Virus record (IMG/VR): IMGVR_UViG_3300045988_165922 | Location: 37,893 to 101,892 of that record | Direction: 5' to 3' (one strand) | Source: a virus | Length of the DNA: 64,000 bases | Part shown: in pieces, positions 1 through 64,000 of the stretch | How the letters are laid out: every line of letters begins with the position of its first letter | How positions within the stretch are numbered: the first letter of the stretch is position 1 | The notes under the pieces: generated by a model | What the model was told of the DNA's origin: nothing | Databases searched by the model: none | The model's input: the letters and a program-made list of their open reading frames with translations, nothing else | Made by a program: the position numbers and the translations under genes

Positions 1-468
1 CCGGACCGGCGAATAAATCACATACTTGATGGTGTCCGTATCCCGCAGGATGATGCTGATTTCGCCAACGCTGTCCCGTTGGATGAACTGCACGATACCT
101 CGAACGGTTAGAGAACGCCGACTCAATAATATCCGGTCGCCAAGCTGAATTCGCTGTCCAACGAAACAATCATCTAATTCGACCAGCAGTTCCGCACCGG
201 TTTCGATGGACGAGTGGAAACTGTTCAGCGGGTTACGGAGAAAACTTCCAACCTTACAGTTCCAGTCGCGCTGTGCGTCGTGCAAGGTTTGGAAGCCGAC
301 TCCGCCAGATGTTCGCAAACCATTATCCACTGGACAAAAGTGGGAGTATTCCCAACCTTTCGGCAGAAAATATTGCTCGTCGTCCCAAGTGCAGTGGAGT
401 TCAGATTTAGCCCGATACTTAAATTCGGGAATGCTGTTACAGCATGGGCATGTAAGAAGGTTTCTCAC
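1..468 (-). CDS. hypothetical Cys-rich protein (CPCC...HC), 3' end cut by window edge
   Basis: minus-strand ORF open to position 1, hand-translated; GTG start overlaps the stop of the upstream gene (GTGA). Confidence 0.45.
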   Translation of the reverse strand, partial: MRNLLTCPCCNSIPEFKYRAKSELHCTWDDEQYFLPKGWEYSHFCPVDNGLRTSGGVGFQTLHDAQRDWNCKVGSFLRNPLNSFHSSIETGAELLVELDDCFVGQRIQLGDRILLSRRSLTVRGIVQFIQRDSVGEISIILRDTDTIKYVIYSPVR

Positions 469-722
469 CCCAGTCCTTTCTGAGTCCTTAAGAGTTCGTC
501 CAGTTTTTCCTCGATGCTTTCCAACCTCAAGCGCAACGCCTTCTGGCTTTCGTAGATGGCCGTAGTCTCACCGGAAACCTCATAGAGGCTTTTGTTGCCA
601 TACATGTCGTGCTTGTTGTCGGCCTGTATCTCAAGCTTCGCTATCTCCCGCTCCCGTTGCGACGGTTTGCGTGATTTCAGATAGTCCCTGCATTCGGGAC
701 TGAACATGTCCTCGTATCCCAT
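465..722 (-). CDS. hypothetical protein, 85 aa
   Basis: ORF track; ATG abuts the stop of the exonuclease gene (TAAATG), so translationally coupled. Confidence 0.55.
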   Translation of the reverse strand: MGYEDMFSPECRDYLKSRKPSQREREIAKLEIQADNKHDMYGNKSLYEVSGETTAIYESQKALRLRLESIEEKLDELLRTQKGLG

Positions 723-1307
723 TTAGCGGCCAAATTCCTCTCTGCGCATGGCTTCATACAGCATGTTTTCCTGAGTCGCGTCGGACAAGGCGCGATGCTC
801 TTCCACGTCACCGATACCATAGTCGCGGATAAGCACGGCAACCTTATGGCTTGGCTTTTCGGGATGGATTTTCCGGCTCATTTCCAACGTGTCCACGAAC
901 CGGTGGGGGAAGAAGAACATTCCACCGTTCACGGTTTTCATGGCCGCGTCCAAGAAACTTAAATCGAATGACGCGTTATGCGCCATGATGATGGTTCGTG
1001 GGCCAAGCCACTTGTCGAATCGGATGATGGCTTGACTTACGTCGGGTTGTCCGATGACCATGCTGTCGTTGATTCCGGTGAGCGAGGTGATGTATTCGGG
1101 GATTGGCTGGTGTGGGTCAATCAGTTGCTCGTATCGGTCTACGAGTTTTCCGTTATGGATTTTCACGGCTCCGATTTCAATGAGTTTGGCCCCGTTTTCG
1201 GGTTTGAAACCGGTGGTTTCGGTATCCAAGACCACGTAATCGTAGAGTGGTGTTTTCATTGGGTCGATTCTTCTGGGGTCTCGACTTTGGTATTTGTCCC
1301 AGCTCAT
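723..1307 (-). CDS. DEDDh 3'-5' exonuclease (DnaQ / Pol III epsilon-like)
   Basis: Exo I DTETTG, Exo II HNASFD and Exo III HRALSDA motifs present; motif promoter just upstream. Confidence 0.85.
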   Translation of the reverse strand: MSWDKYQSRDPRRIDPMKTPLYDYVVLDTETTGFKPENGAKLIEIGAVKIHNGKLVDRYEQLIDPHQPIPEYITSLTGINDSMVIGQPDVSQAIIRFDKWLGPRTIIMAHNASFDLSFLDAAMKTVNGGMFFFPHRFVDTLEMSRKIHPEKPSHKVAVLIRDYGIGDVEEHRALSDATQENMLYEAMRREEFGR

Positions 1308-1332
1308 GGTGTGGTCTCCTCGGATAAGTGAA

Positions 1333-1355
1333 TGTGTGGACGTTTCTAGTATAAC
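1333..1355 (-). promoter_or_regulatory. conserved promoter/leader motif copy (degenerate: tgtgtggacgtttctagtataac)
   Basis: matches the window-wide consensus; sits about 25 bp upstream of the exonuclease gene start. Confidence 0.5.
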
Positions 1356-1358
1356 GCC

Positions 1359-1628
1359 TTATCTGGTAATAGCCTTGACTCGTCCGTCCAGAACCGTTCT
1401 TACGACATCCTCGAAGTCGGTGTTGTCGGGCAATAGGCGGGAGTCTTGAAGGATTCCGATAATCTTCAACAGTTCCGTATGCCCGTGCGGAGTGCGCTTA
1501 TAGTCGCGGGTCGCACCCGCCTTGTATGCGCGACGCAACTGTAACGCCAACTGTTCCCGTGTGAGCGTGATGCAGTCGCCTTCCTCGATGGGATACCGTT
1601 CTTCCAGTTCTTCGTTGAGAATGCTCAT
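1359..1628 (-). CDS. hypothetical protein, 89 aa
   Basis: internal ATG (MSILNEELEE) with RBS GAAAGGAAAAAC; longer ORF-track start lacks an RBS. Confidence 0.5.
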   Translation of the reverse strand: MSILNEELEERYPIEEGDCITLTREQLALQLRRAYKAGATRDYKRTPHGHTELLKIIGILQDSRLLPDNTDFEDVVRTVLDGRVKAITR

Positions 1629-1653
1629 TTTTTTGTTTTTCCTTTCTGTTTTT

Positions 1654-2049
1654 TCAGACGTACATTCCCTCATGCCAGCCGTGTAGCAAACCCCATTCGG
1701 ATAGTTTCCGGAACCATTTCTCGCATTCGTCAGCCACCTTGTTGGGATAATCCAACGTCGGGTTCAAGTTGAGTAAATACTGGTAGTCGTAGGGTTGGCA
1801 GAAGTTCTCGTCCAACACGTCTATCTGCCAGTCGCTACCGTCCTTGGCAATCTCGACATTCAATGTCATGTCATGGTCGGGGGAGACTGAACGGCAGAGG
1901 TACCAATACCCCTCACGGTGGTCGGTGAATCCCAGTCGGCGCATGGTCGAATCTTCGGCGGGACTCATGCTAAGCGCCGCATTGTTCTGATGCTTCGTGT
2001 AGGTGATGCCTATGGTCGAGAATCGGGGCGTGTTCTGAGCGTCGGACAT
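1654..2049 (-). CDS. hypothetical protein, 131 aa
   Basis: ORF track; RBS TAGGAGAG 5 nt upstream of ATG. Confidence 0.55.
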   Translation of the reverse strand: MSDAQNTPRFSTIGITYTKHQNNAALSMSPAEDSTMRRLGFTDHREGYWYLCRSVSPDHDMTLNVEIAKDGSDWQIDVLDENFCQPYDYQYLLNLNPTLDYPNKVADECEKWFRKLSEWGLLHGWHEGMYV

Positions 2050-2057
2050 GTTCTCTC

Positions 2058-2429
2058 CTATTCTTCGCTTTTGCGCAGGTCGATTACCGGAATATGGGTA
2101 TCGGTGGAATAGTGGACGGAATAGGGGTCGATTGTCCTATGCCGCCAGCTGACGCCACCTTCCACTGGCCAAGCCAGCCAGCTTATGCCGTCCAAATAGT
2201 TCAGAATGCTGATGTGGGTAATCCAACGGCACCATCTTGTCGGGCATATCACGTCGAACATGGGTGTATTCTCGGTTCCCGGTCGGCAGGAATGCCGTTG
2301 CCAAGAGCGCAGGTATACGCGGTAGAGCGCATGGGAGTCGTCTGTTGGCAGTTCCTTGGTGTCGAATACTGCGCGAGTTGGGTGGTCATCGAAGAGGATT
2401 CGTTTGCCGAATTTAGTTGCTTGATTCAA
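2058..2429 (-). CDS. hypothetical protein, ~123 aa (TTG start)
   Basis: AAGGAG then 6 nt then TTG, immediately downstream of a motif copy; the ORF-track 5' extension would read through the motif. Confidence 0.45.
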   Translation of the reverse strand: MNQATKFGKRILFDDHPTRAVFDTKELPTDDSHALYRVYLRSWQRHSCRPGTENTPMFDVICPTRWCRWITHISILNYLDGISWLAWPVEGGVSWRHRTIDPYSVHYSTDTHIPVIDLRKSEE

Positions 2430-2457
2430 TGCGTTCTCCTTTTTGGTTGTCTTTGTT

Positions 2458-2482
2458 TTTGTTGTGAACAATCCCACTATAA
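2458..2482 (-). promoter_or_regulatory. conserved promoter/leader motif copy (ttgttgtgaacaatcccactataac)
   Basis: consensus match, oriented toward the 2058..2429 gene. Confidence 0.55.
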
Positions 2483-2514
2483 CACAAGGGGGTAGAAAAA
2501 CGCAACACGCAAAC

Positions 2515-2970
2515 CTAAGCCAGCGTCCCGTTAAAAAAGAACTCCCTCTTCCCAACCCGATACAAACCCACACGAGAGCCGGACAGACGAAAATCAAAAC
2601 GACGGAAGAAACCCTCATACATCGGCAACAGCTCTTCCGGCACTGTCACCAGAGGGAACCGTTCATCCAGCGATTTCAATGCATATTCGACCAGCGTGGA
2701 ACCAACCCCTCGACTCCGAAAACCCTCGTAGACATACAAAGTGCAAATCTTCCGTTCAGACGGATTTCTCTTGAGAACGCAAAACCCCGCCAACTCACCG
2801 TTTATGCGGGCTAAAAGAATCGCACGGCCTTTCCCCAATGAGGGGAGAACCGTGCGGTTGAACCAAATATCGAAGCCGGGATAATACGTTCGGATTGTCC
2901 CCGGAATGGGAATAGAAGCCGCAGTGCCAGCGTCCCGAACTACACTAATCCTCAACGAACTCGAACACAT
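2515..2970 (-). CDS. GNAT family N-acetyltransferase
   Basis: acetyl-CoA binding motif VYEGFRSRGVGSTLVEYAL (R-x-x-G-x-G), ~150 aa. Confidence 0.75.
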   Translation of the reverse strand: MCSSSLRISVVRDAGTAASIPIPGTIRTYYPGFDIWFNRTVLPSLGKGRAILLARINGELAGFCVLKRNPSERKICTLYVYEGFRSRGVGSTLVEYALKSLDERFPLVTVPEELLPMYEGFFRRFDFRLSGSRVGLYRVGKREFFFNGTLA

Positions 2971-3190
2971 GAAAATCCGTCACACGCTCGACGTTGACAT
3001 GACTCGTATCATCCGGCCAAATATATAAGACCGGCATGTAACCGGACAGTTCACGAACTGCGAGATTGCTGAAACCGTCCAAGTAGAGGGTTCCGGCCAT
3101 GGGTTTGCCGTTCCATTTGAATATCGCGGACTTGCCTTCGAATTCTTTCCAGTTGATTCCGTCTTGATAGGGAAGTTCTTTTAAGGCCAT
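2945..3190 (-). CDS. hypothetical protein, 81 aa
   Basis: ORF track; RBS AAAAGGAAAACCA before ATG; degenerate motif upstream. Confidence 0.5.
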   Translation of the reverse strand: MALKELPYQDGINWKEFEGKSAIFKWNGKPMAGTLYLDGFSNLAVRELSGYMPVLYIWPDDTSHVNVERVTDFHVFEFVED

Positions 3191-3206
3191 TGGTTTTCCT
3201 TTTTTG

Positions 3207-3230
3207 GTGTGGGCTATCTCACTCTAACAC
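3207..3230 (-). promoter_or_regulatory. degenerate promoter/leader motif copy (ggtgtgggctatctcactctaacac)
   Basis: partial consensus match (TGTTAGAGTGAGATAGCCCACACC in gene orientation). Confidence 0.4.
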
Positions 3231-3271
3231 AACAGGGGTAATGCAAAGAACGAAAAACCACCTTCCCACAC

Positions 3272-3487
3272 TTAGAATTCCGGCTCCTCAACATTCAACA
3301 ACACCAGCCTCGGACGGCGGCGAAGAATCCTACAATCCTCGTCCCAAGCATTCAGAATCTCGCAAGCCAACACGGTCGCTTCTGAATCAAGAGTAGGCGT
3401 GGTACGCAGAACCGACTGGATGTTATCCAAGTCTGCGGATGGGAGTTCAGTCGCGTCATTAGCCGCGTCCAACAAGTAATGGGGCAT
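3272..3487 (-). CDS. hypothetical protein, 71 aa
   Basis: start MPHYLL with RBS GGAAGGAG 5 nt upstream. Confidence 0.5.
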   Translation of the reverse strand: MPHYLLDAANDATELPSADLDNIQSVLRTTPTLDSEATVLACEILNAWDEDCRILRRRPRLVLLNVEEPEF

Positions 3488-3553
3488 TCGCGCTCCTTCC
3501 AAAAATTGAGACGAGAATACCCGTGGAAGTCGTTTTCCACGGGCATTCTGGTA

Positions 3554-3883
3554 TCATTTACTGACTCCGTGAAGTTCTAGAACTTCGTTTAGTCCCTCAA
3601 GGCAATCGTCCTCAATAGTAGCGCTACCCCAAACGTTTTCCCACCATTCGTCCAACAGTTGCGTAGCGCTCATGTCGAGCTTCTTAAGGGTTTCGGTTGT
3701 AATGTCAGCGTATTCCAAAGATTCTTCATTCAAGTATGCGATTGTTCTTGGGGCTACCGCATACTTGTCGGGGTTGGCGTCGAGTCGTTTCAGGAAAGCC
3801 AATACGGTCTCTTTGTCGTGCTCGTTCAGTTCAGGGTCGTTTTTGGCTGAGGTGGTCAGATACTCATAGTAGTCGCTGTTCAT
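3554..3883 (-). CDS. hypothetical acidic protein, 109 aa
   Basis: ORF track; RBS AAAGGATAAAAA-ATG. Confidence 0.55.
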   Translation of the reverse strand: MNSDYYEYLTTSAKNDPELNEHDKETVLAFLKRLDANPDKYAVAPRTIAYLNEESLEYADITTETLKKLDMSATQLLDEWWENVWGSATIEDDCLEGLNEVLELHGVSK

Positions 3884-3922
3884 TTTTTATCCTTTTGGTC
3901 TAACGTTTTTTTGACGTGGGAG

Positions 3923-4087
3923 CTAGTCATTGCTCCAGTCGGTATTGCGTATGCCGAATTCGTTTCGTTTCGTGGATTGCGGGTTCCAAGCGCTACCGGC
4001 GTCCCATCCGTTATGAGTGGAACGGTTGTTCTTGTGAGTGTTGTTTTTATTGGGACTATCGGTTGCTACCCAGTCGTGGTTACTCAT
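3923..4087 (-). CDS. hypothetical small protein, ~54 aa
   Basis: internal ATG (MSNHDW) with RBS GAAAGG; low-complexity N/H/K-rich sequence. Confidence 0.3.
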   Translation of the reverse strand: MSNHDWVATDSPNKNNTHKNNRSTHNGWDAGSAWNPQSTKRNEFGIRNTDWSND

Positions 4088-4098
4088 TCGTGAACCTT

Positions 4099-4353
4099 TC
4101 AGGCGAACACTTTCACGGACTGGAATTCTTCGCCCATTTCGTTGCCGGATTCGCATTGGTTGACAATAACCCATGGTTTGACGCTGGGGAAGTGGAGGCT
4201 ATCGATTCTCACATACATGTCGGGTTGTGCCGTGCGATATTCCAGTATGCCTTCGATGGTTTCGCCGGTTTTGGTGACGGCGATGCACTTGTGGCCTTCC
4301 AAGTTTTGGGGGAGGGTGTTGTGCCAGTTGATTTCTGTGGTGGTGTTGCTCAT
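4099..4353 (-). CDS. hypothetical protein, 84 aa
   Basis: start MSNTTT with RBS AAGGAGAAAA; motif promoter upstream. Confidence 0.5.
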   Translation of the reverse strand: MSNTTTEINWHNTLPQNLEGHKCIAVTKTGETIEGILEYRTAQPDMYVRIDSLHFPSVKPWVIVNQCESGNEMGEEFQSVKVFA

Positions 4354-4382
4354 TTTTCTCCTTGTAGGATGCAACTTCTTGC

Positions 4383-4404
4383 TGTGTGAACAATTCCAGT
4401 ATAT
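4383..4404 (-). promoter_or_regulatory. conserved promoter/leader motif copy (tgtgtgaacaattccagtatat)
   Basis: near-consensus copy; about 30 nt before the RBS of the 4099..4353 gene. Confidence 0.6.
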
Positions 4405-4471
4405 ATGATATTAGCGCAAAACACAATCCGATAGAACAATAAGGAAGCATAGAAACGGCAGTCTTCCAATC

Positions 4472-4846
4472 TCAGTAGCAGTTATCGCACCAGCTGGTAT
4501 CACCGCAAAGGTTCTCGTTCTCCTCGCTGAGAAGGCAACCGCAACCACTGCAATACGTGTTGGCTGGATTGTTGGACGAAGTGAAAGAACCTTCCCTGAC
4601 AATGGTTCCAGCCAAGTCGGCGATGGTGTAGATTGCCCGAGTGTCGGCTTCCGGTGCGGGATAGTCGGACATGCCTAGAATCCTGTTGTACACGTTCGTC
4701 AGTAGAGTGCGAACGTTTCCCACCTGACGAGTCCCATTCAGAATGGGAGTCGTCAAATGGTCGAAGAATTCTACCGTTGTATCCCAAGAATGCTGGCCTT
4801 CGTGGATTTCGATTTCCAGCTTTTCCTTGCCGTCGGTGAATCGCAT
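4472..4846 (-). CDS. hypothetical protein with C-terminal Cys cluster (CSGCGC...CGDTSWCDNC)
   Basis: ORF track; RBS AGGAAAACGAAA-ATG. Confidence 0.5.
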   Translation of the reverse strand: MRFTDGKEKLEIEIHEGQHSWDTTVEFFDHLTTPILNGTRQVGNVRTLLTNVYNRILGMSDYPAPEADTRAIYTIADLAGTIVREGSFTSSNNPANTYCSGCGCLLSEENENLCGDTSWCDNCY

Positions 4847-4856
4847 TTTCGTTTTC

Positions 4857-5273
4857 CTACAATTCTCTCATGGCCTTGTCTAAATCGGACACAATCGCGT
4901 CATACAGTCCGTCAACATCCAACGATTCCAGCTTATGTTCTTCCAGTTCGACGGGCGTGTATTCCCCGTCATCGAAAGTCCAGTGTGCGGACGGAACCGT
5001 GTATACTCCGCCACGCCAACGGTAGGAACGTCTGCCGTCTCGTTGCGAGTCGGCCACCAGATAGTACTCGACCTGCTTGCCCATGTAACGGTGTTGGAAT
5101 GCGACTTCGATTCCGTCTCCGAAGATGGCTCGGGTTGCGTGAGCGCCGGTCACGTAGGGGATTCTGACGAGTTTGTCGATGAGTTTCCGATAGGGTGTCT
5201 TCGCTGATTTTCGAGTACATTCTGATTGTCCTTTTTCGTGTAATTGGGGTTTGTGGTGATTGTTTTTCAGCAA
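4857..5273 (-). CDS. hypothetical protein, ~138 aa (start uncertain; TTG at 5273 or an internal ATG)
   Basis: ORF track; no clear RBS at either candidate start. Confidence 0.4.
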   Translation of the reverse strand: MLKNNHHKPQLHEKGQSECTRKSAKTPYRKLIDKLVRIPYVTGAHATRAIFGDGIEVAFQHRYMGKQVEYYLVADSQRDGRRSYRWRGGVYTVPSAHWTFDDGEYTPVELEEHKLESLDVDGLYDAIVSDLDKAMREL

Positions 5274-5527
5274 CAGTATTCGTTGACTGCGTTGACGAGT
5301 TCAGCCATGCTCATGCTGTATACGTCGCTGTGGCGGGCGTAGATGTCTTTTGCGAAGAGTCTGTTTTGCATGATGGTGCGGGCTTCGGGACTTTGAACGA
5401 GTTTCACGCTTTCGGGGAAGGTGCTTGAGAGGGCGTTGTCGTTGATTTGTTTGGCGTATTCGACTGCTTGTTTTTTGGGCATTTTCTTGACGTTGATTGC
5501 GCCGCCGATGTAGTGGATTGCGTACAT
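5267..5527 (-). CDS. hypothetical protein, 86 aa
   Basis: RBS AAAAGGAGCACATAAC-ATG; motif promoter upstream. Confidence 0.55.
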   Translation of the reverse strand: MYAIHYIGGAINVKKMPKKQAVEYAKQINDNALSSTFPESVKLVQSPEARTIMQNRLFAKDIYARHSDVYSMSMAELVNAVNEYCC

Positions 5528-5556
5528 GTTATGTGCTCCTTTTGCCTATCGCTCTT

Positions 5557-5579
5557 TGTGTGAACAATTCCACTATAGC
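5557..5579 (-). promoter_or_regulatory. conserved promoter/leader motif copy (tgtgtgaacaattccactatagc)
   Basis: near-consensus copy, oriented toward the 5267..5527 gene. Confidence 0.6.
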
Positions 5580-5659
5580 ACACTTGAGAAAAACCGCAAA
5601 ACCCCAAAAAACAAAAGCGGGACACCAAAACAGCATCCCGCCTTCCCCCCCATCAAACC

Positions 5660-6625
5660 TCAATCGGACAAACCGGCACGGGCACGCATCTTGCGTTTAA
5701 TCTCACTACCCTTGGCAAACAAGCGCTCCATACGGGCCACGGTCTGCAACGCCTTCTTATACTCCTCCAATCGAGAAGAGATTTGCCAATTACGAGGTTC
5801 CGCTAACGACTCCTCAATTAGAGAATCGGGAACATCCCACATAAAGGACATAATCCAACGGCGGTTTTCCCCGCCCATGCGACGCCACAAGCGCACGGCA
5901 CGCTTACCTTTGACCCATTCCGGATTATTGAACAAGACTTGGATGGCGGATTCGTCGGAAAGGGAGTCCAACAACGGGTCTATGTCCGTTTCCTCCGCCA
6001 ACGGTGCCGATAGGGCGCGGATGGTTTCGTCTTCGCTTTTCACCCAATGCTCGAAGCAGAGCCTATCGGCCAGCTTGTTTTCCACCATGTAGCGGATAAC
6101 GTCGTAATCCGTTTCCTCCCAGTACAGGCTTGCAACGGTATGCTTTGCGGCGAGCTTGCGTAGTTCGGGGTCTTTGTCCTTGGCGAGGCTGGTCGCGGTC
6201 TTATAGTTGAGTTTTCCCTTGTATTCCAAATATTCGGCCACCTTGCGGCGAACGTCACGACTCCGGTCTTTCAACACGGTTTCACGCAGTCCGTCGTATA
6301 TCTTTCCGTCCTCGATTTTCATGTTGTACTTCAACTTGCAGTTGATGTAATAGTGACGGAACGGTAAGGGGAGAGGGAATATTCTTCCACTCCGGTAGAT
6401 GTTCTTAATGCTTTCCAGCAGGTCGATTCCCTTGTTGGTAAGCTTCCAACGGTCGCGTTCCTTGGTCAGTTCGATTAGGTTGGCTTCCTTGAATTTGTCT
6501 AAGGACTTCTGGTCGATGTATGCGCTCAGTCGTTGCGAGTGGGTTTCGTTGTCGAAGTCCTCGAAGCAGTAAACGAGGTTGGCAGTCCACTTTTTGGTAA
6601 GACTGTTGATTGCGTCGTTGTCCAT
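5660..6625 (-). CDS. HEAT/ARM-like repeat protein with N-terminal wHTH-like region, paralog A
   Basis: repeated D-x-x-x-VRR/LRK-A helix-repeat signatures (DRSRDVRRKVAE, DKDPELRKLAAK); clear paralog of 7627..8544; start MDNDAINSL with RBS GAAGGAG; the track's 5' extension reads through the motif. Confidence 0.6.
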   Translation of the reverse strand: MDNDAINSLTKKWTANLVYCFEDFDNETHSQRLSAYIDQKSLDKFKEANLIELTKERDRWKLTNKGIDLLESIKNIYRSGRIFPLPLPFRHYYINCKLKYNMKIEDGKIYDGLRETVLKDRSRDVRRKVAEYLEYKGKLNYKTATSLAKDKDPELRKLAAKHTVASLYWEETDYDVIRYMVENKLADRLCFEHWVKSEDETIRALSAPLAEETDIDPLLDSLSDESAIQVLFNNPEWVKGKRAVRLWRRMGGENRRWIMSFMWDVPDSLIEESLAEPRNWQISSRLEEYKKALQTVARMERLFAKGSEIKRKMRARAGLSD

Positions 6626-6647
6626 GGTTTCTCCTTCTCGGCATATC

Positions 6648-6671
6648 TTGTGTGAACAATTCCAGTATAGC
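6648..6671 (-). promoter_or_regulatory. conserved promoter/leader motif copy (ttgtgtgaacaattccagtatagc)
   Basis: consensus copy about 20 nt before the RBS of HEAT paralog A. Confidence 0.6.
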
Positions 6672-6784
6672 CTAAGTTGAGATAAAACACAACACGCAAC
6701 CAAGCCAAAACGAAGACGCAATCCCCGCCCATATGAAAAAAGGAATACATCCACATGATTTTCCTGCGGGCGTATTCCCATGTT

Positions 6785-7093
6785 TTAGTTCAGAAGTCCG
6801 GAGCGATACAGAATCCTGCGGATATTGATGCTGTGGACGAAAGCGGTGTCAGGCTGTCCAACGAAGTCGGCAAGCTGCTCGTCGGAGCAAGTCTCGTCAA
6901 CGGCGGCATCCAAAACCACCTCGGTCGGAGAGTCGAACATCCTACAGCCGACGCCGTCATGCCCCTCGGTGTGCTCGAACAAGGCGAAGTAGGTCATGTT
7001 CTCGTCTGCAACACGCAACATGACATAGGAGGTATTGCCGTTGCGGAAGATGTTGTAGTCTGCTGCGCCGAATCGTGTGAAATACTCGTTCAT
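6785..7093 (-). CDS. hypothetical protein, 102 aa
   Basis: start MNEYFTRF with RBS GAGAAAGAG; motif upstream. Confidence 0.5.
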   Translation of the reverse strand: MNEYFTRFGAADYNIFRNGNTSYVMLRVADENMTYFALFEHTEGHDGVGCRMFDSPTEVVLDAAVDETCSDEQLADFVGQPDTAFVHSINIRRILYRSGLLN

Positions 7094-7114
7094 TGTGGCT
7101 CTTTCTCTCATATT

Positions 7115-7137
7115 TGTGTGAACGATTCCAGTATATC
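7115..7137 (-). promoter_or_regulatory. conserved promoter/leader motif copy (tgtgtgaacgattccagtatatc)
   Basis: consensus copy, oriented toward the 6785..7093 gene. Confidence 0.6.
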
Positions 7138-7271
7138 ATATTTGAGGGAAAGAGCGAAAACACAAAACACAAAAAGCCGCGCAAACGCAAAAGCATCCAC
7201 GCGACTCGATATTTTTTTCACCACTATACGGAGGGTTGTGCGGTTCCCTCCGCCGCAGTGGGTGCTGCCGG

Positions 7272-7568
7272 TTAGTCGTAGTCTGACGGTTCGCCATTGA
7301 CATAGTTCAAAAACTGGTCGAAGGCGTATTGCGCGGTGTCCTCATACCGGCATGGCTTCGGCTTCGCGTTCTTTTCCTGCTCTTCCTGCTCTATTAACTG
7401 GTCTATCCGACTTTGCTCGTCACGGTGTTGCCACGCGAGAGGTCTATTGCCCTGAAGTAGGTTCTCCTCCACCGTATATTCATGGTCGCGATACATATAG
7501 TCGAGATAGACCATATGGGCGTCGTATCCGTGTCCGTAGTATTTCCTAACGAATGTCGCTTTTCGCAT
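7272..7568 (-). CDS. hypothetical protein, 98 aa (Tyr/His-rich N-terminus)
   Basis: start MRKATF with RBS GAAAGGGG. Confidence 0.5.
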   Translation of the reverse strand: MRKATFVRKYYGHGYDAHMVYLDYMYRDHEYTVEENLLQGNRPLAWQHRDEQSRIDQLIEQEEQEKNAKPKPCRYEDTAQYAFDQFLNYVNGEPSDYD

Positions 7569-7626
7569 TGTTACCCCTTTCACGAATGGTGGGGCATGTC
7601 TGCTGGCACGCCCCTTTGTGTTTTAG

Positions 7627-8544
7627 CTAAATCTCGTGCTCGGCACGCTCCCAAATCTTCCGGCGAATCTCACTGTCCTCGGAGAACATCGTACCCAACT
7701 CCAACACTTGACGGACGGCTTCTCGGTATTTCTCCAAACGGTCATGCAAGGCCATGTACGCGTCGCTTTTGAACGCCTGATTGATGAACGAGTCCGGCAT
7801 GTCGCGCATGACCTTGACCAGCCTGTAACGTCCCACCTCGTCCGCGTTCTCCCAAGCGTTCATGACTCGTTCACGCGTGGCCCACTGCGGCTTGCAGGCC
7901 AGTACATGCGCCACATCCTGTGAGTCGAGGCGGGCCAACACTTCATCCACCTTGCCGTCTTCGGTCAGAAGAGCCGCCTGAACGCGAATCTGACTGTTGG
8001 GATTGTCCAGCCAATGTTCGACGCATTCCTTATCGAAGTTATGGTTATAGATAAGGGTTTTGACCACGCGCTCGTCCGACTCCTCGAAGAAGAGGTGAGG
8101 GTCTGCGTTCTTTGCCGCCATGAGTCGAATCTGATAATCCTCGTCGTAGGCCAAACCGTTCGACGTTTCCTTGTCGAGCTTGCTGAACTTGTTGAGCATT
8201 GTGGCCGCTTTCTTGCGAATCTCGGCGCTCCTGTCATGTAGGGCAACTTTGGATAGTTCCTTGACGGGTAGTTTCTTTTCGTCGTATACGCGCCAGTCGA
8301 AGTAGTAGTTACGGACTTTCAGGGGTAGTTCGGAGAGTTTGCCGGAGTTGAAATGCTGTCTAATGTTGGCGAGTTCGTCTTCGCCTGTTTGGGTGAGAGT
8401 CCAGTCGCCCGTCTCGTTTTCCTGAATGAGTCCGGCTTTGGCGAGTTTGGTGATGTCGCGGTCGGGGAATACTCGGCGTTCGGGTTCGCGCTCGAATCGC
8501 ATGAATTCGTAGACTGCGGTTTCGTTCCAGTTGATGTCGCTCAT
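7627..8544 (-). CDS. HEAT/ARM-like repeat protein with N-terminal wHTH-like region, paralog B
   Basis: aligns along its length with 5660..6625 (DRSAEIRKKAA, MRDMPDSFINQAF vs MWDVPDSLIEESL); start MSDINWNE with RBS GAGGAGC. Confidence 0.6.
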   Translation of the reverse strand: MSDINWNETAVYEFMRFEREPERRVFPDRDITKLAKAGLIQENETGDWTLTQTGEDELANIRQHFNSGKLSELPLKVRNYYFDWRVYDEKKLPVKELSKVALHDRSAEIRKKAATMLNKFSKLDKETSNGLAYDEDYQIRLMAAKNADPHLFFEESDERVVKTLIYNHNFDKECVEHWLDNPNSQIRVQAALLTEDGKVDEVLARLDSQDVAHVLACKPQWATRERVMNAWENADEVGRYRLVKVMRDMPDSFINQAFKSDAYMALHDRLEKYREAVRQVLELGTMFSEDSEIRRKIWERAEHEI

Positions 8545-8570
8545 TTTTTGCTCCTCGGCTTCCATATTTT

Positions 8571-8592
8571 TATGTGAACAATTCCAGTATAC
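8571..8592 (-). promoter_or_regulatory. conserved promoter/leader motif copy (tatgtgaacaattccagtatac)
   Basis: consensus copy upstream of HEAT paralog B. Confidence 0.6.
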
Positions 8593-8667
8593 AATTTGCT
8601 TGGACAAAACACGCTACAAAACAAAAAGCGGGAACTACAGCAACAAACCATATCCCCGCAAACCCAA

Positions 8668-9081
8668 TCAGCAGACGCTCGCGGAACCATCATCGCAAAG
8701 AGAGCATAACAGGCAACCGATGCCGTTAATATCCCTTGTCAGATGCACGCCCTTGGTGGAGCCGCACTCCTCACAACGAATGCCACTGTGCTTACGAGCG
8801 GTAGTGGAAGTGCGGGAGGGGGCAGACCCACGACGGTGGGTTTCCTTCCTTGGCGTGCCTATGACGTATTCCACACCGTCCAACACGAACGGCTTGCTGA
8901 CCTTGACGATGTTCACGTGAGACACTTCGCCGTTGGCTTTGAATACTGGGAACTCGTCGGTTTCACCAGCCTCGCTCCAATTGTCCCACCACTCTTTCGG
9001 GATTCGGACTTTCCAACCGTCCTTTAGCTTCGTCCAAGTCGGACGGGGTTCGGTCTTGGCGTCTTCGATAGTGTCACTCAT
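8668..9081 (-). CDS. hypothetical protein with C-terminal Cys cluster (CEECG...CLLCSLCDD)
   Basis: ORF track; RBS GAAAGGACAAAAA-ATG. Confidence 0.55.
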   Translation of the reverse strand: MSDTIEDAKTEPRPTWTKLKDGWKVRIPKEWWDNWSEAGETDEFPVFKANGEVSHVNIVKVSKPFVLDGVEYVIGTPRKETHRRGSAPSRTSTTARKHSGIRCEECGSTKGVHLTRDINGIGCLLCSLCDDGSASVC

Positions 9082-9092
9082 TTTTTGTCCTT

Positions 9093-9470
9093 TCAGCGAG
9101 TGTATCCGATTTTCCTAAGCACATGGTCTTCGGGGCTGGAGAGACGCTTGATGACCTCTTCCGGCGTAAGGCTGATTCTCTTCGTGTGGAGTAGGGGTTG
9201 GAACGAGCAGGTGCGGAGGAACTTCGTGACCACGCCGTCTCTGCTCATGCGGGAAGGAATCTTCTGGTTTCGATACTGGCGGTAGGTGAAGCGGAGCCAA
9301 CGAATCGCCTGTTTCGAGTCGATGGTCTTCACATGGGGATTATCGGCGTAGGCTTTCACCCAGTTATTGCGTTCGGTGACGCTATGGAAAATCTGGATTA
9401 GGGGAATGTTGTTGTCAGGGTCGAGCTTCTGGTTGGGATGGTTGACGATGGCGGCGTAGTAGGTGTTCAT
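9093..9470 (-). CDS. hypothetical protein, 125 aa
   Basis: start MNTYYAAI with RBS AAGGAG; the track's 5' extension reads through the motif. Confidence 0.5.
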   Translation of the reverse strand: MNTYYAAIVNHPNQKLDPDNNIPLIQIFHSVTERNNWVKAYADNPHVKTIDSKQAIRWLRFTYRQYRNQKIPSRMSRDGVVTKFLRTCSFQPLLHTKRISLTPEEVIKRLSSPEDHVLRKIGYTR

Positions 9471-9497
9471 GGGTCGCTCCTTTTGTAGACCAAGTTT

Positions 9498-9520
9498 TTG
9501 TGTGAACAATCCCAGTATAT
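9498..9520 (-). promoter_or_regulatory. conserved promoter/leader motif copy (ttgtgtgaacaatcccagtatat)
   Basis: consensus copy upstream of the 9093..9470 gene. Confidence 0.6.
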
Positions 9521-9570
9521 ATTCAAGAATAGCAATCACGCAAGTCGGCACGTCAAAACAAACTACCCAA

Positions 9571-9924
9571 TCACACAAAAACCAGCAAGCCTATCAATGC
9601 AATAATCGACAGATAGGCCAGAACCATAAGAGACAATCCAACCCGCAGACCCCATCCCCAAGCCGATACGCGAGAATCATTCTCCCTACCGACCTCTTCC
9701 ATTTTGCGGCTCCAAGCCTGAGCCTTATCAGTCAACTCGTTCTGCGTGAGCAAATTGCCGTCACGGTCGAACGGGCTAGGCTGATACGGCAACGGTAGAA
9801 GAATCCCCTCCATATCCGATGGTGGCAATACCGGATACGGTGGAATATTATGCCGCCAGATTTGCTCGGAACGGCGCAACCCCATACGGAACGCCGGATT
9901 ACGCACCGTGTCCAATAAACCCAT
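9571..9924 (-). CDS. hypothetical protein with C-terminal TM anchor, 117 aa
   Basis: RBS TAGGAGTAGAAA-ATG; hydrophobic C-terminus LSLMVLAYLSIIALIGLLVFV. Confidence 0.5.
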   Translation of the reverse strand: MGLLDTVRNPAFRMGLRRSEQIWRHNIPPYPVLPPSDMEGILLPLPYQPSPFDRDGNLLTQNELTDKAQAWSRKMEEVGRENDSRVSAWGWGLRVGLSLMVLAYLSIIALIGLLVFV

Positions 9925-9933
9925 TTTCTACTC

Positions 9934-10344
9934 CTATCGAAAAGTTAACGGCTCTTCGCCTATCCTCACAAGCAACTCGTTCAGTTCAGGTATGAGAATA
10001 TCCGTCTCAAGCTCTTCAATATCATGCTTGGTGAGGTAGAACACTTGCCTGTCCTTGTAATGCAACATGCCGTCAGTGTCGAACGATAGGCTTTCGAACA
10101 TGGTTTCGACCATATCCCAGAACAGGTTTCCGAACTGTTCTTTGGTTCGTTCGTCTTTCAGAACCGTATATACGGCGTGGGAGTATTGTTCGCCACGTTT
10201 CAAGTCCTTGTTCAGGCAACGTTCGCAACGATGGTATCCGTCCAAGTCTTTCACACAGTCGGAGCATAACGGTCGGGAGCATTCGGGGCAGAGGATAGTC
10301 CACTTGTTTGTTTTGCAGATTGCGCAGATTCCGTTGTTCAGCAC
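9934..10344 (-). CDS. zinc-finger protein (four CxxC pairs at N-terminus), 136 aa
   Basis: CAIC...CPEC...CSDC...CERC; GTG start with RBS AAGGAGC. Confidence 0.55.
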   Translation of the reverse strand: MLNNGICAICKTNKWTILCPECSRPLCSDCVKDLDGYHRCERCLNKDLKRGEQYSHAVYTVLKDERTKEQFGNLFWDMVETMFESLSFDTDGMLHYKDRQVFYLTKHDIEELETDILIPELNELLVRIGEEPLTFR

Positions 10345-10394
10345 GTCGAATGCTCCTTACCGTAGTAGGTGTGATTGCTTCCAGATTAACTCAA

Positions 10395-11117
10395 TCAGTC
10401 CAACGGTCTGCCGCGTCCGACAATCTTCTTACCGTCCGCGTTCCGCAACCATGCCAAGCCGTGACCATAGGAAACAACACCAGCTTTGACGGTCGGATTC
10501 TGCTGGAACGTGTAATAAACTTCCACCAGTCCGCCGCCACCGTTCGCTTGCAGAATACGAATCCTGTAATCCTTTTCCACGGCTTTGATGGCCATATCCC
10601 GTTCGAGTTCATCAAACCAACCATAAAGTGGGAGCATGGCGAAAGCGGCTAATACTCCTACGGTGATGAACCGCCAATATGTTTTGGCCCCTACCAGTAG
10701 GGCGATTACCGCCACGAGAACGCCGATGATGGCGATTCCGGCCACGAGTTGACGCCAATTGCCGTTGCAATCGTACTCGACGGGAGCATAGGGATTGGTG
10801 AGGGTCGTCGCGGATTTGACGGGTTTTGACTGTTTGCGTGAGATGGTCGGCTTGTAGGTCTTCGGTTCTTTCGTGGACACGGTTTCGGTCTTTGCTTTAG
10901 GTTCCGTCTTGACTGTAGGGTCGTTCTTCGATTCGACGGGCTTAGGAACGTTCTTCTTTTCAGCTTCCATGGGCGGTGCCGGTGGTTTCAACATTTTCCG
11001 TTCCGTCTCTTTGACCACTCTTTGAAGTTCGATGGTGGTGGACGAGTCGGGTTCGTCCATCGGTTCCTGACCTAACATCATGAGGTCGTTTTCCAGCGAG
11101 ACATCCCGTTCTTTCAT
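10395..11117 (-). CDS. membrane protein with Pro/Lys/Thr-rich linker and one TM, 240 aa
   Basis: ORF track; RBS GAAAGGAAG; TM IAIIGVLVAVIALLVG. Confidence 0.55.
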   Translation of the reverse strand: MKERDVSLENDLMMLGQEPMDEPDSSTTIELQRVVKETERKMLKPPAPPMEAEKKNVPKPVESKNDPTVKTEPKAKTETVSTKEPKTYKPTISRKQSKPVKSATTLTNPYAPVEYDCNGNWRQLVAGIAIIGVLVAVIALLVGAKTYWRFITVGVLAAFAMLPLYGWFDELERDMAIKAVEKDYRIRILQANGGGGLVEVYYTFQQNPTVKAGVVSYGHGLAWLRNADGKKIVGRGRPLD

Positions 11118-11153
11118 ACAAGGCTTCCTTTCTTTTTTGTCGGATATGAGAGA

Positions 11154-11185
11154 GGGGAGAAGCGGTCTGGATGACGCTTCTCCCC
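11154..11185 (-). terminator. hairpin terminator candidate (ggggagaagcg...cgcttctcccc)
   Basis: 10-bp GC-rich stem just downstream of the 11203 gene stop; no clean U-run. Confidence 0.4.
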
Positions 11186-11202
11186 GAGGCTTTTAGCATA
11201 GG

Positions 11203-11499
11203 TCAGAGGATTCGGGTTCCCTTGCGGGTGACGAGCATGATTCTGTTTTCGAGGCGGTTCTCGAAAACGTCCCAGTTGCCGCTCAGGACAGCCAAACACA
11301 CATTGCCTTTGATGAGGTTCCAACGTTCGTCGCAGTTGGATACGACGTGCTTCCAGTTGATTGGATTGGGCTTGTGGTGGGAGGTTTCCACGATAGCTTC
11401 GGTCATGGGCCTGTCTGCGTAGGCGTGGTCGTAGGTGTTGTCGCTTGCGACGATGCTGATGGTGCCGTTGTCGAATGCGATTGGCTGGATGGTGTTCAT
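11203..11499 (-). CDS. hypothetical protein, 98 aa
   Basis: start MNTIQPIAF with RBS AAAAGGAGAAAAC. Confidence 0.5.
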   Translation of the reverse strand: MNTIQPIAFDNGTISIVASDNTYDHAYADRPMTEAIVETSHHKPNPINWKHVVSNCDERWNLIKGNVCLAVLSGNWDVFENRLENRIMLVTRKGTRIL

Positions 11500-11536
11500 G
11501 TTTTCTCCTTTTGTTGTTGTGAGGCCGAACCCTTTT

Positions 11537-11559
11537 TGTGTGGACATGACCACTATAAC
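11537..11559 (-). promoter_or_regulatory. degenerate promoter/leader motif copy (tgtgtggacatgaccactataac)
   Basis: consensus-like copy upstream of the 11203..11499 gene. Confidence 0.5.
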
Positions 11560-11610
11560 ACATGGTCTGAAATATCACAATACGAAAAAACAAAAAATGC
11601 CGACCAGCGC

Positions 11611-12045
11611 CTAGAAGCAGAAGACCAAGCCCTGCGCCCTGACGAAAGACCTCAGAGCCTTCGGGGTACGCTCCCACGACTTTCTCTCCCCATACCATTC
11701 CACAAGAGCGGCACCAAGCTTTTCGGCAATCTCACAGGCGCGTTCCTCGGTCTCGGCGGCAACCTCCAGCGTAAGGTCGGGATAGAAATAGAAGCCCACG
11801 TATCGGACGGAAGGGCTTTTGGTGGTGATGGGCTTCAGTCTCTCGGGTTCGTCGCTTCCCACGAGCGAGTATGTTGCGCCGTGTTCGCCGTCCGTGATTC
11901 GCAGTGTGACGCAGTGCCATACGGTGCGTGCGGAGAGCACGGGCATGGGGTCGAGGATGGTTCTCCCGTGTTCGTGGGTGTACTGTTCGGCGCTCTCAAG
12001 CGAAGTTAAGAGTGTGAGCTGGTCTTCGTATTCGACCGGCCACAC
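11611..12045 (-). CDS. hypothetical protein, ~144 aa, start unresolved
   Basis: long clean ORF, but the only in-frame start after an upstream stop is a GTG lying 37 nt from the AAGGAG box. Confidence 0.4.
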   Translation of the reverse strand: MWPVEYEDQLTLLTSLESAEQYTHEHGRTILDPMPVLSARTVWHCVTLRITDGEHGATYSLVGSDEPERLKPITTKSPSVRYVGFYFYPDLTLEVAAETEERACEIAEKLGAALVEWYGERKSWERTPKALRSFVRAQGLVFCF

Positions 12046-12106
12046 CTGCTGTGTCTGCTGGTAGGCGTGTTCTATATACAGGTTGTTCTCCTTTTTAAAT
12101 GGTTTT

Positions 12107-12129
12107 TGTGTGGACGATTCCAGTGTGCC
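12107..12129 (-). promoter_or_regulatory. degenerate promoter/leader motif copy (tgtgtggacgattccagtgtgcc)
   Basis: consensus-like copy upstream of the 11611..12045 gene. Confidence 0.5.
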
Positions 12130-12206
12130 ACAGAGGGATAATGCAAAAATCCCTCACTGCACAGCCGCAAAAAGCTAAACCCGTCGAATCCGACGGGTTT
12201 AGAATC

Positions 12207-12545
12207 TCAGGGAATCAGCTGCCAAATCCGCCAGCCGACCAACCCCAACAGTACGAGCACCCCAATCGCATACATCCACGTGCCCGCGTATCCGCCCGCG
12301 AGGAACGCGCTCATCCGACGTTTCCGTTGCTCCAGCAGTGCGTACCATTCGCTCTCGCAACGGTCGAACATGTCCGCGTCCATGCGGGTGCCTCCGTACA
12401 TGTCGAGCCAATCGCGCACGGTCGGCATGGGACCCAACGGGTCACGCAGACGGGCGTGCGGTATGAGGGCTATTTTCAACCCCTGCCACACGCCCTTGAG
12501 AAAGAACGCGGGTAGCCTGTCCCCGGTCACGACAGCTCCCCACAT
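12207..12545 (-). CDS. small membrane protein, ~112 aa
   Basis: start MWGAVV; its ATG lies inside the 3' end of the RHH gene; C-terminal TM GVLVLLGLVGW. Confidence 0.45.
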   Translation of the reverse strand: MWGAVVTGDRLPAFFLKGVWQGLKIALIPHARLRDPLGPMPTVRDWLDMYGGTRMDADMFDRCESEWYALLEQRKRRMSAFLAGGYAGTWMYAIGVLVLLGLVGWRIWQLIP

Positions 12546-12685
12546 GGTTCGACGGTTTGCCTCAGCCCCCGTTCGACCAGTGCTCTCACCGCCGCGTTCC
12601 ACGTGAGTTCGTTATCGTCGGCGTATTGCATGGTCTGCCGGTACAGGTCGGCGGGCAACATGACCACACGGTTCACGTTCGGCAT
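12527..12685 (-). CDS. ribbon-helix-helix (CopG/Arc-like) DNA-binding protein, 52 aa
   Basis: hand-translated MPNVNRVVMLPADLYRQTMQYADDNELTWNAAVRALVERGL (beta strand then two helices); below the ORF-track size cut-off. Confidence 0.45.
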   Translation of the reverse strand: MPNVNRVVMLPADLYRQTMQYADDNELTWNAAVRALVERGLRQTVEPCGELS

Positions 12686-12689
12686 CGCG

Positions 12690-12869
12690 TTACCTCCAGA
12701 ACAGGTGGGCGAGCGAATCGGCGTCGATGTATCGGCGTCGTCCGATTTTGTAGGTGCGTATGCGACCGGCCTTCAGCAGGTCGTACACGTGCTGTCGTGA
12801 GCAGGAGAGGTAGGCCATCGTGTCAGCTATAGTGAGGATGGCTGGCAGTTCCTTGGCTTTGGTTCTCAT
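12690..12869 (-). CDS. excisionase-family HTH protein (Xis/MerR-like), 59 aa
   Basis: hand-translated MRTKAKELPAILTIADTMAYLSCSRQHVYDLLKAGRIRTYKIGRRRYIDADSLAHLFWR; matches the excisionase-family DNA-binding HTH pattern; RBS AAAGGA. Confidence 0.6.
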   Translation of the reverse strand: MRTKAKELPAILTIADTMAYLSCSRQHVYDLLKAGRIRTYKIGRRRYIDADSLAHLFWR

Positions 12870-12887
12870 CGTCGTGTATCCTTTTCG

Positions 12888-13277
12888 TTAATACCGGTAT
12901 TCGCAACCGGAATCCAAAAACTCGTGTTCGCCGTCGCTCCACAGCACGGCCTCTATGGTCGAAGGGTCGTTCAGGTCGATGAAAAACGCGGCAAGCTCGT
13001 CCACTGACAAGCGGGAAAACTCCTCGCCCACGGCTTTATAGAATTCGTCCCAAACGGCTTGGTCGGCGTCTGATTCCATGAGCGTGGAGAACCGTTCCGC
13101 CAGTTGCGCGGATGGGAGTATGGCATGGGAGAATCCTTCATCCGTGATGTCGAGCCATGCGTTCAGGCACCTGTCAGCCAGTTCGACGACCGGGAAGGTC
13201 AACATTCTCGTGGCGGTGCCCGTCCACTTGGTTTTCTTTAGAGAACTGACTTCTACGGCCTTGGTCTTGTGTTCCAT
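12888..13277 (-). CDS. hypothetical protein, 129 aa (paralog of 13745..14131)
   Basis: RBS TAGGAG; shares TxPVxELADxCxNxWLDIxD and C-terminal motifs with 13745..14131. Confidence 0.55.
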   Translation of the reverse strand: MEHKTKAVEVSSLKKTKWTGTATRMLTFPVVELADRCLNAWLDITDEGFSHAILPSAQLAERFSTLMESDADQAVWDEFYKAVGEEFSRLSVDELAAFFIDLNDPSTIEAVLWSDGEHEFLDSGCEYRY

Positions 13278-13309
13278 GGTCTAACTCCTATTCAATGGCT
13301 TTCTGTTTT

Positions 13310-13332
13310 TGTGTGAACGATTCCAGTATAGC
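13310..13332 (-). promoter_or_regulatory. conserved promoter/leader motif copy (tgtgtgaacgattccagtatagc)
   Basis: consensus copy upstream of the 12888..13277 gene. Confidence 0.6.
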
Positions 13333-13409
13333 GCACTTTGTAAAACAGGCAACACGGACACGCCAAAAAACAAAAAGCCCCGCCAAAACGACGGGGCCAC
13401 AAACCAAAA

Positions 13410-13610
13410 CTAACGATTCATACTCAAACGAACCTCAACCGCGACGGTCAGCAACACCACCGTAATGGCGCACACGGATACGATACCGAACGTGCGGCCA
13501 AACGTGAACAGCCAAGTGCCGAACGAGTAGATGCCGAACGCGACTGCGGTTGCCGTCCCACCGAAAGCGATGGTGACAAGCGTCATGAGCAGAACGTCCT
13601 TGATATGCAT
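13410..13610 (-). CDS. small 2-TM membrane protein, 66 aa
   Basis: RBS AAAAGGAGAAAAA-ATG; two hydrophobic helices. Confidence 0.5.
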   Translation of the reverse strand: MHIKDVLLMTLVTIAFGGTATAVAFGIYSFGTWLFTFGRTFGIVSVCAITVVLLTVAVEVRLSMNR

Positions 13611-13648
13611 TTTTTCTCCTTTTGGTGATGGGTTTTACGAACCCTTGT

Positions 13649-13671
13649 TTGTGTGAACAATTCCAGTATAC
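13649..13671 (-). promoter_or_regulatory. conserved promoter/leader motif copy (ttgtgtgaacaattccagtatac)
   Basis: consensus copy upstream of the 13410..13610 gene. Confidence 0.6.
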
Positions 13672-13744
13672 ATCATGTTGGGGCACGACACGCCAAACAA
13701 AAAGCGCCCCACCCACCCAAGGGAGAGGCGCTAAAACCCGACGG

Positions 13745-14131
13745 TCAGAACTCATGCTCGCAATCGGAATCGAGATACCATTTGTCCCCGTAACCCCAAA
13801 GAACACGACGGATGGTCGCAGGGTCGTTCAACTCCATGAACTTGGACGCCAGTTCATCCACCGACATGGCGGAAAAAGCCTTGCCAACGGAAGCATAGAA
13901 TTCATCCCATTCCGCCTGTTCGGCGTCGGAATCGACCAGCTCACGGAACCGTCCGGCAAGCTTCTCGTCCGGTAGGGAGGCTTCCGCAAAATTCGTGTCC
14001 TCTATGTCCAGCCAAGTGTTGAAACACTTGTCGGCCAACGCTTCAACCGGAATGGTGAGGATGCTGGAATACGTGCCCTTCCAAGCGTTTTTCTTGAAGA
14101 AGCTAACGTCTCGTGCCTTCATTTTTCTCAC
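13745..14131 (-). CDS. hypothetical protein, 128 aa (paralog of 12888..13277)
   Basis: RBS AGGAAGTGAGAAAA; paralog alignment holds over the full length. Confidence 0.55.
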   Translation of the reverse strand: MRKMKARDVSFFKKNAWKGTYSSILTIPVEALADKCFNTWLDIEDTNFAEASLPDEKLAGRFRELVDSDAEQAEWDEFYASVGKAFSAMSVDELASKFMELNDPATIRRVLWGYGDKWYLDSDCEHEF

Positions 14132-14134
14132 TTC

Positions 14135-14629
14135 CTATTCTTCGTCACTGTCCGCCTGACGGAGCGGAACGATACGGTTCCACTGTTCCTCATACTTGTC
14201 CTCCACATCCTTGGGACCATTGTCCAGCAGTTCGTTCAACGTGGCTCGTCCTACGTCGCTGAGACGGCTGATATTGCGGAGGATGTTCGCCACGTCGTCG
14301 GCTTCGTATAATTTGTTGCGATTGTCCAAAAGTTCCTGATATCGCGAGTCGGAGAGGTTCCAAAGATAGTCTTCCAGCAGTTTCCAGTCCTCCTTTTCGG
14401 CAGAGGGTACTGGAATCGGCTTGGTGAGCCGCCAATCTTCGAGAATGTCCGCCCAAAGGTCGGTCTTGACATTGTATTCGCCAAGGTCTTCCTCGTGGGT
14501 GAGTTTTTCGATTCGCTGTTCTTCGCCATCCTCGTCCAAGTAGTCTATTGTGAGATATTCCCTATCCACTGACAAGGTGGAGAGTTCGCGTAGTTTGGTG
14601 ATTTTGAGGTTGACGATTGTGTTAATCAT
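14135..14629 (-). CDS. hypothetical acidic protein, ~164 aa
   Basis: start MINTIVNLK with an AAGGAGG-like RBS; the track's 5' extension reads through the motif. Confidence 0.5.
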   Translation of the reverse strand: MINTIVNLKITKLRELSTLSVDREYLTIDYLDEDGEEQRIEKLTHEEDLGEYNVKTDLWADILEDWRLTKPIPVPSAEKEDWKLLEDYLWNLSDSRYQELLDNRNKLYEADDVANILRNISRLSDVGRATLNELLDNGPKDVEDKYEEQWNRIVPLRQADSDEE

Positions 14630-14660
14630 TTTTTGTTCCTCCTTGTTGGAATCTATTTTT

Positions 14661-14683
14661 TGTGTGAACAATCCCAGTATACC
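14661..14683 (-). promoter_or_regulatory. conserved promoter/leader motif copy (tgtgtgaacaatcccagtatacc)
   Basis: consensus copy upstream of the 14135..14629 gene. Confidence 0.6.
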
Positions 14684-14743
14684 ATGTTTGTTGTGAAAAA
14701 CAAAAACAGCCCACTCCCCAAAGCAAGGAAGCGGGCTGAAAAG

Positions 14744-15568
14744 TCAGGCATTCAGCAAAGCGTGGGACGAAACACCCATTTCAGACAAACCCAAACCCAC
14801 ATTGTTCGCGTCACTCACACCACGGGCAAAACCATCCTTGCTACCACGAGCAGTGGCCGCATGACCCGACACCAGCTCAAGCTTGTCAAAATACTCGTTC
14901 AGACGCTGACTCTTACATGACACCAGCTCACGACCGGAAGGAATGGCGAGACTCTGCTTGCGAAGCTCCTCGAAACGTTCGCTCAAACGTTCGTTGAATC
15001 CACCGCGATAACCATAGTAGAACTTGGCGCGTGGATAATCACGACGCATGTACTGTTTGCATTCCGTCAGCGTCGGATAGGATTCACGTCCGTAATGCGT
15101 TTCGACGTATTCCTTGTTGTCCTCATAGTACGCTTTGGCGTGCTTGTCAATCATGTCCGCGTAGCTAGTACGGGCGTGGACTGAGCAGTATAGGTCGATG
15201 CTTTGGAAGAGAAGGACTGCGGCGTTCACATCGTCCTCCTCGCCTACGAACATGACGGCACGTTCCTCAATCCTTCCGCCACACCGGCTTTCGTGAAGGT
15301 AGGCGCGGCATTCGTTAGCTTGGGCGATGATGGTCGCAAGGTAGCCTTGCTGATGGTAGATGGTGGTTTTGCTTACGTTCACGCCACGTTCGATGATTGG
15401 CTTGTTCGTGCGGGTGCGGTCGCGTTTCCAGTCTTCGATACGATATTCGTTAATGAGTTTCTGTGCCCGCTCGAACGCCATTTGCGCCTCATTGTCGCTG
15501 GATGCTTCGTTTTCGGCTATTGCCATGAGGTTGTTGATGCGTTCGATGATGCTGTCGATGTTGCTCAT
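14744..15568 (-). CDS. DUF2786-like protein (N-terminal IIERINNLMAIAENEAS...AQKLINEY signature), 274 aa
   Basis: N-terminal motif resembles the DUF2786 family common on actinobacterial plasmids and phages; RBS AAGGAGC. Confidence 0.5.
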   Translation of the reverse strand: MSNIDSIIERINNLMAIAENEASSDNEAQMAFERAQKLINEYRIEDWKRDRTRTNKPIIERGVNVSKTTIYHQQGYLATIIAQANECRAYLHESRCGGRIEERAVMFVGEEDDVNAAVLLFQSIDLYCSVHARTSYADMIDKHAKAYYEDNKEYVETHYGRESYPTLTECKQYMRRDYPRAKFYYGYRGGFNERLSERFEELRKQSLAIPSGRELVSCKSQRLNEYFDKLELVSGHAATARGSKDGFARGVSDANNVGLGLSEMGVSSHALLNA

Positions 15569-15596
15569 TTTTTGCTCCTTGGTTTTTCGACTTTTC

Positions 15597-15620
15597 CTGT
15601 GTGAACAATTCCAGTATACC
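15597..15620 (-). promoter_or_regulatory. conserved promoter/leader motif copy (ctgtgtgaacaattccagtatacc)
   Basis: consensus copy; first motif of the minus-strand island. Confidence 0.6.
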
Positions 15621-15699
15621 TCAAGTATGAAAACAACACAAAAAAGAGGAACGGAAACCGAAACGGGAACCGTCCCTCAATGCCTTTTAGAAAAGTGAC

Positions 15700-15855
15700 C
15701 TTATCTCAAACAAGAATCTATTTTAAACCACTTCCGTTTAGGTCGTCAACCTCTACTCTCGACAAAGCTCGCCCATTATCGAACTTAACCTCTTGGTACA
15801 TGCTTTTTTAAAGTATTATACTTATTATAATTATTATAAAATCAAGGAAACAGAC
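15700..15855 (+). promoter_or_regulatory. low-GC promoter region of the ATPase moron
   Basis: AT-rich (tattatacttattataattattataaaatcaagg), unlike the flanking ~60% GC DNA. Confidence 0.4.
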
Positions 15856-17013
15856 ATGACCAACCCATTCAAACCAACCGCCGGACGTATCCCACCGATA
15901 CTCGTCGGACGAGAAGAAATCATCGAAGACTTCGACTATGCGCTGAAAGACGGTGTGGGAAGCCCCGGACGGCTGATGTTCCTCACAGGAGCCAGAGGAG
16001 TCGGCAAAACAGTCATGCTGGACACACTGGGAGAGCACGCCCAAAAACAAGGTTGGCAAATCTACAACGAAAGCGCCGACAAAGGCTTCACCCGAAGACT
16101 CGTGGACGCGCTCACCGGCAAGGACACCACCCGCATATCCGCATACGACATGCCCAAAGTAGGATTGAAAGGGGACGTCGGGAATCTTGAACTGAGCTTA
16201 GGGAGAATCGAACTCGAACATAATGAGGAACGTTCCCTGACACTCCGCCAAGCGGTCGGAAAACGATTGGACAAAATGAACGAGACCAAACAAGGAATCC
16301 TCATCACATTGGATGAGGTGCAGTCCGGTTCCATGGACGAAATCAGAGCACTGTCCACCGCAGTGCAGCATCTCATCCGGGAAGGACGGAACATCGCGTT
16401 CGTTTTCGCCGGACTGCCGTCCGCAGTGAACGACGTGCTGTCCGACAATGCCATCACTTTCCTGCAACGGGCGGAACGATACCATTTGGGGTCTGTCCCC
16501 ACGGAAAAGGTATTGAAGGCGTTCGAGGAATCCTTCAGCGGCGAGAAGAAAGCCGGAATGGAAACGCTGATACGGTTGACCAACGCCACTCACGGTTATC
16601 CGTTCATGATTCAGCTGGTGGGCTATTGGGCTTGGCGGATGTCCGAAACCAACGGTCATGTGAATCAAGTGACCGAGGAGGACGCGGTCAAGGGTATCGA
16701 AAAAGCCCAAGCCAAACTAGGGGATATGGTTCACGCCCCAGCATTGCATGGCTTGCCATCCCATGCGGTGAACTATCTACTTGCCATGTCGGTGGATGAT
16801 ACGGTGTCGAATACAGGTGAAATCGCCCGTCGGTTGAACCGTTCGCCACAGTTCGCCAACGTGTATAGAACCAAGCTGATTGAGAACGATTTGATTGAGC
16901 CGGTCGGTTACGGTGAAGTCGCTTTCAAAATGCCGTATTTGCGGGATTACTTGCGTGAGCATGGGGCTTATTTGCAGATGCGGGAGAATATCAGCGAACG
17001 CTCGGAGAACTAG
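15856..17013 (+). CDS. AAA+ ATPase of the archaeal-ATPase/ORC-like family with a C-terminal wHTH-like region
   Basis: Walker A GARGVGKT, Walker B ILITLDEV; ~385 aa; RBS AAGGAAACAGAC. Confidence 0.7.
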   Translation: MTNPFKPTAGRIPPILVGREEIIEDFDYALKDGVGSPGRLMFLTGARGVGKTVMLDTLGEHAQKQGWQIYNESADKGFTRRLVDALTGKDTTRISAYDMPKVGLKGDVGNLELSLGRIELEHNEERSLTLRQAVGKRLDKMNETKQGILITLDEVQSGSMDEIRALSTAVQHLIREGRNIAFVFAGLPSAVNDVLSDNAITFLQRAERYHLGSVPTEKVLKAFEESFSGEKKAGMETLIRLTNATHGYPFMIQLVGYWAWRMSETNGHVNQVTEEDAVKGIEKAQAKLGDMVHAPALHGLPSHAVNYLLAMSVDDTVSNTGEIARRLNRSPQFANVYRTKLIENDLIEPVGYGEVAFKMPYLRDYLREHGAYLQMRENISERSEN

Positions 17014-17085
17014 GTTTTGTTGTTCTGGGCGGTTTAGCATGGACAAGCTGGAAGAATTCAATCCCGACACCATGTGACATTTACT

Positions 17086-17120
17086 GAAAAAGCCCCTCAG
17101 TCGAGGGGCTTTTCTTTTTG
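17086..17120. terminator. bidirectional rho-independent terminator (agcccctcagtcgaggggct followed by T-run; A-run on the other side)
   Basis: perfect 8-bp GC stem between the convergent genes 15856..17013 (+) and 17121..18128 (-). Confidence 0.7.
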
Positions 17121-18128
17121 CTATCCCTTGTGCGTTTTCTCATACCATTCCACGAATCCCAGCATGGCTTGCTGGAATGATGGTTTGAATTCGCCGTTTA
17201 CGGGAATGTTTCGGTTGAGTGGCGTGGTCTTATAGTTTTCCGGTAAGGGTGTGGCGCACCATTCGGGTGGTATCCGGTCGGTGAATGGTTCCTCGCAATC
17301 GTCGCTGAACATGAGTCCTACCGGCTTGCCGTTGAGGAGGATTGTTGCGTGGGGGCTGATTTGTCCTTTCGCCAACCGGTATTCTCCTCTTGTCGTGTGT
17401 ATTGGATAGTGGAAGGTTTCAGGTAGTCCTCCCCGCCGGTATTCGTCGCGTAATAGTCGAATCGGATTATAGTAGCGTTCCAATGCGGGGTATGCCCATT
17501 CGCATCCGCTCCAACAGTCGCGTACCCTGTCCATTCCGTCCCAGTTTTCTTTCGGATTGGGTTGGATGCTGAGTTTGCGGTATCGGTCGGTTTGACACCA
17601 GCGGGCGGGATTGTTCAGGGCATAGTTCGGCGTGGTTTGTTCGGCTAACCGTATGAGAGTGCTGAGGGTGCATGAAGCATAATGTTGCTTGTCGTATCGT
17701 GCGACAAGCCGATACGGGTCGGCATCATCCTTGTTAAACACAGGCTTCAACACGCGTAAATGTTCCTCCGTTACGGGAATATCAAGGTCGGCTGGTAAAC
17801 CCAACACTTCCATCCAACCTCCAAGCCTGTTCGTATCCCACTTGTAATCCTTGCAGTATTGCGCTTGCAACAGCCAAACCATCCAACGGCGCACATTCCG
17901 CATCAGTACGGGATGGGACGCGAATTCGAGAGGACGCCCCAGCATGTCATGATTCACATTATCCGGCGTGGTAATACTGGTTCGATTACCGTACTCGTCC
18001 ACTGCCGTCACGACGATATTGTGTCCGGCGTCCACAGCCTTGAACATGTCGCTGATGTTGTCTTCCACGAACGTGGGCGGAATGAGACGCGACTGGACTT
18101 GACCATTAATCGGCACGGAGAGCATCAT
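17121..18128 (-). CDS. hypothetical protein, 335 aa
   Basis: ORF track; overlaps the upstream gene by ATGA. Confidence 0.55.
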   Translation of the reverse strand: MMLSVPINGQVQSRLIPPTFVEDNISDMFKAVDAGHNIVVTAVDEYGNRTSITTPDNVNHDMLGRPLEFASHPVLMRNVRRWMVWLLQAQYCKDYKWDTNRLGGWMEVLGLPADLDIPVTEEHLRVLKPVFNKDDADPYRLVARYDKQHYASCTLSTLIRLAEQTTPNYALNNPARWCQTDRYRKLSIQPNPKENWDGMDRVRDCWSGCEWAYPALERYYNPIRLLRDEYRRGGLPETFHYPIHTTRGEYRLAKGQISPHATILLNGKPVGLMFSDDCEEPFTDRIPPEWCATPLPENYKTTPLNRNIPVNGEFKPSFQQAMLGFVEWYEKTHKG

Positions 18129-18736
18129 TCACCATCCTCACTATTAGAGGCGAGTCGGGTTCGGAGTTCCCTCAACCGGCCTAACCGTTCCTCCACAGCC
18201 TGAATACGAACGTCAACCGCAGTCAACGTGTCACCATCCGGCTCAGACAACTCATACTTGCCGGACGACAGTCGTTCCAGAAAACTGGTGGGAACATCCC
18301 ATACCAATAATCGGAGTTTGTCGGGACTGAGATTCAACCCCGTATACAAGCCGGTTTTAGGCCACATGCCATCCACGAGAGCCACATTCGGCATCATGCG
18401 CGGTGGACGGTCGGGCTGATATTTTTCGACTAGGATTCGACCAGCGAACCAGATAATGTCGCTATCCTGCTTGGAGTACGCGTACAAGTAGTCGTAGGGG
18501 TTGATGGTGACTGTGACACGCTTTTCAGCGTCCACGCCCTTATGCCACCAGAAATATTTGTCTAAAGCTTCGAACACCAGCCTTTCCACACGCATATCGA
18601 ACGTCCAAGTCTTCAACTTGTCATCAAACGTTCCACCCAACGCGCGGGAGCGACGTGCGAACAACGGATTATACGGAGCCTTAACCTTCAAACGGACATC
18701 ACTGCGAGTGACCGTAATATCATCAAAACCTGCCAT
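18125..18736 (-). CDS. hypothetical protein, 203 aa
   Basis: RBS GAAAGGAAACTGTC-ATG. Confidence 0.55.
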   Translation of the reverse strand: MAGFDDITVTRSDVRLKVKAPYNPLFARRSRALGGTFDDKLKTWTFDMRVERLVFEALDKYFWWHKGVDAEKRVTVTINPYDYLYAYSKQDSDIIWFAGRILVEKYQPDRPPRMMPNVALVDGMWPKTGLYTGLNLSPDKLRLLVWDVPTSFLERLSSGKYELSEPDGDTLTAVDVRIQAVEERLGRLRELRTRLASNSEDGE

Positions 18737-19005
18737 GACAGTTTCCTTTCACTCAAACGGCATACTCTGACCAATGCGCTGATAACCTCTAAAGCCCCAC
18801 ATGGGCGAAGTCCCGAGGAAGGAAATGCAAGTAAACCCAGTGTAACACCAAGCTGGGAAGAAAAACTAGCCGACAAGCATGCCGAGTGAAATACGATACA
18901 ATCCAAGCCTCACGAAATCTCATCCAAACGATTGAGGAAGCGGAAGATTCTGCGCCACCGCTTCCAGCAGATTACACCCCTCCACCAATCTGGAAAGTCC
19001 GGAAA

Positions 19006-20235
19006 TCACGGGTGAAAAGCCAGCTTCCGCATTTCACAATGCCTCCGATACCACGCTTTCTCCCGAGCGCACAGTCCACGACGGTGAGTTAGACCCGACA
19101 GTGTGCTCTCATGGCTCGTCCAAGAATCCTGAACTGTCCGCAATCCCACATGCACGCCATCATATGAGCGGATAAGGTTACGCGCATGCCGTCGGCTTGC
19201 ACGCAACGCCTTATGGTGCATGCGGATAAGAATACTGCCGTCATCCTGTACGCTGTATACGCGTTTCAGGAATGTGAGTTGACCGGTGCGACAGTCCACT
19301 ATGCGGGTCTTGCGCTTGTTCAACCGCAATCCCAATTGATTGACATGCCGCTCGTAACCGGCCAGCACACGTTCGGCCTGTTCACGATTCTTGCAGAAAC
19401 AGTAGGCATCATCCATATACCGTCCGTAGAATCCTTGCGACATGCACCAGTGGTCAACCTTGTTCAAATACCAGATAGCCATGGTTTGGCTTGTCTGATT
19501 GCCTAAACCCAAGTGAGGTTCGTCCAATACGAAGATTCTCAATACGGTTAGAATCCGTTCCACATCCTGCTTCTCCCGTCCGGTGCGGGCGATGCTCCGG
19601 TACAGGGTGGAAATCATATCGAACGCTCGTTGGGAGCTGATACTTCCGAAATAGTTGGCACAGTCGAAGATGACAGCATACGGATGCTCCCATTTGCCCA
19701 AAGCCCGCTTATAGTGTAGTTCGAACCGTTTTCGGGCGAACGATGTTCCACGTTTCGGTAGGCTTGCCGCATTATCGTATATCAGTTGGCTTTCCACGAT
19801 GGGGACGAGACTGTTGTCGCATAAGGCGCGTTGCACCACCCGGTCTCGGAAGGATACCGCGCTGATGTGGCGGAGTTTGCCTCGTTCGGAAATGTCGAAT
19901 CGGATTGGCGCTCTCTTCTTGTATGTGCCGTCCTCTAATTCTTGGGCGAGTTTCCAACAGTTGACGGCACGCCTATTGTCGAAGTTCAACACTGTGTTTT
20001 TCCATGTGACGCCGCGTTTGCATTTTCTTGCGGCTTGGTAGAGCGCGTCGAATCCGAATGTTTGTTGGAAGTCGATGTAACGGTGGAGCTTCCTGTACTT
20101 ATCATCCGAGCGTTGTTGCAGTCTGCGTTGGCGTCTTCTACGTCTTTGACTCGCATTCACGATTTTAATGCTTCCTTCACTAGGGAAAGAGAAAAGAATG
20201 GTTGAGGGCAGGTCGTCGGCAACAACCCAAGACAT
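19006..20235 (-). CDS. reverse transcriptase, DGR type
   Basis: RT motifs SFRDRVVQRAL, FDCANYFGSI, YMDDAYCF (YxDD); motif 4 reads LGNQTSQ (the DGR-type I/LGxxxSQ in place of QGxxxSP); adjacent TR/VR pair; N-terminal start uncertain. Confidence 0.85.
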   Translation of the reverse strand: MSWVVADDLPSTILFSFPSEGSIKIVNASQRRRRRQRRLQQRSDDKYRKLHRYIDFQQTFGFDALYQAARKCKRGVTWKNTVLNFDNRRAVNCWKLAQELEDGTYKKRAPIRFDISERGKLRHISAVSFRDRVVQRALCDNSLVPIVESQLIYDNAASLPKRGTSFARKRFELHYKRALGKWEHPYAVIFDCANYFGSISSQRAFDMISTLYRSIARTGREKQDVERILTVLRIFVLDEPHLGLGNQTSQTMAIWYLNKVDHWCMSQGFYGRYMDDAYCFCKNREQAERVLAGYERHVNQLGLRLNKRKTRIVDCRTGQLTFLKRVYSVQDDGSILIRMHHKALRASRRHARNLIRSYDGVHVGLRTVQDSWTSHESTLSGLTHRRGLCAREKAWYRRHCEMRKLAFHP

Positions 20236-20429
20236 GCAATGATGTTGGACGCCCAGCTTAAGGGGCGAGTATCCGTCGTTTCCGACAGTCTTAATATCTC
20301 CCTCAACCTATTTCACACGCAACCCATTTTTCGAGGGGCCGCGCATTCGACCATATCCCCTTCCCCTTCGGGAGGCTTTCACCCATTGGGCTACTGGCCT
20401 ATCTGATGTTAGTTTTTGGTAAGAGGAAT

Positions 20430-20582
20430 CGGGGACAACGGAGTAGCGATTGTTGGCATTGTTGTTGTAGCTGGGGTCGCCGTTCGAGTTCACTTGGAGG
20501 AAATTGTTGTTGTTGTTCGGGTTGGGCGAACGCTCCCACCAATTGTTGTTGTTAGCACCAAGAGGAGTGGAACCGGAAACGG
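20430..20582 (-). repeat. DGR template repeat (TR), ~153 bp
   Basis: identical to the VR at 21228..21380 except at ~20 positions, 19 of which are TR adenines on the coding strand (AAC-rich). Confidence 0.8.
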
Positions 20583-20625
20583 TGTCACCATAGTTTGGAT
20601 ATGGCCGATTTTGTTCAATTATATT

Positions 20626-21141
20626 TTAGGCTTGCGCCCGAGTATCCATTATAGTGTTCGTTTTCGACTCGGCGTTTTTAGCTTTCTTCAACTGGTCTCG
20701 CTCATACTTGACGGCTCCGGTGAACACGCCCATCGCCTTGTAGAGGGTTCCCGCATAGTTCACGAATTTCTTCTCCTTGACGACGGGATTGTATCTGGGG
20801 TCGCCTTCCGGATATTTCCTGTAGGCTTCCAAGTCTTTTTCCCGTGGAGGAAACTCCATCCAATCGTCCACAAGACCGGAGAGTGAGTTCAGCATGCCTT
20901 GGGCCTTGCACAACAGTTGCAGTTTCATCTCATGCTCTTCTACAGTGCTTGCATAAATGATGTCGGCACTGTAGGCGGAGGAGTACATTTCGTAGGCGAT
21001 ATGCATGACATGCACGGTTTCAATGCAGTTACGGCTTTTAGGCCATTTGCGGAACAGATTTCTGGTAGCCAAGAGCACGATTCTGGCCTGATTCGCATAT
21101 TCGCTTTTGGCTTTTGTACGTTTGCTTGCGGGAACCGTCAT
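20626..21141 (-). CDS. Avd-like DGR accessory protein, 171 aa
   Basis: small basic protein between target gene and TR, where avd normally sits; RBS AAGGAG. Confidence 0.5.
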   Translation of the reverse strand: MTVPASKRTKAKSEYANQARIVLLATRNLFRKWPKSRNCIETVHVMHIAYEMYSSAYSADIIYASTVEEHEMKLQLLCKAQGMLNSLSGLVDDWMEFPPREKDLEAYRKYPEGDPRYNPVVKEKKFVNYAGTLYKAMGVFTGAVKYERDQLKKAKNAESKTNTIMDTRAQA

Positions 21142-21213
21142 AGGACTCCTTTTGTGTGAGATTTGAGTTTGGAGGGGTGGTGGGGATGAACCCCACCACC
21201 CAAGGATTGGGGA

Positions 21214-22146
21214 TTAGAAGGAGAAAGCGGGGACAACGGAGCAGCGATAGTCGGCACTGTCGTAGTAGCTGGGGTCGCCGTACGAGGTCACTCGGAGGAA
21301 ATAACTGTTGTAGTCCGGGTCGGGCGAACGCTCCCACCAATAGCTGTAGTAAGCACCAAGAGGAGCGGAACCGGAAACGGTCTTGTAGATGCCGGAGAGA
21401 ATGCTATTACCCGACCAGTTATTTGTCACCTTACCGTGGAAATACTCGTATTGGCTTCCCTCCTGATTCAACGCTTGGAAACCACCAGAGGTCTTCCAAC
21501 CATCGTATAAGGTTGGTACGAGTTCACGGTAGGAGACGAGCCATACTTTGTCTGCCGTGGCTGACGCGCTTGAACCGACTGTGCTTCCGTAGGCCATGTT
21601 GTTGGTTTGTTTCAGCACGGTTGTGACGTTGTTTTGGAAGTCGGTTGGGAATTGGTTCCAGATTTCACCATTGTTCATCTGATTGCGGAGAAGACTGTCA
21701 CGCCAGCCGCCATTATTGGTGTGACTATTGTTCATGGCATACGCTTTCGGTAACGCGTTCCAAGCCATGAACGTCAATCCTGCTTTTCGTCCACTTCCGT
21801 CGGCTTTGTCGTCGTGGAGGATGCCGATGAGTCGGAATGGGAGGTTCGAGCCGTCTGATAGGGTGAGCGTGCCTTTGACCCCGTCGGTCAGGTTCTTTTC
21901 CATTGCGGCATAGTATGTGCTTCCTTTGCCTTTCTCGCTTAAATCGTCGGCAATCTGTTTCAATCCCGCCGCGTTATAGCCCGCGTAGCAAACCTTGTCC
22001 ACGCCAGTATTGCATTTGGCTGGTTCGGCGGCTATTGCACTACCGGTGAGGAAGCCGCCGCAGACCGCGCTCATGATGGCGAGGGTGGCGAGGAGCCGCC
22101 GAACCATGTGACGGCTCCCGTGTGATTGTGTGGCGTGTTCGCCCAT
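21214..22146 (-). CDS. DGR target protein: secreted, with a C-terminal variable repeat (C-type-lectin-fold style)
   Basis: signal peptide MVRRLLATLAIMSAVCGG...; VR covers the last ~50 codons; start MGEHAT with RBS AAAGGA, 12 nt after the adhesin gene stop. Confidence 0.75.
   Translation of the reverse strand: MGEHATQSHGSRHMVRRLLATLAIMSAVCGGFLTGSAIAAEPAKCNTGVDKVCYAGYNAAGLKQIADDLSEKGKGSTYYAAMEKNLTDGVKGTLTLSDGSNLPFRLIGILHDDKADGSGRKAGLTFMAWNALPKAYAMNNSHTNNGGWRDSLLRNQMNNGEIWNQFPTDFQNNVTTVLKQTNNMAYGSTVGSSASATADKVWLVSYRELVPTLYDGWKTSGGFQALNQEGSQYEYFHGKVTNNWSGNSILSGIYKTVSGSAPLGAYYSYWWERSPDPDYNSYFLRVTSYGDPSYYDSADYRCSVVPAFSF
21228..21380 (-). repeat. DGR variable repeat (VR), ending 12 nt before the target stop codon
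   Basis: aligns with the TR; the 14-bp GC-rich identical block cggggacaacggag at its 3' end looks IMH-like. Confidence 0.8.
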
Positions 22147-22157
22147 TCTTGTTCCTT

Positions 22158-25100
22158 TCACTGTTCTTCCTTCTTTCGTAGGAGGATGATTGCCGCGACG
22201 AGTCCGCTGATGCTGACGAGCATGAGGAGCGGCAACAGCAATCCCATGCCCGTGTGCGGCATGGTCGCCAACCATGTTTCAGGCAGGACACCCGCATCCA
22301 CATGCTCCTTGGTTGGAGCATCTTGGGTGAGGGTGATGGTCAGCTTGTTGGCTTCATCCGTGTAAGCATCCGAATCAGTGGAGCTTCCATCCGCCGCAGG
22401 AGTCTTGTCTCCCACATCCGGCGTGGTGAAGTCCCGGTGGTTCACTTTGGTGAATTGGATACGGTATTTGTTGCCGTTCGCGTCCAGACGTTCGAAAATG
22501 TACTTGCCATCCTTGTCGGTCTTGGTGGTTGCCAACTGTTTGCCGTTCTCGTCAGTCAGAATGACCGTCTGACCGGCGAAATGCGTGTTCTCACCTTCAT
22601 CTTGAATGCCGTTCTTGTTGGTATCCTCCCAATACAGGCCGCTGATGGAACCGAGTTTCTTCGCGGTGGTGGTTGGTGTGATGATGGTGCCGACTTGGTC
22701 GCAGGAGTCCTCATCGGACGTGCTGAACCAGTGTTGGCGTCCTTCCTCCGTATAGTCCGTGTCGGTGCGGCATGTCGGATTGCCGGTCACATCATTCGTG
22801 TTGGCATCCAGTTTCGTAGCGTCCGGAGTGTTCGGCTTGTTTTTGCCGCTTGCGTGTGGCGTGCCCGAATATGGCGTGTGTTCGGAGTCGAACCATGCTT
22901 GGTTGAGAATGGTCTTCGTATTCTTCTTAACCCACTCGTCAATGTACGTCTGGTCTTTGCCCGTCATGTCAGCGGTCTCACGGTCAACTGTGCCGGTGAA
23001 ATGGTAGATGACATAGCCGCCCGGCTCAATCGAATACGGCAGATTGTACGTGCGGGTAGTCAACCCATTCTCAGTGGTTTCGCTCGATGGTTCGACAGGT
23101 ACGGCGGTCGGGTCGGACGAGACCGCCATACCCTTCAAACCGATCGAACGCGCGCCACCCGTCTTACCGTCACCATACGGGTCGAAGCCCGCAATCATGA
23201 CCTGCTTGCCAAGAATGAGCACGTCACGGTCACCGCCCGCCACGTCGGAGGCGATGATGCCCGTATCGACTGGCGTGCCGATGATGTCCGTGTTGTTACC
23301 GGTGGAGTCGTCCGTCCAATACATGCCGTTGCCGGTCTTGCCGTTCGCCAATTGTCCGTCACCATTCCAGCCTGAAGCCCACAAGTGTTGGTTCTTGTCG
23401 ATGGCGTACAAGGTCTGATAGCCGCCGCTGATGAGTGTGATGTCCTTCAGACTGGACACGTTGGGCGAATAGCCGTCGCGGTTCAGGGTGGCTACCGGTT
23501 GGACGGTGCCCGAATTGGTCAACGCGTATACTTGACCGAATGCGGCGGCCACCTGCATATAGCCGCTTCCTTTTGGGGTTAATGCGGTCGAAGCGCCCGC
23601 ATACAGGCTTCCGCCGTTCTTGGTCAATGCGATGAACGAGTCCATGCTTGCGCTGACTTGCGTGGATGTGACGGAGCTAATCTGGGTCAGACTCGTGTAA
23701 GTCTTGTTGCCAATGTTTCCCGTGGCCCACAGGGTTCCGTCACTGGCGATGGCGACGGTGAACTGGTTGCCGCATGCCACGTCCGTGAACGTCTTATCCG
23801 AAGCGACTTCCGTCCATTCGAAACGATTGTCCGTATCACCCGTACCCAATTGGCCTCTACTATTCCAACCGGTCGTGTACAGGTGTCCGTCCGTGCTGAT
23901 GGCGGCGGAATGTTTGCCACCGGCGGCGACTTTCAGCCAACTACCGTTGATGATGGTCGGCTTGTTCACGTTCACCGGAGTACTCGTGTTCGTGGAGTCA
24001 GGCTTGAAACCCAATTGACCATACTGGTTATTACCCCACGCATACAACAAGCCCTCATTCGTCAACACAAACTTATGGTCGCCACTCGTCGCAACCTGCT
24101 TCGCACCACCGGATTCAATACTCACAGTACCCGCCGTAGCCGTCACATCATGCACATCAGCACTCATACGGTCAGACACGACACTGGAAGTATCAAAACG
24201 AGACGTGCCGGAAGACTCAGTGGAAGTATCAGGAACAACCTGAACACCAGACTTCCAAACATGACCGTCGGAAACCAAAATCGGCGTGCTCTGGTCAGTT
24301 CCCGTGCCATCATGGTTATATCCCCATGTCCACAGGCGTCCGCCTGAATCCAAAGCCAGTCTTCCCTCTATTTGCGTAATTGTGACATCAGATTTAACCT
24401 TAATAGGAACATTTACGCAGGTATTCTCATACCCAATTCCTAATGAGCCGTGCTCATTGTTTCCCCATGCCCACCGGTGGCCGTCCGAATCTAAAGCAAA
24501 CGAGGATGAATCCCTCGCCGCAATCTGCGTGAACATGTCAGTAGAATAAACTTTAATCAGTAGGGGTTTTAAGCTGTTTTTATTAGAAGATACTCCAAGT
24601 GAACCGTAGTTATTCCACCCCCATGCCCATAGGTGACCTTCCGAATCCAAGGCGAGTGAATGCGCGCCGCCTGCGCTGACTTGGGTGAAGGTGGTGTCCG
24701 GTTTGACCTCGATAGGAGTGTTCCGGGCGGTGGTTGTTCCGTCTCCCAACTGGCCGGAACCGTTGCCTCCCCATGCCCATAGGTGACCTTCCGAATCCAA
24801 GGCGAGTGAATGCGCGCCGCCTGCGCTGACTTGGGTGAAGGTGGTGTCCGGTTTGACCTCGATAGGAGTGTTCCGGGCGGTGGTTGTTCCGTCTCCCAAC
24901 TGGCCGGAACCGTTGCCTCCCCATGCCCATAGGTGACCTTCCGAATCCAAGGCGAGTGAATGCGCGCCGCCTGCGGCAAATGTCTTCAGTGGTGGTACAC
25001 TCGGTGCCTTCTCGGTGCTCTTGCCCTTATTCTGCACCTTCACATCCCAGTTGATGACGCATTTTGTGTCCGTGCAATTGGTGCCGGTGACGGTTTTGTC

Positions 25101-28100
25101 TACGGTGGCTTTCAGGTCTGGTTTCGCGTAACCGTAGTCCACGTGGGTCTGGTTGATGCCGATACCTAGGTGGATGTCGTCGGACGTGTCTGTCGCGTTG
25201 GACTTGATTTTGTTAGACCAGCTGCGCGTGTTCGTCACGTCTTCCAATTTGCCGTAGTAGGTTTTGACTTGGGTTTGCACGCCGTCGCCCGTACTGGTGC
25301 CCGTATTGCGTTTCACCGAAGTCTTGTACGTGCCGGAGTGGAGCAGGTCGAACTCGTAATACCCGTCCTTGTCGGTTTTCACTGTCTTGACGGACTGCCA
25401 AGCACCATTCGCATCCTGCTTGCTGAGGATGACTTCCACGCCTTCGATACGTTCCTCACCATCTCCGATGAGCGTGTTCTCATCCTTATCCCACCAGACG
25501 GTACCGGAAATGCTACCGACGACGACGTTCGCCACGTCAGGCCATGGCTGGTTGCCTGCTGGCTTGCCTGCCGTGTCGGAATAATAGTTGCGGCCCAACC
25601 ATAGCGTGTACTTGTCGTCTTTCACATTGTCGGACGGGTTGAGCGTGATGGTGCCGTTCACTGCGGAATAGGATAGTTTTTCGTCGGATGCGACGACTGT
25701 GCTGGTCAGTCGGATGGCGGTGATGTTCTTCTTGTCCGAATCCGTCAACTTGTCCCATGTCTTCCACTCGTAGTCAGCCGGATTATCCGACTTCTTTCCG
25801 GTGGTGGTTGAATAGTAGACGGTCGTACTGGTCGAATTGTCCATATTGACCGTGATGGGCTGGGTCAGTTCGTAGGAGCCATGATAGTTGCTGTATCCAC
25901 GCTCATATTCGACCAGCTTGTCCTGCACGTACTTCTCATCACCATTCGCAGGAAGCAGTAGCATGCTATCCATGGTGCCGGTGTGACCGCCGCCCTTGCC
26001 GTACACGTTGAACTCCCAAGTAAGCGGGTCACCGATTTCAGCCTTCGTGGTCTTCACACGCATGATGCCACTGTTGGTTTCCGCATTGGAGACGGGGAAT
26101 GGGACGCTGGGCGTATTGCTTTTGATGGTTTGGGCTTGCAATGCGCCGTTCTCGTCAACGTCCACGCTCATATTCGCACTGGCGGTCACAGTCCCGGTGG
26201 CGAGATTGGATACGATGCCACTGAAATGCAGGTCAGGCAAAGTGGCCGACCCCATACGGTCTACTTCCGGCGTGACTTTGCCAGAACGTGGCGTGAACAC
26301 GAGATTATTCCCGTCCACTTTCATCTGCCAGAACGAATCATCACAGGTCGGATTGTACAAGCCTTTCGGTTTCGGCACCGTGATGGTCGGCGTCATGCTT
26401 GTATTGGACAGGAGAATGGTGCGCAACTGTTCCGTGACCGTATAATCCACTCGCATGCCGGGAGTCAAATCGACTGCGCTTCCGGACGGGTGATTGGAAC
26501 TGTTGTTCGCATACACTTGATTGCCTTCACCATCGTAGGCTTTCAGACTGATGTCGATACTGGTGGTCGGGTCTACCGGCTTGGCAATCCACACCCAATT
26601 GGTGACGCTCGCCTTATCGTCTTCGGTAAGCCATGCGGTCAGCGTATCCAAAGCTTCCACATTGCCTTTGGACACGTCGGCTATGGCGAGCGTGTTGAAC
26701 GTGACCTGAACGTTCGGCGCACCCTTTCCTAAAGTCAACGTGTCGGGGTTGAACGTCACCCGAATCTTCTTGACGTTCGGAGCGTCCGTGTCGGATGGTT
26801 CCCCGTCATGCCAATTGTCTTTGCTATCAGCCCATTGAACTTTGTAGTCGGAAACCGGAGCACCGTTCTGGGTGACTTCCAAGCTTCCATCCCACCGCAT
26901 GCGCGTATTATCCCACTCATCCTGCATGGTCGGCGTAGTGTTTTTAAGCTTGTCCGCAGTAACGTTCGCCGCATACATTTCCAAAATGGTTTTGACTTGC
27001 GTTCCACGGGACACGGTGTCGCCGGAACCGTCGGAATAGTAATGGTAGATGTCGGCTTTGCCTTCGGCGGCGTCGAACGTCAGATTCTCCTTGTCGAACA
27101 TGGTCTTGGACGCAGTGTTAGGACGTTGCAGTCCTTTGCCGAACAGTGGAATCTTGCCAGCTGGAGTCGGCTTGAGCCGTTGGATGATGGCTCGTGACCA
27201 GTCATTGTTCGCGTACGGGTAGCCGACGCGGGCACCCGTATCCTTGTTGTAGGTGCTCTTGTCCCGTCCAATGTTCCAGCCGGGTTCGCCGCCCTTGCCC
27301 ATGTTCAACAGTGCGTTGCCGTTATCGTCTTTGACGCTGAACACGGTTTCGTCGGGAACAAGGTGGACATCGTAATATTTGACGTCTCCTTCTTTCATGT
27401 TTTTGAGCGCGTCGGTTCCGGCGGGAATCCTGTAGCTGATTGTCGCCGCCGTACCGTTTTTGCCACTGGATACGGTCAAATACTGTTCTTTATCACTGTT
27501 ACGGGTAATCCTCTGACCGCCTACAGTCCACACGGTGCCCTGCGGGAAGTCGGAAATATCCACTTTGGTAGTCCAATCGATGCTGGTGGACGCGCCCTTC
27601 GTGGACGAATAACCCGGATAGGTCAACGCGTCGGTACGAATAGTGAAATCACCGGTCGCATCGGTGTTCTGACTCCAATAAGTACGATGCTCATACGAGT
27701 ATTGGCCTTTCACCGGATTGCCGCCATTGTCAATGACCAAGTCAGCCGCCGGAGCGGATACTACAGTCAGCTCATCCGTACGATACGTGGTTGACGTTCC
27801 ACCTTCGCGGGCGACGACGATTTTCGGAATCTGACCCGGCTTGACCAAGCCTCCCGTGTCTTTTGCTTTCAGATAGAAGGTTTGGGTCATGGTTTCCACG
27901 CCACCGGCTGGAACCGTGTAGGAGCAGGAGCCGTCACTGTTTTTCTTCGCGGTGACGAGTTGTCCCGGCTGGCAGAAGCCACCACCGTCAGCAGTCTGCA
28001 AATACGGCGCGTCATCCAAGTCGAACTTCACGTTGATGGTACGCTTGCCCGCCGCGTTGAAGTTCAACGTGAGAGAATATTCGACCGTATCACCGGATGC

Positions 28101-28358
28101 GACCACGCCATCGGTAGGGGAATCATCGCCCGTGGCGAACCCGTTCTTCGAATTCACGAACGTTTGCGAACTCGTGCCATGCCCCGTACCGTCGGCTTTC
28201 TTAACGATTTTCGCAGTAGCATATGCGGGTTTCAACTCGTCCGCATGCGCTTTCGGAGAGGCTACCGGATTGGTCATGCATATCAGGCCGGATGACAGTG
28301 TGGCGATTGCGGCCAATAATGCTACCGGATGTGCCACATGCTTTTTGAGAATACCCAT
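22158..28358 (-). CDS. giant sortase-anchored surface protein / putative pilus tip adhesin with RCC1 beta-propeller repeats and CnaB-like domains, 2066 aa
   Basis: signal peptide; HSLALDSEGHLWAWGGNGSGQLGDGTT RCC1 repeats; CnaB-like GKYIFERL / GYYEFDLL; C-terminal MPHTG followed by TM and RKKEEQ sorting signal. Confidence 0.8.
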   Translation of the reverse strand: MGILKKHVAHPVALLAAIATLSSGLICMTNPVASPKAHADELKPAYATAKIVKKADGTGHGTSSQTFVNSKNGFATGDDSPTDGVVASGDTVEYSLTLNFNAAGKRTINVKFDLDDAPYLQTADGGGFCQPGQLVTAKKNSDGSCSYTVPAGGVETMTQTFYLKAKDTGGLVKPGQIPKIVVAREGGTSTTYRTDELTVVSAPAADLVIDNGGNPVKGQYSYEHRTYWSQNTDATGDFTIRTDALTYPGYSSTKGASTSIDWTTKVDISDFPQGTVWTVGGQRITRNSDKEQYLTVSSGKNGTAATISYRIPAGTDALKNMKEGDVKYYDVHLVPDETVFSVKDDNGNALLNMGKGGEPGWNIGRDKSTYNKDTGARVGYPYANNDWSRAIIQRLKPTPAGKIPLFGKGLQRPNTASKTMFDKENLTFDAAEGKADIYHYYSDGSGDTVSRGTQVKTILEMYAANVTADKLKNTTPTMQDEWDNTRMRWDGSLEVTQNGAPVSDYKVQWADSKDNWHDGEPSDTDAPNVKKIRVTFNPDTLTLGKGAPNVQVTFNTLAIADVSKGNVEALDTLTAWLTEDDKASVTNWVWIAKPVDPTTSIDISLKAYDGEGNQVYANNSSNHPSGSAVDLTPGMRVDYTVTEQLRTILLSNTSMTPTITVPKPKGLYNPTCDDSFWQMKVDGNNLVFTPRSGKVTPEVDRMGSATLPDLHFSGIVSNLATGTVTASANMSVDVDENGALQAQTIKSNTPSVPFPVSNAETNSGIMRVKTTKAEIGDPLTWEFNVYGKGGGHTGTMDSMLLLPANGDEKYVQDKLVEYERGYSNYHGSYELTQPITVNMDNSTSTTVYYSTTTGKKSDNPADYEWKTWDKLTDSDKKNITAIRLTSTVVASDEKLSYSAVNGTITLNPSDNVKDDKYTLWLGRNYYSDTAGKPAGNQPWPDVANVVVGSISGTVWWDKDENTLIGDGEERIEGVEVILSKQDANGAWQSVKTVKTDKDGYYEFDLLHSGTYKTSVKRNTGTSTGDGVQTQVKTYYGKLEDVTNTRSWSNKIKSNATDTSDDIHLGIGINQTHVDYGYAKPDLKATVDKTVTGTNCTDTKCVINWDVKVQNKGKSTEKAPSVPPLKTFAAGGAHSLALDSEGHLWAWGGNGSGQLGDGTTTARNTPIEVKPDTTFTQVSAGGAHSLALDSEGHLWAWGGNGSGQLGDGTTTARNTPIEVKPDTTFTQVSAGGAHSLALDSEGHLWAWGWNNYGSLGVSSNKNSLKPLLIKVYSTDMFTQIAARDSSSFALDSDGHRWAWGNNEHGSLGIGYENTCVNVPIKVKSDVTITQIEGRLALDSGGRLWTWGYNHDGTGTDQSTPILVSDGHVWKSGVQVVPDTSTESSGTSRFDTSSVVSDRMSADVHDVTATAGTVSIESGGAKQVATSGDHKFVLTNEGLLYAWGNNQYGQLGFKPDSTNTSTPVNVNKPTIINGSWLKVAAGGKHSAAISTDGHLYTTGWNSRGQLGTGDTDNRFEWTEVASDKTFTDVACGNQFTVAIASDGTLWATGNIGNKTYTSLTQISSVTSTQVSASMDSFIALTKNGGSLYAGASTALTPKGSGYMQVAAAFGQVYALTNSGTVQPVATLNRDGYSPNVSSLKDITLISGGYQTLYAIDKNQHLWASGWNGDGQLANGKTGNGMYWTDDSTGNNTDIIGTPVDTGIIASDVAGGDRDVLILGKQVMIAGFDPYGDGKTGGARSIGLKGMAVSSDPTAVPVEPSSETTENGLTTRTYNLPYSIEPGGYVIYHFTGTVDRETADMTGKDQTYIDEWVKKNTKTILNQAWFDSEHTPYSGTPHASGKNKPNTPDATKLDANTNDVTGNPTCRTDTDYTEEGRQHWFSTSDEDSCDQVGTIITPTTTAKKLGSISGLYWEDTNKNGIQDEGENTHFAGQTVILTDENGKQLATTKTDKDGKYIFERLDANGNKYRIQFTKVNHRDFTTPDVGDKTPAADGSSTDSDAYTDEANKLTITLTQDAPTKEHVDAGVLPETWLATMPHTGMGLLLPLLMLVSISGLVAAIILLRKKEEQ
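24600..24975. repeat. ~2.5 tandem, near-identical 150-bp DNA repeats, each encoding one 50-aa RCC1 blade
   Basis: copies start at about 24621, 24771 and 24921 and are essentially identical at the DNA level. Confidence 0.8.
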
Positions 28359-29263
28359 TAGTGTTCCTTCTTTGCGTGGTTTTTTCTACGGATGATGAGA
28401 ATGGTGATGATGATTACCGCAAGCCAGAAGCCGCCGACGTACAGTATGAGCCATTGGTTCGTGTGGTCTTTCGGCGCGTTTTCGGGTCTGGGTGCGGGGT
28501 GCGGCATGCTGGTGCGCGTGCCGGTCACTAGGAGTCGCTTGTTGTTGATGCCGTATGGCGTGCAGGTTAGGAGTGTGGCGAGGTCTTTTCCGGCGACGAT
28601 TTTCAGTTTGGTGAAATCGGATGGGTCTACCACATCAATGCTTGTGACCTTGTAGGCGAGCGTATGTCCGGCGGTTATCAGATAGAAGACGTCACTTTTT
28701 TTGGCTTCACTGCCGAAGCCTCGTAGCTTGTCGAACATGAGCTGGTCTGCCAAACCCGTGTGCGCGGATATGACAGTATGCGTGTTCTTGCCGCCGACGG
28801 GGAGACTGGAACCATATAAGTGTCCGGCTCCAGCGGCCAACACGTTTTGCGACGTGCCATGCCGGATGGGCAGGTTGATGCCCAAGCGTGGATATTTGAT
28901 GGTGGCCATGACCCCATCCTTGGGGGTGGATAGTTGCTTCCGATACGTGTTGTCCGTTTCGGACTTGTTGACGCCTGTCCAAGGGTCTTCCGCCTCACCA
29001 AGAATGGGCTGGCCTTCCTCGTATAGGCGTTGATTGTAGGCTTGCGCGTCCGCATACTCTTGGGCGATTCGTTTCACGTCAGTGTTTTCCACGGCTTGCG
29101 CGTGGGAGTCGGTCAACCGGTTGGATTGGCTGCTGTTCGAAATCATGAGAATGAATGGGATGGTTCCGGACAGGGCGGATAGGATTAGGCAGAGAAGTCC
29201 CGCTATGGCTCGATTTCCCAAGCCTTTCGGTTTCGCCGTATGTTTTCCCAAAACCCCTCCCAT
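28358..29263 (-). CDS. class C (pilus-specific) sortase
   Basis: TLLTCTPYG catalytic motif, conserved His and Arg, C-terminal TM; stop overlaps the adhesin ATG (TAATG). Confidence 0.8.
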   Translation of the reverse strand: MGGVLGKHTAKPKGLGNRAIAGLLCLILSALSGTIPFILMISNSSQSNRLTDSHAQAVENTDVKRIAQEYADAQAYNQRLYEEGQPILGEAEDPWTGVNKSETDNTYRKQLSTPKDGVMATIKYPRLGINLPIRHGTSQNVLAAGAGHLYGSSLPVGGKNTHTVISAHTGLADQLMFDKLRGFGSEAKKSDVFYLITAGHTLAYKVTSIDVVDPSDFTKLKIVAGKDLATLLTCTPYGINNKRLLVTGTRTSMPHPAPRPENAPKDHTNQWLILYVGGFWLAVIIITILIIRRKNHAKKEH

Positions 29264-29398
29264 GCGGTTATAAAGAATCTAAAAGGTGTCGTGTCGATAT
29301 TTGGGTTCCCGACACGACAAGCGGAACATTTCATGCTTTTCCAACCGTCAAACGGTCAGAAAAGTTTTCTCATACGGCAGTATTCCAATCTTCCAATC

Positions 29399-31093
29399 TC
29401 ACGCCTTGCGACGAAGCAGCAGGGCGGAAGCGCCAGCCAACAGGACGGTCATCACGCCGAAGATGGACAGCCAGACCGCACCGGTCTTCGGCATGTCAGC
29501 GATGTTGCGGGCGTTGATGACGGTCACACCCATCTTGTCAACGTTCTCGGAAGCCAGATTGTTGGCGTCCTTATCGAACTGGCTGAGCATGTAGGAGCCG
29601 TTCGACTGGTTCACCTTGATGGTCAGGGTGAACTGCGGCAGGATGGAGCCGTTGAACGGACTCTTTGTCTCCTTGACCGTGTACTTGCCGTCGAGGCCGG
29701 TCAGCGTGAGCACGCCATTGCTAGTAGCGACGCTGGTGACGGTGTCGGTGGTGCCGGTGCTCTCGGTCAGGTCGGCCTTGCGGTAGGTCAGGCCGTCGGA
29801 GGACTTGACGAACCTGACCGGGGTGGTGGTCTGGTCGCCCTCGTACACCTTGAACTCGGCTCCGGCGAGCGGAGCGTTGTTCGTGTCGTGCTTGGTGAGG
29901 GTGAACTTGCCGACGTACACCTTGTCGGTCTGGCCCGGGGTGGTCTCATGGTCGGTGACGGTGTTCGGATTATGCGAGTATTCGACCTCGTTGGTGTTGG
30001 CGTCGGCGGTTCCGGAGACGGCGTTCTTGTTCACGTACATGCCGTACTTGACGTCAACGGCGGCATCGACCGGGAACTTGGCTTTCATCGCCACAATGTC
30101 GGATGTGGTGGTGGAGTCACCGGTGGTCGGAGCGAAGATGATGTGGAACTTGCCATCCTCAGTAGTGACCTTGTAATCGGTGTCGCAGATGAGGGTCTTA
30201 CCGTCCACGGTCACGACCATGTTGTCCTTGGCCGCGTCATAAGTCAGGCCCTTGGAATACGTATCGTTGATGGCGTAATAGTACTTGTCGTAGCCAGTCC
30301 AGTTCGGCACTTTGCTGGTCATTTCGAAGCTGACCTTCTTGCCGATAGCGGTTTCGGCGGTCGCGCCACTGTTTTCGACGGTGCCGTTTTCGGCGGCGGT
30401 AATCTTCTTCGTGACGGTGGTGCCGTGTACCTTATAGTCCACGGTGCCCAGCGTGTAGGTCTTGGCGCCGTTCTTCAACGTGGTCTTGCCATCGATGCCG
30501 GTGCCGTTGAACATGACGATGGACGCCTGACCGGTCTTGGTGGTGTCCACGACCGCGTACACGCCCGGACGGACAGAAGCGGTCATATGCTTGGCGTCGG
30601 TGCCCTTGGCGAACGCGGTGCCCTTGTCGCCGATGACAGCGGCCTCGTTCTTCAACTGGTCGATGAAGTCACGAAGCTTGCCAGCCCACGGACTGTTCTC
30701 GGAATCAAGGAGATTCTGCACGACCCACACCATCGGATTGGACGCATTATAGTCGTATCCGGCAGTCTGGTCTTTCTTGGACTTAGTGTCAATACTGGCT
30801 TTAGTCAATGCGTCAGCAATAGCAGAAGCCTTGCCCGCGTCAATCAGGTCAAAGCCGGTAATATTAGTACCATCAGTCTGCGCATACGAATAGTAGGCGA
30901 GCGGCACAGCCTTCAACGTGCGATTGCTAATATCACCATTAGCAGCGACGGTCAACGTCTGACGAGCAGCCGCATCAAACTTGGATGCGTCAACACGAGT
31001 ATCAGCCGCCATGGCGGAGCCGACTCCAGCCAAACCCATGGCACCGGCCACAAGCGTGGCGACCGTTGCCTTCAACAGGTTTTTGGTTTTCAC
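29399..31093 (-). CDS. sortase-dependent pilin backbone subunit, 564 aa
   Basis: signal peptide; E-box-like YTVKETKSPFNGS; C-terminal MPKTG + TM + RRKA; GTG start with RBS AAGGAAAG. Confidence 0.7.
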   Translation of the reverse strand: MKTKNLLKATVATLVAGAMGLAGVGSAMAADTRVDASKFDAAARQTLTVAANGDISNRTLKAVPLAYYSYAQTDGTNITGFDLIDAGKASAIADALTKASIDTKSKKDQTAGYDYNASNPMVWVVQNLLDSENSPWAGKLRDFIDQLKNEAAVIGDKGTAFAKGTDAKHMTASVRPGVYAVVDTTKTGQASIVMFNGTGIDGKTTLKNGAKTYTLGTVDYKVHGTTVTKKITAAENGTVENSGATAETAIGKKVSFEMTSKVPNWTGYDKYYYAINDTYSKGLTYDAAKDNMVVTVDGKTLICDTDYKVTTEDGKFHIIFAPTTGDSTTTSDIVAMKAKFPVDAAVDVKYGMYVNKNAVSGTADANTNEVEYSHNPNTVTDHETTPGQTDKVYVGKFTLTKHDTNNAPLAGAEFKVYEGDQTTTPVRFVKSSDGLTYRKADLTESTGTTDTVTSVATSNGVLTLTGLDGKYTVKETKSPFNGSILPQFTLTIKVNQSNGSYMLSQFDKDANNLASENVDKMGVTVINARNIADMPKTGAVWLSIFGVMTVLLAGASALLLRRKA

Positions 31094-31134
31094 CTTTGTT
31101 TTCCTTTCCTTACTAGACCCGGCGCACGTTCATT

Positions 31135-31160
31135 CATCGAACGGGGTCAATATCGGATTA
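31135..31160 (-). promoter_or_regulatory. weak partial motif copy upstream of the pilus operon (cattcctaatatacc)
   Basis: matches only the TATA-half of the consensus. Confidence 0.2.
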
Positions 31161-31228
31161 CATTCCTAATATACCGCACGCACCCTCATTAAAAACCTTG
31201 AAAGAATGCTTTCAGCCCTTAAAAATAA

Positions 31229-31256
31229 GGAGGGGCATGGCTTCCCATACCCCTCC
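31229..31256 (-). terminator. rho-independent terminator (ggaggggcatggcttcccatacccctcc) with a U-run on the minus strand
   Basis: 7-bp GC stem, then TTATTTTT on the minus strand, downstream of the flotillin gene stop. Confidence 0.65.
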
Positions 31257-31274
31257 AACATGCCCCTGAACAGG

Positions 31275-32660
31275 CTAGTTTCCGGACTGTTCGGAACCTT
31301 TCTCACTCAATGCGGAACCGGCGGCATGACCGGCCACCATACTGTTCAGCAAGGCTTTCAAATCGATGCCCAAGGATTGCGACAATCCCTCACTCAACTG
31401 GCTCACACTGTTCACCGTGTCGCCCACGAGCTTCGTGCTGTTTCCGTCGCCGTACATGGTGATGTGGTCAACCTTGGTGAGCGGTTCGGCGGCGGCTCGA
31501 ACCATGTCGGGGAGAATCTGAATGTACTGTTGGGCGAGGATGTACGTGTTGTTCATCGCATTGTAGGCTCGGCCTTGGGCGCGGATTGCCTCCGCCTCGC
31601 CCACGCCCTTGGCCTGTGCGGCGGAGCCTTCAGCCTTGCCTTTGACTTCGGTCGCGTGTGCGTCCGCGTCGGCTGTGGATTGGATGGCCTGAGCCTCCTG
31701 CTGGCGTAGGTACAGTTCCGCGTCGGCGTGTTTTTGGGTTGTGTACATTTGCGCGTCGGCCTGCTGTTCGGCGGCGTAACGGTCGGCGTCGGCCTTCTTG
31801 CGGATGGTCGCGTTCAGTTTTTGCTCTTCGATTTCGGCGTTCTTCTGTTCGAGGACTGCCTTCTTTTCGGCGGCGGCGATTTCAGCCTCTTGCTCCTTGA
31901 CTTTGAGAGTTTTGGACTGTTCGGCGGCGGTGATGCCCTTCACCGCGTCGGCCTCGGCCTGCGCCTTGTCGGAGATGGATTGGAGTTCGGCTCGTTTCAG
32001 GTCGAGCTGGTTCTGACGGACGGCCACATCCTGTTCCGCGTTGATGGACGCGAGCTTCGCATTCCGGCTGATTTCGGCGGCCATTTCAGCGCCCATGTTG
32101 GCGATGACGTTCTGACGGTCGGTGAAGTCTTGAATGTTGAACGTGGTCAATTGAAGGCCAAGCCGTTCCATATCCACGCGGGCGGATTCGGCCACGGTCG
32201 CGGCGAACGTGTCCCTGTTCTCCATGAGCTCCTTCAACTCGGTCTTGCCGATGACCTCGCGCAGCTTGCCCAAGAGCACCTGCGTCACGTCCTTCTCCAT
32301 TCGCTCCTTGGACTGGTTCAGATAGTTCTTGGCGGCGTTCTCCAACGCCTTCACCTGTTTACCGTTCTCGTCCACGGTCATGGTCTCGGACGCTATCTGG
32401 AAGTTCGCGACGGCGTTCACGTCGATGAGGATTGCGTCCTTCGTCGGAATCGGCGTGTCGGTTCTCAGGAGCGACTGCACCGCTCCGAGGGAGAGCCAGT
32501 CCACGCGCATGATGAAGGGTATGATGAACGCGCTTCCGCCGGAGACGAAGCGTCGTCCACCCGGCCCGGTGATGACCATTACCCGGTCGGCGGGGCAGAC
32601 CTTGTAGCTTGCGGTTGCGAGCAGGATGATGAGTATCGCCACTGCCGCGACGATTATCAA
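31275..32660 (-). CDS. flotillin-like SPFH/band-7 domain protein (YqiK-like), 461 aa
   Basis: N-terminal TM, SPFH domain, long Ala/Glu/Gln-rich coiled coil (AEAEAIRAQGRA); start region ambiguous (TTG/CTG). Confidence 0.75.
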   Translation of the reverse strand: MIIVAAVAILIILLATASYKVCPADRVMVITGPGGRRFVSGGSAFIIPFIMRVDWLSLGAVQSLLRTDTPIPTKDAILIDVNAVANFQIASETMTVDENGKQVKALENAAKNYLNQSKERMEKDVTQVLLGKLREVIGKTELKELMENRDTFAATVAESARVDMERLGLQLTTFNIQDFTDRQNVIANMGAEMAAEISRNAKLASINAEQDVAVRQNQLDLKRAELQSISDKAQAEADAVKGITAAEQSKTLKVKEQEAEIAAAEKKAVLEQKNAEIEEQKLNATIRKKADADRYAAEQQADAQMYTTQKHADAELYLRQQEAQAIQSTADADAHATEVKGKAEGSAAQAKGVGEAEAIRAQGRAYNAMNNTYILAQQYIQILPDMVRAAAEPLTKVDHITMYGDGNSTKLVGDTVNSVSQLSEGLSQSLGIDLKALLNSMVAGHAAGSALSEKGSEQSGN

Positions 32661-32691
32661 TGTTGTTGGCAGTGACTTTTCCTTTCTTTTT

Positions 32692-32715
32692 TTGTGGGCA
32701 TACCCACTATGACAG
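32692..32715 (-). promoter_or_regulatory. degenerate promoter/leader motif copy (ttgtgggcatacccactatgacag)
   Basis: consensus-like copy upstream of the flotillin gene. Confidence 0.45.
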
Positions 32716-32723
32716 AACTTGTT

Positions 32724-34064
32724 TCAGAACTCGTTTTCGAAACCTGCGGCCATGTCCGCGAATTTGGAGCATTCGCCCATGAACGCGAGATTGAACGTTT
32801 CGGTAGGCCCGTTACGGTGCTTGGCGAGAATCACGTCGGCTTCGCCCGGACGTTCCTCACGGTCGTAGTATTCGGGACGATGCACGAGGAACACCATGTC
32901 GGCGTCCTGTTCGATGGAACCGGACTCTCTCAGGTCGGACAGTTCCGGCTTCTTGTCGGCACGCTGTTCCGCATTACGGTTCAACTGGGAGAGCACGACC
33001 ACGGGGCATTGCAGTTCCTTGGCGAGCATTTTGCATTGGCGGGAGAAGTTCGACACTTCCTGCTGACGGTTCTCGACGGTTTTACCGGAGGACATGAGTT
33101 GCAGGTAGTCGATGACGATAAGCTTCAACCCGTTGACCTTGCGGCTGAGAGCACGGCATTTCGCACGGATGGTGCTCATGTTGATGATGGCGGAATCATC
33201 AACCCACAATGGTGCCTTCTCGACCTGATGGCAGAGCGCGTTGAGTTTGTTCCAATCATTCGAGTTCAGATTCTCGGGATGTTGGAACGATGCGAGACGG
33301 ATGCCTGTTTCGGCTGCGAACATGCGTTGCATGAGTTCGTGACCGCCCATTTCCAGACTGAAAATCACAGTCGGCAGACCCTTGTGCAGTGCGGCGTTAC
33401 GCGCGAAATCCATGCCGAGAGTACTCTTGCCCATGCCCGGACGGCCCGCGACTATGACCATTTGTCCGGCTTGCAATCCGTGCGTCAACGCGTCGATGTC
33501 ACGGAAGCCGGTGGGTGTTCCGAACTCGTTCGGATTCTGTGACATTTCATCCAACTGTTGGAGTATTTCGTCGGACAGGCGGTATGCGGTCTTCAACTCG
33601 TCGTCTTCGGAACGGCTTGAATCCTCCAACGAGAACGCGGCCTCCAACGATTTGCTGAGCACATCTTCGGCTGACGCGTCGGATACGTTGCTCATCTGTT
33701 GCAACTGCTGTCCGACCATGTTGATGTGGCGGAGGATGGCCGCGTCACGAATCTGCTTGATGAAATAGTCACTGTTGTTCGACGTGGGCGCGGAGCCGAC
33801 AAGCTGGGCGATGTAGTCGATGCCGCCGACCTGTTCCAACTGTCCGTTGTCCATCATGTGCGAGGACAGCATTTGCGCGTCCACACGGTTATTGTCTGCG
33901 GCCAGTTCCTTTATATTATAGAAGATGGTCTGGTTGGTCGGCTGGTAGAAGTCCTCTTCGGAAAGTTGGCTGATGACCTTGTCCAACGTTTCCGCGTCTT
34001 GAAGCATGGCCCCCAACAATACTTGCTCGGCCATGTCCTTGTGGATTGGTGTGGGGACGCTCAC
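32724..34064 (-). CDS. dnaB: replicative DNA helicase DnaB
   Basis: N-terminal DnaB domain (LLGAMLQD), Walker A GRPGMGKST, RecA-like C-terminal domain; 446 aa. Confidence 0.85.
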   Translation of the reverse strand: MSVPTPIHKDMAEQVLLGAMLQDAETLDKVISQLSEEDFYQPTNQTIFYNIKELAADNNRVDAQMLSSHMMDNGQLEQVGGIDYIAQLVGSAPTSNNSDYFIKQIRDAAILRHINMVGQQLQQMSNVSDASAEDVLSKSLEAAFSLEDSSRSEDDELKTAYRLSDEILQQLDEMSQNPNEFGTPTGFRDIDALTHGLQAGQMVIVAGRPGMGKSTLGMDFARNAALHKGLPTVIFSLEMGGHELMQRMFAAETGIRLASFQHPENLNSNDWNKLNALCHQVEKAPLWVDDSAIINMSTIRAKCRALSRKVNGLKLIVIDYLQLMSSGKTVENRQQEVSNFSRQCKMLAKELQCPVVVLSQLNRNAEQRADKKPELSDLRESGSIEQDADMVFLVHRPEYYDREERPGEADVILAKHRNGPTETFNLAFMGECSKFADMAAGFENEF

Positions 34065-34438
34065 TTGTCGTTGTTCTCCTTCTTGCCGGTGTTGGTCTGA
34101 TTCTTGTTCAACGTCTCATACAGGCGGTGTTCCGTTTGCCAACGTTTGACACGGGATTTGCTGGGATGGTTGACCCACCGGTATACGCAACGTTCTATGC
34201 GCTTGTATCCGAGGACTTCCGGTCCGAGATTGTGACTGCGGAATATCTCCGAGGGACGTTCCCCTTGCAGATATCGGAGGGTCACTTCGTCTTGGAATTG
34301 GGTGGTGAAGATTACCCACCATCCGTGCTTGTTTTTCAAGACGTTGACGACTTCCGGCCGTCTTCCCAAGGCCAAAGCCTCGTCTGCGGTCAGAAGCTTC
34401 GCCGGGGATGTGTTCGGTTTTTTCGGTTTTTCGACCAT
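34061..34438 (-). CDS. hypothetical basic protein, ~125 aa
   Basis: start MVEKPKK with RBS GAAAGGACGAACAAAAGC. Confidence 0.45.
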   Translation of the reverse strand: MVEKPKKPNTSPAKLLTADEALALGRRPEVVNVLKNKHGWWVIFTTQFQDEVTLRYLQGERPSEIFRSHNLGPEVLGYKRIERCVYRWVNHPSKSRVKRWQTEHRLYETLNKNQTNTGKKENNDK

Positions 34439-34461
34439 GCTTTTGTTCGTCCTTTCCAAGG

Positions 34462-36225
34462 TCAGATTGCGTCCGGGAACTGTTCGTTCGGAGAGAATTT
34501 GAGGAGTTTCACAGTCGCTCCCTCACGCCATTTGTTCCACGCTTTGATGGTGATTCCGACGATGCGTCGGCGGGTTGGACGGTCGCTGTGCGCTCCACGC
34601 TTATTGATATCGAACAGCGTGTTGCGGAGTACGAGAATGGGGCTTCCCTCGTCAAGGTTAGCGCCGGAGGCGAGCATGTCGAAGAACCGTTCGCACGCCT
34701 CACCGTCGATTTCGTTGAACGTCCAGTAGAGGAGCGCGGCCATGCTGGTGGACATGAGATGATTGCTTTTCGTGTAGAACGTGCTGGCCTGTCGTAGCGT
34801 ATCCTCCAATTGCGGAGTGCTTTCGATGAACGTCAGCAGTTCATTTCGGGTCGGTGACATGTTGTTGACGCATGCGGCTTCCACACCCAACTGTTCGCTC
34901 AGATAGATGGAACGGGCCACGGTGGAAAGCTGTTTGGCGTTGTTACGGCCTTTCAGTTCGAGCACGTTAGCCATGGTGCGGACCTTGCCCGCATCCATGG
35001 TCTCCTGCGTGTCTTCGGGCAGTCCGCGAATGACCAGAGTGCGGAACGGAACACCGGATTCGACGCATGCGAGGAGCCTGTGCTGTCCGTCCAACAAGCG
35101 TCCCGTGTTGCTGAATTTGATGGCTTCGCCGTTCATTTTCCAAGCCTTCTGCGCCATGGTTCGGGCGAACAGTTCGACCTGTGTGCGGCTCACGTTGCGG
35201 TTGTTGGTGTTCACGCCGAGCATTTCCTTGGCAACGTCCGGTGTGATGGTTTCGACCCGTCCGGTGATGCTGTCCCAATCGTATTCGTCGGTTTCACTGG
35301 CGTAGGATGGCGTGGCCTTGGGTGCTGGCTCTTCCGGTTTCAAATGGATGAGCAACGTGGTTTTCGGAGCGCCGGAATGCCGTCTGATTTCGGTTTTCGG
35401 TGGTTTCACTTCGACCGTCTCGTACTGTTCGGATTCCTCGACCTGATTCATGGCGAACGCGAACGCGGTCATGGTGAACGCGAGCATGAACCTGTCCACG
35501 CTTCGTTTCGGAGGGAACTGTTTCATTCCGTCGATGATGCGGGTGGCGTCCGAATGGGTGATGTATGGGCAGTGGTTCACAACCGTGTCCAGTCCGCCCT
35601 CGTATTCCTTATGGGTGAGGAAGACGAATGGTGCGAGGGGAGTACGCGCCTGTGCCATTCCCTTGAAGCATTGGCCGACCTCATTGTAGATTTCACCAAC
35701 CTGACGGTAACGTGAAACAGTGTCGATGCCGTACTCGTCCACGGGGTTCGTGTACTCGTATTCGTTGTTTTTGAAGATGCGTTCGTTGTATCGGCTGGCC
35801 TCACGCATTCCGGAGCAACGTCCGAAACCGAGCGTGGTTCCGCTGCTTTTCGTACCGTCAGTCCGTTTCAGATTGTCTTTGCTCAGCCAGTAGGCTTCCA
35901 TATCCGCGATGAATGTTTTCGCCGCGACTTTCTTGGTGAGGTTCCGTCCGGTCATACGGGCGAAGTATTCTCCTTCGATGCCGGTGAGGACTGGCAGTCC
36001 GGTTCCGACGAACAGATTATCAGGCAGTAGGCCGTACCATTCGGGGTTGATTTCATGGTCGCTCATGTAGGAGAGAATCCGTCCCACGCTGTCACGGTCG
36101 ATGAACACTGTCCGCGCGTTGGCGAATGAGTCAACGTCGAGATTCAACGCCTTGCATGTCGGGAGGAGGTCTTTCTGAATCATGGTCATGAACCGTGGTT
36201 CGGTTTTGATGTCTTTGTTAGGCAT
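34462..36225 (-). CDS. ParB/Srx-like nuclease-domain protein with a large N-terminal domain of unknown function, 587 aa
   Basis: ParB-like motif FSNTGRLLDGQHRLLA in the C-terminal half; RBS GAAGGAAGGAAAC. Confidence 0.6.
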   Translation of the reverse strand: MPNKDIKTEPRFMTMIQKDLLPTCKALNLDVDSFANARTVFIDRDSVGRILSYMSDHEINPEWYGLLPDNLFVGTGLPVLTGIEGEYFARMTGRNLTKKVAAKTFIADMEAYWLSKDNLKRTDGTKSSGTTLGFGRCSGMREASRYNERIFKNNEYEYTNPVDEYGIDTVSRYRQVGEIYNEVGQCFKGMAQARTPLAPFVFLTHKEYEGGLDTVVNHCPYITHSDATRIIDGMKQFPPKRSVDRFMLAFTMTAFAFAMNQVEESEQYETVEVKPPKTEIRRHSGAPKTTLLIHLKPEEPAPKATPSYASETDEYDWDSITGRVETITPDVAKEMLGVNTNNRNVSRTQVELFARTMAQKAWKMNGEAIKFSNTGRLLDGQHRLLACVESGVPFRTLVIRGLPEDTQETMDAGKVRTMANVLELKGRNNAKQLSTVARSIYLSEQLGVEAACVNNMSPTRNELLTFIESTPQLEDTLRQASTFYTKSNHLMSTSMAALLYWTFNEIDGEACERFFDMLASGANLDEGSPILVLRNTLFDINKRGAHSDRPTRRRIVGITIKAWNKWREGATVKLLKFSPNEQFPDAI

Positions 36226-36769
36226 GGTTTCCTTCCTTCAATCGTTTCAGCATCCGGTAGGTTTTGGGGGCGCAACCGGATGGATTGTGTTCCTCTTTCC
36301 GATACTGTTTTTCGAGTTCGCTCCAATGGTCGATGATGGTTTTCCAATCGTCCGACACGTTGCGCATGAGACTCAGATAGGCACGTGCGACTGGCACCAT
36401 GTCGAACATTCCGAGTATCCGACGTAGGTCTCCGGGGTCTTTCGGAGTGTCCTCGCAACCATGTTCGCGCGTGCCGTTCACGGTCATTGTGATTCCGGTG
36501 AGCCGTTGGACGATGGCGAGCGAGCTGAGGCCCACGTCACCGTTGGCGAGCCATGCGGCGAACAGTTCCAACGGAAGTCTGGGACTGTCCGTCATGCCGT
36601 CGGAGGCTGGGTTGAGGTTGGCAACGAGCCTGTTCTTCGGAACGTCCGCGATGATGTCCGGCTGGGTTTCGGAGTCTGGTATTCGACCGTAGACGAGATG
36701 GTTGTTGACGAGTATGGACGGTTGTCGGCCACCATATACGCCGATGGTGCAAACGGTGTCTTCGACCAT
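36218..36769 (-). CDS. hypothetical protein, 183 aa
   Basis: ORF track; overlaps neighbours by a few nt, so operonic. Confidence 0.5.
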   Translation of the reverse strand: MVEDTVCTIGVYGGRQPSILVNNHLVYGRIPDSETQPDIIADVPKNRLVANLNPASDGMTDSPRLPLELFAAWLANGDVGLSSLAIVQRLTGITMTVNGTREHGCEDTPKDPGDLRRILGMFDMVPVARAYLSLMRNVSDDWKTIIDHWSELEKQYRKEEHNPSGCAPKTYRMLKRLKEGNHA

Positions 36770-36772
36770 GGT

Positions 36773-36997
36773 TCACGCTTCCATCCAGTGGATGCTTTCG
36801 TTGAGGAAGTCTCTGATTTTGCGGAGGGTTTCTATATCGTTGACGACGACGCTGGTCGCGGTGTCGCTGTCGGTGATGGTGAACATGAGTTCCTTGCCGA
36901 AGCTGGGGGATTGGAGGATTGTGAGCTTGTTGGTTCCCTCGTTGCCGACGATTTGGAGTGCGGATGTGTTGCCGTTGTCGTATTTGGTTGCGCTCAT
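36773..36997 (-). CDS. hypothetical protein, 74 aa
   Basis: ORF track; first gene of the minus-strand operon below the divergent promoter. Confidence 0.45.
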   Translation of the reverse strand: MSATKYDNGNTSALQIVGNEGTNKLTILQSPSFGKELMFTITDSDTATSVVVNDIETLRKIRDFLNESIHWMEA

Positions 36998-37032
36998 TGT
37001 TTCTGTGGTCTTTTCCGTTCCTGTGGAATGTT

Positions 37033-37058
37033 TTGTGTGGGCGAGGTCAGCTTAACAC
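37033..37058 (-). promoter_or_regulatory. degenerate promoter/leader motif copy (ttgtgtgggcgaggtcagcttaacac)
   Basis: resembles the 3207..3230 variant; oriented toward the 36997 operon. Confidence 0.35.
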
Positions 37059-37124
37059 ACTAGGTGGGGGTATGCAAGCGTTCGGGGATTCGCGGTCGGA
37101 TGATTTGCGTTCGACCATACCCTT

Positions 37125-37148
37125 TGTTATACTGGAATCGTCCACAAA
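37125..37148 (+). promoter_or_regulatory. conserved promoter/leader motif copy, plus orientation (tgttatactggaatcgtccacaaa)
   Basis: consensus copy about 50 nt before the 37198 gene; divergent from 37033..37058. Confidence 0.55.
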
Positions 37149-37197
37149 AAAGGGAGTCGCACACCTCCCCAACACGCCAGAACAAAAAGAAGAAACC

Positions 37198-37374
37198 ATG
37201 AGCAAACAGACGGAAAACAACATCAACCTGACACTGACACTCATCACAATCGTCAGCGCATTCCTCATGTGGAGACAGGATTACGGCCACGTGGTAATGG
37301 CAATCACCAGCATCACATTCCTACTCAGCTCCACCGCACTGTTCGCTCACTTCATCAAGAAACTCGACGCCTAA
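37198..37374 (+). CDS. small membrane protein, 58 aa
   Basis: start MSKQTENN with RBS AAGAAGAAACC; two hydrophobic helices. Confidence 0.45.
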   Translation: MSKQTENNINLTLTLITIVSAFLMWRQDYGHVVMAITSITFLLSSTALFAHFIKKLDA

Positions 37375-37444
37375 AAACAAAAAAGGAATGCCCCAGCCCG
37401 AACGGACTGGGGCATAGGCATATTCGCAAGAACGAAGAAAACCA

Positions 37445-37825
37445 ATGGACGATAAAAACAACACCGAACGAGAGCCGAGAACCGAAGTGGAACGACTCCT
37501 GTTCAAGAACGAACGCATGCAGGACGCGCTGCTCGACCTCAAGGACACCATGAGCAGAATGATTGGCGAAGGCCGACTGCCAAACGACGACGAGGTACAC
37601 CAATGGTTTGAGGGAATCGACCGCAAACTCGAACACGAGGCCGCTGACCGTGAGGTGTTGCTGTTCAACCATGGGGCCATGACCACAGTGCTCCCGAAGT
37701 CCACTGAACGATACCAACCCGACCTTCAAGTCCGATATCAGGAAATTCTCACCACATGCAACAAAGCGTATGCGGACGCCGACTACAAATATTGGATTGG
37801 CCGTTTCCAACAGGCCGGACTCTGA
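37445..37825 (+). CDS. hypothetical protein, 126 aa
   Basis: ORF track; RBS GAAGAAAACCA. Confidence 0.5.
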   Translation: MDDKNNTEREPRTEVERLLFKNERMQDALLDLKDTMSRMIGEGRLPNDDEVHQWFEGIDRKLEHEAADREVLLFNHGAMTTVLPKSTERYQPDLQVRYQEILTTCNKAYADADYKYWIGRFQQAGL

Positions 37826-37884
37826 CCTGAAAAACGCAATCCGAGCACAGTGGACAACACTGAAAGGAGTATTCGGACAGGACA

Positions 37885-38226
37885 ATGCCGGAAACCATAC
37901 AGACATACCATCCAACGTTCGAGAAGGCCAAGAAGCTCTTCAATCTGCGTAAAAGATTGTGGGAGATAGCCGACGGTAAAAGCGACGGAACAATCTCATA
38001 TGAGGAGGCGAACCATCTCGCCGTGGACGCGGTGGCGACCGCCAACGGAGGAATGCCACGCGCCACGAGCGGCCCCATGGTAAGACTCTGCAAGCTTTGC
38101 ACCAACGGTTGGATTCGTGAAGCGGCAAACGAGATGGGCTTGGTTTACCCGGACTTGGACAGCCCGGAACGGTGGGGCAAACATCGAGACCATAGCCGTA
38201 AAAAGGAAAGGAAGGCAACGGTTTGA
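37885..38226 (+). CDS. small protein of the C-x-NGWIREA motif family, copy 1
   Basis: CTNGWIREAANEMGLVYPDLDSPERW; tandem paralog of 38223..38564. Confidence 0.5.
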   Translation: MPETIQTYHPTFEKAKKLFNLRKRLWEIADGKSDGTISYEEANHLAVDAVATANGGMPRATSGPMVRLCKLCTNGWIREAANEMGLVYPDLDSPERWGKHRDHSRKKERKATV

Positions 38227-38564
38227 GCGGCAACGGATTCGGCAAGGAAGACATAAGCAGAACAGCCATTCCGGCACGCCCATACGCCAAGGATATGGCT
38301 ACCATCAACCGTCTGATAGCAAGGTTGCAAACCATTTCGGACGATAAGGCCAAAGGGAAAATCACATTCCAACAGGCGAACAAGAAGGCTGTGGAAGCAA
38401 TCCACAAGGCACGGAACACCAAGTCGAAGTCCCTGCAACGCAAGCCATTAGATTATTTAGAACGTATCTGCGAGAACGGTTGGATTCGGGAAGCTGTGCG
38501 AAAGATTCCCGAACTGTACCCGTATCTCGACCATCCAGATTTGTGGCTTCGTAAAGGCGCCTGA
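38223..38564 (+). CDS. small protein of the C-x-NGWIREA motif family, copy 2
   Basis: CENGWIREAVRKIPELYPYLDHPDLW; overlaps copy 1 by 4 nt. Confidence 0.5.
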   Translation: MSGNGFGKEDISRTAIPARPYAKDMATINRLIARLQTISDDKAKGKITFQQANKKAVEAIHKARNTKSKSLQRKPLDYLERICENGWIREAVRKIPELYPYLDHPDLWLRKGA

Positions 38565-38794
38565 TGTATTCCAAAGAGCAGATATGTTGCATGGTTTCTC
38601 TCATAATATTGTCGGCGTTGAGCTTGACCGCGCTGGTGCATTACGCTCGACTGTCGATAGGAAGAATGAGTCGGATGCCTGACGAGAAATCCCGTTCAGA
38701 CCTGTTCAACTATCGGCTGATGACCGTCGTGTCACTGCTGGTGTTGTCGGTTTCGGTGGGTTCCATCATCGTCTACGGTTCCTCTCTCAAATAG
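38564..38794 (+). CDS. small membrane protein, 76 aa
   Basis: ORF track; two TM helices. Confidence 0.4.
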   Translation: MYSKEQICCMVSLIILSALSLTALVHYARLSIGRMSRMPDEKSRSDLFNYRLMTVVSLLVLSVSVGSIIVYGSSLK

Positions 38795-38896
38795 ATTGGA
38801 TTGGAAGACTGCCGTATTTATACTTCCTTCTACTTCTCAAACATTGACCATAACGTTTATTGACAAGAATCATTTTCAGAAAGCAGGAAGGTCAGT
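38795..38896 (+). promoter_or_regulatory. AT-rich promoter region of the AAA-ATPase cassette
   Basis: low-GC spacer carrying ttgacc/ttgaca -35-like hexamers. Confidence 0.4.
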
Positions 38897-39853
38897 ATGT
38901 TAAACAGCACGGAAATGCTTCGACTGGTCAGAGCCGCATGCAACGGAGACCATTTGAAACTGTCCCAGCAAATCGACTTGCTGGCCGACTCGGTGGAGAA
39001 AGCCAAGCCGACCGCTTACACCACGAATCTACGTCGGCTGGCGGAGTCGGAACGAGAGAAGGGACTGGCTGTCAATGCGAGTCTGGCACCGGTTGACGGG
39101 TTGACCGAACCGTTGCTCCCACCGGACGGTACTCATAAGCCTGTGTGGGATAAGACCGTGCGGGAACTGTTGGACGGACTGGTTGCCGAGTATAAGAAAC
39201 TGGATGTTCTGACAGCGCATAATCTCGCTCCCCGTAATCGAATCATACTCACTGGAGCGCCCGGCACGGGTAAGACCACCTTTGCTTCCATCCTGTCGAA
39301 GAGGCTTGGACTGGACGGTGTTATTCTTCGTGCAGACCGTGTTATCAGCAGTCAGCTCGGCAAGACGTTAACCAATATCGCCTTGGTGTTCGACCGGCTC
39401 CACATGGAACGAAAGCTCCTGTTCATAGACGAATGCGACATGCTTCTTGCCCGACGCGACAACTCCCATGACGTTGCCGAAATGCGTCGAGCCACCAATC
39501 TCGTACTCCAGAAAATCGACACGCTACCAGATGATTGCATTCTCGTCTGCGCCACCAACATGAGCAGTCTTATAGACCGTGCCGCATGGCGTAGGTTCGA
39601 CGTCCGGGTTCATATGACACTACCGGACAAGGCGACTTCAAGACTTATCATCATGCACCGACTCAAGGAGTTGAACATCCAAGCCGACGGTCAACCGCTC
39701 GACATCGACATAGAAGATGTTAGTCCGGCCCTGCTTGTCCAAACCGTGGACAATCTGGCCCGCAAGACTTTGATTTCCGGTTCGGAAACCATTCCGACCG
39801 ACCTGTTCGTCAATGCTTTCAACTCTCTGAAGATGGAGGTTCCCAACCAGTGA
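38897..39853 (+). CDS. classical AAA family ATPase, 318 aa
   Basis: Walker A GAPGTGKTT, Walker B LLFIDECD, sensor-1 CATN, Arg finger RRFD. Confidence 0.75.
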   Translation: MLNSTEMLRLVRAACNGDHLKLSQQIDLLADSVEKAKPTAYTTNLRRLAESEREKGLAVNASLAPVDGLTEPLLPPDGTHKPVWDKTVRELLDGLVAEYKKLDVLTAHNLAPRNRIILTGAPGTGKTTFASILSKRLGLDGVILRADRVISSQLGKTLTNIALVFDRLHMERKLLFIDECDMLLARRDNSHDVAEMRRATNLVLQKIDTLPDDCILVCATNMSSLIDRAAWRRFDVRVHMTLPDKATSRLIIMHRLKELNIQADGQPLDIDIEDVSPALLVQTVDNLARKTLISGSETIPTDLFVNAFNSLKMEVPNQ

Positions 39854-40116
39854 ACCGTGACGGATACAAGTTCGATATCAATGTCCGCAGAAACGGTTTC
39901 ATGTCATATCTGTGGAGCGCCGAAGTGGAAGATGAAGGATTCTTCACTCCCATTGCGAACGGTACTGCCCACACTCTCAACGGCGGCAAGAAAGCCGCTA
40001 TGAAACAAGCGAGAAAGTGGGCGCAACACCAGCTCGCCCACCCCAGTGAAAAGGAAAGGTGGGCGGAATGTACGACGATGAGCAACACCAAAACCAGACA
40101 CCGGCGAAGTCACTGA
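39850..40116 (+). CDS. hypothetical protein, 88 aa, translationally coupled to the AAA ATPase (GTGA overlap)
   Basis: ORF track; start overlaps the ATPase stop. Confidence 0.45.
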   Translation: MNRDGYKFDINVRRNGFMSYLWSAEVEDEGFFTPIANGTAHTLNGGKKAAMKQARKWAQHQLAHPSEKERWAECTTMSNTKTRHRRSH

Positions 40117-40367
40117 AACGTTCCGGAAGGCAACCGAAACTATCCGACGTCGTCATGCTCGACCGGGGTTGTCAACTGTGGATTCGTGAAGCCCGTAAAG
40201 GGAACATCACTGACACGTCGAAGACCTTGGAGAAGATTCGATACCAGCTTCGATTGGAACGTCGTGTGGCCGGACAATCCGGCTCTGGACTTCGTAGACC
40301 TGTGGGTAGGGATAAAAAACCCGATACGGATGGGAACGGTTCAAAGCCGGATAGGAAAGACTTATAA
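40068..40367 (+). CDS. small protein with a C-QLWIREA motif (third member of the WIREA family)
   Basis: ATG MYDDEQ with RBS AAGGAAAGG; overlaps the 3' end of the upstream ORF by ~49 nt. Confidence 0.35.
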   Translation: MYDDEQHQNQTPAKSLKRSGRQPKLSDVVMLDRGCQLWIREARKGNITDTSKTLEKIRYQLRLERRVAGQSGSGLRRPVGRDKKPDTDGNGSKPDRKDL

Positions 40368-40374
40368 CCTATAA

Positions 40375-40413
40375 GGGTGCCGGTTGACGATGCCGTCAAC
40401 CGGCACCCTTTGG
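40375..40413 (+). terminator. rho-independent terminator (gggtgccggttgac gatgcc gtcaaccggcaccc + TTTGG)
   Basis: perfect 14-bp stem immediately after the 40367 stop. Confidence 0.7.
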
Positions 40414-40491
40414 TATCCGACCTCACAATACTGGGGGTATCATTGTGTTATCGACGGAACCACACGCCCGTCATTTTTATAAGGAGACACA

Positions 40492-41256
40492 ATGAACGAA
40501 GGAACCTATGGGCTGGAGACCCTGAAAGCCGACTATCATACGATAGTCGGCTACGATATCGGCTATCTCACCGCGGAATCCTATCCGCTGTTCGCACCCT
40601 ATCGTGCGAAAACCAAGAACAGTTTCTCCGGTAGAGTACCGAGACTGTTAAGCATAATCATCACCACTCTCATCAACACGCCAAGCCGCGAATGGGATGC
40701 GGAAACCCGCACGCTCACCATCGGTGACGACTTCTTCTTCCTCGCCAACAAATGCGGGTTGAACAGTGGAGGAGACGGACGCACTACCGTCCGGAACCAG
40801 CTTCTCATGCTCTCGTCAATCCAGTTCACCGGAGCAGACGGAGTCAAAGTCACGCCGGTCGAACACACCGAAATCACCGCCGACAGTCTCACTATCGAGC
40901 ATCGGAAAATCACGTTCACGGAACCGTTCGTAAAAATGATGACAAGGAACGTCCGGCAGATGCCGTTGAAGTGTCTGTACCCCAACGCGGGTAGCGCCAT
41001 AGCGATAGACCTGCTCGTATTGGCGGCATTGTATTGTCCGAACGACCATAGGCTCATCATCGAACGGGCAGACCTTCCATCACTGCTTCCAGCAAGCAGG
41101 CAAAGCCTCTCCAAGCAGAATCTTCTAAATAGATTCAAGGAGTTAAACGACAGGCAGAACGAGTGGACGTATCGTATAACGAAATACAGCGTGACCATCA
41201 GCCCGTTCGGAGTGTACTCGTCCGAAGACGCTTTGAGATTACGTCGCAGACAATAG
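40492..41256 (+). CDS. hypothetical protein, 254 aa; possible DNA-binding or replication-associated, function unproven
   Basis: ORF track; RBS TAAGGAGACACA; flanked by terminators on both sides. Confidence 0.5.
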   Translation: MNEGTYGLETLKADYHTIVGYDIGYLTAESYPLFAPYRAKTKNSFSGRVPRLLSIIITTLINTPSREWDAETRTLTIGDDFFFLANKCGLNSGGDGRTTVRNQLLMLSSIQFTGADGVKVTPVEHTEITADSLTIEHRKITFTEPFVKMMTRNVRQMPLKCLYPNAGSAIAIDLLVLAALYCPNDHRLIIERADLPSLLPASRQSLSKQNLLNRFKELNDRQNEWTYRITKYSVTISPFGVYSSEDALRLRRRQ

Positions 41257-41280
41257 TTCGAGTATGAACAGAGGGGAGCC

Positions 41281-41312
41281 GACCGTAAGGACGACTCCCC
41301 TCAATGATGTCG
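41281..41312. terminator. bidirectional hairpin terminator (gaggggag...ctcccctc)
   Basis: 8-bp GC stem between the convergent genes 40492..41256 (+) and 41323..42045 (-). Confidence 0.5.
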
Positions 41313-41322
41313 GAATGGGAAC

Positions 41323-42045
41323 TCAGATTTTCAGCTCATCGATAACGGAAAGGTCAACACCGTCACCCCAATTATCGACAATCTTGCTCAGGTTCTTACG
41401 CATTCCGGCAGGAGACTGGTCGTCAACCGGACGGCCGAAATTCTTCTCCGGCGCGACCGCGTTCAGCACGGAGAACAGCAGGTTGGTCATATCCTTGCCC
41501 TGCGCGAACACCAACGTCACCTCTGCGGCAATCATGCCCGGCTCGGCTGTAGCCAACCCTTCCAACGCGGACGCGAACTCGGAGATTCGACGTTGGTTCT
41601 TCGGCTCGGTCAATGCGTCCAGCACTGCTTCCGGAGTGCTCTTCTTCGTATCGGTCAACGCCTTGGCGAGAGAAACCACACGCTCGTCATCCAACGATTT
41701 GACAAGAGGAATCAGCTTCTTGCCGAACTGTTCCTCGATGTGCGGCATGGTCTTCTCACGCGGTTTGCGGTTGGAACGGCCCTTACCTTTCCCCTTCGGC
41801 TTGTCTTCGGTTTCAGTGGACTCAGCGTCCACGTTCATGTCCTCACCATCAGCCGGTGCGGACACGTCAGCGACAGGCTCCGAACTCTCCTGATTAAGAG
41901 AATCGGATTCCGTCTGCGACTCCTCGACAGAAGACTGCTCCGGTTCAGCATAATTGTCGGAACCGTAACCATTGTCCTGCTCCGACTGCTGGTTGTTGTT
42001 GAATCCCCAATTGGTGAAGTCTGGCATCATACCTTCTTTCGTCAT
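41323..42045 (-). CDS. protein with acidic disordered N-terminus and a structured C-terminal domain, 240 aa (alternative start at 42030)
   Basis: ORF track; RBS GAAAGAAGG before the second ATG. Confidence 0.5.
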   Translation of the reverse strand: MTKEGMMPDFTNWGFNNNQQSEQDNGYGSDNYAEPEQSSVEESQTESDSLNQESSEPVADVSAPADGEDMNVDAESTETEDKPKGKGKGRSNRKPREKTMPHIEEQFGKKLIPLVKSLDDERVVSLAKALTDTKKSTPEAVLDALTEPKNQRRISEFASALEGLATAEPGMIAAEVTLVFAQGKDMTNLLFSVLNAVAPEKNFGRPVDDQSPAGMRKNLSKIVDNWGDGVDLSVIDELKI

Positions 42046-42149
42046 ATCCAGAGAACACTCCGGTCGTACAGGCTGTTAACAGTCGGAACGAGGTGTTCTG
42101 TATTTTCAATTCACGAGTGTAACGCCCGACGGCATCCCTAAACGAGGAA

Positions 42150-42840
42150 AACGGGAAAAAACAATTCCCCGCGCCGCCCGCGCCGGTAGGCCAACATGAA
42201 TAGCGGATTCAAAAAAAGAAAAGATGACCAAAACCAAAAAGACAAAAAGATAGAAAACACTCCCCACCAAAAATCAGAAAACAAACACCATCACATCAAA
42301 AAGAAGAACCAAGAAAACCAGAAAGAAAAAAGAAAAAGAAGAACATAAGAGAAATAAGAGAAGACATCCTAAGCAAATAGAAGCAACAGAAGAACAGGAC
42401 AACACCCAGCAACATAATCAGGAAAAGAACAACAGAGAAAAGGACAACAGAAGAAGAAACGCCTACCCCTAAATCGGGAATACAACGTATGAAAACAACA
42501 GAGGCAACGCAACCATCCACAAAAGAACAGCACATCAACCCATATGACATACAGAACAGAAGAACGACATCACCAAACACCCCAAGAAACAAGAAAAGCA
42601 ACAAGCCACACCATCACAAGACAAACCGAACATCAGTATCAACACGACGGCACACAACAACCACAGCACAAAACGACAACAGCGAAAGGTCAATAGTCTC
42701 ACTAACAAGGTCAACGACAATCAAAACAAGGTAACATCAATACAGGAACAGCCAATGCAATGAAAAAAGCAACAGCAGAACCAACAAAAAACTAAATATC
42801 AAAAAACTATAAATGCCAGAACTCGGACAAAACCGTAAAC
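42150..42840 (+). other. ~700-bp strand-asymmetric A-rich (A+C-rich, T-poor) low-complexity intergenic tract
   Basis: plus strand is mostly A with very few T; lies between divergent gene starts 42045 (-) and 42863 (+). Confidence 0.7.
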
Positions 42841-42862
42841 GTTCCGATGAAAACAACGGAAC

Positions 42863-44077
42863 ATGACCCATCAGGAGGCGGTCTTATTGGAAAAACGAAC
42901 GATTTCCCTGATAATCGGCTCCGGAGGGCTTCTCACAACCATCAAAAAGGCCCTTACGAGAGCCGGAAACATGCGTTGGCAGGTGCCCGCCGCAGACAAT
43001 ATTCAAGCACAGGCCGACTATCTGATAAGACATCCGGTGCCCTCCGGGTTCAAAGGAATCATCTTCACCGACAGGGCTGGAAACTGGCTTCCGATAGCCA
43101 ACGCCGGATACATGGTCTACTGGTGCAACACCGGTCAGATACCGGTCGGAGCCATGGGCATGAGCGAACAGATGTTACGCATGAGCGTGGCTGATTTCGC
43201 ACGGACTTATTGGGGAATCCAGCTTGCGGACAAGCGTCTCGTAGTCGATATCCTCCAAAACAAAGTGAAGGAGACTGCGGTTCTCCTACCCATCACATCC
43301 AACACCGGAGGAGTGGGGAAGACCACGTCCAGCCGACAGTTGGCAGACCGTGCGTCGCAAGCCGGATTGCGTGTTCTACTCATCGACGGGAACATCAGAC
43401 AGTCCAGCCAACGTAGTTTTTTCGACCCGAGACAGGACAAGCCATTGCATACGATAGCCGACTGGCGACCGGGCATGCAGGTGCAGGTCGGAGCCAATCG
43501 AGGACGTGACCTTGGGGTTCCATACGACATCTGTTTCGCACCTCCAGCAGGCGTCGGAGTGGACTGGCAGATATACCGTCAGTACATCCAAGCGGCACGC
43601 CGACTGTGGGATTTCGTCGTGCTCGACCTTGACCGAATCAGCGCGGACGATTTGGATGATAGGGAGAATATCGCCAACGGTTTACTGCTTCCATACATTC
43701 AATCGGGAGACCCTTGTCTGGTTATCGTCAAGGCTGGAAGGCAGACGCAGATAGACGCGTTGAATCTGCTGACGGCCTTGGCTGAGCATCATCTTCCGAA
43801 GGAACTCATCGGCATCAAGGACACTGTTCCGGTCGGACTGCAAGGTTACAGACGGCTCGACTATACGAGATATGGGACGTTTCTCGGAACCGAATATCAG
43901 ACGGTCGAGGCAAGCAACCATATCGCCAACGGTGATGTCAGATGGGATGACCCCGGTCTTGCTTTTGCTAGGGAGAACATTCTTAACTGGGCTTTGCCCG
44001 ACCGTGGTTTCAATCCGGAAAGATTCAATCCGAACGCTAAGAATAGTGAAGGAAAGAAAGGTCGTGGGCGTAAGTGA
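42863..44077 (+). CDS. ParA/MinD-family ATPase with a ~140-aa N-terminal extension (CpaE/VirC1-like architecture), 404 aa
   Basis: deviant Walker A ITSNTGGVGKTT in mid-protein; Walker B-like VVLDLD. Confidence 0.65.
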   Translation: MTHQEAVLLEKRTISLIIGSGGLLTTIKKALTRAGNMRWQVPAADNIQAQADYLIRHPVPSGFKGIIFTDRAGNWLPIANAGYMVYWCNTGQIPVGAMGMSEQMLRMSVADFARTYWGIQLADKRLVVDILQNKVKETAVLLPITSNTGGVGKTTSSRQLADRASQAGLRVLLIDGNIRQSSQRSFFDPRQDKPLHTIADWRPGMQVQVGANRGRDLGVPYDICFAPPAGVGVDWQIYRQYIQAARRLWDFVVLDLDRISADDLDDRENIANGLLLPYIQSGDPCLVIVKAGRQTQIDALNLLTALAEHHLPKELIGIKDTVPVGLQGYRRLDYTRYGTFLGTEYQTVEASNHIANGDVRWDDPGLAFARENILNWALPDRGFNPERFNPNAKNSEGKKGRGRK

Positions 44078-45270
44078 CATTCGATGACCGTTTTCTTTTC
44101 GACCCGAACGACGAGAATCTTTGGAAGACCGGAAGCATTGCCGACTGGTATAAAGGCAACGACATGTTCGAGATGGAGCATCCCGGATTGTTCGCGCAGA
44201 CCCACCCGTGGTTCGTTGCGAACAAACTGTTCGCGGAGACAATGGTGAAAGCGAACAGCGAACTCGTTTCGAGTATCCTCGGAGCATTGTTCACTTGGAA
44301 GACATGCACGGTTGACCAACTGCGTGCGGGACTTTCCATCAAAGGCGCTCCCGCTTTCGAGCGTGACGAACCGAACCTGTATGGTGCGATGAACCGTTTA
44401 GGAATCATCAACGTCGGTTTCAGTCAGGCGGAACGATTGTACGGTCAGACCGTGAATCATGTTTGGCTTTCACCGTCGAACAGTCCACGTCTTATCAACC
44501 GTGCGATGAAATTGTACGGGATGGAAAAGTGGATGCGTGAGACGATGGCGGTTTCCTATTACGCGGGGAATCGTTTCCATGTTCGGCATAACACTTATGC
44601 GGCGCACGCGGGATTGATGTTGGCACGCGATTCACGTGTGAAATTTTCATCCGGTGATGGTTGGGGGAAATTCCGTAGCGTTGACCCACAGGCTGTTGCC
44701 GAATCGAAAGTCGGCAAGGCTTGCGCTACCGATGTGGTGACGTTGTGCCGGAACAATGTGTTGGCGGGTATCGAAATCCAAACGTCGAACAGCGAATTGG
44801 ATAAGAAGATGCAGAACTGGGCGAAGATGCTCGCCTACTCTCCGATGAAACGTCGCGGACTCATCTGCGTATGGTTGCAGATACCGAAGGCGAACGAAGG
44901 TTACGAATCGTTCAATGCGGTGATACAACGCACGCAAGGCATGACGGAAATGGTCGTGGGCAATCCGACCGTGTCGCAACGAATGGGAGTCGCGGTTTGG
45001 GATGAATGGTTCGAGCATGGAATTCCAACCGACAGGTTCGGTGAATATACGGACATGAGTGGAACACGGCGCAACATTTTCTCCGACGAGTGGGTGCAAT
45101 ACACTCCGCAAGTTCGTGACGTTCGCAAAGTCAGCGAATGGGGTTGGGACGTGACGTGGGACATCATCAAAAAGGATTGGGGTTGGGACGTTTCCGGTTG
45201 GACGATGCCGGAAGCGTACCGTGGCGGTTTCTACGGTTTCATTGGAAAGGATTGCGATGGTCTCCACTGA
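44074..45270 (+). CDS. hypothetical protein, 398 aa
   Basis: ORF track; overlaps the upstream stop (GTGA). Confidence 0.55.
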   Translation: MTFDDRFLFDPNDENLWKTGSIADWYKGNDMFEMEHPGLFAQTHPWFVANKLFAETMVKANSELVSSILGALFTWKTCTVDQLRAGLSIKGAPAFERDEPNLYGAMNRLGIINVGFSQAERLYGQTVNHVWLSPSNSPRLINRAMKLYGMEKWMRETMAVSYYAGNRFHVRHNTYAAHAGLMLARDSRVKFSSGDGWGKFRSVDPQAVAESKVGKACATDVVTLCRNNVLAGIEIQTSNSELDKKMQNWAKMLAYSPMKRRGLICVWLQIPKANEGYESFNAVIQRTQGMTEMVVGNPTVSQRMGVAVWDEWFEHGIPTDRFGEYTDMSGTRRNIFSDEWVQYTPQVRDVRKVSEWGWDVTWDIIKKDWGWDVSGWTMPEAYRGGFYGFIGKDCDGLH

Positions 45271-45697
45271 GGAATCATTCCAACAGACACAGGACGCGTT
45301 GGATGTAGCAAGATTGGAACGTGCGCGGGCTTTGCAACAGGTTCAGACATTATGTGAGACGGGACGTAGACATTTGGTCATTCCGTTTCTGATGGCGAAC
45401 ATGCAACGTGTTCCCGCATTACGGAAGATACGACTCTGGCAGTTGGATTCGATAATGTTCAACACTTCCCGGCGGATTGCGAACAAAACAATCCGCGTCA
45501 TGCGTGAAACCATCAACGATGATTCGAGTGTGAACGATGGTTACGTGACATTGGGTTGGGCGTTGGAGTCGAAGGAGAAAACCGTCCGGATGACGACGTG
45601 GCTTCTCCAATTGTCGTTACGTGAGAGGCTTTCCACTTTCCAGAAGCCGGAAGGTTTCCCATACGCGCAGTTGTATCAGCAGAGCACGGATGATTAA
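45257..45697 (+). CDS. hypothetical protein, ~146 aa
   Basis: start MVSTEE with RBS GGAAAGGA; alternative upstream start at 45221. Confidence 0.4.
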   Translation: MVSTEESFQQTQDALDVARLERARALQQVQTLCETGRRHLVIPFLMANMQRVPALRKIRLWQLDSIMFNTSRRIANKTIRVMRETINDDSSVNDGYVTLGWALESKEKTVRMTTWLLQLSLRERLSTFQKPEGFPYAQLYQQSTDD

Positions 45698-45722
45698 ACA
45701 AAAAAGGAAAGGAAGGTAAAAC

Positions 45723-48383
45723 ATGGGTAATCCGAACTGGTATCAGATAACCAGAACGTTGCAACAGTTAGACCCGGACGAGCAACGTTCGAAAGTGGAG
45801 AGCATTCCCGCCGAACTGGATGGTTGCACCCTTCTCCTCATCAAGAAGGGCGAGGAGCCGGTCAAGGAATATATTTACGGCGACGGCGAGGGAATCGTCA
45901 ACGCCGGACAGTTGGCTGGTTTTGACGCGAGACTGGTCGAAGGTGATGAGGAACCGGTGTTGCCGGATGGCGTGAACAGTGCGGCGCATCCTCTCATCCC
46001 GTTCCGTGCCCGGTTGAACTCGAAAAGCAACATGGAGAAAATGCGGACGAACTATTCCGGCGTTCGTACAAGCATCGAGAAGGTCATGCCGCCGGACAGT
46101 TATGTGAGCGTCACGCTTCGCAATCAGGGATACTTCGAGCAGATTCGTATTCGTAATTGGATTAGCGACGAATACAATGCGGTCGAGGATTCAAGCGAAC
46201 TTGCTTCGACCAACACGATGTGCGCCCGTGTGAGTTTCGGTTGCCGTCAGGTTTCGCGTAACCGACAGCTTGCGCAGAAGATTGGTCAAATCATCTGCCC
46301 GCTCATATCCAACATGTCCAGTCATGCGAGCCGTCCGAAATTCGGTTTGCTGTTCGTCAGCATGCTGTTGGAAGTGTTGTCCGTGATTTGGAGTGTGTGC
46401 GGTCTTGCAAGAGGATACGTGATGGATGGCGTGTTCCCATTGTTCCATTCCGCTTGGGGTTTCGGAATCGCGCTTCCACTGCTTGCGGTGACGTTGGTCG
46501 TGTTCCTGTTCCTCATGCTGTTGTCGTGCATTCCGTTCGTTTACATTCCGCGACCTCAGATTGCTGGTGGAGCGGTGGCGCTCATGCTTTACCTGCTGTT
46601 GGGGTTGCTTCCGCTTCCGACGTTCATTCCGATTCTTTTCGTTCCGCTTCTTGTCTTCGCGTTCATCCGTTGGAAGAATTGGACGTTGTGGGATGATATT
46701 TTCCAAACGCCACGCAGATATTATGCGATTGCGAACGACCGTGGCGCGAACGAGTCCGATAATCAGACCCGTCTTGGCGTGCGCACTCATAAGGAGCGCG
46801 TGTCGGCTTATGGTGCGCAACGTACCACGTTGATTCTTTCCCCGATTATCGTAAGTTCCGTGTTCACTCCGGTCACTCAGGGAGTGGCGATGAAACAGGA
46901 GTTGCATCCGGTTCCGGAAGTATTGTCGCATGATGGCATCTTCCTTGGGAAGGATGATACGGGACGTAACTGTTATCTCGACCCGTCGCAATTGTTCGGC
47001 GGTATCGCCATCAACGGCGAGGCCGGTTCCGGTAAGACCGTGCTCACCCATGGCATCAGCCAGTGGGCCATCAGCGCACGCGAGACCACCAGTCCGAAAA
47101 TCTGGGGACGCGACTCCCGTATCATCCATTTTTGGATGAAGGATGATACCGGTGTTAACGTGTTGGAACGTTATCGCAAACGTCACGGTTTCACCAGTCC
47201 GCAACGCGTCGTCTATTTGGCAGACCCGAACAGTGTGTGCTTGGACATGCTTGGCATGAAGGACGGGAACAATGCGATGGAGACTGCGGCGAGCGTGGCG
47301 AAGACCATGCGTTACTCGTTCGATGACGGTGATATTCTGAACGACTCGCAGAACATCATCACCCAAGCGTTGACCATCGGCGTGGCGGTTGACCGTTACG
47401 TGCAGGAGGAGCGTAAGCATAATCCCGAATCCGCGAACAAGGATTGGGAAAGCGAGATTGTGAAACGTTGCCATCAGCTCGAACAATCGTATCCGGGTGC
47501 GGAACAGTTGCGAATGCAGTTGAGTCCAATCGGATGGGCCGTCGTCGCATTATGCGGTTCCGACGGTCAGGCCGGTTCCGCGAAAGCGTTGGGTCATGTG
47601 TGCCGCGCGTTGAGCATGGAATTGAAGAGTGGCTACATGTTCGAGGAGATGACGTATGCCGCCCGTGCCGCCGAGCAATTATATGGCCGTCCGGACGCGG
47701 CTGGTCATACGGTTCGTTCCGACCGTGACATTCTCGCCAAGACGAACGCCTCGTTGAACAAGGTGAACCAGTTCCTTCCCATCGAACACATGTTCACGGC
47801 ACGTCGCGGCAAGGTGACTTGGACGAACATTCTCGACCATGCTGGCGATTATCACATTGTGCTCGCACCGCATAATGGTTATTCGTTGCCGGAACGTATG
47901 GATAAGATTCTCGGCGGCTGGCTCATGTACCGTTTCTGGAATACGGTGTTCGCGCATTGCAAGGATTGGGACAAGGCTGGCAAGTGGACGATGCTCGTAT
48001 GCGACGAGTTGAGCCTGTTGGCTAACGGCAATGACGGTATCATGCCCGCGTTGCGTGAGCAGGGTCGTTCGTTCGGTCTTCTTCTCGTGTTCGCCACCCA
48101 GTATCCGACCCAGTTGTCCGACGCGATGTTGGATTCGTTCATCGGCTATTCGACGTTCATCACATACAATACGACGATTCCGCGTATTGCCGATATGACG
48201 GCGAAACGTTTGACGAACAATGATGGTGAGGATGGTTGGCGTTCGGGCGCGGTGATGAATCTTCCACGTTATGCGGCGGCTGTTCGCACTCGAACCCAAG
48301 AACAGTTGCAACCGACGTTCCTTGTTCATGTGAACGATTTCGATAACGGTTATCGCAATGGTGACATGGATGATGATGACTAG
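45723..48383 (+). CDS. FtsK/VirD4-type coupling ATPase (T4CP-like) with central TM region, 886 aa
   Basis: TM helices at ~200-330; Walker A INGEAGSGKT; Walker B WTMLVCDELSLL; RBS AAAGGAAAGGAAGG. Confidence 0.7.
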   Translation: MGNPNWYQITRTLQQLDPDEQRSKVESIPAELDGCTLLLIKKGEEPVKEYIYGDGEGIVNAGQLAGFDARLVEGDEEPVLPDGVNSAAHPLIPFRARLNSKSNMEKMRTNYSGVRTSIEKVMPPDSYVSVTLRNQGYFEQIRIRNWISDEYNAVEDSSELASTNTMCARVSFGCRQVSRNRQLAQKIGQIICPLISNMSSHASRPKFGLLFVSMLLEVLSVIWSVCGLARGYVMDGVFPLFHSAWGFGIALPLLAVTLVVFLFLMLLSCIPFVYIPRPQIAGGAVALMLYLLLGLLPLPTFIPILFVPLLVFAFIRWKNWTLWDDIFQTPRRYYAIANDRGANESDNQTRLGVRTHKERVSAYGAQRTTLILSPIIVSSVFTPVTQGVAMKQELHPVPEVLSHDGIFLGKDDTGRNCYLDPSQLFGGIAINGEAGSGKTVLTHGISQWAISARETTSPKIWGRDSRIIHFWMKDDTGVNVLERYRKRHGFTSPQRVVYLADPNSVCLDMLGMKDGNNAMETAASVAKTMRYSFDDGDILNDSQNIITQALTIGVAVDRYVQEERKHNPESANKDWESEIVKRCHQLEQSYPGAEQLRMQLSPIGWAVVALCGSDGQAGSAKALGHVCRALSMELKSGYMFEEMTYAARAAEQLYGRPDAAGHTVRSDRDILAKTNASLNKVNQFLPIEHMFTARRGKVTWTNILDHAGDYHIVLAPHNGYSLPERMDKILGGWLMYRFWNTVFAHCKDWDKAGKWTMLVCDELSLLANGNDGIMPALREQGRSFGLLLVFATQYPTQLSDAMLDSFIGYSTFITYNTTIPRIADMTAKRLTNNDGEDGWRSGAVMNLPRYAAAVRTRTQEQLQPTFLVHVNDFDNGYRNGDMDDDD

Positions 48384-48412
48384 TTTTTAGCGTTCATCAT
48401 ATCGCTTTTCAG

Positions 48413-48451
48413 AATCCGTTCGGAACTTTCAACTTCCGGACGGATTTTTTT
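48413..48451 (+). terminator. rho-independent terminator (aatccgttcgg...ccggacggatt + TTTTTTT)
   Basis: 11-bp stem then T-run, ~30 nt after the T4CP stop. Confidence 0.7.
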
Positions 48452-48549
48452 AACCTAAAAACCTCGCTATGACTGGAAACAACCGCGTAGGTTGATAGGA
48501 TGAAAAATGCAGGAGAGTTCCGTTTGGAAAACGAAAGGGAACTCAAAAA

Positions 48550-48894
48550 ATGGGTGGAACCATTACCTTGGCTGGAAGCAGCCTTGAGAGCACCTATCAT
48601 AAGATGTTCGACACCATTTTGAGCAGTAGCGCGGGAACCGTGTTGACCAACATCGGTCTTGCCGCCGCAGTGCTTCTCGCACTCGGCCTTATCGCCGGTG
48701 GCATTTGCAAGGCGTTGGGACGTCAGAACAAAGTCGTGCAGATGTTCTGCCCGACCATCGGTCGTGTTCTCGTCGTCCTCGCAGTCGGATTCATTCTCGC
48801 TGGCCCGACCATCACCATTCCGGCAATTCTTAAGTTGATTGACTGGTTCGTTGACGCGTTTGGCAGCAGTGGAAAGACCTATCTGGGAATCTGA
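48550..48894 (+). CDS. small polytopic membrane protein, 114 aa (VirB2/TrbC-like candidate)
   Basis: ORF track; 2-3 TM helices; sits between the T4CP-like and VirB6-like genes. Confidence 0.45.
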   Translation: MGGTITLAGSSLESTYHKMFDTILSSSAGTVLTNIGLAAAVLLALGLIAGGICKALGRQNKVVQMFCPTIGRVLVVLAVGFILAGPTITIPAILKLIDWFVDAFGSSGKTYLGI

Positions 48895-48999
48895 CATCCG
48901 CAGAAGGAAAACCGGAGTGGATATGCGAAGAGGACCTTTCCGGTTCTGTTCCCACTCCGGTTTTCTTTTAAGAACCTTACGTACGAAAAGAGTTGAATC

Positions 49000-49422
49000 A
49001 TGAGCGATGAGGAAGACGAAGGATACAAAGGTCCCTTGCATCCGAGGTTGACGATGGACGACATCACGGAAGTGTCCGGCCCGGAGGAAATCGAACGGAA
49101 GAACACGTTCCAGATAACCAAGAACACTGAGGCCCGTTCCAAAACCGTGTTCTCCGTTATCGTCGGCGCATTGGCGGGCTTGGCTCTTTGCCTCATATTC
49201 GCCCCGTTGCTCGGATACATGTTCAGCTCGTTCTTCGTACTGTTGGGCGGAATACTGGCTCCGTTCTTCGCAGTCGGCACCATTAGAGACCGCACCCAAC
49301 AGACACGGTGGAAGAGAACCTTGCAGGATATGAAGAGCCGCAAGATTGAAGGGCAGGTCTTCTACCCGAATTCCACTCAGCCGGAAAACATTATCGACCT
49401 TCAAGAAATGGAAATCCGTTGA
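49000..49422 (+). CDS. small 2-TM membrane protein, 140 aa (VirB3-like candidate)
   Basis: ORF track; RBS GAAAAGAG; overlaps the downstream gene by ATGA. Confidence 0.45.
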   Translation: MSDEEDEGYKGPLHPRLTMDDITEVSGPEEIERKNTFQITKNTEARSKTVFSVIVGALAGLALCLIFAPLLGYMFSSFFVLLGGILAPFFAVGTIRDRTQQTRWKRTLQDMKSRKIEGQVFYPNSTQPENIIDLQEMEIR

Positions 49423-52400
49423 ATACAAAATATCGAGACCCAGTGAAACGGGCGGGTAGAAGGAACCTGCTCGTCATTCTGATGTTGTGCGTGGTCATGA
49501 CATTGTTCGTCTTGCCGTCCAGCGTGTTCGCCGCACAGGTCAACGATTCGACCACGACGATAACATGCGCCAACGGTGGAACTGACAGTGCTACATCAGA
49601 CATCTCTAGTTGTCTTCCTTCCGGACGTTGGGGAAACTACGTTGGGGAAATCACTTCGCGTACGGAACCGTACAGTGGCAGCGATGTCGCCGGTTGGTTC
49701 TCGAACGTCAAGCAGACCATCAGCTCGCAGACCCATATCGTCCTTCCCAACATTCTGATGCAGTTGACTCAGGTCTGCTGGTCTTCCGCATTGTCCATCA
49801 GCCAGTTCGCCGCTTCGTTCGAGCCAATGAAACAGGCTGGTGCGAACATCGACTCCGCAGTGTCCACCATGGTGACAAGTCTGATGGACGGCGGCATCCC
49901 CGCCACCATCGCAGTGCTCGGCATCGTGGCTTGGGTTGGCGCGGCTGGATTCCAAATCGGCACCGTCAAAGAGGCGAGCAAACGAATCGTCATCATGGTT
50001 CTCTGCTTCGCTTCAATCACGATGCTTGGAGCTGGAGCGGCCAAGACCGGGAAGAACGCCACAGAACCGGCGACCGGAAGCCCATGGTGGGTCGTGCAGA
50101 CAATCAACAACACCATCAACAAGCTTTCGGTCAACCTCGACCTTGACGGTATGGCCGACAGTGATAAAAACATGATGTCCTACCATCATGCGGCGAACGG
50201 TGCGAAAACCAATTGTCAGGATTACCTGTACTTCATGCATCAGGCATATGGCGAACAGGCGAAGTCCAACGGCAATCAGGATACAAGCAACGTCACCAAG
50301 GCCATCAACCGTATTTGGGAGGAGACCTCCCTTCGCTCGTTCGTGACCATGCAGTACGGAAACCCGCAGACCACCGGAACATCCTCGTTCCGTATCGCGG
50401 AAAACGCCCGGCAAGGTTACTGCCACGTGTTGGAGATGAAAGCCAACACGAACACGACCATCCAGAAGGATTTGACCAACAAGGCCATGGCGTTGCACAT
50501 CAGCGACCAGCGAGCCAAATGGTTGTTCTCCGTGGACGGTTGGGTAGACCCGCGTAATCCTTACTTCACCGACAAGCCGTTGGAAAGGGAGAACGCGACA
50601 TATCTCAGCCGTGCGGGCGTGTTCTGGGAAACCTGTGGCACGAAACGCAATCAGGAAATCTACGCGCGAGCCGGATGGGCAACACTCATCAACAATCTCG
50701 GTGACACAGGAACCAAGAACATCAAGAACGGCAGTACGAAAGTACGCGTCAAAATTGACGACTTGGACAATGTGAAACCGACCAACGGTGGCAAAGGCGT
50801 GATGGACACGAAACAGAACGGCAGCGAAGACGAAACCATCCAACAGACCACTTCGGTCTGCCAGACGATTCTCAAACAGGGTTCCGTAATCTTCTCCCGT
50901 TCCACCGATATCAACAAGGAGGATGACGGAACATATAAAGACCAGCAGAACGACACCAACTGGGGCGACTCCGCCACGGTCGGATGGCGTTTCGACGTGC
51001 CGAACGTTTCCGGAACTTGGAGTGAGGCGAATCTTCGTGACGCTCAGGATGATTCCACGGTCACGGGCGGTGCGAAGAAAACCATCGACTACATGTATGG
51101 CAACAACAACGTCGATACGTTGGGTGCTTGCGGAACACTTATCGGAGGCATCGTCAATCTCGTGGTCTGGGGATTGTTGAGCCTTGTTCTAATACTGACG
51201 AAGCTCATGCTGATAATGATGGCGTTGTTCCTCGTGGTCACGTTCCTTGTCCAAGCGTTCCCGATTGGCGAGAAGCCGAAGACGGCGTTGAAGAACTGGG
51301 CGACGTACACCTGCCAGTTGAGTATGGTAGGAGCGTTGTACGGTGCGCTCGGCGCTCTCGCAACATTCATTTGTGGCCTGACGTTGAAGTTCACCTCTGC
51401 CAGCAGTGGTTCGTTCACCTACCAGTTGATTGCGGGATTGAGTCCGGTGTTGGCTCTCGCCGCAATCGGCATGTTCTGTTCGAAAGTGTTGAAGTGTGGT
51501 AATCCGTTCAGCGTCAACGCTCTCATGGGAATGGCGGGTGGAACCGCAATGGCGTCCGGTCTTCGCAAGGGAATGCACATGATTGGACAGTACCGTATGA
51601 TTCGCGCCATGCGTGGCGGATTCCGTCGTGGCGGCAATGGTGTCGGACGTTTGTCCACGAACGGTACCGGCGCTGGCATGGCCCATAACGGAGCACGTCA
51701 AAGCGCGACCGTCCTGAGCAAGATGAGCCGCGCGCAACAGGATTCGTTGAGTCAGGGCGATAGGAATCTGATGAATCGTAACGCCAAGGAGTTCGAGGCG
51801 ATTCAGACGCGTGGACGCGGAAGCAAGAACTGGGCACGAATGGACAAGAGCACGGTGAGAGGAAGTCTTGCCGGTACGAAACTCCATTTTGAGGATTCCA
51901 CGGGCAAGTTCAAGGGACGGTTGAACGAAGCCGTTTCCAAGTTCCATGGAGAGGACAATACGGAGGCGTTCGCCCATAGTATCGCTCAACGTCACCCGGG
52001 CATGTCCCTCAACGATGTGCAACGCAAAGCACAAAGGATGAACCATCTGAACAATGCCGGACGCAAACTTCAAGGCGCGGCAAGAGTCGCCGGAGCCGGA
52101 GCCGCAATGGCCGGTGCCGGTCTCGCTTTCGCCGCACGAGCCGCGAAGAGCGCTCCTTTGCGTAACGTAGCCGCACGCGGAGCGAAGGTCGCCGCGAAAG
52201 CCGCTGTCGCAGGAGCTTTGTTCTCCAATCCGATTACCGCACCGTTGGGATTGATTGCCGCAGGAAAGCTAGCTACCGACCGTAACCTCCATCATGGCCT
52301 AGCGGTGGGTGCGGGAGCCGCGATGGACAAAATCCGCGACATCAGGAACGCTGCTCCCGGCAGTATGAGGAAACGCGACCAGTGGCGTCGCAACGTGTTG

Positions 52401-53450
52401 GGCATGGCTAATGGTGACGCTCCGTTGTCGTCTCCGTTCTCCGGCACCGGTAACGGTGGTTCCGCCGATGGTGACAGTCCTATGCCTTCCCCGACGGCTC
52501 CGACTCCGAATGCCCCGACCCAAACCGGTGGTGCCGGTGGCGCGTCGCCTATTCCGACTGACGGTCAGACCGAGACGATTCCGACTGACGGTCAGACGGA
52601 AACGATTCCGGTGGACACTCCAACTGAATCGGTTCCAGCCGACGCTCAAGGACAGGCTCCGGTGTTGACTGAACAGTCCGCGTTCAATCAGGTTCGTGAG
52701 GGAATGATGGCAGACTTCACGAATAACCAGCACATGTCTCAAGAGGATGCGGAACAAGCTTTCCAAGAAGCCGTGGCCTCCGGTGAAGTCGATGATTCTG
52801 TCCAAGCGTATATGAGCCAAAACAATCAATCTCCTATCGAGAATGTGACGGCTCAACCTGAGATGAATGCCAATCAGCCGGTGTACAACACTGAGACAGG
52901 TGAGATTGTCGGTGAGACCCTACCCTCCGGAACGATGGACGCCGCCGTGTCCGCCGCCTCCACTTGGCAGAAGGCAACCGACAATGCGACTCCGATGCCT
53001 GAATCGGTGAACAATTCACTGCAACAGGCGTACATGCGCGAGAATCCGGTGCAACAGTCTCCGGAGGAGCATTTGCGTATGGCACAGGAGGAGTGGACTA
53101 GAACGACGGGTCTTCCGGGCGATATGATGCCTGCGAGTGCGGAACGTGCCATGAACCCGAATGGAATTCAGCCGAGTAGAGAATTCACGGTTGATTCCGG
53201 TCAGACGCAACAGAAGGGTTCGGTACAGGCGCAAGCTCCGCGACAGCAGTCTCAACCGCAGCCACAAGCTCAGGTAAGACAACAGCCATCGGTTCGAATG
53301 CAACCGCCAACCACACCGTCACCGACCGTCAAACAGCCAGTGGACGCCAACCCGTCAAACCTGACAGGTTTCCCCTCCGTAGGCAATCTTCACATGAAGA
53401 AACCGCCGACCGGAGGACAGCCGACACCCAAACCGCCGTTCATGAAGTGA
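49419..53450 (+). CDS. large polytopic membrane protein with signal peptide, central multi-TM region and Ala/Gln/Pro-rich C-terminus (VirB6/TrbL-like candidate), 1343 aa
   Basis: signal peptide; multiple TM helices at ~530-690; low-complexity C-terminal third. Confidence 0.5.
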   Translation: MNTKYRDPVKRAGRRNLLVILMLCVVMTLFVLPSSVFAAQVNDSTTTITCANGGTDSATSDISSCLPSGRWGNYVGEITSRTEPYSGSDVAGWFSNVKQTISSQTHIVLPNILMQLTQVCWSSALSISQFAASFEPMKQAGANIDSAVSTMVTSLMDGGIPATIAVLGIVAWVGAAGFQIGTVKEASKRIVIMVLCFASITMLGAGAAKTGKNATEPATGSPWWVVQTINNTINKLSVNLDLDGMADSDKNMMSYHHAANGAKTNCQDYLYFMHQAYGEQAKSNGNQDTSNVTKAINRIWEETSLRSFVTMQYGNPQTTGTSSFRIAENARQGYCHVLEMKANTNTTIQKDLTNKAMALHISDQRAKWLFSVDGWVDPRNPYFTDKPLERENATYLSRAGVFWETCGTKRNQEIYARAGWATLINNLGDTGTKNIKNGSTKVRVKIDDLDNVKPTNGGKGVMDTKQNGSEDETIQQTTSVCQTILKQGSVIFSRSTDINKEDDGTYKDQQNDTNWGDSATVGWRFDVPNVSGTWSEANLRDAQDDSTVTGGAKKTIDYMYGNNNVDTLGACGTLIGGIVNLVVWGLLSLVLILTKLMLIMMALFLVVTFLVQAFPIGEKPKTALKNWATYTCQLSMVGALYGALGALATFICGLTLKFTSASSGSFTYQLIAGLSPVLALAAIGMFCSKVLKCGNPFSVNALMGMAGGTAMASGLRKGMHMIGQYRMIRAMRGGFRRGGNGVGRLSTNGTGAGMAHNGARQSATVLSKMSRAQQDSLSQGDRNLMNRNAKEFEAIQTRGRGSKNWARMDKSTVRGSLAGTKLHFEDSTGKFKGRLNEAVSKFHGEDNTEAFAHSIAQRHPGMSLNDVQRKAQRMNHLNNAGRKLQGAARVAGAGAAMAGAGLAFAARAAKSAPLRNVAARGAKVAAKAAVAGALFSNPITAPLGLIAAGKLATDRNLHHGLAVGAGAAMDKIRDIRNAAPGSMRKRDQWRRNVLGMANGDAPLSSPFSGTGNGGSADGDSPMPSPTAPTPNAPTQTGGAGGASPIPTDGQTETIPTDGQTETIPVDTPTESVPADAQGQAPVLTEQSAFNQVREGMMADFTNNQHMSQEDAEQAFQEAVASGEVDDSVQAYMSQNNQSPIENVTAQPEMNANQPVYNTETGEIVGETLPSGTMDAAVSAASTWQKATDNATPMPESVNNSLQQAYMRENPVQQSPEEHLRMAQEEWTRTTGLPGDMMPASAERAMNPNGIQPSREFTVDSGQTQQKGSVQAQAPRQQSQPQPQAQVRQQPSVRMQPPTTPSPTVKQPVDANPSNLTGFPSVGNLHMKKPPTGGQPTPKPPFMK

Positions 53451-53465
53451 CGTCGGTTTAACCAT

Positions 53466-53520
53466 CCGGCGTCGAATGTTTTGAGCATCTTCCACAGCAT
53501 TCGACGCCGGTTCCCCTTTC
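53466..53520 (+). terminator. hairpin terminator (ccggcgtcgaatg ... cattcgacgccgg)
   Basis: perfect 13-bp stem ~15 nt after the 53450 stop. Confidence 0.6.
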
Positions 53521-53553
53521 GAAAAAACTTCCAACGTCAAGGAGATTAGAAAA

Positions 53554-53907
53554 ATGGAAGAGGTAGGAAACCAAGCCGCTGACACTGCGGGACGAACGTT
53601 GGGTGACGTGCTCACCGTGTTCTTCTCTTGGGTGTTCACGCCGACGGGCGCAATCCTCACTTTGTTGATGATTATTATTTGCGCCGGTAGTGTCGTGTTC
53701 GCAATCTTGCAGAAAAGCACCCGCGCGTTGATGACCGCGTTGACCATCTGCGCGTTCCTGTTGTTCGTGTGGATTATCACCGGTGTCTTGGAGGTCATGG
53801 GTTTGCCCGTGCGTGAATGGATGAAGGATATCGCGGCCCAGATGCCTGATATCGGTTCACTGTTCATGGAGTTCCTTCGCAAACTGGTGTTCACAGCCAC
53901 CGAATGA
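53554..53907 (+). CDS. small 3-TM membrane protein, 117 aa
   Basis: ORF track; RBS AAGGAG. Confidence 0.45.
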   Translation: MEEVGNQAADTAGRTLGDVLTVFFSWVFTPTGAILTLLMIIICAGSVVFAILQKSTRALMTALTICAFLLFVWIITGVLEVMGLPVREWMKDIAAQMPDIGSLFMEFLRKLVFTATE

Positions 53908-54142
53908 TTTTTGTTCGGCTATAAAAACGAAAGAAGGCCGTATCCGTTTCATCGCGGACGCGGCTTTCTGTTTTTCTGTTCCGCCTGTAAACCTGTACGC
54001 CGTTCCACTGTTTTACTGGAATGTTTCTCCGAACGGTTTTCTGGTTCGGCGTGCCGACTTTTCGCCGTTGTTATCATCGAAACAAAAACATACCCCCACC
54101 ATGATTCCGTCCACACCGGAAGCAGAAAAAGGAAACCAGAAC

Positions 54143-54805
54143 ATGAGAGTCAAAAACCATACGGTCATCATCACCGTCGCAATCATCAAAGGCGGTTCAG
54201 GAAAAACAACCACATCAATGGCATTGGCCGAACTATTGCACAAACGCGGGGAACAAGTCACAGTCTTGGACTCCGACAACACGGGCGGCGCGACCATGTG
54301 GGAAATGTACGTCGAACAGGAAAACCGCAGACGTAGACAGGACAATCCGGACGCGAAACCATACACGCTCGGCTTCCCCGTCGTGCAAACCAACGAAGCC
54401 GTATTGAACAATCCGGAACTCATCCGCGAAAAATATTCAGGCTGGGTCATCATCGACACCCCACCGTCCGACGCCGGAGTGGTGCAGGCGGCGATAAACG
54501 CGGGCGACGTGGTGATAATCCCATGCCAGCCATCCGTATCCGATTTGACCCACGCGGGACGCACATACGCGGCGGCACGCAACGGCATCGTCCTGTTGAC
54601 ACGCGTGAAGCCGAGAACGAAACTCGCCCGGAACAGCATCAGCGAACTGGATGAGGAAGGCATCGCACGGTTCGAAACCGTCATCACGGAACGTGAAGCC
54701 GTCAAGAACATGTACGGCACGACGGAAATCGACAACAAGGAGTATTCCAGCGTCGTGCAGGAACTCATCGACTATCTGTCTGAAATCAATCTGGTGGAAG
54801 AATAA
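54143..54805 (+). CDS. parA: ParA partition ATPase
   Basis: deviant Walker A KGGSGKTT; ~220 aa; RBS AAAAAGGAAACC. Confidence 0.8.
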   Translation: MRVKNHTVIITVAIIKGGSGKTTTSMALAELLHKRGEQVTVLDSDNTGGATMWEMYVEQENRRRRQDNPDAKPYTLGFPVVQTNEAVLNNPELIREKYSGWVIIDTPPSDAGVVQAAINAGDVVIIPCQPSVSDLTHAGRTYAAARNGIVLLTRVKPRTKLARNSISELDEEGIARFETVITEREAVKNMYGTTEIDNKEYSSVVQELIDYLSEINLVEE

Positions 54806-54835
54806 AAACAGGAGCAGGGGAGTAAGTAGGCAATC

Positions 54836-55291
54836 ATGGTCAAGAACATCAAACGCAACGCTTTCGCAACCGGAATGCAGGACAAGCGTGACATGCGCCC
54901 ATTGGAATCACCGGAAAACATTAGCGAACCGAACACGGAGCAGGAACCGACACAGGCCGTTCCTGAAACGCGGGAACCGTCAGACCAGTCAGTCCAAACG
55001 TCCGCCGACATGCATGCCCAAACGCTCACGGAGGAAGAAGCCGACCGTCGGGCACGGCTCATCACCGACATAACCCATCCTGAAACACCGGCACCATCCG
55101 AAACGCATCAGCCGCCGAAAGAGAAAAGAATCGGCAGCAACGTCACCGTCGAAAACTGGCGTGCGTGGAAGATGAGAAGCATCGAATACGGGACGAAGCA
55201 GGCTGTATTGTTGAATGCCGCGATGGATTACTGCTTCCAGCAGGGGCACTTCGACCAGTCGCTCATCGACAAGTATGAGCAGAAGGATTAG
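54836..55291 (+). CDS. putative partition partner protein (ParB/ParG-like), 151 aa
   Basis: position directly after parA; Pro/Glu/Thr-rich N-terminus with a structured C-terminus; RBS GGGGAG. Confidence 0.4.
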   Translation: MVKNIKRNAFATGMQDKRDMRPLESPENISEPNTEQEPTQAVPETREPSDQSVQTSADMHAQTLTEEEADRRARLITDITHPETPAPSETHQPPKEKRIGSNVTVENWRAWKMRSIEYGTKQAVLLNAAMDYCFQQGHFDQSLIDKYEQKD

Positions 55292-55315
55292 GCTCCGGTA
55301 TACTAATTTTCGGAT

Positions 55316-55342
55316 GAACAAAAAGACTTCATCGAAGTCTTC
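55316..55342. terminator. bidirectional hairpin terminator (aagacttc atc gaagtctt; T-run on the minus strand)
   Basis: between the convergent genes 54836..55291 (+) and rep (-). Confidence 0.5.
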
Positions 55343-55399
55343 CAGATGGGGCGGCACTCACAACAGAGCGTACGTCCCATTGGTTTTTCTAAAACACAT

Positions 55400-56269
55400 T
55401 CAGGATACGAACGGGTTCATCGGCTCTTCATCATCTGCCCCACCCGCGTCCGTGTCGGCATCATCGTTACCCGACTGGATGGAAGGGAGACTGGGGCGGA
55501 CTATGACGCCGGTTTCCGTGATTTCGACTTTCAATTCCGGCCATGCGAGCTGAATCTTCTCCAACGCTCTTCTGAACTTGCGTCTGAATTCACGCATCGG
55601 ATACCCGTCATACTTGAACTGCATCAACAGAGCTTCCCATGTTACGCGGGTTTCACGTCGGGCACCGTTCGCGCGGAACGCGAGCCACTGGTAGATGTCC
55701 AAGGCGAGGGCGTCACTGCGAAGCCGACGGACGATGTACGGGTTGAGTGGCACGCAGTTCTCGGTCAGCAGCGCCCACATCTGGGGAGAGAATTCTATGA
55801 ACGACTTCTTGTTTTCGTCGGTCCCGTAGTTGAGCGCCACGGTGTTGGCGACAAAGAACGAGTGGGCTATGAATCCGTCTGCTGACCAGTTTTGGAGGAT
55901 GATGGAAGTGGTGGCTAGGTTCTTAACCATTTTCATCACATTATTCTTGTTCGACCCGGAATATTTGATTCCGACGCTATTGCAGAACGAGTTATACGTG
56001 TCGTCCAAGTAGACGGTATGATGCTCCACGTCCACGCAGTCGCTCCCGTTCTTGATAAGAGAGCGAATGTGGAGGAGGAACATTCTGGGGGCCGCACCAT
56101 AAGCCCATTCCCCGTTGGAGGCTGAGACGGTGATTGACGAGTTCCCGTTCGTCTTCCTAACGGATGGCGAGTCCGGTTTCGACTGTGGCAGGAAGCTCAG
56201 CTTTGACATCACGGACGGGGCGTAGCGGTATGCGTTTGACTTGTCGAGGTCTTTGCTATCATAGGTCAT
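55400..56269 (-). CDS. plasmid replication initiator (Rep) candidate, 289 aa
   Basis: located directly below the iteron array and AT-rich DUE; RBS AAGGAACTGTGGTCAC. Confidence 0.55.
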   Translation of the reverse strand: MTYDSKDLDKSNAYRYAPSVMSKLSFLPQSKPDSPSVRKTNGNSSITVSASNGEWAYGAAPRMFLLHIRSLIKNGSDCVDVEHHTVYLDDTYNSFCNSVGIKYSGSNKNNVMKMVKNLATTSIILQNWSADGFIAHSFFVANTVALNYGTDENKKSFIEFSPQMWALLTENCVPLNPYIVRRLRSDALALDIYQWLAFRANGARRETRVTWEALLMQFKYDGYPMREFRRKFRRALEKIQLAWPELKVEITETGVIVRPSLPSIQSGNDDADTDAGGADDEEPMNPFVS

Positions 56270-56448
56270 GTGACCACAGTTCCTTAAGGTTGATGGTTGC
56301 CGTTACCCCGGCTGGTTCCGCAGCGCGGGGTTTTCTTTTCTCTGATTCTAGTTAGAACTTTCGACCTCTCCACTGTTGCAGTCAACCTCTTCGGGCACGC
56401 GTGAGAAGGTGCCGCTATAGGTGGGTTATTCTGGCACGCCCTGCATAA

Positions 56449-56582
56449 AAAGTTGGAACTTTCGACACGGAAAGTTGGAACTTCTGACACGCTAAGTGGG
56501 CACTTCTGACACGGAAGTTGGAACTTTCGACACGGAAAGTTGGAACTTCTGACACGGAAAGTTGGAACTTCTGACACGCTTT
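56449..56582. repeat. iteron array: ~6 direct repeats of a 21-22 bp unit (aaagttggaacttctgacacgg)
   Basis: tandem direct repeats visible in the sequence; one degenerate unit (ctaagtgggcacttctgacacgg). Confidence 0.8.
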
Positions 56583-56619
56583 CGACCTGAAACGCCTACT
56601 CCCATAAGGGATTTCGACA

Positions 56620-56760
56620 CCTGCAAAAGGTATACAAAAGATTACAAAATATTAATAACCCTTGTATTCCCTTCTTTTTTCAAAAAACAAGTTTTTTTAA
56701 AAAGAAGCAAAAAATCAAAAACAGAATAAACCCATTTTTTAGATTTCATGTTTTGAAGAG
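56620..56760. other. AT-rich DNA-unwinding-element-like region of the putative oriV
   Basis: ~75% A+T with A/T runs, immediately beside the iterons. Confidence 0.5.
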
Positions 56761-57002
56761 ATTGAACCCTGCTTAAAGGTCATCCTCAATGCTTTTTTCG
56801 CTTCCCTGATTCGAACGTTTGAACAGGTCTAATCCTTTTGTGGAAGAGAGAAAAAAGAAAAGTTCCGGAAAAAGAAAAACAGAGAAGCCAGCACCACCGG
56901 TGGATGCATGCTGAAAACCCCGAAGCCGATATAGGAAACCTCGGACGGAAGGTAGACTTGAAGACAGTGCATGACAAACGGAAATGAATTCGGAGCGGAA
57001 CT

Positions 57003-58283
57003 GTGTTCGGAAGCAAGAAAGACAAGAACGGCAAACAGCCGATGGGCCAGCAGAAGGCGAAGCAGAACCCGAACAATGAGACCGACCTGTTCGCTGACGA
57101 AAAAGAACGCAAGGACGAGATAGAACTCACCGCGTGGAAGAAGGCGTTGAAGAACACCCAGAAGTGGAAGGTTCTCATCATCCTGTTCATCTGCACCGGT
57201 CTGGTCGCCCCGATGGTTTCCGTCCGTGCAATCAACACGTTGAACGAAATGGGTTCCTACCTGACGGAGAAGTACAAGGAAATCAGCGGCGACAAGCCCG
57301 GCAAGCAGGTCGCGTTGCAAGCCGTGTACAGTTGGCTGGATGATGACAAGGGCGCTTTCCAATACGGGTATGCGAACCTGTGGTGGAATGGCGCCACTGA
57401 AGTCAGCACATCCACGTCGGACGATTCCAGCGGTTCCACCACCCAGTATTGGAGTCATCAGATGTCCCTCACCGACAAGTCGGATGGAAGCACGAGGGAT
57501 ATCACCCAGCTTGTCGCCGTCACCGATGGTGTGGCTACTGCGGTGGGAACGCCGACCGTGCTTCCCAAGACCGTCACTTCGAACAGCAATACGGACACGT
57601 ATCGTCCCGACGGTTACATTCAGCTTGACCAGAACACGAGCCTGACGAACGTGGTCAGCGCTTGGTCTAAAGCATACATCGGCAAAGACTCCAACGCTTT
57701 GACGGTACTTGTCGGAGACCCGAACAGCGACCACATGTATCAACCCGCAAGCTTGGGTTCGTATCTGAACTCGTCCCTAGACTGGCTTGTGCAATGCACC
57801 AAGGACGGCAAGACCGTTGACAAGCAGAACAAGTCCGACAATCCCGAATGGGCGGCGGCGAGCGTCAGCATCTCGTTCAAACCCTACGAGAAGAAGGTTG
57901 ACGCGAGTACGGCCAACGACCCGAACGCCGACACCAAGTCGGTAAGCAACGTGGAGACGAGCGTCACCGTCCTCATCCATAATCCGACCCGTGGTAGCGC
58001 GAAAATCGTTGACTGGGGTGCCGAAGGCAGTCTGACCACGTTGAAGGCGTTCAGCAATGCCATTGACCGTTCGCTGATTGGCTCTTCCAGCAGTGATGAC
58101 GATGATGATTCTTCCGATTCCAGTTCATCGGATTCCGATAGCGGTTCCGGTGATGACGGTTCCGACAATGACGATTCCGACTCCTCCGATTCGGATTCGT
58201 CCGACAACAACGGCAGTAGTTCATCCCAGAATTCCGATGACGGTTCCGTAACCGGCGACCCCAATGAGGGTCCGAACGACTAA
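57003..58283 (+). CDS. membrane-anchored surface protein with Ser/Asp-rich C-terminal repeat region, 426 aa
   Basis: N-terminal TM VLIILFICTGLVAPMV; C-terminal SSSSDDDDDSSDSSSSDSDSGS... Confidence 0.55.
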   Translation: MFGSKKDKNGKQPMGQQKAKQNPNNETDLFADEKERKDEIELTAWKKALKNTQKWKVLIILFICTGLVAPMVSVRAINTLNEMGSYLTEKYKEISGDKPGKQVALQAVYSWLDDDKGAFQYGYANLWWNGATEVSTSTSDDSSGSTTQYWSHQMSLTDKSDGSTRDITQLVAVTDGVATAVGTPTVLPKTVTSNSNTDTYRPDGYIQLDQNTSLTNVVSAWSKAYIGKDSNALTVLVGDPNSDHMYQPASLGSYLNSSLDWLVQCTKDGKTVDKQNKSDNPEWAAASVSISFKPYEKKVDASTANDPNADTKSVSNVETSVTVLIHNPTRGSAKIVDWGAEGSLTTLKAFSNAIDRSLIGSSSSDDDDDSSDSSSSDSDSGSGDDGSDNDDSDSSDSDSSDNNGSSSSQNSDDGSVTGDPNEGPND

Positions 58284-58301
58284 TCCGAAAGGAAAACTAA
58301 A

Positions 58302-58436
58302 ATGACAGGACATAACAAGCCTAGTGAGGGTGACAAGTTCGCTGAGTTCATCAACAGCAATGGCCCGTTGACCGGTGCGATTATCGCCATCGCGTTCATC
58401 GTGTGTCTCGTCATCAGCATCATCTTGAACCTGTGA
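58302..58436 (+). CDS. small membrane protein, 44 aa
   Basis: hand-found ORF MTGHNKPSEGDKFAEFINSNGPLTGAIIAIAFIVCLVISIILNL with RBS AAAGGAAAAC. Confidence 0.35.
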   Translation: MTGHNKPSEGDKFAEFINSNGPLTGAIIAIAFIVCLVISIILNL

Positions 58437-58458
58437 TGAGATTTTTTGGAGGTTTCCT

Positions 58459-59484
58459 ATGGCTAAGAAGAAAGGCGGCATGTCCGCCGGTTCCCTGCTT
58501 GGCGGCATTCTGGTCGTGTTGACGGCCATGGTGCTCATCGTGAATCTTGGATTGTGGACTCCCATGTCGAAGATTTTCGGATTGCCGGAAATCAACAGTC
58601 TGTCCCAGTTGATGCCGGGTGAGGATTCCAAGGTGAAGCCGGATGTGAAATTGGGGTTGAAGGAGCCTCCCTTGAAGCCGTCCGGCTCCAATTCGCAAAC
58701 CAATACTCCAGAAGCCACAGAAACGCCCTCAGAAACGACGCAGACACAAAACGGGGACAATTCCTCAAGTCAAGCACAAAAAGCCTCTACAAGCGTTCCT
58801 GAAGGTGCTTTAAGCCCCATCACCACGAAACAGGCGCTTGACAAACTCGCTGACATCGAAACCGCAACCCCGCACACCAAAGGATACAACCGCAAAACCG
58901 ACTTCGGCACATGGCAGAACAGCAACCAGCTCTGCGGTTACGGCACCACCCGCGACTACATCCTCAAACGCGACATGACCGACGTGACCATGGACAAGAA
59001 CTGCAAGGTGCTCACCGGAACCCTCCAAGACCCATACACCGGCAAGACCATCAAATTCCAACGCGACACCTACGAGACCGTCAACGGCAAACAGAAGAAA
59101 ACAGGCGGGGACAGCATGGCCGTCCAAATCGACCATGTGGTGGCGGTCAACGACGCTTGGGCCAGCGGACTGTGGAAGGACTCGCGCAAGGGCGACCGCA
59201 TCACCTACGCGAACGACCCGGAAGTGCTCGTCGCGTCCGAAGGAGAAGCGAACAACATCAAACAGCAGGGCGTGAACCTCGTGAAGGACGAGGCGTTGAA
59301 CGGTTCCTCGACCAAGTGGAAGGACGCAACGCCCAGCATTTGGCTCCCGTCCAACAAGACGTACCAATGCTCGTATATGGCTAAACGCGTGTACATCAAA
59401 GACAAGTACAAGCTGTCCATGAGCAGTTGGGAAAAAGCCGAAACGAAGTCGTTCCTCACGCAATGCGTGGCCGACGGCAACTGA
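58459..59484 (+). CDS. membrane-anchored secreted protein with a His-Me-finger/HNH-like motif; putative extracellular nuclease, 341 aa
   Basis: N-terminal TM; Ser/Thr-rich linker; DHVVAVNDAW motif; function unverified. Confidence 0.4.
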   Translation: MAKKKGGMSAGSLLGGILVVLTAMVLIVNLGLWTPMSKIFGLPEINSLSQLMPGEDSKVKPDVKLGLKEPPLKPSGSNSQTNTPEATETPSETTQTQNGDNSSSQAQKASTSVPEGALSPITTKQALDKLADIETATPHTKGYNRKTDFGTWQNSNQLCGYGTTRDYILKRDMTDVTMDKNCKVLTGTLQDPYTGKTIKFQRDTYETVNGKQKKTGGDSMAVQIDHVVAVNDAWASGLWKDSRKGDRITYANDPEVLVASEGEANNIKQQGVNLVKDEALNGSSTKWKDATPSIWLPSNKTYQCSYMAKRVYIKDKYKLSMSSWEKAETKSFLTQCVADGN

Positions 59485-59749
59485 TTTTGTTGACCCAGCC
59501 CCTTGTTAGAAAAACTTTTCCTGTTTTTCCGGTTTTGCACCAGATGAATGTTCGAAGTCGTTTACTGTAACAGTTGAGACCGGGTTTTCGTGGTATATCT
59601 TCCACCATCTGGTTTCTTCCCCGGTCTCTGTGGAAAGCTCCTCTCGGGGAGTGTGTTTCGGGTTCCGCCACCCGTGTGTGGATTCTTTTTTGGGTGGCGG
59701 AACCATTTTCTTTCCTAATCGGCATTGTGGCGATTCGAGAAGAAAATGA

Positions 59750-59774
59750 TGTTATACTAGAAGTGTTCACACAA
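59750..59774 (+). promoter_or_regulatory. conserved promoter/leader motif copy (tgttatactagaagtgttcacacaa)
   Basis: consensus copy ~30 nt before the RBS of the 59805 gene. Confidence 0.55.
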
Positions 59775-59804
59775 TAATAGAAAAAGCCAGCCAAGGAGAA
59801 AAAC

Positions 59805-60176
59805 ATGAGCAACTACTTCAACAGCATCGAACACCAAATCAACCTCATGCTCGACAGGGAACAAGACCTCCAAGACGAACAGGAACAGCGCCTACGGGAT
59901 ATTCACGACGGCATCGGAGACTACGTGCTGTTGCCCGAAGGCGACCCGTGGAACATCGATGACTACGAGCAAGACCCACAGCCCACCAACATCAACAACA
60001 CTTGCAGTCACGGACTCTATGTTGACGAAGGTGTGAAATCTGGAACCATGTATCATCTCAACCCTGACCTCGGACTGTGGGCGGCTTGTGACGACTACGA
60101 GGACATAGAAAAAATGGTCAGGGAAGGCAAGCCGCTCACCCAGCCCATCGACGATTACGATTCGAAGCTCGCCTGA
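59805..60176 (+). CDS. hypothetical acidic protein, 123 aa
   Basis: ORF track; RBS AAGGAG. Confidence 0.5.
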   Translation: MSNYFNSIEHQINLMLDREQDLQDEQEQRLRDIHDGIGDYVLLPEGDPWNIDDYEQDPQPTNINNTCSHGLYVDEGVKSGTMYHLNPDLGLWAACDDYEDIEKMVREGKPLTQPIDDYDSKLA

Positions 60177-60218
60177 GAAAGAATTTTTCCTGAAACCTTC
60201 CTTGTTTGCGAAAAACTA

Positions 60219-60243
60219 CGTTATAGTGGAACCAGTCACAAAC
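60219..60243 (+). promoter_or_regulatory. conserved promoter/leader motif copy (cgttatagtggaaccagtcacaaac)
   Basis: consensus-like copy upstream of the 60259 gene. Confidence 0.5.
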
Positions 60244-60258
60244 AAGGAAGGTTCCTTT

Positions 60259-60591
60259 TTGAACACCGAAACGGACATCACGGACAGTCAAACCCAAGAA
60301 CGTTCCCGTCCACGCAAAGACCTTGACACCGTAGGAGGGTTCCTTGACTCCTGCAAGGACGAGACGCCAATCCTGCTTTACTTCAACACAAACGACGGAA
60401 TACAAAGAATCCCCCACATCCTAGGAGACCCGCCCACCGTCGGACAACTCCGACTCAACAAATATCTGCGGCCACTGAAAATCCAACGAAGAGTCCGCTA
60501 CCAGATTGCCGGAACCAGCGACACCGGCTGGGTCATCCGGGTCGATGAACGATTCAAGAAAAAGAAATACATCAAAGCGTCGAAAGCCTGA
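60259..60591 (+). CDS. hypothetical protein, ~110 aa (TTG start)
   Basis: AAGGAAGG then TTG immediately downstream of the motif. Confidence 0.45.
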   Translation: MNTETDITDSQTQERSRPRKDLDTVGGFLDSCKDETPILLYFNTNDGIQRIPHILGDPPTVGQLRLNKYLRPLKIQRRVRYQIAGTSDTGWVIRVDERFKKKKYIKASKA

Positions 60592-61345
60592 ACTTTTGGA
60601 TAATCAAGACTACACCGTGAACAAAACCCCTTTACGTTCCAACGGAGACCGGGAAGCAGTCTTGCAGACCATCTTCCGTAGGGGAGTCCTGCCGCAAGCC
60701 GTGGTGTACGCGCTCGGACTACTGGTGGCGGTATGTCTCCTCGCATATTCGAACTCCCTGACGGGAGGATGGAAAATCATCTTCCTGTTCCTGTCCATCC
60801 TGAATTTCGTGGCGGGAATCCGGGGACTCGTCAAGGTAAGCGCCAGCTGGACTACAGTCCGTGACTGCGCGTATCCGAACATCGACGCGAACGCGGCTGA
60901 AACATGGGATTTGGCCGTATGGCTCGCCAACAGTCCACAATTCGGAGGAACCCCCATTCGTGCCATGCGACAGCAGGAACTACGTGAGGCATTGGATGAG
61001 TACGGGCCACTGTTCCTAGCGAACAATCCGGAAGACGTGACCGTCCAACTGAACCGGTTGGAACGGCTCATGCATGACGTGGATTGGACAGGCCAATATG
61101 TTCATGCGCTCCTTCTATTCCGACAGTTGAAAGACTCACATCTCAAATATTGGAGCCAACTGGACGGAGCCTACTGGCAAACGTTAATAAAACTGACGTC
61201 AGGCATGCGTTTGGAAAACCTACGCGAAGACGTGCAACTCTCCCCACACCGCATGGTCATCTTGGATGGATTGCAGATTAACTGCGGACTGCACGGAACC
61301 GTAGGCGAATACACCGTCGGCTACGAGGATGGCGGAGTCCTGTGA
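60545..61345 (+). CDS. membrane protein, ~266 aa (start uncertain; alternative GTG at 60617)
   Basis: ORF track; two TM helices. Confidence 0.4.
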   Translation: MNDSRKRNTSKRRKPELLDNQDYTVNKTPLRSNGDREAVLQTIFRRGVLPQAVVYALGLLVAVCLLAYSNSLTGGWKIIFLFLSILNFVAGIRGLVKVSASWTTVRDCAYPNIDANAAETWDLAVWLANSPQFGGTPIRAMRQQELREALDEYGPLFLANNPEDVTVQLNRLERLMHDVDWTGQYVHALLLFRQLKDSHLKYWSQLDGAYWQTLIKLTSGMRLENLREDVQLSPHRMVILDGLQINCGLHGTVGEYTVGYEDGGVL

Positions 61346-61659
61346 ACTATCAGATGCTACGAGACGTTCGCACCGGACGAATCCACATGTTCTCCAACAA
61401 TTGTTGGATGCTTCGGGATTGGGTGACGAAAAACATCGGACTGGAAGAGAACGGCGTAGCTCTCATACGCAGACTCGACCTGTTGGAAATGGAAAAATAC
61501 TCCACCAAAATGATGGACAATCCCGAATCGTCCAGCGAGGAATACCGGCAAGCGAAAACCATGCATGACGGCGTGGTCAGAACATTCAAGGGAATGTCGC
61601 CGGTGGCGCGACTCGAATACTGGGACTGTCTGAACGACACTCCCGTCAACATCCTCTGA
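61342..61659 (+). CDS. hypothetical protein, 105 aa
   Basis: ORF track; GTGA-type overlap with the upstream gene. Confidence 0.45.
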   Translation: MNYQMLRDVRTGRIHMFSNNCWMLRDWVTKNIGLEENGVALIRRLDLLEMEKYSTKMMDNPESSSEEYRQAKTMHDGVVRTFKGMSPVARLEYWDCLNDTPVNIL

Positions 61660-61696
61660 GCTTAGAAAAAACACAAAACCTCTGAAAGGAGCAGCA

Positions 61697-62140
61697 TTGG
61701 ACGAACAATCCTCCACCCAACGTTTCCATATCCTCATGGCCGGTATCAGCGAAGGTGAGACCAGAATCCTCTACAACATCGAAAAAGGAAGGTTGACCGC
61801 CGACATCCTCAAAAGCAACATCGGCAGACAACTGCTGGATGCCGGACTCATCCGACGTAACGGACAATCAGCCCCATCCCTCACCAAGGATGGCATGCGC
61901 CTCGTATCCACGCTCGCCCAAGGCGAGGCAGACCGTCCAATCCGACTATACGAGCGCAACAGCGAAACACTGCTCCGCCAAGCCGGACAGGGAACGGCCA
62001 ACGCATACAAGGCCGGTTTCGAAAACGCCGCCATCGAACTGCTGAACGACAAGCTGGTTCACCTCGACATCGCAACAGGCGCTCTGACGCCGCTCCCTGC
62101 GGGACGGGAACTATTGGAACGACTGGAGCAGACGGCTTGA
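61697..62140 (+). CDS. hypothetical protein, 147 aa
   Basis: TTG start with RBS GAAAGGAGC. Confidence 0.5.
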   Translation: MDEQSSTQRFHILMAGISEGETRILYNIEKGRLTADILKSNIGRQLLDAGLIRRNGQSAPSLTKDGMRLVSTLAQGEADRPIRLYERNSETLLRQAGQGTANAYKAGFENAAIELLNDKLVHLDIATGALTPLPAGRELLERLEQTA

Positions 62141-63093
62141 AGCCTTGGTTCCAAGACGACACGCTGACGCTCTATCTGGGCGACGCATCGTCCGCGCTTT
62201 CCGATTTGCCCGACGGAAGCGTCGATTGCATCGTCACCAGTCCACCGTACTACGGGTTGCGCCAATACACGGATTCCGAACTGGAAATCGGACGCGAACC
62301 CACACCCGGCGGCTATGTGGAAGACCTCAGCAAAGTATTCCGCGAATGCAGACGAATCCTAGCCGATGACGGCACGCTCTGGCTGAACTTGGGAGACACG
62401 TACTCCACGCCGAACCTATGGGACGGCGGCGACGGGTCGGAGAACAGCATCGGATTGCACGGACATGCGCAGAAGCCGAACGGCAGGAAACGTCCAGACC
62501 GTCCGGCGAAGAACCTGCTCGGCATCCCGTGGAGAGTGGCGTTCGCATTGCAGGATGACGGTTGGATATTGCGTTCGGATATCATTTGGGGGAAAACCAA
62601 TCCCATGCCGGAAAGCGTGAAAGACCGTCCAAGCAAAAGCTACGAGCATATTTTCCTATTCTCCAAAACCGAAAAATACTATTACGACTACCAGTCCGTA
62701 AGACAACGGCAGTCGGAGAAAACCATCGAGGATTTAGCCCACCGGCATACGTTCGGCAACAAAAGCGCATATGGTGGTGTCCGCGAGGATTTGGGGAGAG
62801 ACCGTAGGGAATACGTGGCATCGGACGGCAGACGAAACCTACGCGACGTGTGGATGCTGCCGACCCGCCCGTATGCGGGAGCGCATTTTGCGGCTTTCCC
62901 GGTGGATATTCCCCTCACATGCATTCAGGCCGGTTGCAAGCCGGGCGGCGTGACGCTCGACCCGTTCAACGGTTCCGGCACCACCGGGTTGGCGGCTGCG
63001 ATGCTGGGGCGTAGGTATATCGGCGTCGATTTGAGTCAACAATATTTGGAATTGAGTCTGCGAGACCGTCTGAATCAGCCCGCGTTCGTATAG
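62137..63093 (+). CDS. beta-class DNA methyltransferase (N4-cytosine or N6-adenine); orphan
   Basis: motif IV SPPY near the N-terminus and motif I DPFNGSGTTG near the C-terminus; no restriction endonuclease gene adjacent. Confidence 0.8.
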   Translation: MKPWFQDDTLTLYLGDASSALSDLPDGSVDCIVTSPPYYGLRQYTDSELEIGREPTPGGYVEDLSKVFRECRRILADDGTLWLNLGDTYSTPNLWDGGDGSENSIGLHGHAQKPNGRKRPDRPAKNLLGIPWRVAFALQDDGWILRSDIIWGKTNPMPESVKDRPSKSYEHIFLFSKTEKYYYDYQSVRQRQSEKTIEDLAHRHTFGNKSAYGGVREDLGRDRREYVASDGRRNLRDVWMLPTRPYAGAHFAAFPVDIPLTCIQAGCKPGGVTLDPFNGSGTTGLAAAMLGRRYIGVDLSQQYLELSLRDRLNQPAFV

Positions 63094-63097
63094 GAGA

Positions 63098-63310
63098 TTG
63101 GAAAAAATGCTGTCGTTATTATCGCAACAGAATGTGCTTATCGCATTGGCTGTGGGAGCTATCATATTGGCGCTCATGTTCCTCATCCCCGCCGTCGAGG
63201 AACTGGTCGGCACGTATACTCCGTTGGGAGAATTCTGCGAACGACCGAACATGAGATGGGCTGTGGTCATCCTGACCATCGTAGCGGTTCTCACGGTAGT
63301 GGTCATCTGA
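63098..63310 (+). CDS. small 2-TM membrane protein, 70 aa
   Basis: RBS AGGAGATTGGAAAAA. Confidence 0.45.
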   Translation: MEKMLSLLSQQNVLIALAVGAIILALMFLIPAVEELVGTYTPLGEFCERPNMRWAVVILTIVAVLTVVVI

Positions 63311-63322
63311 CTTTTCCTTGAC

Positions 63323-63352
63323 GGGGACGGCTTGATGCCGTCCCTTTTTTGT
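63323..63352 (+). terminator. rho-independent terminator (ggggacggc ttgat gccgtccc + TTTTTTG)
   Basis: 8-bp GC stem plus T-run directly after the 63310 stop. Confidence 0.7.
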
Positions 63353-63423
63353 TTCCCGCATCAAGTATGGGACAGTGTTCCAGCCGACTAATCTAGGAAA
63401 GGAAAGACTCGAAAGGTGGAAAC

Positions 63424-63708
63424 GTGAAAAGCTTCCTAAAGAACCTATTGGCTTTGACCGGACTGGCGTCCATCATCACCATGCTCGGCTCCCTCGCATA
63501 TGTGGATAAGAAACTACATGATGTGAGCAACGGATACAAGTACGGCCCCGCACGGCATCTGGAGTATTTGAGCGCGCTGTTGCACTCCTTCAACCGTTCT
63601 ATAGATGTCATTGCCGCCGACACGCATCGGAAGGTGTGCGACGAGGAGAATCGGAAGTATGACCGTTTGGAGGATGAGCGGGAGAGGGCTTGGAGCGCGG
63701 CTCGCTGA
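63424..63708 (+). CDS. small secreted or membrane-anchored protein, 94 aa
   Basis: GTG start with RBS GAAAGGTGGAAAC; N-terminal hydrophobic segment. Confidence 0.45.
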   Translation: MKSFLKNLLALTGLASIITMLGSLAYVDKKLHDVSNGYKYGPARHLEYLSALLHSFNRSIDVIAADTHRKVCDEENRKYDRLEDERERAWSAAR

Positions 63709-63736
63709 GTATTTGGTTTTCTTTGCGTCTGTCTAT

Positions 63737-63762
63737 GTTATAGTGGAACTGTTCACATAAAA
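63737..63762 (+). promoter_or_regulatory. conserved promoter/leader motif copy (tgttatagtggaactgttcacataaa)
   Basis: consensus copy ~20 nt before the RBS of the 63781 gene. Confidence 0.55.
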
Positions 63763-63780
63763 CAGATTCGAAGGAAGACC

Positions 63781-64000
63781 ATGAACCAAAAAGTCCTCAT
63801 CACTCTCAACAACGGAGCGAAACGTATCGTATACCGTGACGACCTCTGCCACGAGCTGGCCGACCTGCTCCGGCTCTACCTGCACGCCGACGCGTTGCCG
63901 GGAACAGGGGAACGTTGGGAACTGTTGAGGACGCTTGCATCCACTCTCATTGGTCGCGCTGTCGAAAAAGGGCTTTTTGAGGACTGCGCCCGCGTGAACG
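63781..64000 (+). CDS. hypothetical protein, 5' part only (runs off the window)
   Basis: ATG with RBS GAAGGAAGACC after a motif; no stop before position 64000. Confidence 0.4.
   Translation, partial: MNQKVLITLNNGAKRIVYRDDLCHELADLLRLYLHADALPGTGERWELLRTLASTLIGRAVEKGLFEDCARVN

What the first reader, a model, noticed from the sequence alone, without database searches (positions are those of the whole stretch)
21214..31093. The DGR target gene is the last cistron of a sortase-dependent pilus operon
The order on the minus strand is pilin (MPKTG) -> class C sortase (TAATG overlap) -> 2066-aa adhesin -> DGR target, whose ATG with RBS lies 12 nt after the adhesin stop. Avd, TR and RT follow on the same strand. 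The target has a signal peptide (AIMSAVCGG, possibly lipidated) but no cell-wall sorting motif. So a hypervariable ligand-binding protein is co-expressed with a pilus rather than with a phage tail fibre. This suggests diversified receptor-binding linked to pilus-mediated adhesion, or recipient-cell or phage-receptor interactions during conjugation.
Basis: partly seen in the sequence, partly recalled or inferred. Interest (0 to 1): 0.75.

Follow-up and report, generated by a model that had tools for sequence, protein, structure and literature searches.

The report
DGR-diversified lectin inside a Gram-positive pilus operon
On a large Bifidobacterium plasmid, a gene for a secreted sugar- or protein-binding module that a retroelement keeps rewriting is built into the end of an operon for a sortase-assembled surface pilus, so a gut commensal seems able to reprogram what this adhesion apparatus binds.

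Summary
On the minus strand lie a backbone pilin (MPKTG), a class C sortase (TAATG overlap), a 2066-aa RCC1-propeller/SdrD_B adhesin (MPHTG) and a 310-aa DUF6273 protein whose ATG follows the adhesin stop by 11 nt. A complete DGR follows: an Avd recognisable by fold only, a 152-nt TR and the RT.

Of 20 TR/VR differences, 19 fall on TR adenines. Across nine near-identical metagenome copies, 40 of 152 VR sites vary, against 5 of 766 in the rest of the gene, so the DGR is active in nature.

The new result is comparative. The same pilin-sortase-adhesin-DUF6273 unit, with the last two genes overlapping (-14 or -4 nt), recurs in diverged Bifidobacterium chromosomes, in a contig assigned to Senegalimassilia and on other plasmid-like contigs, at 46-62% target identity. 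There the DGR is absent or decayed to Avd/RT fragments. The variable protein therefore belongs to the operon and is not a stray phage cassette.

It has a C-type-lectin-like fold and a conserved AxA signal-peptidase site. It has no sorting signal, and the supposed lipobox cysteine is not conserved. Co-transcription, location on the pilus and the ligand remain inferred.

The closest precedent is the DGR-diversified type V pilus tips of Bacteroides. I found no report for sortase-dependent pili.

The parts
31229..31256 (-). Intrinsic terminator closing the upstream Band_7/flotillin gene. It marks the upstream boundary of the pilus transcription unit.
   Evidence: 12-bp stem followed by TTATTTTTAA. 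Folding energy -25.5 kcal/mol, z -3.3.
31094..31228 (-). Intergenic leader upstream of the pilin gene, and the presumed promoter region. It contains a TATATT -10-like hexamer and an AAGGAAAGGA ribosome-binding site before the GTG start.
   Evidence: Sequence read directly. The promoter is inferred and did not pass the consensus scan.
29399..31093 (-). Backbone (major) pilin, 564 aa, with signal peptide, a conserved V-(D/E)-Y-K pilin-motif-like lysine, the E-box-like YxVxETKSPF, and the MPKTG sorting signal.
   Evidence: Pfam GramPos_pilinBB 1.6e-18 and SpaA 1.9e-09. NCBIfam TIGR04226 passes its cut-off; the SpaH/EbpB major pilin model scores 83.9 bits, below its cut-off of 95. The motifs are invariant in five diverged homologues.
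29264..29398 (-). Structured pilin-sortase intergenic region; a possible attenuator that sets the pilin:sortase ratio.
   Evidence: Minimum free energy -40.2 kcal/mol, z -3.6, 0 of 200 shuffles as stable. The function is inferred.
28358..29263 (-). Class C (pilus-polymerising) sortase, 301 aa. Its stop overlaps the adhesin start (TAATG).
   Evidence: NF033745 class_C_sortase, 222.6 bits against a cut-off of 160. Pfam Sortase 1.2e-20. Overlap read directly.
22158..28358 (-). Giant sortase-substrate adhesin and presumed pilus tip subunit, 2066 aa. It has a signal peptide, about 950 aa with no detectable homology, RCC1-like beta-propellers, SdrD_B/prealbumin-like domains, and an MPHTG sorting signal with a TM helix and a basic tail.
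   Evidence: Pfam WD40_RLD 2e-104, RCC1 2.9e-67, SdrD_B 2.8e-25. MPxTG is conserved in all homologues. The N-terminal 950 aa have no PDB sequence match.
24619..24975 (.). Perfect 150-bp tandem repeat (2.4 copies) inside the adhesin gene. Each unit encodes one RCC1 blade. It probably contributes to the length variation seen among related copies.
   Evidence: TRF: 100% matches, score 714. Adhesin lengths in related contigs range from 1728 to 2171 aa.
22147..22157 (-). 11-nt adhesin/target junction that carries the ribosome-binding site (AAGGAAC).
   Evidence: Identical in nine near-identical copies: 0 of 14 sites vary. Homologues have a -14 or -4 nt overlap instead. No promoter-like site lies in the junction; the nearest terminator-like match (22264-22244, inside the adhesin gene) is weak.
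21214..22146 (-). DGR variable protein, 310 aa. It has a Sec signal peptide with an AIA|AEP cleavage site and a DUF6273 / C-type-lectin-like globular domain. It has no cell-wall sorting signal.
21229..21380 (-). Variable region (VR): the last ~50 codons of the target gene.
   Evidence: 19 of 20 differences from TR fall on TR adenines. 40 of 152 sites vary among nine copies whose other sequence is about 99% identical. Entropy is 2.65 bits at the mutated codons against 0.39 elsewhere.
21215..21241 (-). IMH-like 3' end of VR. A 14-nt G/C-rich stretch is identical to TR; it is followed by positions that differ from TR at non-adenines, so the TR carries an IMH*-like version.
   Evidence: Alignments. 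Invariant among copies.
21175..21201 (-). GC-rich 11-bp hairpin just downstream of VR with no T-run. It sits where the DGR target-site hairpin/cruciform is expected.
   Evidence: -25.1 kcal/mol, z -5.9, 0 of 200 shuffles as stable. Invariant among copies. Assigning it to the DGR hairpin rests on my knowledge of the BPP-1 system.
20626..21141 (-). Avd accessory protein, 171 aa. It is a divergent family with no Pfam or NCBIfam model.
20431..20582 (-). Template repeat (TR), rich in AAC codons.
   Evidence: 1 of 152 sites varies among copies.
20236..20430 (-). TR-RT spacer, presumably part of the DGR RNA.
   Evidence: 1 of 195 sites varies among copies. The function is inferred and was not tested.
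19006..20235 (-). DGR reverse transcriptase, 409 aa, containing LGNQTSQ and YMDD.
   Evidence: Pfam RVT_1 7.4e-13. The best phage matches are annotated reverse transcriptases of gut phages (Roseburia phage Shimadzu 33%, Faecalibacterium phages), and five Bordetella phage records are among the hits. Motifs read.

Best explanation
The region is one functional module carried by a ~190-220 kb Bifidobacterium megaplasmid distantly related to pMP7017. It is a four-gene sortase-dependent pilus operon: backbone pilin, class C sortase, giant RCC1-propeller adhesin, and a secreted C-type-lectin-like DUF6273 protein. A complete DGR (Avd, TR, RT) follows immediately and rewrites the last ~50 codons of the fourth gene by adenine-specific mutagenic retrohoming.

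Shown:
- The gene order and domain identities.
- The unusual MPxTG sorting signal shared by the pilin and the adhesin.
- The tight adhesin/target start-stop coupling, conserved across lineages diverged to about 50% identity.
- All DGR parts are present.
- VR diversification is ongoing in natural populations.
- The target persists in the operon where the DGR is lost.

Inferred:
- The four genes, and probably avd-TR-RT as well, are transcribed from a promoter upstream of the pilin gene.
- The variable protein is exported by Sec and cleaved at AIA|AEP.
- Lacking a sorting signal, it is not polymerised by the sortase. It acts as a non-covalent, exchangeable ligand-binding partner of the adhesin at the pilus or cell surface.
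- The DGR therefore lets the plasmid's host retune adhesion specificity, towards host glycans or mucus, or towards other microbes.
For: Anatomy.

DGR:
- 19 of 20 TR/VR differences fall on adenines.
- 40 of 152 VR sites vary among nine copies, against 5 of 766 in the rest of the target. Nothing varies in the junction (0 of 14) or in the IMH-plus-hairpin stretch (0 of 87).
- Entropy is 2.65 bits at the mutated VR codons against 0.39 elsewhere.
- The Avd fold matches 8ub7_B and 4dwl_A.
- The RT matches annotated reverse transcriptases of gut phages and Bordetella phage records.

Operon membership: the same pilin-sortase-adhesin-DUF6273 unit occurs in
- B. moukalabense (L009);
- Bifidobacteriaceae MCC02031-type chromosomes (L010-12);
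- L013/14;
- a contig assigned to Senegalimassilia (L018);
- a 310-kb contig (L027).
An adhesin+target pair alone sits on another 190-kb element (L029). The gene overlap is -14 or -4 nt in these loci. DGR remnants (Avd and/or RT fragments) lie downstream in several of them.

A DGR-deleted sibling megaplasmid in a B. pseudocatenulatum isolate keeps the operon and the target.

MPxTG is conserved in both sortase substrates. The pilin-motif lysine and the E-box are invariant.

Precedent: Bacteroides DGR targets sit at the ends of type V pilus operons on ICEs.
Against: - There is no transcript, protein-localisation or binding evidence.
- The strong hairpin after VR (-25.1 kcal/mol) could end the pilus transcript, which would leave avd-TR-RT needing a promoter I could not find.
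- The target has no sorting signal and no recognisable docking domain, so physical association with the pilus is conjecture.
- In L015/16 and L006 the target survives deletions that remove the sortase and most of the adhesin. It may therefore work without them, or these may simply be recent decay products.
- All pilus-linked homologues form one clade. Synteny conservation is partly shared ancestry and not repeated independent association.
- More remote DUF6273 genes in Coriobacteriia show no pilus genes nearby.
Confidence: 0.62

Rival explanations
1. The variable protein is co-regulated with the pilus but is not part of it. It is a freely secreted, or signal-anchor-tethered, diversified lectin that works on its own, for example by coating the cell, binding mucin glycans or agglutinating competitors. 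The operon link serves only to synchronise expression.
For: It has no sorting signal or pilin domain. The target gene stays intact in loci where the sortase and adhesin are truncated (L015/16) or deleted (L006). Its 22-residue hydrophobic N-terminal segment could act as a membrane anchor if it is not cleaved.
Against: The target start is coupled to the adhesin stop in every intact locus, and the adhesin+target pair is the most conserved core (L029). That suggests a stoichiometric partnership and not mere co-regulation. An AxA cleavage motif is conserved.
Confidence: 0.25
2. The pilus plus variable lectin is a conjugation accessory of the megaplasmid. It would be a mating-pair stabiliser whose specificity for recipient surfaces is diversified to broaden or retarget plasmid transfer.
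For: The module sits on a relative of the conjugative megaplasmid pMP7017. In L029 the adhesin+target pair lies among FtsK/SpoIIIE, CHAP and NlpC/P60 genes, which are typical of Gram-positive transfer regions. L015/16 carry a TrwC relaxase nearby. From my own knowledge, sortase-anchored adhesins aid mating in other Gram-positive plasmids.
Against: The same operon sits in chromosomes beside housekeeping genes (acyltransferase, gpsA, ddl) with no transfer genes in view. pMP7017-type megaplasmids in PLSDB lack the target altogether. In the Bacteroides analogue the diversified tip adhesin was dispensable for ICE transfer.
Confidence: 0.1
3. The juxtaposition is incidental. A phage-derived DGR cassette (target-Avd-TR-RT) inserted next to an unrelated pilus operon, and the target has nothing to do with the pilus.
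For: DUF6273 targets and the nearest RT relatives are mostly from gut phages. The Avd family also occurs next to DUF6273 targets on unrelated short contigs.
Against: The adhesin-target junction is conserved, with overlapping reading frames, in lineages diverged to 46-62% identity. It persists after the RT and Avd have decayed or been deleted. A passenger gene would not be expected to survive in frame-coupled form after losing its retroelement. No phage structural genes were seen among the window proteins scanned.
Confidence: 0.03

Closest known systems
DGR-diversified type V pilus tip adhesins of Bacteroides (BfrT, BthT, BunT) on ICEs; Macadangdang et al., bioRxiv 10.1101/2024.11.15.621889, listed as Science 2025 in the reference list seen
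   Same: The variable-protein gene lies at the downstream end of a pilus operon. It is followed by Avd-TR-RT, is carried on a conjugative element of a human gut commensal, has a C-type-lectin-type VR, and diversifies in human metagenomes.
   Different: - The pilus is of a different, unrelated kind: sortase-polymerised in a Gram-positive cell, against lipoprotein strand-exchange type V.
- There the variable protein is itself the tip pilin, with a lipobox and a pilin domain.
- Here it is a separate 310-aa secreted protein with no sorting signal, placed after a 2066-aa sortase-anchored adhesin.
Canonical DGRs with C-type-lectin-fold targets (Bordetella phage BPP-1 Mtd, Treponema TvpA) and DUF6273 targets of gut phages ('tentaclins' and Mtd-like proteins, PMC10743442; 10.1101/2024.10.15.618418)
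   Same: Target-Avd-TR-RT order, adenine-specific TR/VR differences at AAC codons, VR at the C-terminus of a CLec-like domain, and an IMH followed by a GC hairpin. DUF6273 is an established DGR scaffold.
   Different: The setting is a pilus operon on a plasmid or chromosome, not a phage tail module. The Avd is a divergent 171-aa family that Pfam and NCBIfam do not detect.
SpaA-type sortase-dependent pilus operons of Actinomycetota (Corynebacterium Spa, Actinomyces Fim, Bifidobacterium pil clusters)
   Same: Backbone pilin with a pilin-motif lysine, an E-box and a sorting signal; a dedicated class C sortase; and a large ancillary or tip subunit with its own sorting signal.
   Different: - The sorting signal is MPxTG instead of LPxTG.
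- The adhesin is built from RCC1 propellers.
- A fourth, non-anchored cistron is present and subject to DGR mutagenesis.
Bifidobacterium conjugative megaplasmid pMP7017 family (KM406416; PMC10832533, PMC8313286)
   Same: Similar contig size (184-219 kb). The ParB-like protein matches at 47-54% identity in these plasmids, next to dnaB in pMP7017 as in the window. pMP7017 also has ParA/CobQ-like, ~870-aa and ~1250-aa genes of similar size and adjacency to window ORFs.
   Different: There is no DNA-level match. pMP7017-type plasmids in PLSDB lack the DUF6273 target, and the pMP7017 transcriptome paper mentions neither a sortase nor a DGR.

Membership tests
Diversity-generating retroelement (DGR) | TR/VR repeat pair whose differences are confined to TR adenines | tested here: met
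   152-nt pair; 19 of 20 differences on TR adenines, all 19 in codon positions 1 or 2.
Diversity-generating retroelement (DGR) | DGR-type reverse transcriptase next to the TR | tested here: met
   RVT_1 domain. LGNQTSQ and YMDD motifs read; that these are DGR signatures rests on my own knowledge. Best phage hits are annotated reverse transcriptases of gut phages, and Bordetella phage records are among the hits.
Diversity-generating retroelement (DGR) | Avd accessory protein (four-helix bundle) between the target and the TR | tested here: met
Diversity-generating retroelement (DGR) | VR at the C-terminus of a C-type-lectin-fold variable protein | tested here: met
Diversity-generating retroelement (DGR) | IMH at the VR 3' end plus a downstream GC hairpin | tested here: met
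   A 14-nt identical G/C stretch, then non-adenine differences. 11-bp hairpin, -25.1 kcal/mol, z -5.9. The functional role was not tested.
Diversity-generating retroelement (DGR) | Ongoing mutagenic retrohoming | tested here: met
   40 of 152 VR sites vary among nine copies with identical RT, against 0.7% of sites in the rest of the gene. This is population evidence, not an experiment.
Sortase-dependent (SpaA-type) pilus operon | Dedicated class C sortase | tested here: met
   NF033745, 222.6 bits against a cut-off of 160.
Sortase-dependent (SpaA-type) pilus operon | Backbone pilin with a Cna-B/isopeptide domain, pilin-motif lysine, E-box and sorting signal | tested here: met
   GramPos_pilinBB, SpaA and TIGR04226. 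V-(D/E)-YK and YxVxETKSPF are invariant, and MPKTG with a TM helix and basic tail is present. The SpaH/EbpB subfamily model scores below its cut-off (83.9 against 95).
Sortase-dependent (SpaA-type) pilus operon | Ancillary or tip subunit carrying its own sorting signal | tested here: met
   The 2066-aa adhesin carries MPHTG, a TM helix and a basic tail. MPxTG is conserved in all homologues.
Sortase-dependent (SpaA-type) pilus operon | Assembly of a covalent pilus fibre on the cell surface | not testable with these tools
   Needs electron microscopy or immunoblot ladders.
DGR-diversified pilus tip adhesin (Bacteroides type V kind) | The variable protein is itself a pilin subunit, with a pilin domain and an assembly or anchoring signal | tested here: not met
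   The target has only the DUF6273 domain, no sorting signal and no pilin domain.
DGR-diversified pilus tip adhesin (Bacteroides type V kind) | The variable gene sits at the distal end of a pilus operon on a mobile element | tested here: met
   compare.
   The Cys of AVC|GG is replaced by G, A, S or Y in homologues, and position -1 is Val. The conserved feature is AxA|(A/D)EP. No dedicated signal-peptide predictor was available.

The most novel reading that the evidence does not exclude
The sortase-anchored RCC1-propeller adhesin and the secreted DGR-variable lectin form a two-component pilus tip. The covalently anchored giant subunit is a constant docking platform, and the small non-covalent subunit is the exchangeable, continuously rewritten ligand-binding head. 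Because avd-TR-RT lie on the same transcript, diversification is switched on together with pilus expression. This would be a way of making a hypervariable Gram-positive pilus without touching any sortase substrate. It would have arisen convergently with the Bacteroides type V system, and it spreads on a conjugative megaplasmid.
Probability: 0.3. Interest if true: 0.82.

Novelty: new variant of a known kind. Interest (0 to 1): 0.68.

Why it matters
DGRs are most abundant in the human gut, yet outside phage tail fibres and Bacteroides type V pili their cellular targets are mostly unexplained.

This locus extends DGR-driven adhesin diversification to sortase-dependent pili of Actinomycetota, in Bifidobacterium, a genus whose colonisation factors are of direct health interest.

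It also comes with natural controls. There are sibling megaplasmids with and without the DGR, chromosomal copies with decayed DGRs, and deletion variants lacking the pilus genes. The related megaplasmid pMP7017 has been studied by conjugation and transcriptomics in B. breve, so a genetic route exists.

Three questions become directly testable:
- whether accelerated evolution of one small lectin changes host or microbe binding;
- how a protein without a sorting signal joins a sortase pilus;
- why DGRs are repeatedly lost while their targets are kept.

Tried and rejected
- **Lipoprotein reading of AVC|GG.** Rejected. The Cys is not conserved and an AxA site is.
- **DNA matches to known plasmids or phages.** None for the locus or for 24 kb of backbone. 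Only protein-level links to pMP7017-type megaplasmids were found.
- **pMP7017 transcriptome paper.** I looked for transcript evidence there; it mentions no sortase, pilus operon or DGR on that plasmid.
- **The 'Hodor' megaplasmid preprint.** It was the only paper listed for DGR plus sortase, and it concerns unrelated Bacillota plasmids whose DGRs sit in prophages.
- **Adhesin N-terminal 950 aa and pilin against PDB sequences.** No hits.
- **tRNA and Rfam scans of the window.** Nothing found.
- **Function of the DUF6273 domain in the T. ramosa IgA protease, the best structural match.** The paper assigns it no binding role, so I drew no inference from it.
- **Genome-collection scan with the target alignment.** It returned only six loci. 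Five of them are remote Coriobacteriia DUF6273 genes with no pilus or RT genes nearby. The pilus link is therefore specific to one clade and is not a general property of DUF6273.
- **Promoter scan.** It gave no more matches than shuffled sequence, so I assign no promoter with confidence.


Full report
**1. What is in the sequence**

On the minus strand a strong intrinsic terminator (31256-31229, 12-bp stem plus a T-run, -25.5 kcal/mol) closes a Band_7/flotillin gene. After a 135-nt leader the genes run as follows.

- Pilin, 564 aa (29399-31093), with GramPos_pilinBB and SpaA domains and the sorting signal MPKTG.
- A structured 135-nt spacer (-40.2 kcal/mol, z -3.6).
- Sortase, 301 aa (28358-29263). 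It scores 222.6 bits on the NCBIfam class C sortase model against a cut-off of 160.
- Adhesin, 2066 aa (22158-28358). Its ATG overlaps the sortase TAA (TAATG). It carries RCC1-like propellers, SdrD_B domains and an MPHTG sorting signal.
- After 11 nt that include AAGGAAC, a 310-aa DUF6273 protein (21214-22146).

These points rest.

**2. The DGR is complete and active**

The last 152 nt of the fourth gene (VR, 21229-21380) are repeated at 20431-20582 (TR). Nineteen of the 20 differences fall on TR adenines, which is 19 of the 42 adenines, and all 19 lie in codon positions 1 or 2.

The VR ends in a 14-nt G/C-rich stretch identical to TR. It is followed by non-adenine differences, which is IMH/IMH*-like. 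Next comes an 11-bp GC hairpin (21175-21201; -25.1 kcal/mol, z -5.9) with no T-run.

The 409-aa ORF at 19006-20235 is a reverse transcriptase with LGNQTSQ and YMDD motifs. Its best phage matches are annotated reverse transcriptases of gut phages, and Bordetella phage records are among the hits.

Activity in nature is shown by comparing copies. The exact RT protein is encoded on contigs in 40 blocks of the assembly collection. Among nine copies that are otherwise about 99% identical:

| Region | Variable sites |
|---|---|
| VR | 40 of 152 |
| Rest of the target gene | 5 of 766 |
| Adhesin/target junction | 0 of 14 |
| IMH, hairpin and intergenic stretch | 0 of 87 |
| avd | 2 of 516 |
| TR | 1 of 152 |

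Across 64 homologue-cluster representatives, entropy at the mutated codons is 2.65 bits against 0.39 elsewhere.

**3. The host element**

The related contigs I fetched are 184-219 kb long. One comes from a B. pseudocatenulatum isolate (GCA_020526265.1).

There is no DNA-level match in PLSDB or the phage collection. The ParB-like protein next to dnaB has 47-54% identity to pMP7017 of B. breve and to 183-198 kb B. longum megaplasmids. pMP7017 also carries ParA/CobQ-like, ~870-aa and ~1250-aa genes of similar size and adjacency to window ORFs.

The window therefore comes from a second, diverged lineage of bifidobacterial megaplasmids. The pMP7017 lineage in PLSDB lacks the DUF6273 gene.

**4. The decisive comparative result**

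The answer is the same DUF6273 gene.

| Locus | Context | Genes present | Target identity | DGR state |
|---|---|---|---|---|
| L009 | B. moukalabense chromosome | pilin-sortase-adhesin-DUF6273 | 62% | no RT or Avd detected |
| L010-12 | Bifidobacteriaceae MCC02031-type chromosome | same four genes | 56% | Avd and RT fragments |
| L013/14 | metagenome contigs | same four genes | 53% | Avd fragments |
| L027 | 310-kb contig | same four genes | 60% | Avd homologue (43%), no RT |
| L018 | contig assigned to Senegalimassilia | same four genes | 48% | none in the 1.8 kb available |
| L029 | another ~190-kb plasmid-like contig, among FtsK/CHAP/NlpC-P60 genes | adhesin+target only | 69% | Avd remnant |
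| L015/16 | TrwC-bearing element from chimpanzee gut | pilin, truncated sortase, adhesin C-terminal fragment, intact target | 46% | none detected |

- In L009 and L010-12 the unit lies beside housekeeping genes (acyltransferase, gpsA, ddl).
- In these loci the target ATG lies 14 nt inside the adhesin gene or overlaps its stop (ATGA), and the ribosome-binding site is inside the adhesin coding sequence.
- The unusual MPxTG sorting signal is conserved in both the pilin and the adhesin everywhere.
- The pilin's V-(D/E)-YK lysine motif and its YxVxETKSPF E-box are invariant.
- Within the window's own plasmid family, the B. pseudocatenulatum isolate carries a deletion. It starts after codon 52 of avd and removes the TR and RT, while the operon and the target stay intact.
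- A further variant (L006) has lost the pilin, the sortase and most of the adhesin, leaving a Band_7::adhesin fusion, but keeps the target and the DGR.

The simplest history is an ancestral pilus operon with an attached DGR. The retroelement was then lost repeatedly while its target was retained as an operon member.

**5. The variable protein**

The N-terminus has a basic stretch, a 22-residue hydrophobic segment and a conserved AxA|(A/D)EP motif. I therefore infer Sec export and signal peptidase I cleavage, not lipidation.

There is no sorting signal. The C-terminus is the VR and IMH itself (…VVPAFSF).

**6. How it most likely works**

Shown: the anatomy, the class of each part, the conserved gene coupling, the natural VR diversification, and the retention of the target without the DGR.

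Inferred:
- Transcription starts upstream of the pilin gene and runs through all four genes. No promoter-like site lies at the adhesin/target junction, and the only nearby terminator-like match is a weak one inside the adhesin gene.
- It probably continues into avd-TR-RT. Only about 35 nt separate the hairpin from the avd start, which is too little for a promoter.
- The sortase polymerises the MPKTG pilin and attaches the MPHTG adhesin.
- The lectin is secreted and acts as a non-covalent, reprogrammable binding subunit with the adhesin.
- The DGR retunes its specificity.

I put about 0.85 on operon membership and about 0.45 on physical association with the pilus, for 0.62 overall.

Rivals, in order of weight:
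- A co-regulated but free or membrane-tethered lectin (0.25).
- A conjugation mating-pair factor (0.10). It is suggested by the plasmid and transfer-gene contexts. The chromosomal copies weaken it, as does the Bacteroides finding that the diversified tip was dispensable for ICE transfer.
- Chance juxtaposition of a phage cassette (0.03). The conserved frame-coupled junction contradicts it.

**7. Comparison with what is known**

As a DGR it meets every defining feature tested. As a SpaA-type pilus operon it meets all the sequence criteria; fibre assembly cannot be tested here.

The nearest functional precedent is the Bacteroides system, in which DGR targets sit at the ends of type V pilus operons on ICEs. 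This locus works like that system but is not a member of it. The pilus machinery is unrelated, and the variable protein is not a pilin.

Full-text searches found no paper linking DGRs with sortase-dependent pili. One search combined DGR with sortase and another combined 'diversity-generating' with LPXTG. Bifidobacterial DGRs are reported only in prophages or in passing. The pMP7017 transcriptome paper does not mention a sortase or a DGR. The library covers only open-access papers and bioRxiv preprints, so a report in a subscription journal cannot be excluded.

**8. Verdict**

This is a new variant of a known kind: a DGR-diversified, pilus-linked binding protein in a Gram-positive sortase-dependent pilus operon. 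Natural DGR-plus and DGR-minus siblings make it experimentally attractive. Interest 0.68.

Noticed in passing
window 24619-24975 (inside the adhesin gene): A perfect 150-bp tandem repeat (2.4 copies, 100% identity) encodes identical RCC1 blades. Adhesin length ranges from 1728 to 2171 aa among related copies, which suggests ongoing repeat expansion and contraction as a second variation mechanism in the same operon.
   Followed up: partly
L030 / L031 (B. pseudocatenulatum GCA_020526265.1 contig JAHXEL010000008.1; 193,669-bp metagenome contig), locus ~10965-11250: A sibling megaplasmid has a deletion that starts after codon 52 of avd. It removes the rest of avd, the TR, the RT and several kb downstream, but keeps the pilus operon and an intact target. 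This is a natural DGR-minus control in a cultured isolate.
   Followed up: yes
L006 (Logan ERR14039036), locus 6251-7996: A variant in which the pilin, the sortase and most of the adhesin are deleted, leaving a 581-aa Band_7::adhesin C-terminus fusion. The target and the complete DGR remain. Its VR also has a 3-nt deletion relative to TR. An assembly artefact is not excluded.
   Followed up: partly
L010-L012 ~11090-11461; L013/14 ~11066-11403; L027 ~11045-11314; L029 ~10973-11067: Fragments of Avd, and in L010-12 also of the RT (aa 139-209, 63% identity), lie downstream of the non-diversified chromosomal or plasmid DUF6273 genes. DGR loss therefore appears recurrent while the target is retained.
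   Followed up: yes
window 29399-29430 and 22158-22290; homologues in L009-L029: Both sortase substrates use MPxTG instead of the canonical LPxTG: (E/D)MPKTG in the pilin and (S/T)MP(M/H/T)TG in the adhesin. The methionine is conserved in every pilin and adhesin homologue inspected (one pilin reads MPKSG). This suggests a dedicated specificity of this class C sortase.
   Followed up: partly
window 20626-21141: The Avd here belongs to a ~165-180-aa family with a beta-hairpin insertion and a long C-terminal helix. No Pfam or NCBIfam model detects it, so annotation pipelines that rely on those models would miss it.
   Followed up: yes
window 29264-29398: The pilin-sortase intergenic region folds into an unusually stable structure (-40.2 kcal/mol, z -3.6), including a stem followed by a T-rich stretch. 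It may be an attenuator that limits sortase and adhesin expression relative to the pilin.
   Followed up: no
TR position 60 (window ~20523) in L001, L003, L004, L007, L008: A TR polymorphism (A to G) is present in five of the nine copies. The matching VR position is G in all five, as expected if VR is copied from TR.
   Followed up: partly
window 19006-20235 (RT 5' end): The annotated RT start may be too far upstream. A related RT in L025 begins at MNASQRARRR, which aligns with residue ~26 (VNASQRRRRR, a GTG codon) of the window ORF. That would lengthen the non-coding TR-RT spacer.
   Followed up: no
window 32000-56000 and 58459-59484: The backbone resembles pMP7017 only at the protein level (ParB-like 587-aa protein next to DnaB; ParA/CobQ-like, 886-aa and 1343-aa ORFs of similar size to pMP7017 genes). 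A GmrSD_C-domain protein (58459-59484) and an AAA_16/STAND-like ATPase (15793-17013, + strand) sit nearby. No tRNA genes or Rfam families were found in the window.
   Followed up: partly
window 17121-18736 (ORFs of 203 and 335 aa directly downstream of the RT): Two overlapping ORFs of unknown function follow the RT on the same strand in every DGR-bearing copy. They are removed together with the DGR in the L030 deletion. They have no Pfam hit, and one has a weak match to a PHROG of unknown function. Whether they belong to the DGR module is unknown.
   Followed up: no

Follow-up and report, generated by a model that had tools for sequence, protein, structure and literature searches.

An IetA-family AAA ATPase, probably without a protease partner, in a variable operon slot of a Bifidobacterium megaplasmid relative

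Does the AAA ATPase gene in this stretch of DNA form a self-contained cassette with the two small genes that follow it, or does it stand alone? An earlier note, made from the letters of the window (the whole stretch of 64,000 nucleotides that was analysed), had described the three genes as an insulated cassette with its own promoter and terminator and a novel set of partners. Our comparisons point to another arrangement. Very probably, the gene product is a solitary IetA-type ATPase lacking its protease, and the gene is cargo that can be exchanged, seated in one variable slot within a conserved backbone operon of a plasmid distantly related to pMP7017. The two small ORFs are in all likelihood neighbours of the ATPase and not dedicated partners.

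We placed the locus by its surrounding genes. The megaplasmids of infant- and adult-gut Bifidobacterium are a widespread and poorly known family. A nucleotide search of PLSDB with the window gave no matches, and it therefore has no annotated near relative there. At the protein level, an 886-aa coupling-type ATPase was 59% identical across 99% of its length to proteins of B. longum and B. breve megaplasmids. Synteny with the pMP7017 family extends over DnaB, a ParB-domain protein, the operon holding the 126-aa, WIREA, third-ORF and 254-aa genes, and the ParA-like, 398-aa and 886-aa genes, with 36-59% amino acid identity between the syntenic proteins of the window and the pMP7017-family megaplasmids. 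From this gene order, the window reads as distantly related to pMP7017, a conjugative megaplasmid of Bifidobacterium in which repB lies ~65 kb away from the syntenic region (PMC8313286).

The ATPase gene appears to lie within a co-oriented operon of ~8 genes, from about 37198 to 40367. DnaB and a ParB-like gene stand on one side of this operon, and ParA-like and coupling-ATPase genes on the other. Its order is a 58-aa membrane protein, the 126-aa protein, WIREA protein(s), a small membrane protein, the slot, the 88-aa ORF, the third ORF and a hairpin. The features are listed below; numbers such as L005 and L110 are our handles for related loci.

37198-37374, plus strand: 58-aa small membrane protein, first gene of the operon and part of the backbone; called by gene callers in all relatives, with a homologous ORF in L110.
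37445-37825, plus strand: 126-aa backbone protein with homologues in pMP7017 (39%), B. longum p1, L110 and L112; dN/dS 0.21.
37885-38226, plus strand: 113-aa "NGWIREA" protein, copy a, backbone; dN/dS 0.11.
38223-38564, plus strand: 113-aa "NGWIREA" protein, copy b, paralogous to copy a and in tandem with it (39% identity, E 3e-18).
38564-38794, plus strand: 76-aa protein with two hydrophobic segments by hydropathy profile, immediately 5' of the ATPase; 65% identical to the L005 copy, dN/dS 0.21.
38795-38896, plus strand: low-GC spacer of 102 nt (36% GC) with a ~52-nt lineage-specific insertion and a conserved ribosome-binding site.
38897-39853, plus strand: IetA-family classical AAA ATPase, 318 aa, with a three-helix N-domain (aa 4-59), a linker and a single AAA module.
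39850-40116, plus strand: 88-aa ORF, its start overlapping the stop of the ATPase gene (GTGA); tiny family, dN/dS 0.5, AlphaFold2 pLDDT 65.
40068-40367, plus strand: third ORF, a backbone gene with LDRGCQLWIREA; 99 aa from ATG, or 102 aa from GTG 40059; overlaps the 88-aa ORF.
40373-40410, plus strand: perfect 17-bp hairpin (stem 40373-40389 / 40394-40410; -37.4 kcal/mol, z = -9.2).
40492-41256, plus strand: 254-aa backbone protein 3' of the hairpin; 37% identical to a 259-aa pMP7017 protein (E 1e-48) and 68-83% identical in sister lineages.

The 126-aa protein had no family match in Pfam, NCBIfam or PHROGs. The "NGWIREA" gene is single-copy in pMP7017, L110 and L112; copy a is 36% identical to the 107-aa protein of pMP7017 and 58-69% identical to the L110 and L112 homologues. 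The 76-aa protein is weakly similar to the co-positioned small membrane ORFs of the ATPase-less L110 and L112 in a shuffle test (p ~0.001-0.004), a similarity of which BLASTP itself found nothing.

The assignment of the ATPase to the classical AAA clade, already made in the earlier note, was borne out. The protein matched Pfam PF00004 (AAA) over residues 116-241 at 5.6e-21 and 75.8 bits (cut-off 21.2). It contains Walker A (GAPGTGKT, aa 120-127), Walker B (LLFIDE, 174-179) and sensor-1 (LVCATN, 216-221) motifs and the arginine of the second region of homology (RRFD, 232-235). We place it in the classical clade because its best sequence relatives of solved structure are p97/Cdc48 D1, Rix7 and spastin, and because its AlphaFold2 model (pLDDT 85) matched Ycf2-FtsHi and proteasome Rpt subunits, together with p97 and Rix7, in Foldseek. 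Pore loop 1 is SQLG (aa 152-155) and lacks the aromatic-hydrophobic-Gly pattern of processive unfoldases. At this loop, F-M-G or Y-L-G occurs in some IetA homologues with an S8 partner and H-F-G in the Burkholderia homologue; others likewise lack an aromatic. Relatives have been given longer gene models of 330-336 aa, which run into the gene upstream; these are probably over-extended, because both the ribosome-binding site and a start codon (ATG or TTG) at the position used in the window are conserved.

IetA, itself an AAA ATPase of the classical clade, acts as antitoxin or regulator of the S8 protease toxin IetS. The IetAS pair is a toxin-antitoxin system for stability and incompatibility of plasmid pTiC58, and Gao et al. 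reportedly presented it in 2020 as an anti-phage system. Two papers give the antitoxin role to the ATPase and the toxin role to the protease (PMC13069673, PMC8562856), and IetAS systems have been reported in Bifidobacterium genomes (bioRxiv 10.1101/2025.01.20.633837). The ATPase of the window matched the PADLOC IetA profile PDLC02196 at 2e-62, with residues 3-309 on profile positions 3-320 of 374, and PHROG 3757 at 2.8e-63. Against NCBIfam NF042959 (IteA_antiphage) it scored 176 bits, below the equivalog cut-off of 510 bits; the second-best NCBIfam match was CdvC at 1.7e-13. The N-terminal domain of ~110 aa had been called unique, and a profile search of it had been suggested. On their own, the N-terminal 110 aa gave colinear matches to three IetA profiles (5e-5 to 2e-4), so the domain is of IetA type and not novel. 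The ATPase also aligned colinearly with six IetA proteins that have an S8 peptidase partner, with an identity to canonical IetA of about 30% only. The expectation of an AAA ATPase on a mobile element, from a family linked to defence or toxin-antitoxin systems, has held in the form of IetA of IetAS. An identity of ~30%, a score far under the equivalog cut-off and a pore loop without an aromatic are observations that speak against the IetA-based explanation favoured below.

We searched for the protease that usually accompanies this family. In a phmmer search of all ORFs of at least 60 aa in the 64-kb window, two IetS proteins found nothing at E <= 10, and the ORFs 3' of the ATPase had no Pfam match. 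Among the Pfam-annotated neighbours of related loci, the S8 family was absent at every locus, and distant protease-less relatives yielded no shared partners. An S8 peptidase lies next downstream of six of the seven full-length plasmid homologues checked and follows both full-length homologues checked in annotated temperate phages. A scan of GTDB species genomes returned only AAA-core relatives at <=37% identity, generic AAA proteins that are uninformative, and a search for IetS in their flanks found nothing.

In a neighbour-joining tree, the protease-less actinobacterial ATPases (window, L001, L005, L007, L008 and P0017) formed their own deep clade. At L007, the stop of an HTH_36 protein overlaps the ATPase start. 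At L008, a topoisomerase-like protein precedes the ATPase on an element that carries a TrwC relaxase. In Rhodobacter phages, a lone AAA gene related to this one lies in the early/replication region. The depth of the protease-less clade could mean an old protease-independent function, and within it the ATPase adjoins DNA-processing genes (HTH_36, topoisomerase-like); both observations run counter to the favoured explanation.

The ATPase ORF was intact in every lineage seen, and the database cluster of the identical protein has 812 member sequences. In L010, the gene carries in-frame deletions at its 3' end. We obtained a dN/dS of 0.16 overall and of 0.07-0.27 across all three domains at a dS of ~1.3. 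These rates show purifying selection on the ATPase, with its function evidently maintained.

The gene is not a constant feature of its position. At the syntenic site, pMP7017, B. longum p1, L110 and L112-L115 all lack the ATPase. In L110, the small membrane ORF is followed directly by the third ORF, and the slot is empty. In L112-L115, the slot is taken by an unrelated membrane protein of 211 aa, and a NUDIX-like insert lies elsewhere in the operon; L105 is a deletion derivative of this lineage. Alleles also move. L001 and the window are ~99% identical across 13 kb except for ~0.9-1 kb over the 5' two-thirds of the ATPase, where identity falls to 64-82%. In that same stretch L001 is 89-97% identical to the L005 lineage, to which it is otherwise ~70% identical. 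This mosaic pattern shows that the ATPase allele was exchanged between plasmid lineages, and the slot comparisons show the gene as a swappable occupant of a variable slot. Diversifying selection on the N-domain was considered and ruled out (dN/dS 0.19), since the divergence of this domain from L001 is an allele replacement and not fast evolution. We also rejected an inserted unit made of the small membrane protein, the ATPase and the 88-aa ORF: L110 and L112 have a co-positioned small membrane ORF without the ATPase, and L112 and L105 have an 88-aa homologue without it.

The overlapping third ORF, which had been noted for its WIREA motif, is real. Its substitutions against relatives fall 11/5/27 by codon position with a dN/dS of 0.18, which marks it as a genuine coding gene; ATG 40068 is the more likely start over GTG 40059. 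Homologues in L110, L112 and L105 are 54-60% identical, and pMP7017 has a positional homologue (36% over 53 aa, pairwise E 8e-6). By its presence in pMP7017 and two sister lineages without the ATPase, the third ORF is a backbone gene.

The boundaries of the supposed cassette fared unevenly. The spacer before the ATPase does have a low GC content, within the lowest 0.9% of 102-nt windows in the 64-kb sequence. Its promoter-like element, TTGACC-18-AATCAT (9/12; 38844-38873), was no better than chance, with 2 such sites against 3.9 +/- 1.9 in shuffles. The extra length of the spacer is due to the ~52-nt insertion, which the window, P0001 and P0002 alleles share and which L001, L005 and L010 lack. 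The hairpin described as a terminator with a 14-bp stem is stronger than claimed, at 17 bp, but only one to three T follow its stem. At the same site, L005 and L010 have stems of 12 bp and ~9 bp, respectively, each with T6; the position is conserved and the sequence is different. It is probably the terminator of the whole operon. With the ATPase inside that operon, a lineage-specific insertion in the spacer and a hairpin that probably closes the whole operon, the reading as an insulated cassette is not supported.

What might such a gene do? The best explanation as a whole, which we hold tentatively, is a lone, selectively maintained IetA-family ATPase that works in trans. Action in trans would be most likely because no cognate toxin is encoded in cis. 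A mechanism can be sketched, possible though doubtful: a ring ATPase would hold its target inactive or unfold it, acting in trans against IetS-type proteases. The ATPase would assemble as a ring, and the three-helix N-domain would capture a protein target. ATP hydrolysis would then unfold this target or keep it inactive, in the way presumed for IetA and IetS. In trans, the ATPase might neutralise the IetS-type proteases of a recipient cell or of rival plasmids; the IetAS systems reported in Bifidobacterium genomes would offer candidate targets within the host genus. It may thus serve as an orphan antitoxin or anti-defence factor, or as an anti-addiction factor, and help the plasmid to establish itself.

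An unlikely alternative is that the ATPase is an accessory remodeller for plasmid DNA transactions (replication, conjugative processing or establishment), unrelated to toxins; its targets, equally unlikely on present evidence, would be the surrounding backbone-operon proteins or the nearby DnaB and ParB-like proteins. The embedding of the gene in a backbone operon between DnaB/ParB-like and ParA-like/coupling-ATPase genes is consistent with such a role, as are the depth of the protease-less clade, the DNA-processing neighbours of the nearest non-megaplasmid relatives at L007 and L008 (the latter with its relaxase), and the lone AAA gene of the Rhodobacter phages. However, the backbone can do without the ATPase, as the plasmids and lineages that lack it demonstrate, and in one of these lineages an unrelated membrane protein fills the slot. 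The whole-length similarity is moreover to IetA and not to any known replication or transfer ATPase.

A narrower form of the trans-acting explanation, improbable in its full detail, is that an orphan antitoxin disarms the IetS of recipients or rival plasmids from within an "establishment" operon of bifidobacterial megaplasmids, whose slots would change cargo from lineage to lineage (the ATPase, the NUDIX-like protein or the 211-aa membrane protein). If true, the orphan antitoxin would be the first known inhibitor of IetAS.

Still less probable is a reduced version of the cassette, in which the ATPase and the 88-aa protein are a two-gene toxin-antitoxin or defence module with the small protein replacing IetS. 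The GTGA overlap between the two genes, noted earlier, is real; it is kept as ATGA in the ~70%-identical lineage, and the 4-nt overlap is conserved wherever both genes occur, which leaves room for some possible coupling between them. In every window-like relative, moreover, the pair is flanked by the same backbone genes, and an IetA-like ATPase on a Burkholderia gladioli plasmid is followed by a 100-aa protein and not by S8. Yet 88-aa homologues stand 5' of the third ORF without any ATPase in L112-L115, L105 and perhaps L106, and L010 has an intact ATPase with most of the 88-aa ORF deleted. The constraint on the 88-aa ORF is relaxed, with substitution counts of 20/17/27 by codon position, and the small neighbours of related ATPases are dissimilar to one another. 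The 88-aa protein had no match in Pfam, PADLOC, NCBIfam or PHROGs, and the best matches of its profile to PDB sequences (MmoD and a dsRBD protein) reached only E ~0.8, which is no real match. HicB-, YegP- and dsRBD-like identities for it were dropped, as no tool supported them. Neither the three-gene cassette nor its partner set holds up: the third ORF, the 88-aa ORF and the ATPase each occur apart, with no joint gain or loss, and the trio is not co-inherited across the relatives examined.

That the gene is what remains of an old IetAS system, in decay and with no present function, as the missing canonical partner and the 3' deletions in L010 might suggest, is very hard to credit given purifying selection in all domains, intact catalytic motifs, an intact ORF in all lineages seen, an allele that moved between lineages and a confident AlphaFold2 model.

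The lone, trans-acting IetA-family ATPase that we favour would matter in several ways. To our knowledge, the mechanism of IetAS is still not established; a naturally protease-less relative, kept by selection, could help to tell the ATPase's own activity from its effect on the protease. Action in trans, if real, would make it a new sort of anti-defence or anti-addiction factor. In annotation, the locus will be passed over by tools that require both genes, and those that call single genes may wrongly report it as IetAS. In plasmid biology, the comparisons mark out a variable slot for cargo within the backbone of bifidobacterial megaplasmids.

We compared the locus to known systems. Vps4/CdvC-type ATPases are alike in architecture only (three-helix N-domain, flexible linker, one classical AAA module), and their sequence similarity is confined to the AAA core. 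The pMP7017-family megaplasmids have a homologous, syntenic conjugation and partition backbone in common with the window, but the window is far more divergent than their known members, and pMP7017 and B. longum p1 have neither the ATPase nor the 88-aa ORF at the syntenic site. The ATPase of Burkholderia gladioli plasmid bgla_3p (WP_013691918.1) is an IetA-family protein (PADLOC 3.6e-69) on a conjugative plasmid, with no adjoining S8 gene and a 100-aa hypothetical protein next to it. It is 33.6% identical to the ATPase of the window, falls outside the actinobacterial clade in the neighbour-joining tree and has a small neighbour unrelated to the 88-aa ORF. IetA of IetAS (NCBIfam NF042959) shares full-length colinearity including the N-terminal domain, a single classical AAA module and a conjugative plasmid as its setting. 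The window differs in its ~30% ATPase identity, in its 176 bits against 510, in having no S8 protease nearby and in belonging to a separate protease-less clade. Mycoplasma TA132/133 (PMC8562856) and the helicase-containing ietHAS (PMC13069673), compared by description, likewise have an IetA-type ATPase that curbs a toxic partner. Both keep an S8 protease as effector, whereas the window has none, and both show that the family tolerates changes of partner.

The locus carries three co-oriented genes that the earlier note had described as a self-contained AAA-ATPase cassette:

38897-39853, + strand: AAA ATPase, 318 aa
39850-40116, + strand: 88-aa ORF, whose GTG start overlaps the ATPase stop as GTGA
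40059 (GTG) or more likely 40068 (ATG) to 40367, + strand: third ORF, in a different frame from the 88-aa ORF

The ATPase is a classical-clade AAA protein, as had been proposed from its motifs. Pfam AAA (PF00004) matches residues 116-241 at 5.6e-21, and Walker A (GAPGTGKT, 120-127), Walker B (LLFIDE, 174-179), sensor-1 (LVCATN, 216-221) and RRFD (232-235) motifs are present. The best solved relatives by sequence comparison are p97/Cdc48 D1, Rix7 and spastin, and an AlphaFold2 model (pLDDT 85) agrees in matching Ycf2-FtsHi, p97, proteasome Rpt and Rix7. PADLOC IetA profiles match the whole protein at 2e-62 (residues 3-309 on profile positions 3-320 of 374), and PHROG 3757 matches at 2.8e-63. 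NCBIfam NF042959, "anti-phage ATPase IteA", matches at 1.2e-51 with 176 bits, below its equivalog cut-off of 510 bits. The suspected link to defence was borne out, as the family is IetA, the ATPase of the IetAS anti-phage and toxin-antitoxin system. The N-terminal domain had been considered unique to this protein; it is not, as residues 1-110 alone match three IetA profiles colinearly (5e-5 to 2e-4). This region is modelled as a three-helix bundle (helices 4-15, 19-36 and 40-59), with a low-confidence linker leading on to the AAA module. IetA was first described as the antitoxin to a subtilisin-like protease toxin in a pair that stabilises pTiC58, and IetAS was later described as an anti-phage system (PMC13069673; PMC8562856).

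We examined seven full-length plasmid homologues of the ATPase (28-35% identity). An S8 peptidase follows the ATPase gene in six of them (Rhizobium, Hymenobacter, Xanthomonas, Dongshaea, Methylotuvimicrobium and Agrobacterium), the exception being a Burkholderia gladioli plasmid, and the pair is also present on two temperate phages. No IetS-like ORF was found among window ORFs of at least 60 aa, even at E = 10, and the S8 family is absent among annotated neighbours at every related locus. A rough neighbour-joining tree groups the window protein with those of related loci L001, L005, L007 and L008 and the related protein P0017, a cluster of protease-less actinobacterial proteins.

The window is distantly related to the pMP7017 family, which are conjugative megaplasmids (PMC10832533). 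An 886-aa protein (45723-48383) shares 59% identity over 99% of its length with the coupling-type ATPase found in B. longum megaplasmids and B. breve pMP7017. PLSDB contains no nucleotide-level match to the window. The AAA ATPase has its closest relatives on metagenome contigs, the longest of 220 kb, and the sole named one is a partial Bifidobacterium adolescentis protein. Flanking genes code for a sortase, SpaA-type pilins, a 2066-aa RCC1-repeat surface protein, DnaB, a ParB-domain protein and a ParA-like protein. Within 22158-34064 (- strand), the RCC1-repeat/SdrD-like protein, the sortase, a pilin with Gram-positive backbone-pilin and SpaA domains, a Band-7 protein and DnaB form a large surface and maintenance block. 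Blocks of this kind are typical of Gram-positive conjugative megaplasmids. A 587-aa protein (34462-36225, - strand) matches PHROG 5931 in its C-terminal half (2.5e-69) and has a ParB-like DGQHR motif; its match to pMP7017 is limited to residues 262-584, the N-terminal half being missing or different there, and its gene is mostly missing from the L005 lineage.

Other loci in the window were also noted. The ~650-nt intergenic stretch at 42200-42850, between a 240-aa gene (- strand) and the ParA-like gene (+ strand), is nearly T-free on the + strand (GC 0.43, AT skew +0.57), carries tandem repeats that are short and A-rich, and shows poor conservation against the L005 lineage (40-54%). One possibility is a strand-asymmetric cis site, another an RNA. 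A 409-aa reverse transcriptase (19006-20235, - strand) matches the generic PADLOC 'RT' profile PDLC01136 at 6e-26 and DRT UG9/UG20 at about 1e-16. With the 203-aa (18125-18736) and 335-aa (17121-18128) ORFs that follow it on the - strand, both lacking matches, it could form a defence-type RT module. Near the right end, one protein carries a GmrSD C-terminal nuclease-like domain (58459-59484, + strand, 2e-6) and another is an N6/N4 DNA methylase (62137-63093, + strand, 1.8e-51); the two may serve restriction or anti-restriction.

In all close relatives the ATPase gene lies within a longer co-oriented string: genes of 58, 126, 113, 113 and 76-77 aa, the ATPase, the 88-aa ORF, the third ORF, a hairpin and a 254-aa gene. 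We compared the position held by the ATPase, here called the slot, across related loci.

Occupancy of the operon (small membrane ORF; slot; 88-aa gene; third ORF)
Window, L001, L005: yes (76-77 aa); IetA-like ATPase; yes; yes
L010: yes; ATPase; mostly deleted; yes
L112-L115: 60 aa; unrelated 211-aa membrane protein; yes; yes
L105: partial at contig end; 211-aa gene cut to 40 codons; yes; yes
L110: 60 aa; empty; no homologue; yes
pMP7017: not seen; no ATPase; no homologue; 64-aa positional homologue

The operon acts as a hotspot for cargo. The third ORF occurs without the ATPase in pMP7017, L110, L112-L115 and L105, and the 88-aa gene is mostly deleted in L010; the three genes are not gained or lost together, which contradicts the proposed cassette. 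From this distribution, the ATPase is one among several alternative slot occupants, the third ORF and small membrane ORF are backbone genes, and the 88-aa gene is a separable gene associated with the backbone. The 88-aa homologue in L112-L115 is 37% identical (E 1e-17), and the 64-aa pMP7017 ORF shares 36% identity with the third ORF across 53 aa (E 8e-6 in a pairwise comparison). In pMP7017 the 126-aa homologue is followed by a single WIREA protein, the 64-aa ORF and the 254-aa homologue; the syntenic site of B. longum p1 has no ATPase. Small membrane ORFs of different lineages show weak similarity (shuffle p about 0.001-0.004) and no BLASTP match. In L112-L115, a NUDIX-like 212-aa gene (locus 2335-2973) is inserted between the 126-aa and WIREA genes, and the 211-aa gene lies at locus 3676-4311; L105 is a derivative of this type.

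Of the note's promoter and terminator, the low-GC spacer and the hairpin are present. The 102-nt spacer upstream of the ATPase is indeed low in GC (36%, lowest 0.9% of equal-size windows), but its single sigma-70-like match is not above chance. A ~52-nt insertion, confined to window-type alleles (P0001, P0002) and absent from L001, L005 and L010, accounts for its extra length and low GC. A private ATPase promoter is possible, but as a feature it is not conserved. The longer ATPase gene calls in relatives are probably over-extensions, because the start position (ATG or TTG) and ribosome-binding site are kept. The hairpin 3' of the third ORF is strong (perfect 17-bp stem, -37.4 kcal/mol, z = -9.2), but at most three T follow, and it closes the entire operon rather than the trio. 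The site in L005 and L010 has a 12-bp and a ~9-bp stem, each with T6; position is conserved and sequence diverges among lineages.

The third ORF contains LDRGCQLWIREA, and GGAAAGG precedes its ATG at 40068. It has a shorter, C-x-LWIREA version (40068-40367) of the C-x-NGWIREA motif found in both tandem 113-aa paralogues (37885-38226 and 38223-38564, 39% identity); pMP7017 has one 107-aa copy. Databases carry no annotation for this family of small proteins.

dN/dS, window versus L005 (substitutions at codon positions 1/2/3)
ATPase, whole gene: 0.16
ATPase N-domain: 0.19 (28/24/54)
ATPase core: 0.09 (24/12/65)
ATPase C-terminal part: 0.27 (26/12/32)
88-aa ORF: about 0.5 (20/17/27)
Third ORF: 0.18 (11/5/27)

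Both the ATPase and the third ORF evolve under purifying selection. In several lineages the 88-aa reading frame stays open, though under weak constraint; its family is tiny (6 matches in 5.8 billion proteins, 9 in 1.8 billion cluster representatives), and Pfam, PADLOC, NCBIfam, PHROGs, PDB sequences and AlphaFold2 yielded neither a fold nor a family for it.

Over 13 kb, L001 and the window share about 99% identity, except at roughly 38700-39700, where the figure drops to 64-82%. Within that interval L001 shares 89-97% identity with the L005 lineage, compared with about 70% elsewhere. Plasmid lineages have therefore swapped the 5' two-thirds of the ATPase gene. The same pattern recurs in a smaller patch at 37297-37497 (window versus L001 64-84% inside ~99%-identical flanks; L001 versus the L005 lineage 95-97%).

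The ATPase as a lone, functional IetA-family member, carried as exchangeable cargo in the backbone operon of a bifidobacterial megaplasmid, is well supported; the earlier observation is confirmed in part and its interpretation supported in part. We tentatively suggest that the protein might act in trans on an IetS-type protease, as an orphan antitoxin or anti-defence factor, because the family's antitoxin role, the lack of a toxin in cis, the cargo slot on a conjugative plasmid and the report of IetAS in bifidobacteria (bioRxiv 10.1101/2025.01.20.633837) all fit. Only slightly less likely, the ATPase may instead be a remodeller for plasmid DNA transactions, a role suggested by the depth of the protease-less clade and by the HTH_36 and topoisomerase-like proteins next to it in L007 and L008. 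A module of two genes, the ATPase and the 88-aa protein, would draw on their conserved start/stop overlap but does not fit their presence and absence across lineages, and we regard it as improbable. Decay of the gene is unlikely because of purifying selection.

Canonical IetAS joins IetA to an adjoining S8 protease, IetS, whereas the window carries an IetA relative without IetS. The locus is a variant within the already known IetA family.

Follow-up and report, generated by a model that had tools for sequence, protein, structure and literature searches.

The locus and its neighbouring genes

The stretch of DNA analysed here, called the window in the following, is 64,000 nucleotides long and is part of an approximately 220 kb relative of the conjugative Bifidobacterium megaplasmid pMP7017. 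This relation was found by tblastn only; searches of PLSDB (near mode) and of phage records (distant mode) gave no nucleotide matches to the window. Ahead of the gene that opens the main backbone operon, in the intergenic region between the divergent starts of 41323-42045 (minus strand) and 42863-44077 (plus strand), the window contains a non-coding tract of 650-700 bases (42150-42840), the plus strand of which is rich in A and poor in T. The genes and features of the locus are:

41323..42045, minus strand: divergent 240-aa gene, encoding a disordered acidic N-terminal half, a basic KPKGKGKGR patch and a helical C-terminal domain
42046..42166, minus strand: left spacer, candidate promoter and 5' UTR of the divergent 240-aa gene
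42084..42111, plus strand: weak terminator-like hairpin and T-run, CGGAACGAGGTGTTCTG TATTTTCAATT, just left of the tract (consensus scan)
42147..42170, no strand assigned: GAAAACGGGAAAAAACAATTCCCC, conserved GAAAACGG motif with a GGGAA/TTCCC hairpin
42167..42186, plus strand: GC-rich block at the 5' edge of the tract with two copies of CCCGCGCCG (TRF, 9-nt unit, two copies)
42183..42217, plus strand: conserved module GCCGGTAGG-N-AGCGGATTC, with an A-run behind it (19 aligned instances)
42210..42685, plus strand: tract core, A-rich, T-poor and of low complexity, delimited by composition
42686..42737, plus strand: three direct repeats at 21-nt spacing, AAGGTCAAT (42686), AAGGTCAAC (42707) and AAGGTAACA (42728)
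42738..42862, plus strand: putative A-rich 5' leader of the ParA-like gene, from a presumed transcription start
42863..44077, plus strand: TadZ/ParA/MinD-like ATPase gene, 404 aa, with weak CbiA/ParA P-loop matches in Pfam and NCBIfam

An earlier note on this DNA had stated that a ParA/VirC1-like gene follows the tract. This is upheld, as the family searches and Foldseek both point to a ParA/MinD-type ATPase: the AlphaFold model of the 404-aa protein (pLDDT 85) retrieved ParA/MinD folds, including a full-length match to the two-domain protein 3fkq. In pMP7017, the homologue of this gene heads a co-directional array of ~45 kb. The T4CP gene named in the same note did not hold up. The protein in question is an 886-aa P-loop protein without family match, and its assignment as VirB4 or T4CP was rejected because no match in Pfam, NCBIfam or PDB was obtained even with a profile of nine sequences. 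No relaxase family match was present among the flanking genes. The 240-aa neighbour was considered as a DNA-binding protein and dropped, since it belongs to no family and its fold was neither informative nor recognisable as DNA-binding. A role of the tract as reverse-transcriptase template (poly-A cDNA) was likewise discarded: the RT gene (19006-20235) lies 23 kb off and has generic RT matches, and pMP7017 possesses the tract but no annotated RT.

Composition of the tract

Sliding-window analysis of composition and skew confirmed an A-rich, strand-asymmetric tract in the divergent intergenic region. Its plus strand consists of 51.8% A, 24.7% C, 15.3% G and 8.1% T, and the richest 300-nt window reaches 57.7% A with 7.3% T. 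The low T content noted earlier is thus correct, whereas the estimates of about 60% A and 18% C have to be replaced by ~52% and ~25%; the window itself was measured at 53% GC and not at the 60% assumed for the replicon. In 200-nt windows, A is sustained above 42% only at 42086-42953 across the 64 kb, and in 600-nt windows the A fraction has its maximum at the tract (0.543 vs a mean of 0.229, sd 0.053). The 64 kb maximum of the 200-nt AT skew (0.844, at 42262) and the minimum of the GC skew (-0.438, at 42505) are also located here, and the tract is the lowest-GC 500-nt stretch of the window (39% vs 53%). A T-rich counterpart was not detected by the composition scan of the 64 kb. Within the core, a purine-rich (A/G) part comes first and is followed by an A/C-rich part with more C than G; the C/G ratio is ~2 at 42400-42800.

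Conservation across lineages

The ParA-like protein of the window is indexed in 969 contig-collection blocks, and the retrieved contigs are human gut metagenome assemblies. Contig searches with the full-length ParA-like alignment were dominated by generic P-loop patterns; the C-terminal half worked on the metagenome contigs. An A-rich, T-poor tract of 170-940 nt was present at the same place and in the same orientation upstream of the TadZ/ParA-like gene in all 15 lineages, including the most distant one, in which the ParA-like protein is only 47% identical. Over these lineages, 100-nt windows reach A contents of up to 45-64% and T contents down to 0-10%, and T in the tract stays at 3-13% in backgrounds of 53-64% GC. 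In the 190 kb of pMP7017, the tract (within 52,500-53,400) is the only non-coding skewed stretch longer than 340 nt, and also the lowest-GC 500 nt. The Paenarthrobacter ParA-like gene has an upstream gap of 115 nt without a tract.

The sequence of the core is not maintained. Core identity between lineages amounts to 64-66% vs 60% for a shuffled null, whereas the same lineage pairs show 86-88% identity in the ParA-like gene and 89-90% over the final 200 nt ahead of its ATG, more than in the coding sequence. With unconserved core sequence and conserved flanks, selection, if any, acts on bulk composition. Near-identical plasmids differ by many homopolymer-length and larger indels in the tract, and a 109-nt insertion carrying a second GC-block module, bordered by CGCCGGTAG, was found in L004-6 and L008-10. 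Both the range of lengths and the frequent indels would also be expected of a weakly constrained region prone to slippage. In L015, L017, L018 and L084 the tract stops ~300 nt short of the ATG, which leaves these lineages without an A-rich leader. It is the composition of one strand that persists. A non-coding, asymmetric feature that is kept in this way makes a function via one strand (RNA or ssDNA) or via bulk DNA properties reasonable.

Coding capacity, RNA structure and DNA shape

No credible ORF had been noted in the tract, and this was corroborated by stop codons in all six frames (4-13 per frame) and by 1-nt indels that shift the frame between copies in near-identical plasmids. There is no conserved ORF and no frame common to the relatives. 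A translated low-complexity linker (K/E/T/N/Q-rich) or small protein, which the earlier note had considered for related elements, is practically ruled out by these stops and indels. Stop codons are rare in T-poor DNA, hypothetical ORFs have been placed within the tract by gene callers and PGAP in some relatives, and coding A/C-rich linkers exist elsewhere on pMP7017; however, the called strand and frame vary between relatives, and the frame continuous with the ParA-like gene is interrupted.

The lack of tandem periodicity was borne out as well: TRF detected weak, degenerate, short-period arrays with scores of at most 55 and short repeat families. Curved DNA was ruled out, as the A-runs show no phasing at 10-11 bp. 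The purine content is 64-74%, and uninterrupted purine runs reach at most 24 nt in the window, with maxima of 10-27 nt among relatives (16-27 nt in 12/15 lineages), which argues against the proposed H-DNA for the tract as a whole. Promoter avoidance via TpA depletion was rejected as a special signal, because the TpA odds ratio in the tract (0.54) equals that of the plasmid background (0.55) and thus gives no signal beyond base composition.

As RNA, the plus strand of the tract forms the least foldable 150-nt series of the window, with minimum free energies in the core of -0.9 to -7 kcal/mol per 150 nt vs a background of -42 +/- 8, and it is predicted to be ~80% unpaired in all lineages. Folding of the minus strand is less extreme. 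Rfam scans (E-value and gathering threshold) gave zero matches, no tRNA was found, and the consensus scan detected no plus-strand terminator inside the tract. The structured RNA suggested by the earlier note is therefore not supported, and a structured cis-regulatory leader RNA (attenuator, riboswitch or conAn-type) was rejected on the same grounds of near-zero folding energy, missing terminator and missing Rfam match. Nor was a promoter or terminator found that would delimit a discrete sponge sRNA, and no motif occurs at fixed count or spacing. In the window, RNA from the plus strand of the tract would offer at least 80 nt of unstructured, untranslated sequence with more C than G, a candidate rut-type feature. 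Such an excess is found in the central fifths of the tract (C 0.26-0.36, G 0.11-0.23) in 12 of the 15 lineages and is weak or absent in L015, L017 and L084.

Edges of the tract and candidate promoters

The left spacer is 80-83% identical between lineages with unalignable tract cores. It harbours a candidate -10-like hexamer, TACACT, on the minus strand (42121-42116), 76 nt before the ATG at 42045, and 9/9 lineages checked have a TAnnnT hexamer at a distance of 35-108 nt ahead of the minus-strand gene. The terminator-like sequence at 42084..42111 is kept in lineages WIN, L020, L035, L038 and L039. The consensus scan flagged the adjoining site at 42147..42170 as terminator-like on the minus strand; its 8-mer GAAAACGG is common to 8 of 13 independent lineages. 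The GC-rich block, which occurs once in the window, was recognised at the equivalent place in 15/15 lineages by reading the sequences, and as exact 8-mer (CCCGCGCC or CGCGCCGG) in 7-8 of 13 independent lineages.

The module overlapping this block has the conserved consensus GCCGGTRGGTYC-N-AGCGGAMYC, with AGCGGA at 42202-42207 in the window, and it is duplicated ~110 nt apart in sister lineages. It is partly palindromic (GGTTCC/GGAACC and GGGTCC/GGACCC), and a hairpin is predicted in about half of the 19 module instances. A conserved hairpin is not supported by RNAalifold, which gave no consensus structure, and the single folds were inconsistent. Searching the tract edges for inverted repeats, as proposed in the earlier note, thus revealed a short one at the 5' edge, but not one that folds consistently. 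The 34-bp promoter motif of the pMP7017 regulon (PMC10832533) is absent from the window and stands beside the tract only in L015 and L017.

At the right edge, the candidate -10 hexamer of the ParA-like operon, TAACAT (42732-42737), falls within the last of the three direct repeats, AAGGTAACA. The three AAGGTCAAY repeats at 21-nt spacing overlap this candidate promoter and are restricted to window-like lineages. The hexamer itself is more widespread: a TAnnnT sequence at -113 to -167 from the start codon was present in 14/15 lineages. No plus-strand TAnnnT exists between 42101 and 42694, and most lineages have a plus-strand stretch of 340-700 nt free of it. In L013, L014, L016, L035, L039 and L043 the hexamer is the sole plus-strand TAnnnT from the tract start to ~30 nt before the ATG; the lineages outside these six have 1-5 further matches in the last 260 nt. 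A conserved rightward -10 hexamer at the left end was absent in L011, L012 and L014. From their positions, the conserved TAnnnT hexamers may act as promoters. A hairpin read from the sequence of the leader, GTTCCG...CGGAAC, abuts the ATG.

Replication and transfer functions

A lagging-strand or replication origin, suggested by the earlier note, is not supported at the tract. The iteron origin of the window consists of six 22-nt iterons at 56449-56578, spans 56449-56760 together with an AT-rich segment, and adjoins the RepA_C gene (55400-56269); a repeat array of the iteron type is missing from the tract, and the core contains no specific repeat of the kind expected in a parS/parC-type partition centromere. 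The pMP7017 origin has been mapped to repB, ~65 kb away from the tract (PMC8313286). This plasmid was typed as non-mobilizable (PLSDB/MOB-suite). Elsewhere it carries RepA and two FtsK/SpoIIIE-type genes around an AT-rich gap, a more typical candidate neighbourhood for an oriT.

A proposed strand-polar insulator and leader

We propose, with a probability of roughly one in three (0.35), that the tract is a composition-selected, strand-polar insulator and leader in an operon control region. It would make up most of the control region of a long operon headed by the TadZ/ParA-like ATPase gene in megaplasmids of the pMP7017 family. From left to right, this region would comprise the candidate promoter of the 240-aa gene, the GC block with the AGCGGA module, the tract of ~170-900 nt, a conserved -10-like hexamer some 130 nt ahead of the start codon and an A-rich 5' leader that is present in most lineages. 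The scarcity of T on the sense strand would mean that almost no -10 hexamers and no hairpin-plus-U-run terminators arise, and rightward RNA crossing the tract would be unable to fold. Since such RNA would be untranslated and, in most lineages, contain more C than G in its central part, it would offer a natural loading zone for Rho. Potentially, RNA does cross the tract and Rho acts on it; spurious transcription running rightward would then be halted, leaving the operon, probably a conjugation operon, to its own conserved promoter alone. The leader of that promoter would stay single-stranded, which may secure ribosome access. Should the hexamer at -131 be the sole rightward promoter, its transcripts would leave out most of the tract, and a role at the RNA level would need read-in transcription. 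The pMP7017 transcriptome paper (PMC10832533) does not mention the tract region, and its supplement contains no promoter or transcription-unit table for the locus.

Alternative explanations

It is possible, at odds that remain low, that the tract acts as DNA, as the most easily melted AT-rich duplex between back-to-back promoters. It might be the binding platform of a protein with a nucleoid-associated, partition or regulatory role, for which the 240-aa and the ParA-like proteins are possible candidates, or a sink for negative supercoils from divergent transcription, with the strand asymmetry keeping the duplex free of promoters and hairpins. The GC minimum shared by the window and pMP7017, the position of the core between two candidate divergent promoters, the short conserved motifs at both edges (GC block and AGCGGA module; AAGGTCAAY repeats) and the purine runs in 12/15 lineages are in line with this, and binding of partition-type proteins to control or oriT regions of conjugative plasmids is documented (PMC12421886). 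However, the core has no repeated binding motif and no helical phasing, its sequence turns over freely, the 240-aa protein lacks a recognisable DNA-binding fold, and a duplex role alone does not demand extreme A/T strand asymmetry. A further reading is a tract without specific function, a slippage- and duplication-prone spacer that perpetuates its own composition while only the promoters and operators at its edges are functional; a core identity close to the shuffled null, the many indels including the duplication-like 109-nt insertion, the variable length and the degenerate arrays found by TRF would all be expected of it. We regard this as rather doubtful. Useless DNA tends to be deleted from bacterial genomes, yet all 15 lineages, down to 47% protein identity, retain a long non-coding region of the same polarity and extremely low T content, and no second tract of this kind exists in the 190 kb of pMP7017.

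A cis element defined by single-strand composition, a 'T-free runway' kept unfolded, seems unlikely; it would be either the first DNA out of or into a putative oriT in the GC-block module, or an RNA titrating a host or plasmid RNA-binding factor. Still a little less probable is an oriT or ssDNA signal proper, with a nick site in the GC block and the 5'-edge inverted repeat and the tract as an easily unwound, non-folding strand. The divergent intergenic location beside a ParA-like gene has a similar layout to VirC1/overdrive of Ti plasmids and to StbB next to oriT in R388, there is one tract per plasmid, and the conserved module is partly palindromic. Moreover, the plasmid family is conjugative without a known relaxase or oriT and was scored non-mobilizable by MOB-suite (PMC10832533). 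Against this, the inverted repeat is found inconsistently, some lineages carry the module twice, the flanks encode no recognisable relaxase-like gene, and the neighbourhood with RepA, the two FtsK/SpoIIIE-type genes and the AT-rich gap is a more typical candidate in pMP7017; known oriTs are also sequence-conserved and span a few hundred bp, in contrast to 500-900 nt of freely evolving low-complexity DNA. Very unlikely is a trans-acting, A-rich unstructured RNA that serves as sponge or decoy for a single-strand RNA-binding protein or an endoribonuclease toxin. The plus strand is extremely unpaired and rich in short A-rich words (GAAAAC, AAGAA, ACAAC, CATCA), and several toxin-antitoxin systems are present in the plasmid family (PMC10832533), but a left-end promoter, a delimiting terminator, an Rfam match and a shared motif at fixed count or spacing are all missing, and the only non-coding RNAs reported by the pMP7017 transcriptome study are tmRNA and the manA motif (PMC10832533).

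Significance

To our knowledge, no conjugative plasmids other than megaplasmids of the pMP7017 type are known in Bifidobacterium. Among the non-coding features of their backbone, the tract is the most conspicuous. It is unique per plasmid and kept in every lineage, yet goes unmentioned in the two functional papers on pMP7017. The tract bears on how a large operon is insulated or switched on, or on where transfer starts; if the 'T-free runway' at an oriT were true, it would expose the relaxase/oriT system of the bifidobacterial megaplasmids. In addition, the tract illustrates cleanly how non-coding DNA of bacteria can be conserved in the composition of a strand and not in sequence, and searches for RNA or DNA motifs based on homology or structure are blind to conservation of this kind.

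Comparison with known systems

Like H-DNA tracts, the locus contains, near its 5' end, uninterrupted purine stretches of 16-27 nt that are of the (GAA/GAAA)n type; unlike H-DNA mirror repeats, it is 64-74% purine, the larger 3' part is A/C-rich, and long mirror symmetry is missing. With oriT-proximal regions such as Agrobacterium overdrive/VirC1 and R388 oriT/stbABC, which lie next to ParA-like genes, it shares the divergent intergenic position by a ParA-family ATPase gene on a conjugative plasmid and a short GC-rich, partly palindromic module at one edge. One tract strand is T/G-rich, as is the overdrive core TGTTTGTT. In contrast to oriT regions, a recognisable relaxase and a consistent inverted repeat are lacking, and we know of no characterised oriT or overdrive element with the length and free sequence turnover of the tract. 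The AT-rich unwinding element of the pMP7017 repB origin (PMC8313286) is similarly a local GC minimum in a GC-rich replicon. The actual origin (56449-56760 in the window), however, has 22-nt iterons and a strand-symmetric AT-rich segment adjoining the rep gene, whereas the tract is iteron-free, strand-asymmetric and 14 kb away.

The proposed insulator and leader has two counterparts. As in rut regions and insulators, RNA from the tract would be unstructured, untranslated and, in the window, richer in C than in G, and it would lie where read-in has to be stopped ahead of a conjugation-type operon. It is A-dominated rather than C-rich, unlike rut regions, and the excess of C over G is not found in all lineages. 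In Tn916, the insulator is an intrinsic terminator (PMC11658703). In pLS20, a 456-nt leader precedes the conjugation operon (PMC13401043) and contains the zipper-type attenuator cATTpLS20, with the conAn antitermination system (PMC13401043, PMC8191782). The pLS20 leader has conserved stem-loops and an intrinsic terminator, unlike the tract, which has practically no RNA structure, is devoid of U-run and sequence conservation and lies mostly upstream of the only conserved -10-like hexamer. Common to both is a non-coding region of several hundred nucleotides that immediately precedes the opening gene of a very long co-directional operon, in each case on a large conjugative plasmid of Gram-positive bacteria, where it presumably keeps the operon tightly controlled.

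Composition and conservation of the A-rich tract

Genes 41323-42045 (−) and 42863-44077 (+) start back to back, and the spacer between their starts holds an A-rich, T-poor tract. The tract is real, conserved and non-coding, and had not been described before in the backbone of bifidobacterial megaplasmids. An earlier note had described a strand-asymmetric A-rich tract at this place; the kind of feature was recognized correctly, its figures were not. The plus strand of window 42150-42840 contains 51.8% A (not 60%), 24.7% C (not 18%), 15.3% G and 8.1% T, and the whole window has 53% GC (not 60%) with A about equal to T. In 200-nt windows, A exceeds 42% at a single place in the 64 kb (42086-42953), and no T-rich mirror counterpart was found there. 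Sliding-window analysis bore out the skew, since the 200-nt AT skew maximum (0.844) and GC skew minimum (−0.438) of the whole window both fall in the tract, which is also its lowest-GC 500-nt stretch (39% GC). The tract is an extreme case of the general purine or A loading on the plasmid's sense strands. The same note had seen no tandem periodicity by eye, and TRF and a repeat finder returned only short, weak, degenerate repeats. The T residues lie mostly in ATC or CATCA contexts, and TpA is depleted, though not more strongly than elsewhere on the plasmid (ratio 0.54 vs 0.55). Throughout the plasmid window, sense strands carry more A than T; the cumulative AT skew has its minimum near window 37128, with genes mostly on the minus strand to the left and mostly on the plus strand to the right.

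For comparison, loci were collected from the conjugative Bifidobacterium breve megaplasmid pMP7017, one B. longum plasmid, six relatives obtained by protein look-ups and 75 metagenome loci, and the 1300-nt stretches preceding the ParA-like gene were resolved into 15 lineages. On the sense strand of the ParA-like gene, all 15 carry a tract that is rich in A and poor in T (173-942 nt, 42-51% A, 3-13% T), even where ParA-like protein identity falls to 47% and the surrounding sequence reaches about 64% GC. When the window is compared with three related lineages (L035, L038 and L039), DNA identity is 86-88% in the ParA-like gene, 89-90% (above the coding sequence) in the final 200 nt before the ATG (42663-42862) and 80-83% in the left spacer, while the tract core reaches 64-66% vs 60% for shuffled sequences of the same composition. 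Judged from these alignments, composition and polarity are retained, and sequence and length turn over fast, largely via indels. In the complete pMP7017 (190 kb) the tract (52,584-53,360) is the sole strand-skewed stretch above about 340 nt and again the lowest-GC 500 nt; the shorter skewed segments inspected there are mostly 5′ parts of genes for K/E/T/P-rich linkers.

A coding reading is excluded. As the earlier note had held, there is no credible ORF: all six frames of the window tract contain stops (4-13 each). Among 10 copies whose ParA-like proteins are identical, the tracts are set apart by numerous homopolymer indels of 1 nt and by a 109-nt insertion with CGCCGGTAG on either side. A translated linker of a longer gene was likewise not found, as no frame is consistently open across the 15 lineages and the one that runs on into the ParA-like gene is broken. 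Hypothetical ORFs have been annotated or called inside the tracts of relatives:

L011 5351-5626 (pMP7017 53034-53309), WP_172685975.1
L017 3354-3788
L005 9321-9608

Their strands and frames differ between relatives, and they are probably artefacts of stop-poor skewed DNA.

Anatomy of the intergenic region

In all lineages a GC-rich block of CCCGCGCCG-type repeats precedes the 5′ edge of the tract and is followed by a conserved module. The elements discussed here are:

42167-42217, GC-rich block and module (GCCGGTRGGTYC, about 10 nt, AGCGGAMYC, A-run)
42732-42737 (+), TAACAT, candidate −10 hexamer of the ParA-like gene (TATCAT, TAATCT or TAATAT in other lineages)
around 9150-9270 in L004-L006 and L008-L010, and also in L020, L038 and L039, the 109-nt insertion with a second module

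Some sister lineages have two copies of the module, spaced about 110 nt from each other; among plasmids that share an identical ParA-like protein, some gain the second GC-block/AGCGGA module through the insertion, which lies between the direct repeats. Some module instances contain a GGTTCC/GGAACC-type hairpin, with inconsistent single folds and no RNAalifold consensus. The tract starts A/G-rich, and 12 of the 15 lineages have uninterrupted purine runs of 16-27 nt; it then becomes A/C-rich with C>G.

On the plus strand most lineages lack TAnnnT over 340-700 nt, and 14 of 15 then have it between −113 and −167 relative to the start codon; on the minus strand it is found 35-108 nt ahead of the divergent 240-aa gene. 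This conservation suggests two back-to-back promoters with the hexamers as their −10 elements, in which case the tract core (about 42210-42685) would lie between the two and the last ~125 nt would form an A-rich 5′ leader. In window-like lineages TAnnnT sits in the last of three AAGGTCAAY repeats with 21-nt spacing; these repeats, within 42663-42862, are likely an operator overlapping the candidate promoter. A GTTCCG/CGGAAC hairpin in the same segment abuts the ParA-like ATG.

Folded as RNA, the plus strand of the tract is less structured than anything else in the window, with minimum free energies of −0.9 to −7 kcal/mol per 150 nt (background −42 ± 8) and about 80% of bases unpaired. This holds in all lineages; the minus strand is less extreme. 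The tract matches no known RNA family (Rfam) and is not a structured leader; a structured A-rich RNA had been raised earlier. A-runs phased at 10-11 bp were not found in the tract, and therefore intrinsic curvature is not indicated. With 64-74% purine, the tract as a whole is not the H-DNA that had been considered.

Genomic context

No nucleotide match to the window was found in plasmid (PLSDB) or phage collections. The 404-aa ParA-like protein shares ~57% identity with the 'CobQ' protein that pMP7017 and B. longum megaplasmids encode, and the exact protein is indexed in 969 blocks of a contig collection, the retrieved contigs being human gut metagenome assemblies. The element is a plasmid-like contig of ~206-228 kb (L001-L010), and the window encodes a sortase, a pilin, a giant RCC1-repeat surface protein, DnaB, a RepA_C replication gene and a reverse transcriptase. 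The window thus seems to represent a lineage of its own, and a common one, within the pMP7017 family.

22158-31093 (−), sortase-dependent surface cluster: 2066-aa RCC1-repeat + SdrD/SpaA protein, sortase-family enzyme (Pfam Sortase domain), pilin backbone protein
56449-56760, candidate iteron-type replication origin: six tandem 22-nt iterons AAAGTTGGAACTTCTGACACGG, then a strand-symmetric AT-rich segment; adjoins the RepA_C-family gene 55400-56269 (−)
19006-20235 (−), 409-aa reverse transcriptase: Pfam RVT_1; PADLOC gave only generic RT and several DRT-class models

In pMP7017 a similar surface cluster is instead placed downstream of the array headed by the ParA-like gene. This co-directional array of ~45 kb includes P-loop ATPases, methyltransferases, and pilin and sortase genes. 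According to PMC10832533, the core genome includes type IV secretion components, although that source gives no detail on the ParA-like locus. A confident model of the ParA-like protein (pLDDT 85) resembles ParA/MinD folds and can be matched from end to end with the two-domain protein 3fkq of Eubacterium rectale, which we take to be a TadZ-type protein. No family could be assigned to the neighbouring 240-aa, 398-aa or 886-aa proteins.

A lagging-strand origin had been proposed earlier, but the tract is not the replication origin: 56449-56760 looks like the plasmid's iteron-type origin, and that of pMP7017 was mapped at repB (PMC8313286), ~65 kb from its tract. A link to the reverse transcriptase, 23 kb away, was rejected because pMP7017 has the tract without an annotated RT; the neighbours of the reverse transcriptase gene gave no family match.

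Possible function of the tract

The tract is strand-specific, conserved in composition and not in sequence, placed in the control region of a long operon and present once per plasmid; therefore a bulk polar function is the best explanation. It is tempting to speculate that it serves as insulator and leader, a reading that we prefer tentatively (probability about 0.35). A T-free sense strand would hardly be able to generate −10 hexamers or terminators, and any rightward RNA over the tract would neither fold nor be translated, would be mostly C>G, and is therefore proposed as a Rho substrate. Expression of the operon would then depend on the conserved proximal promoter alone, with an open leader. 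If no rightward transcription enters the tract, the same facts fit a role at the DNA level, which we regard as possible though doubtful: between the divergent promoters, AT-rich DNA free of promoters and hairpins would act as a platform or a supercoil sink. That the tract is a slippage-prone spacer without function agrees with its sequence turnover but is at odds with its universal retention, and we consider this unlikely.

In a plasmid family without a recognized relaxase or oriT so far, the tract might be an oriT. Its inverted repeat is not consistent, though, duplication of the module occurs and the free sequence turnover is unlike known oriTs, which makes this reading improbable. An alternative oriT candidate is pMP7017 97,260-97,895 (L096, a pMP7017 region, 47260-47895), the second-lowest-GC 500 nt, between the non-essential repA and two FtsK/SpoIIIE-type genes, a layout reminiscent of relaxase-oriT-coupling-protein modules in Gram-positive ICEs. 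A sponge RNA would have to be made without a delimiting promoter and terminator, and is very improbable.

For the insulator and leader function, the closest kind is found in the long leaders and insulators that precede Gram-positive conjugation operons, as in pLS20 (PMC13401043) and Tn916 (PMC11658703). However, those act via defined RNA structures, whereas the tract has no such structures and is built on composition.
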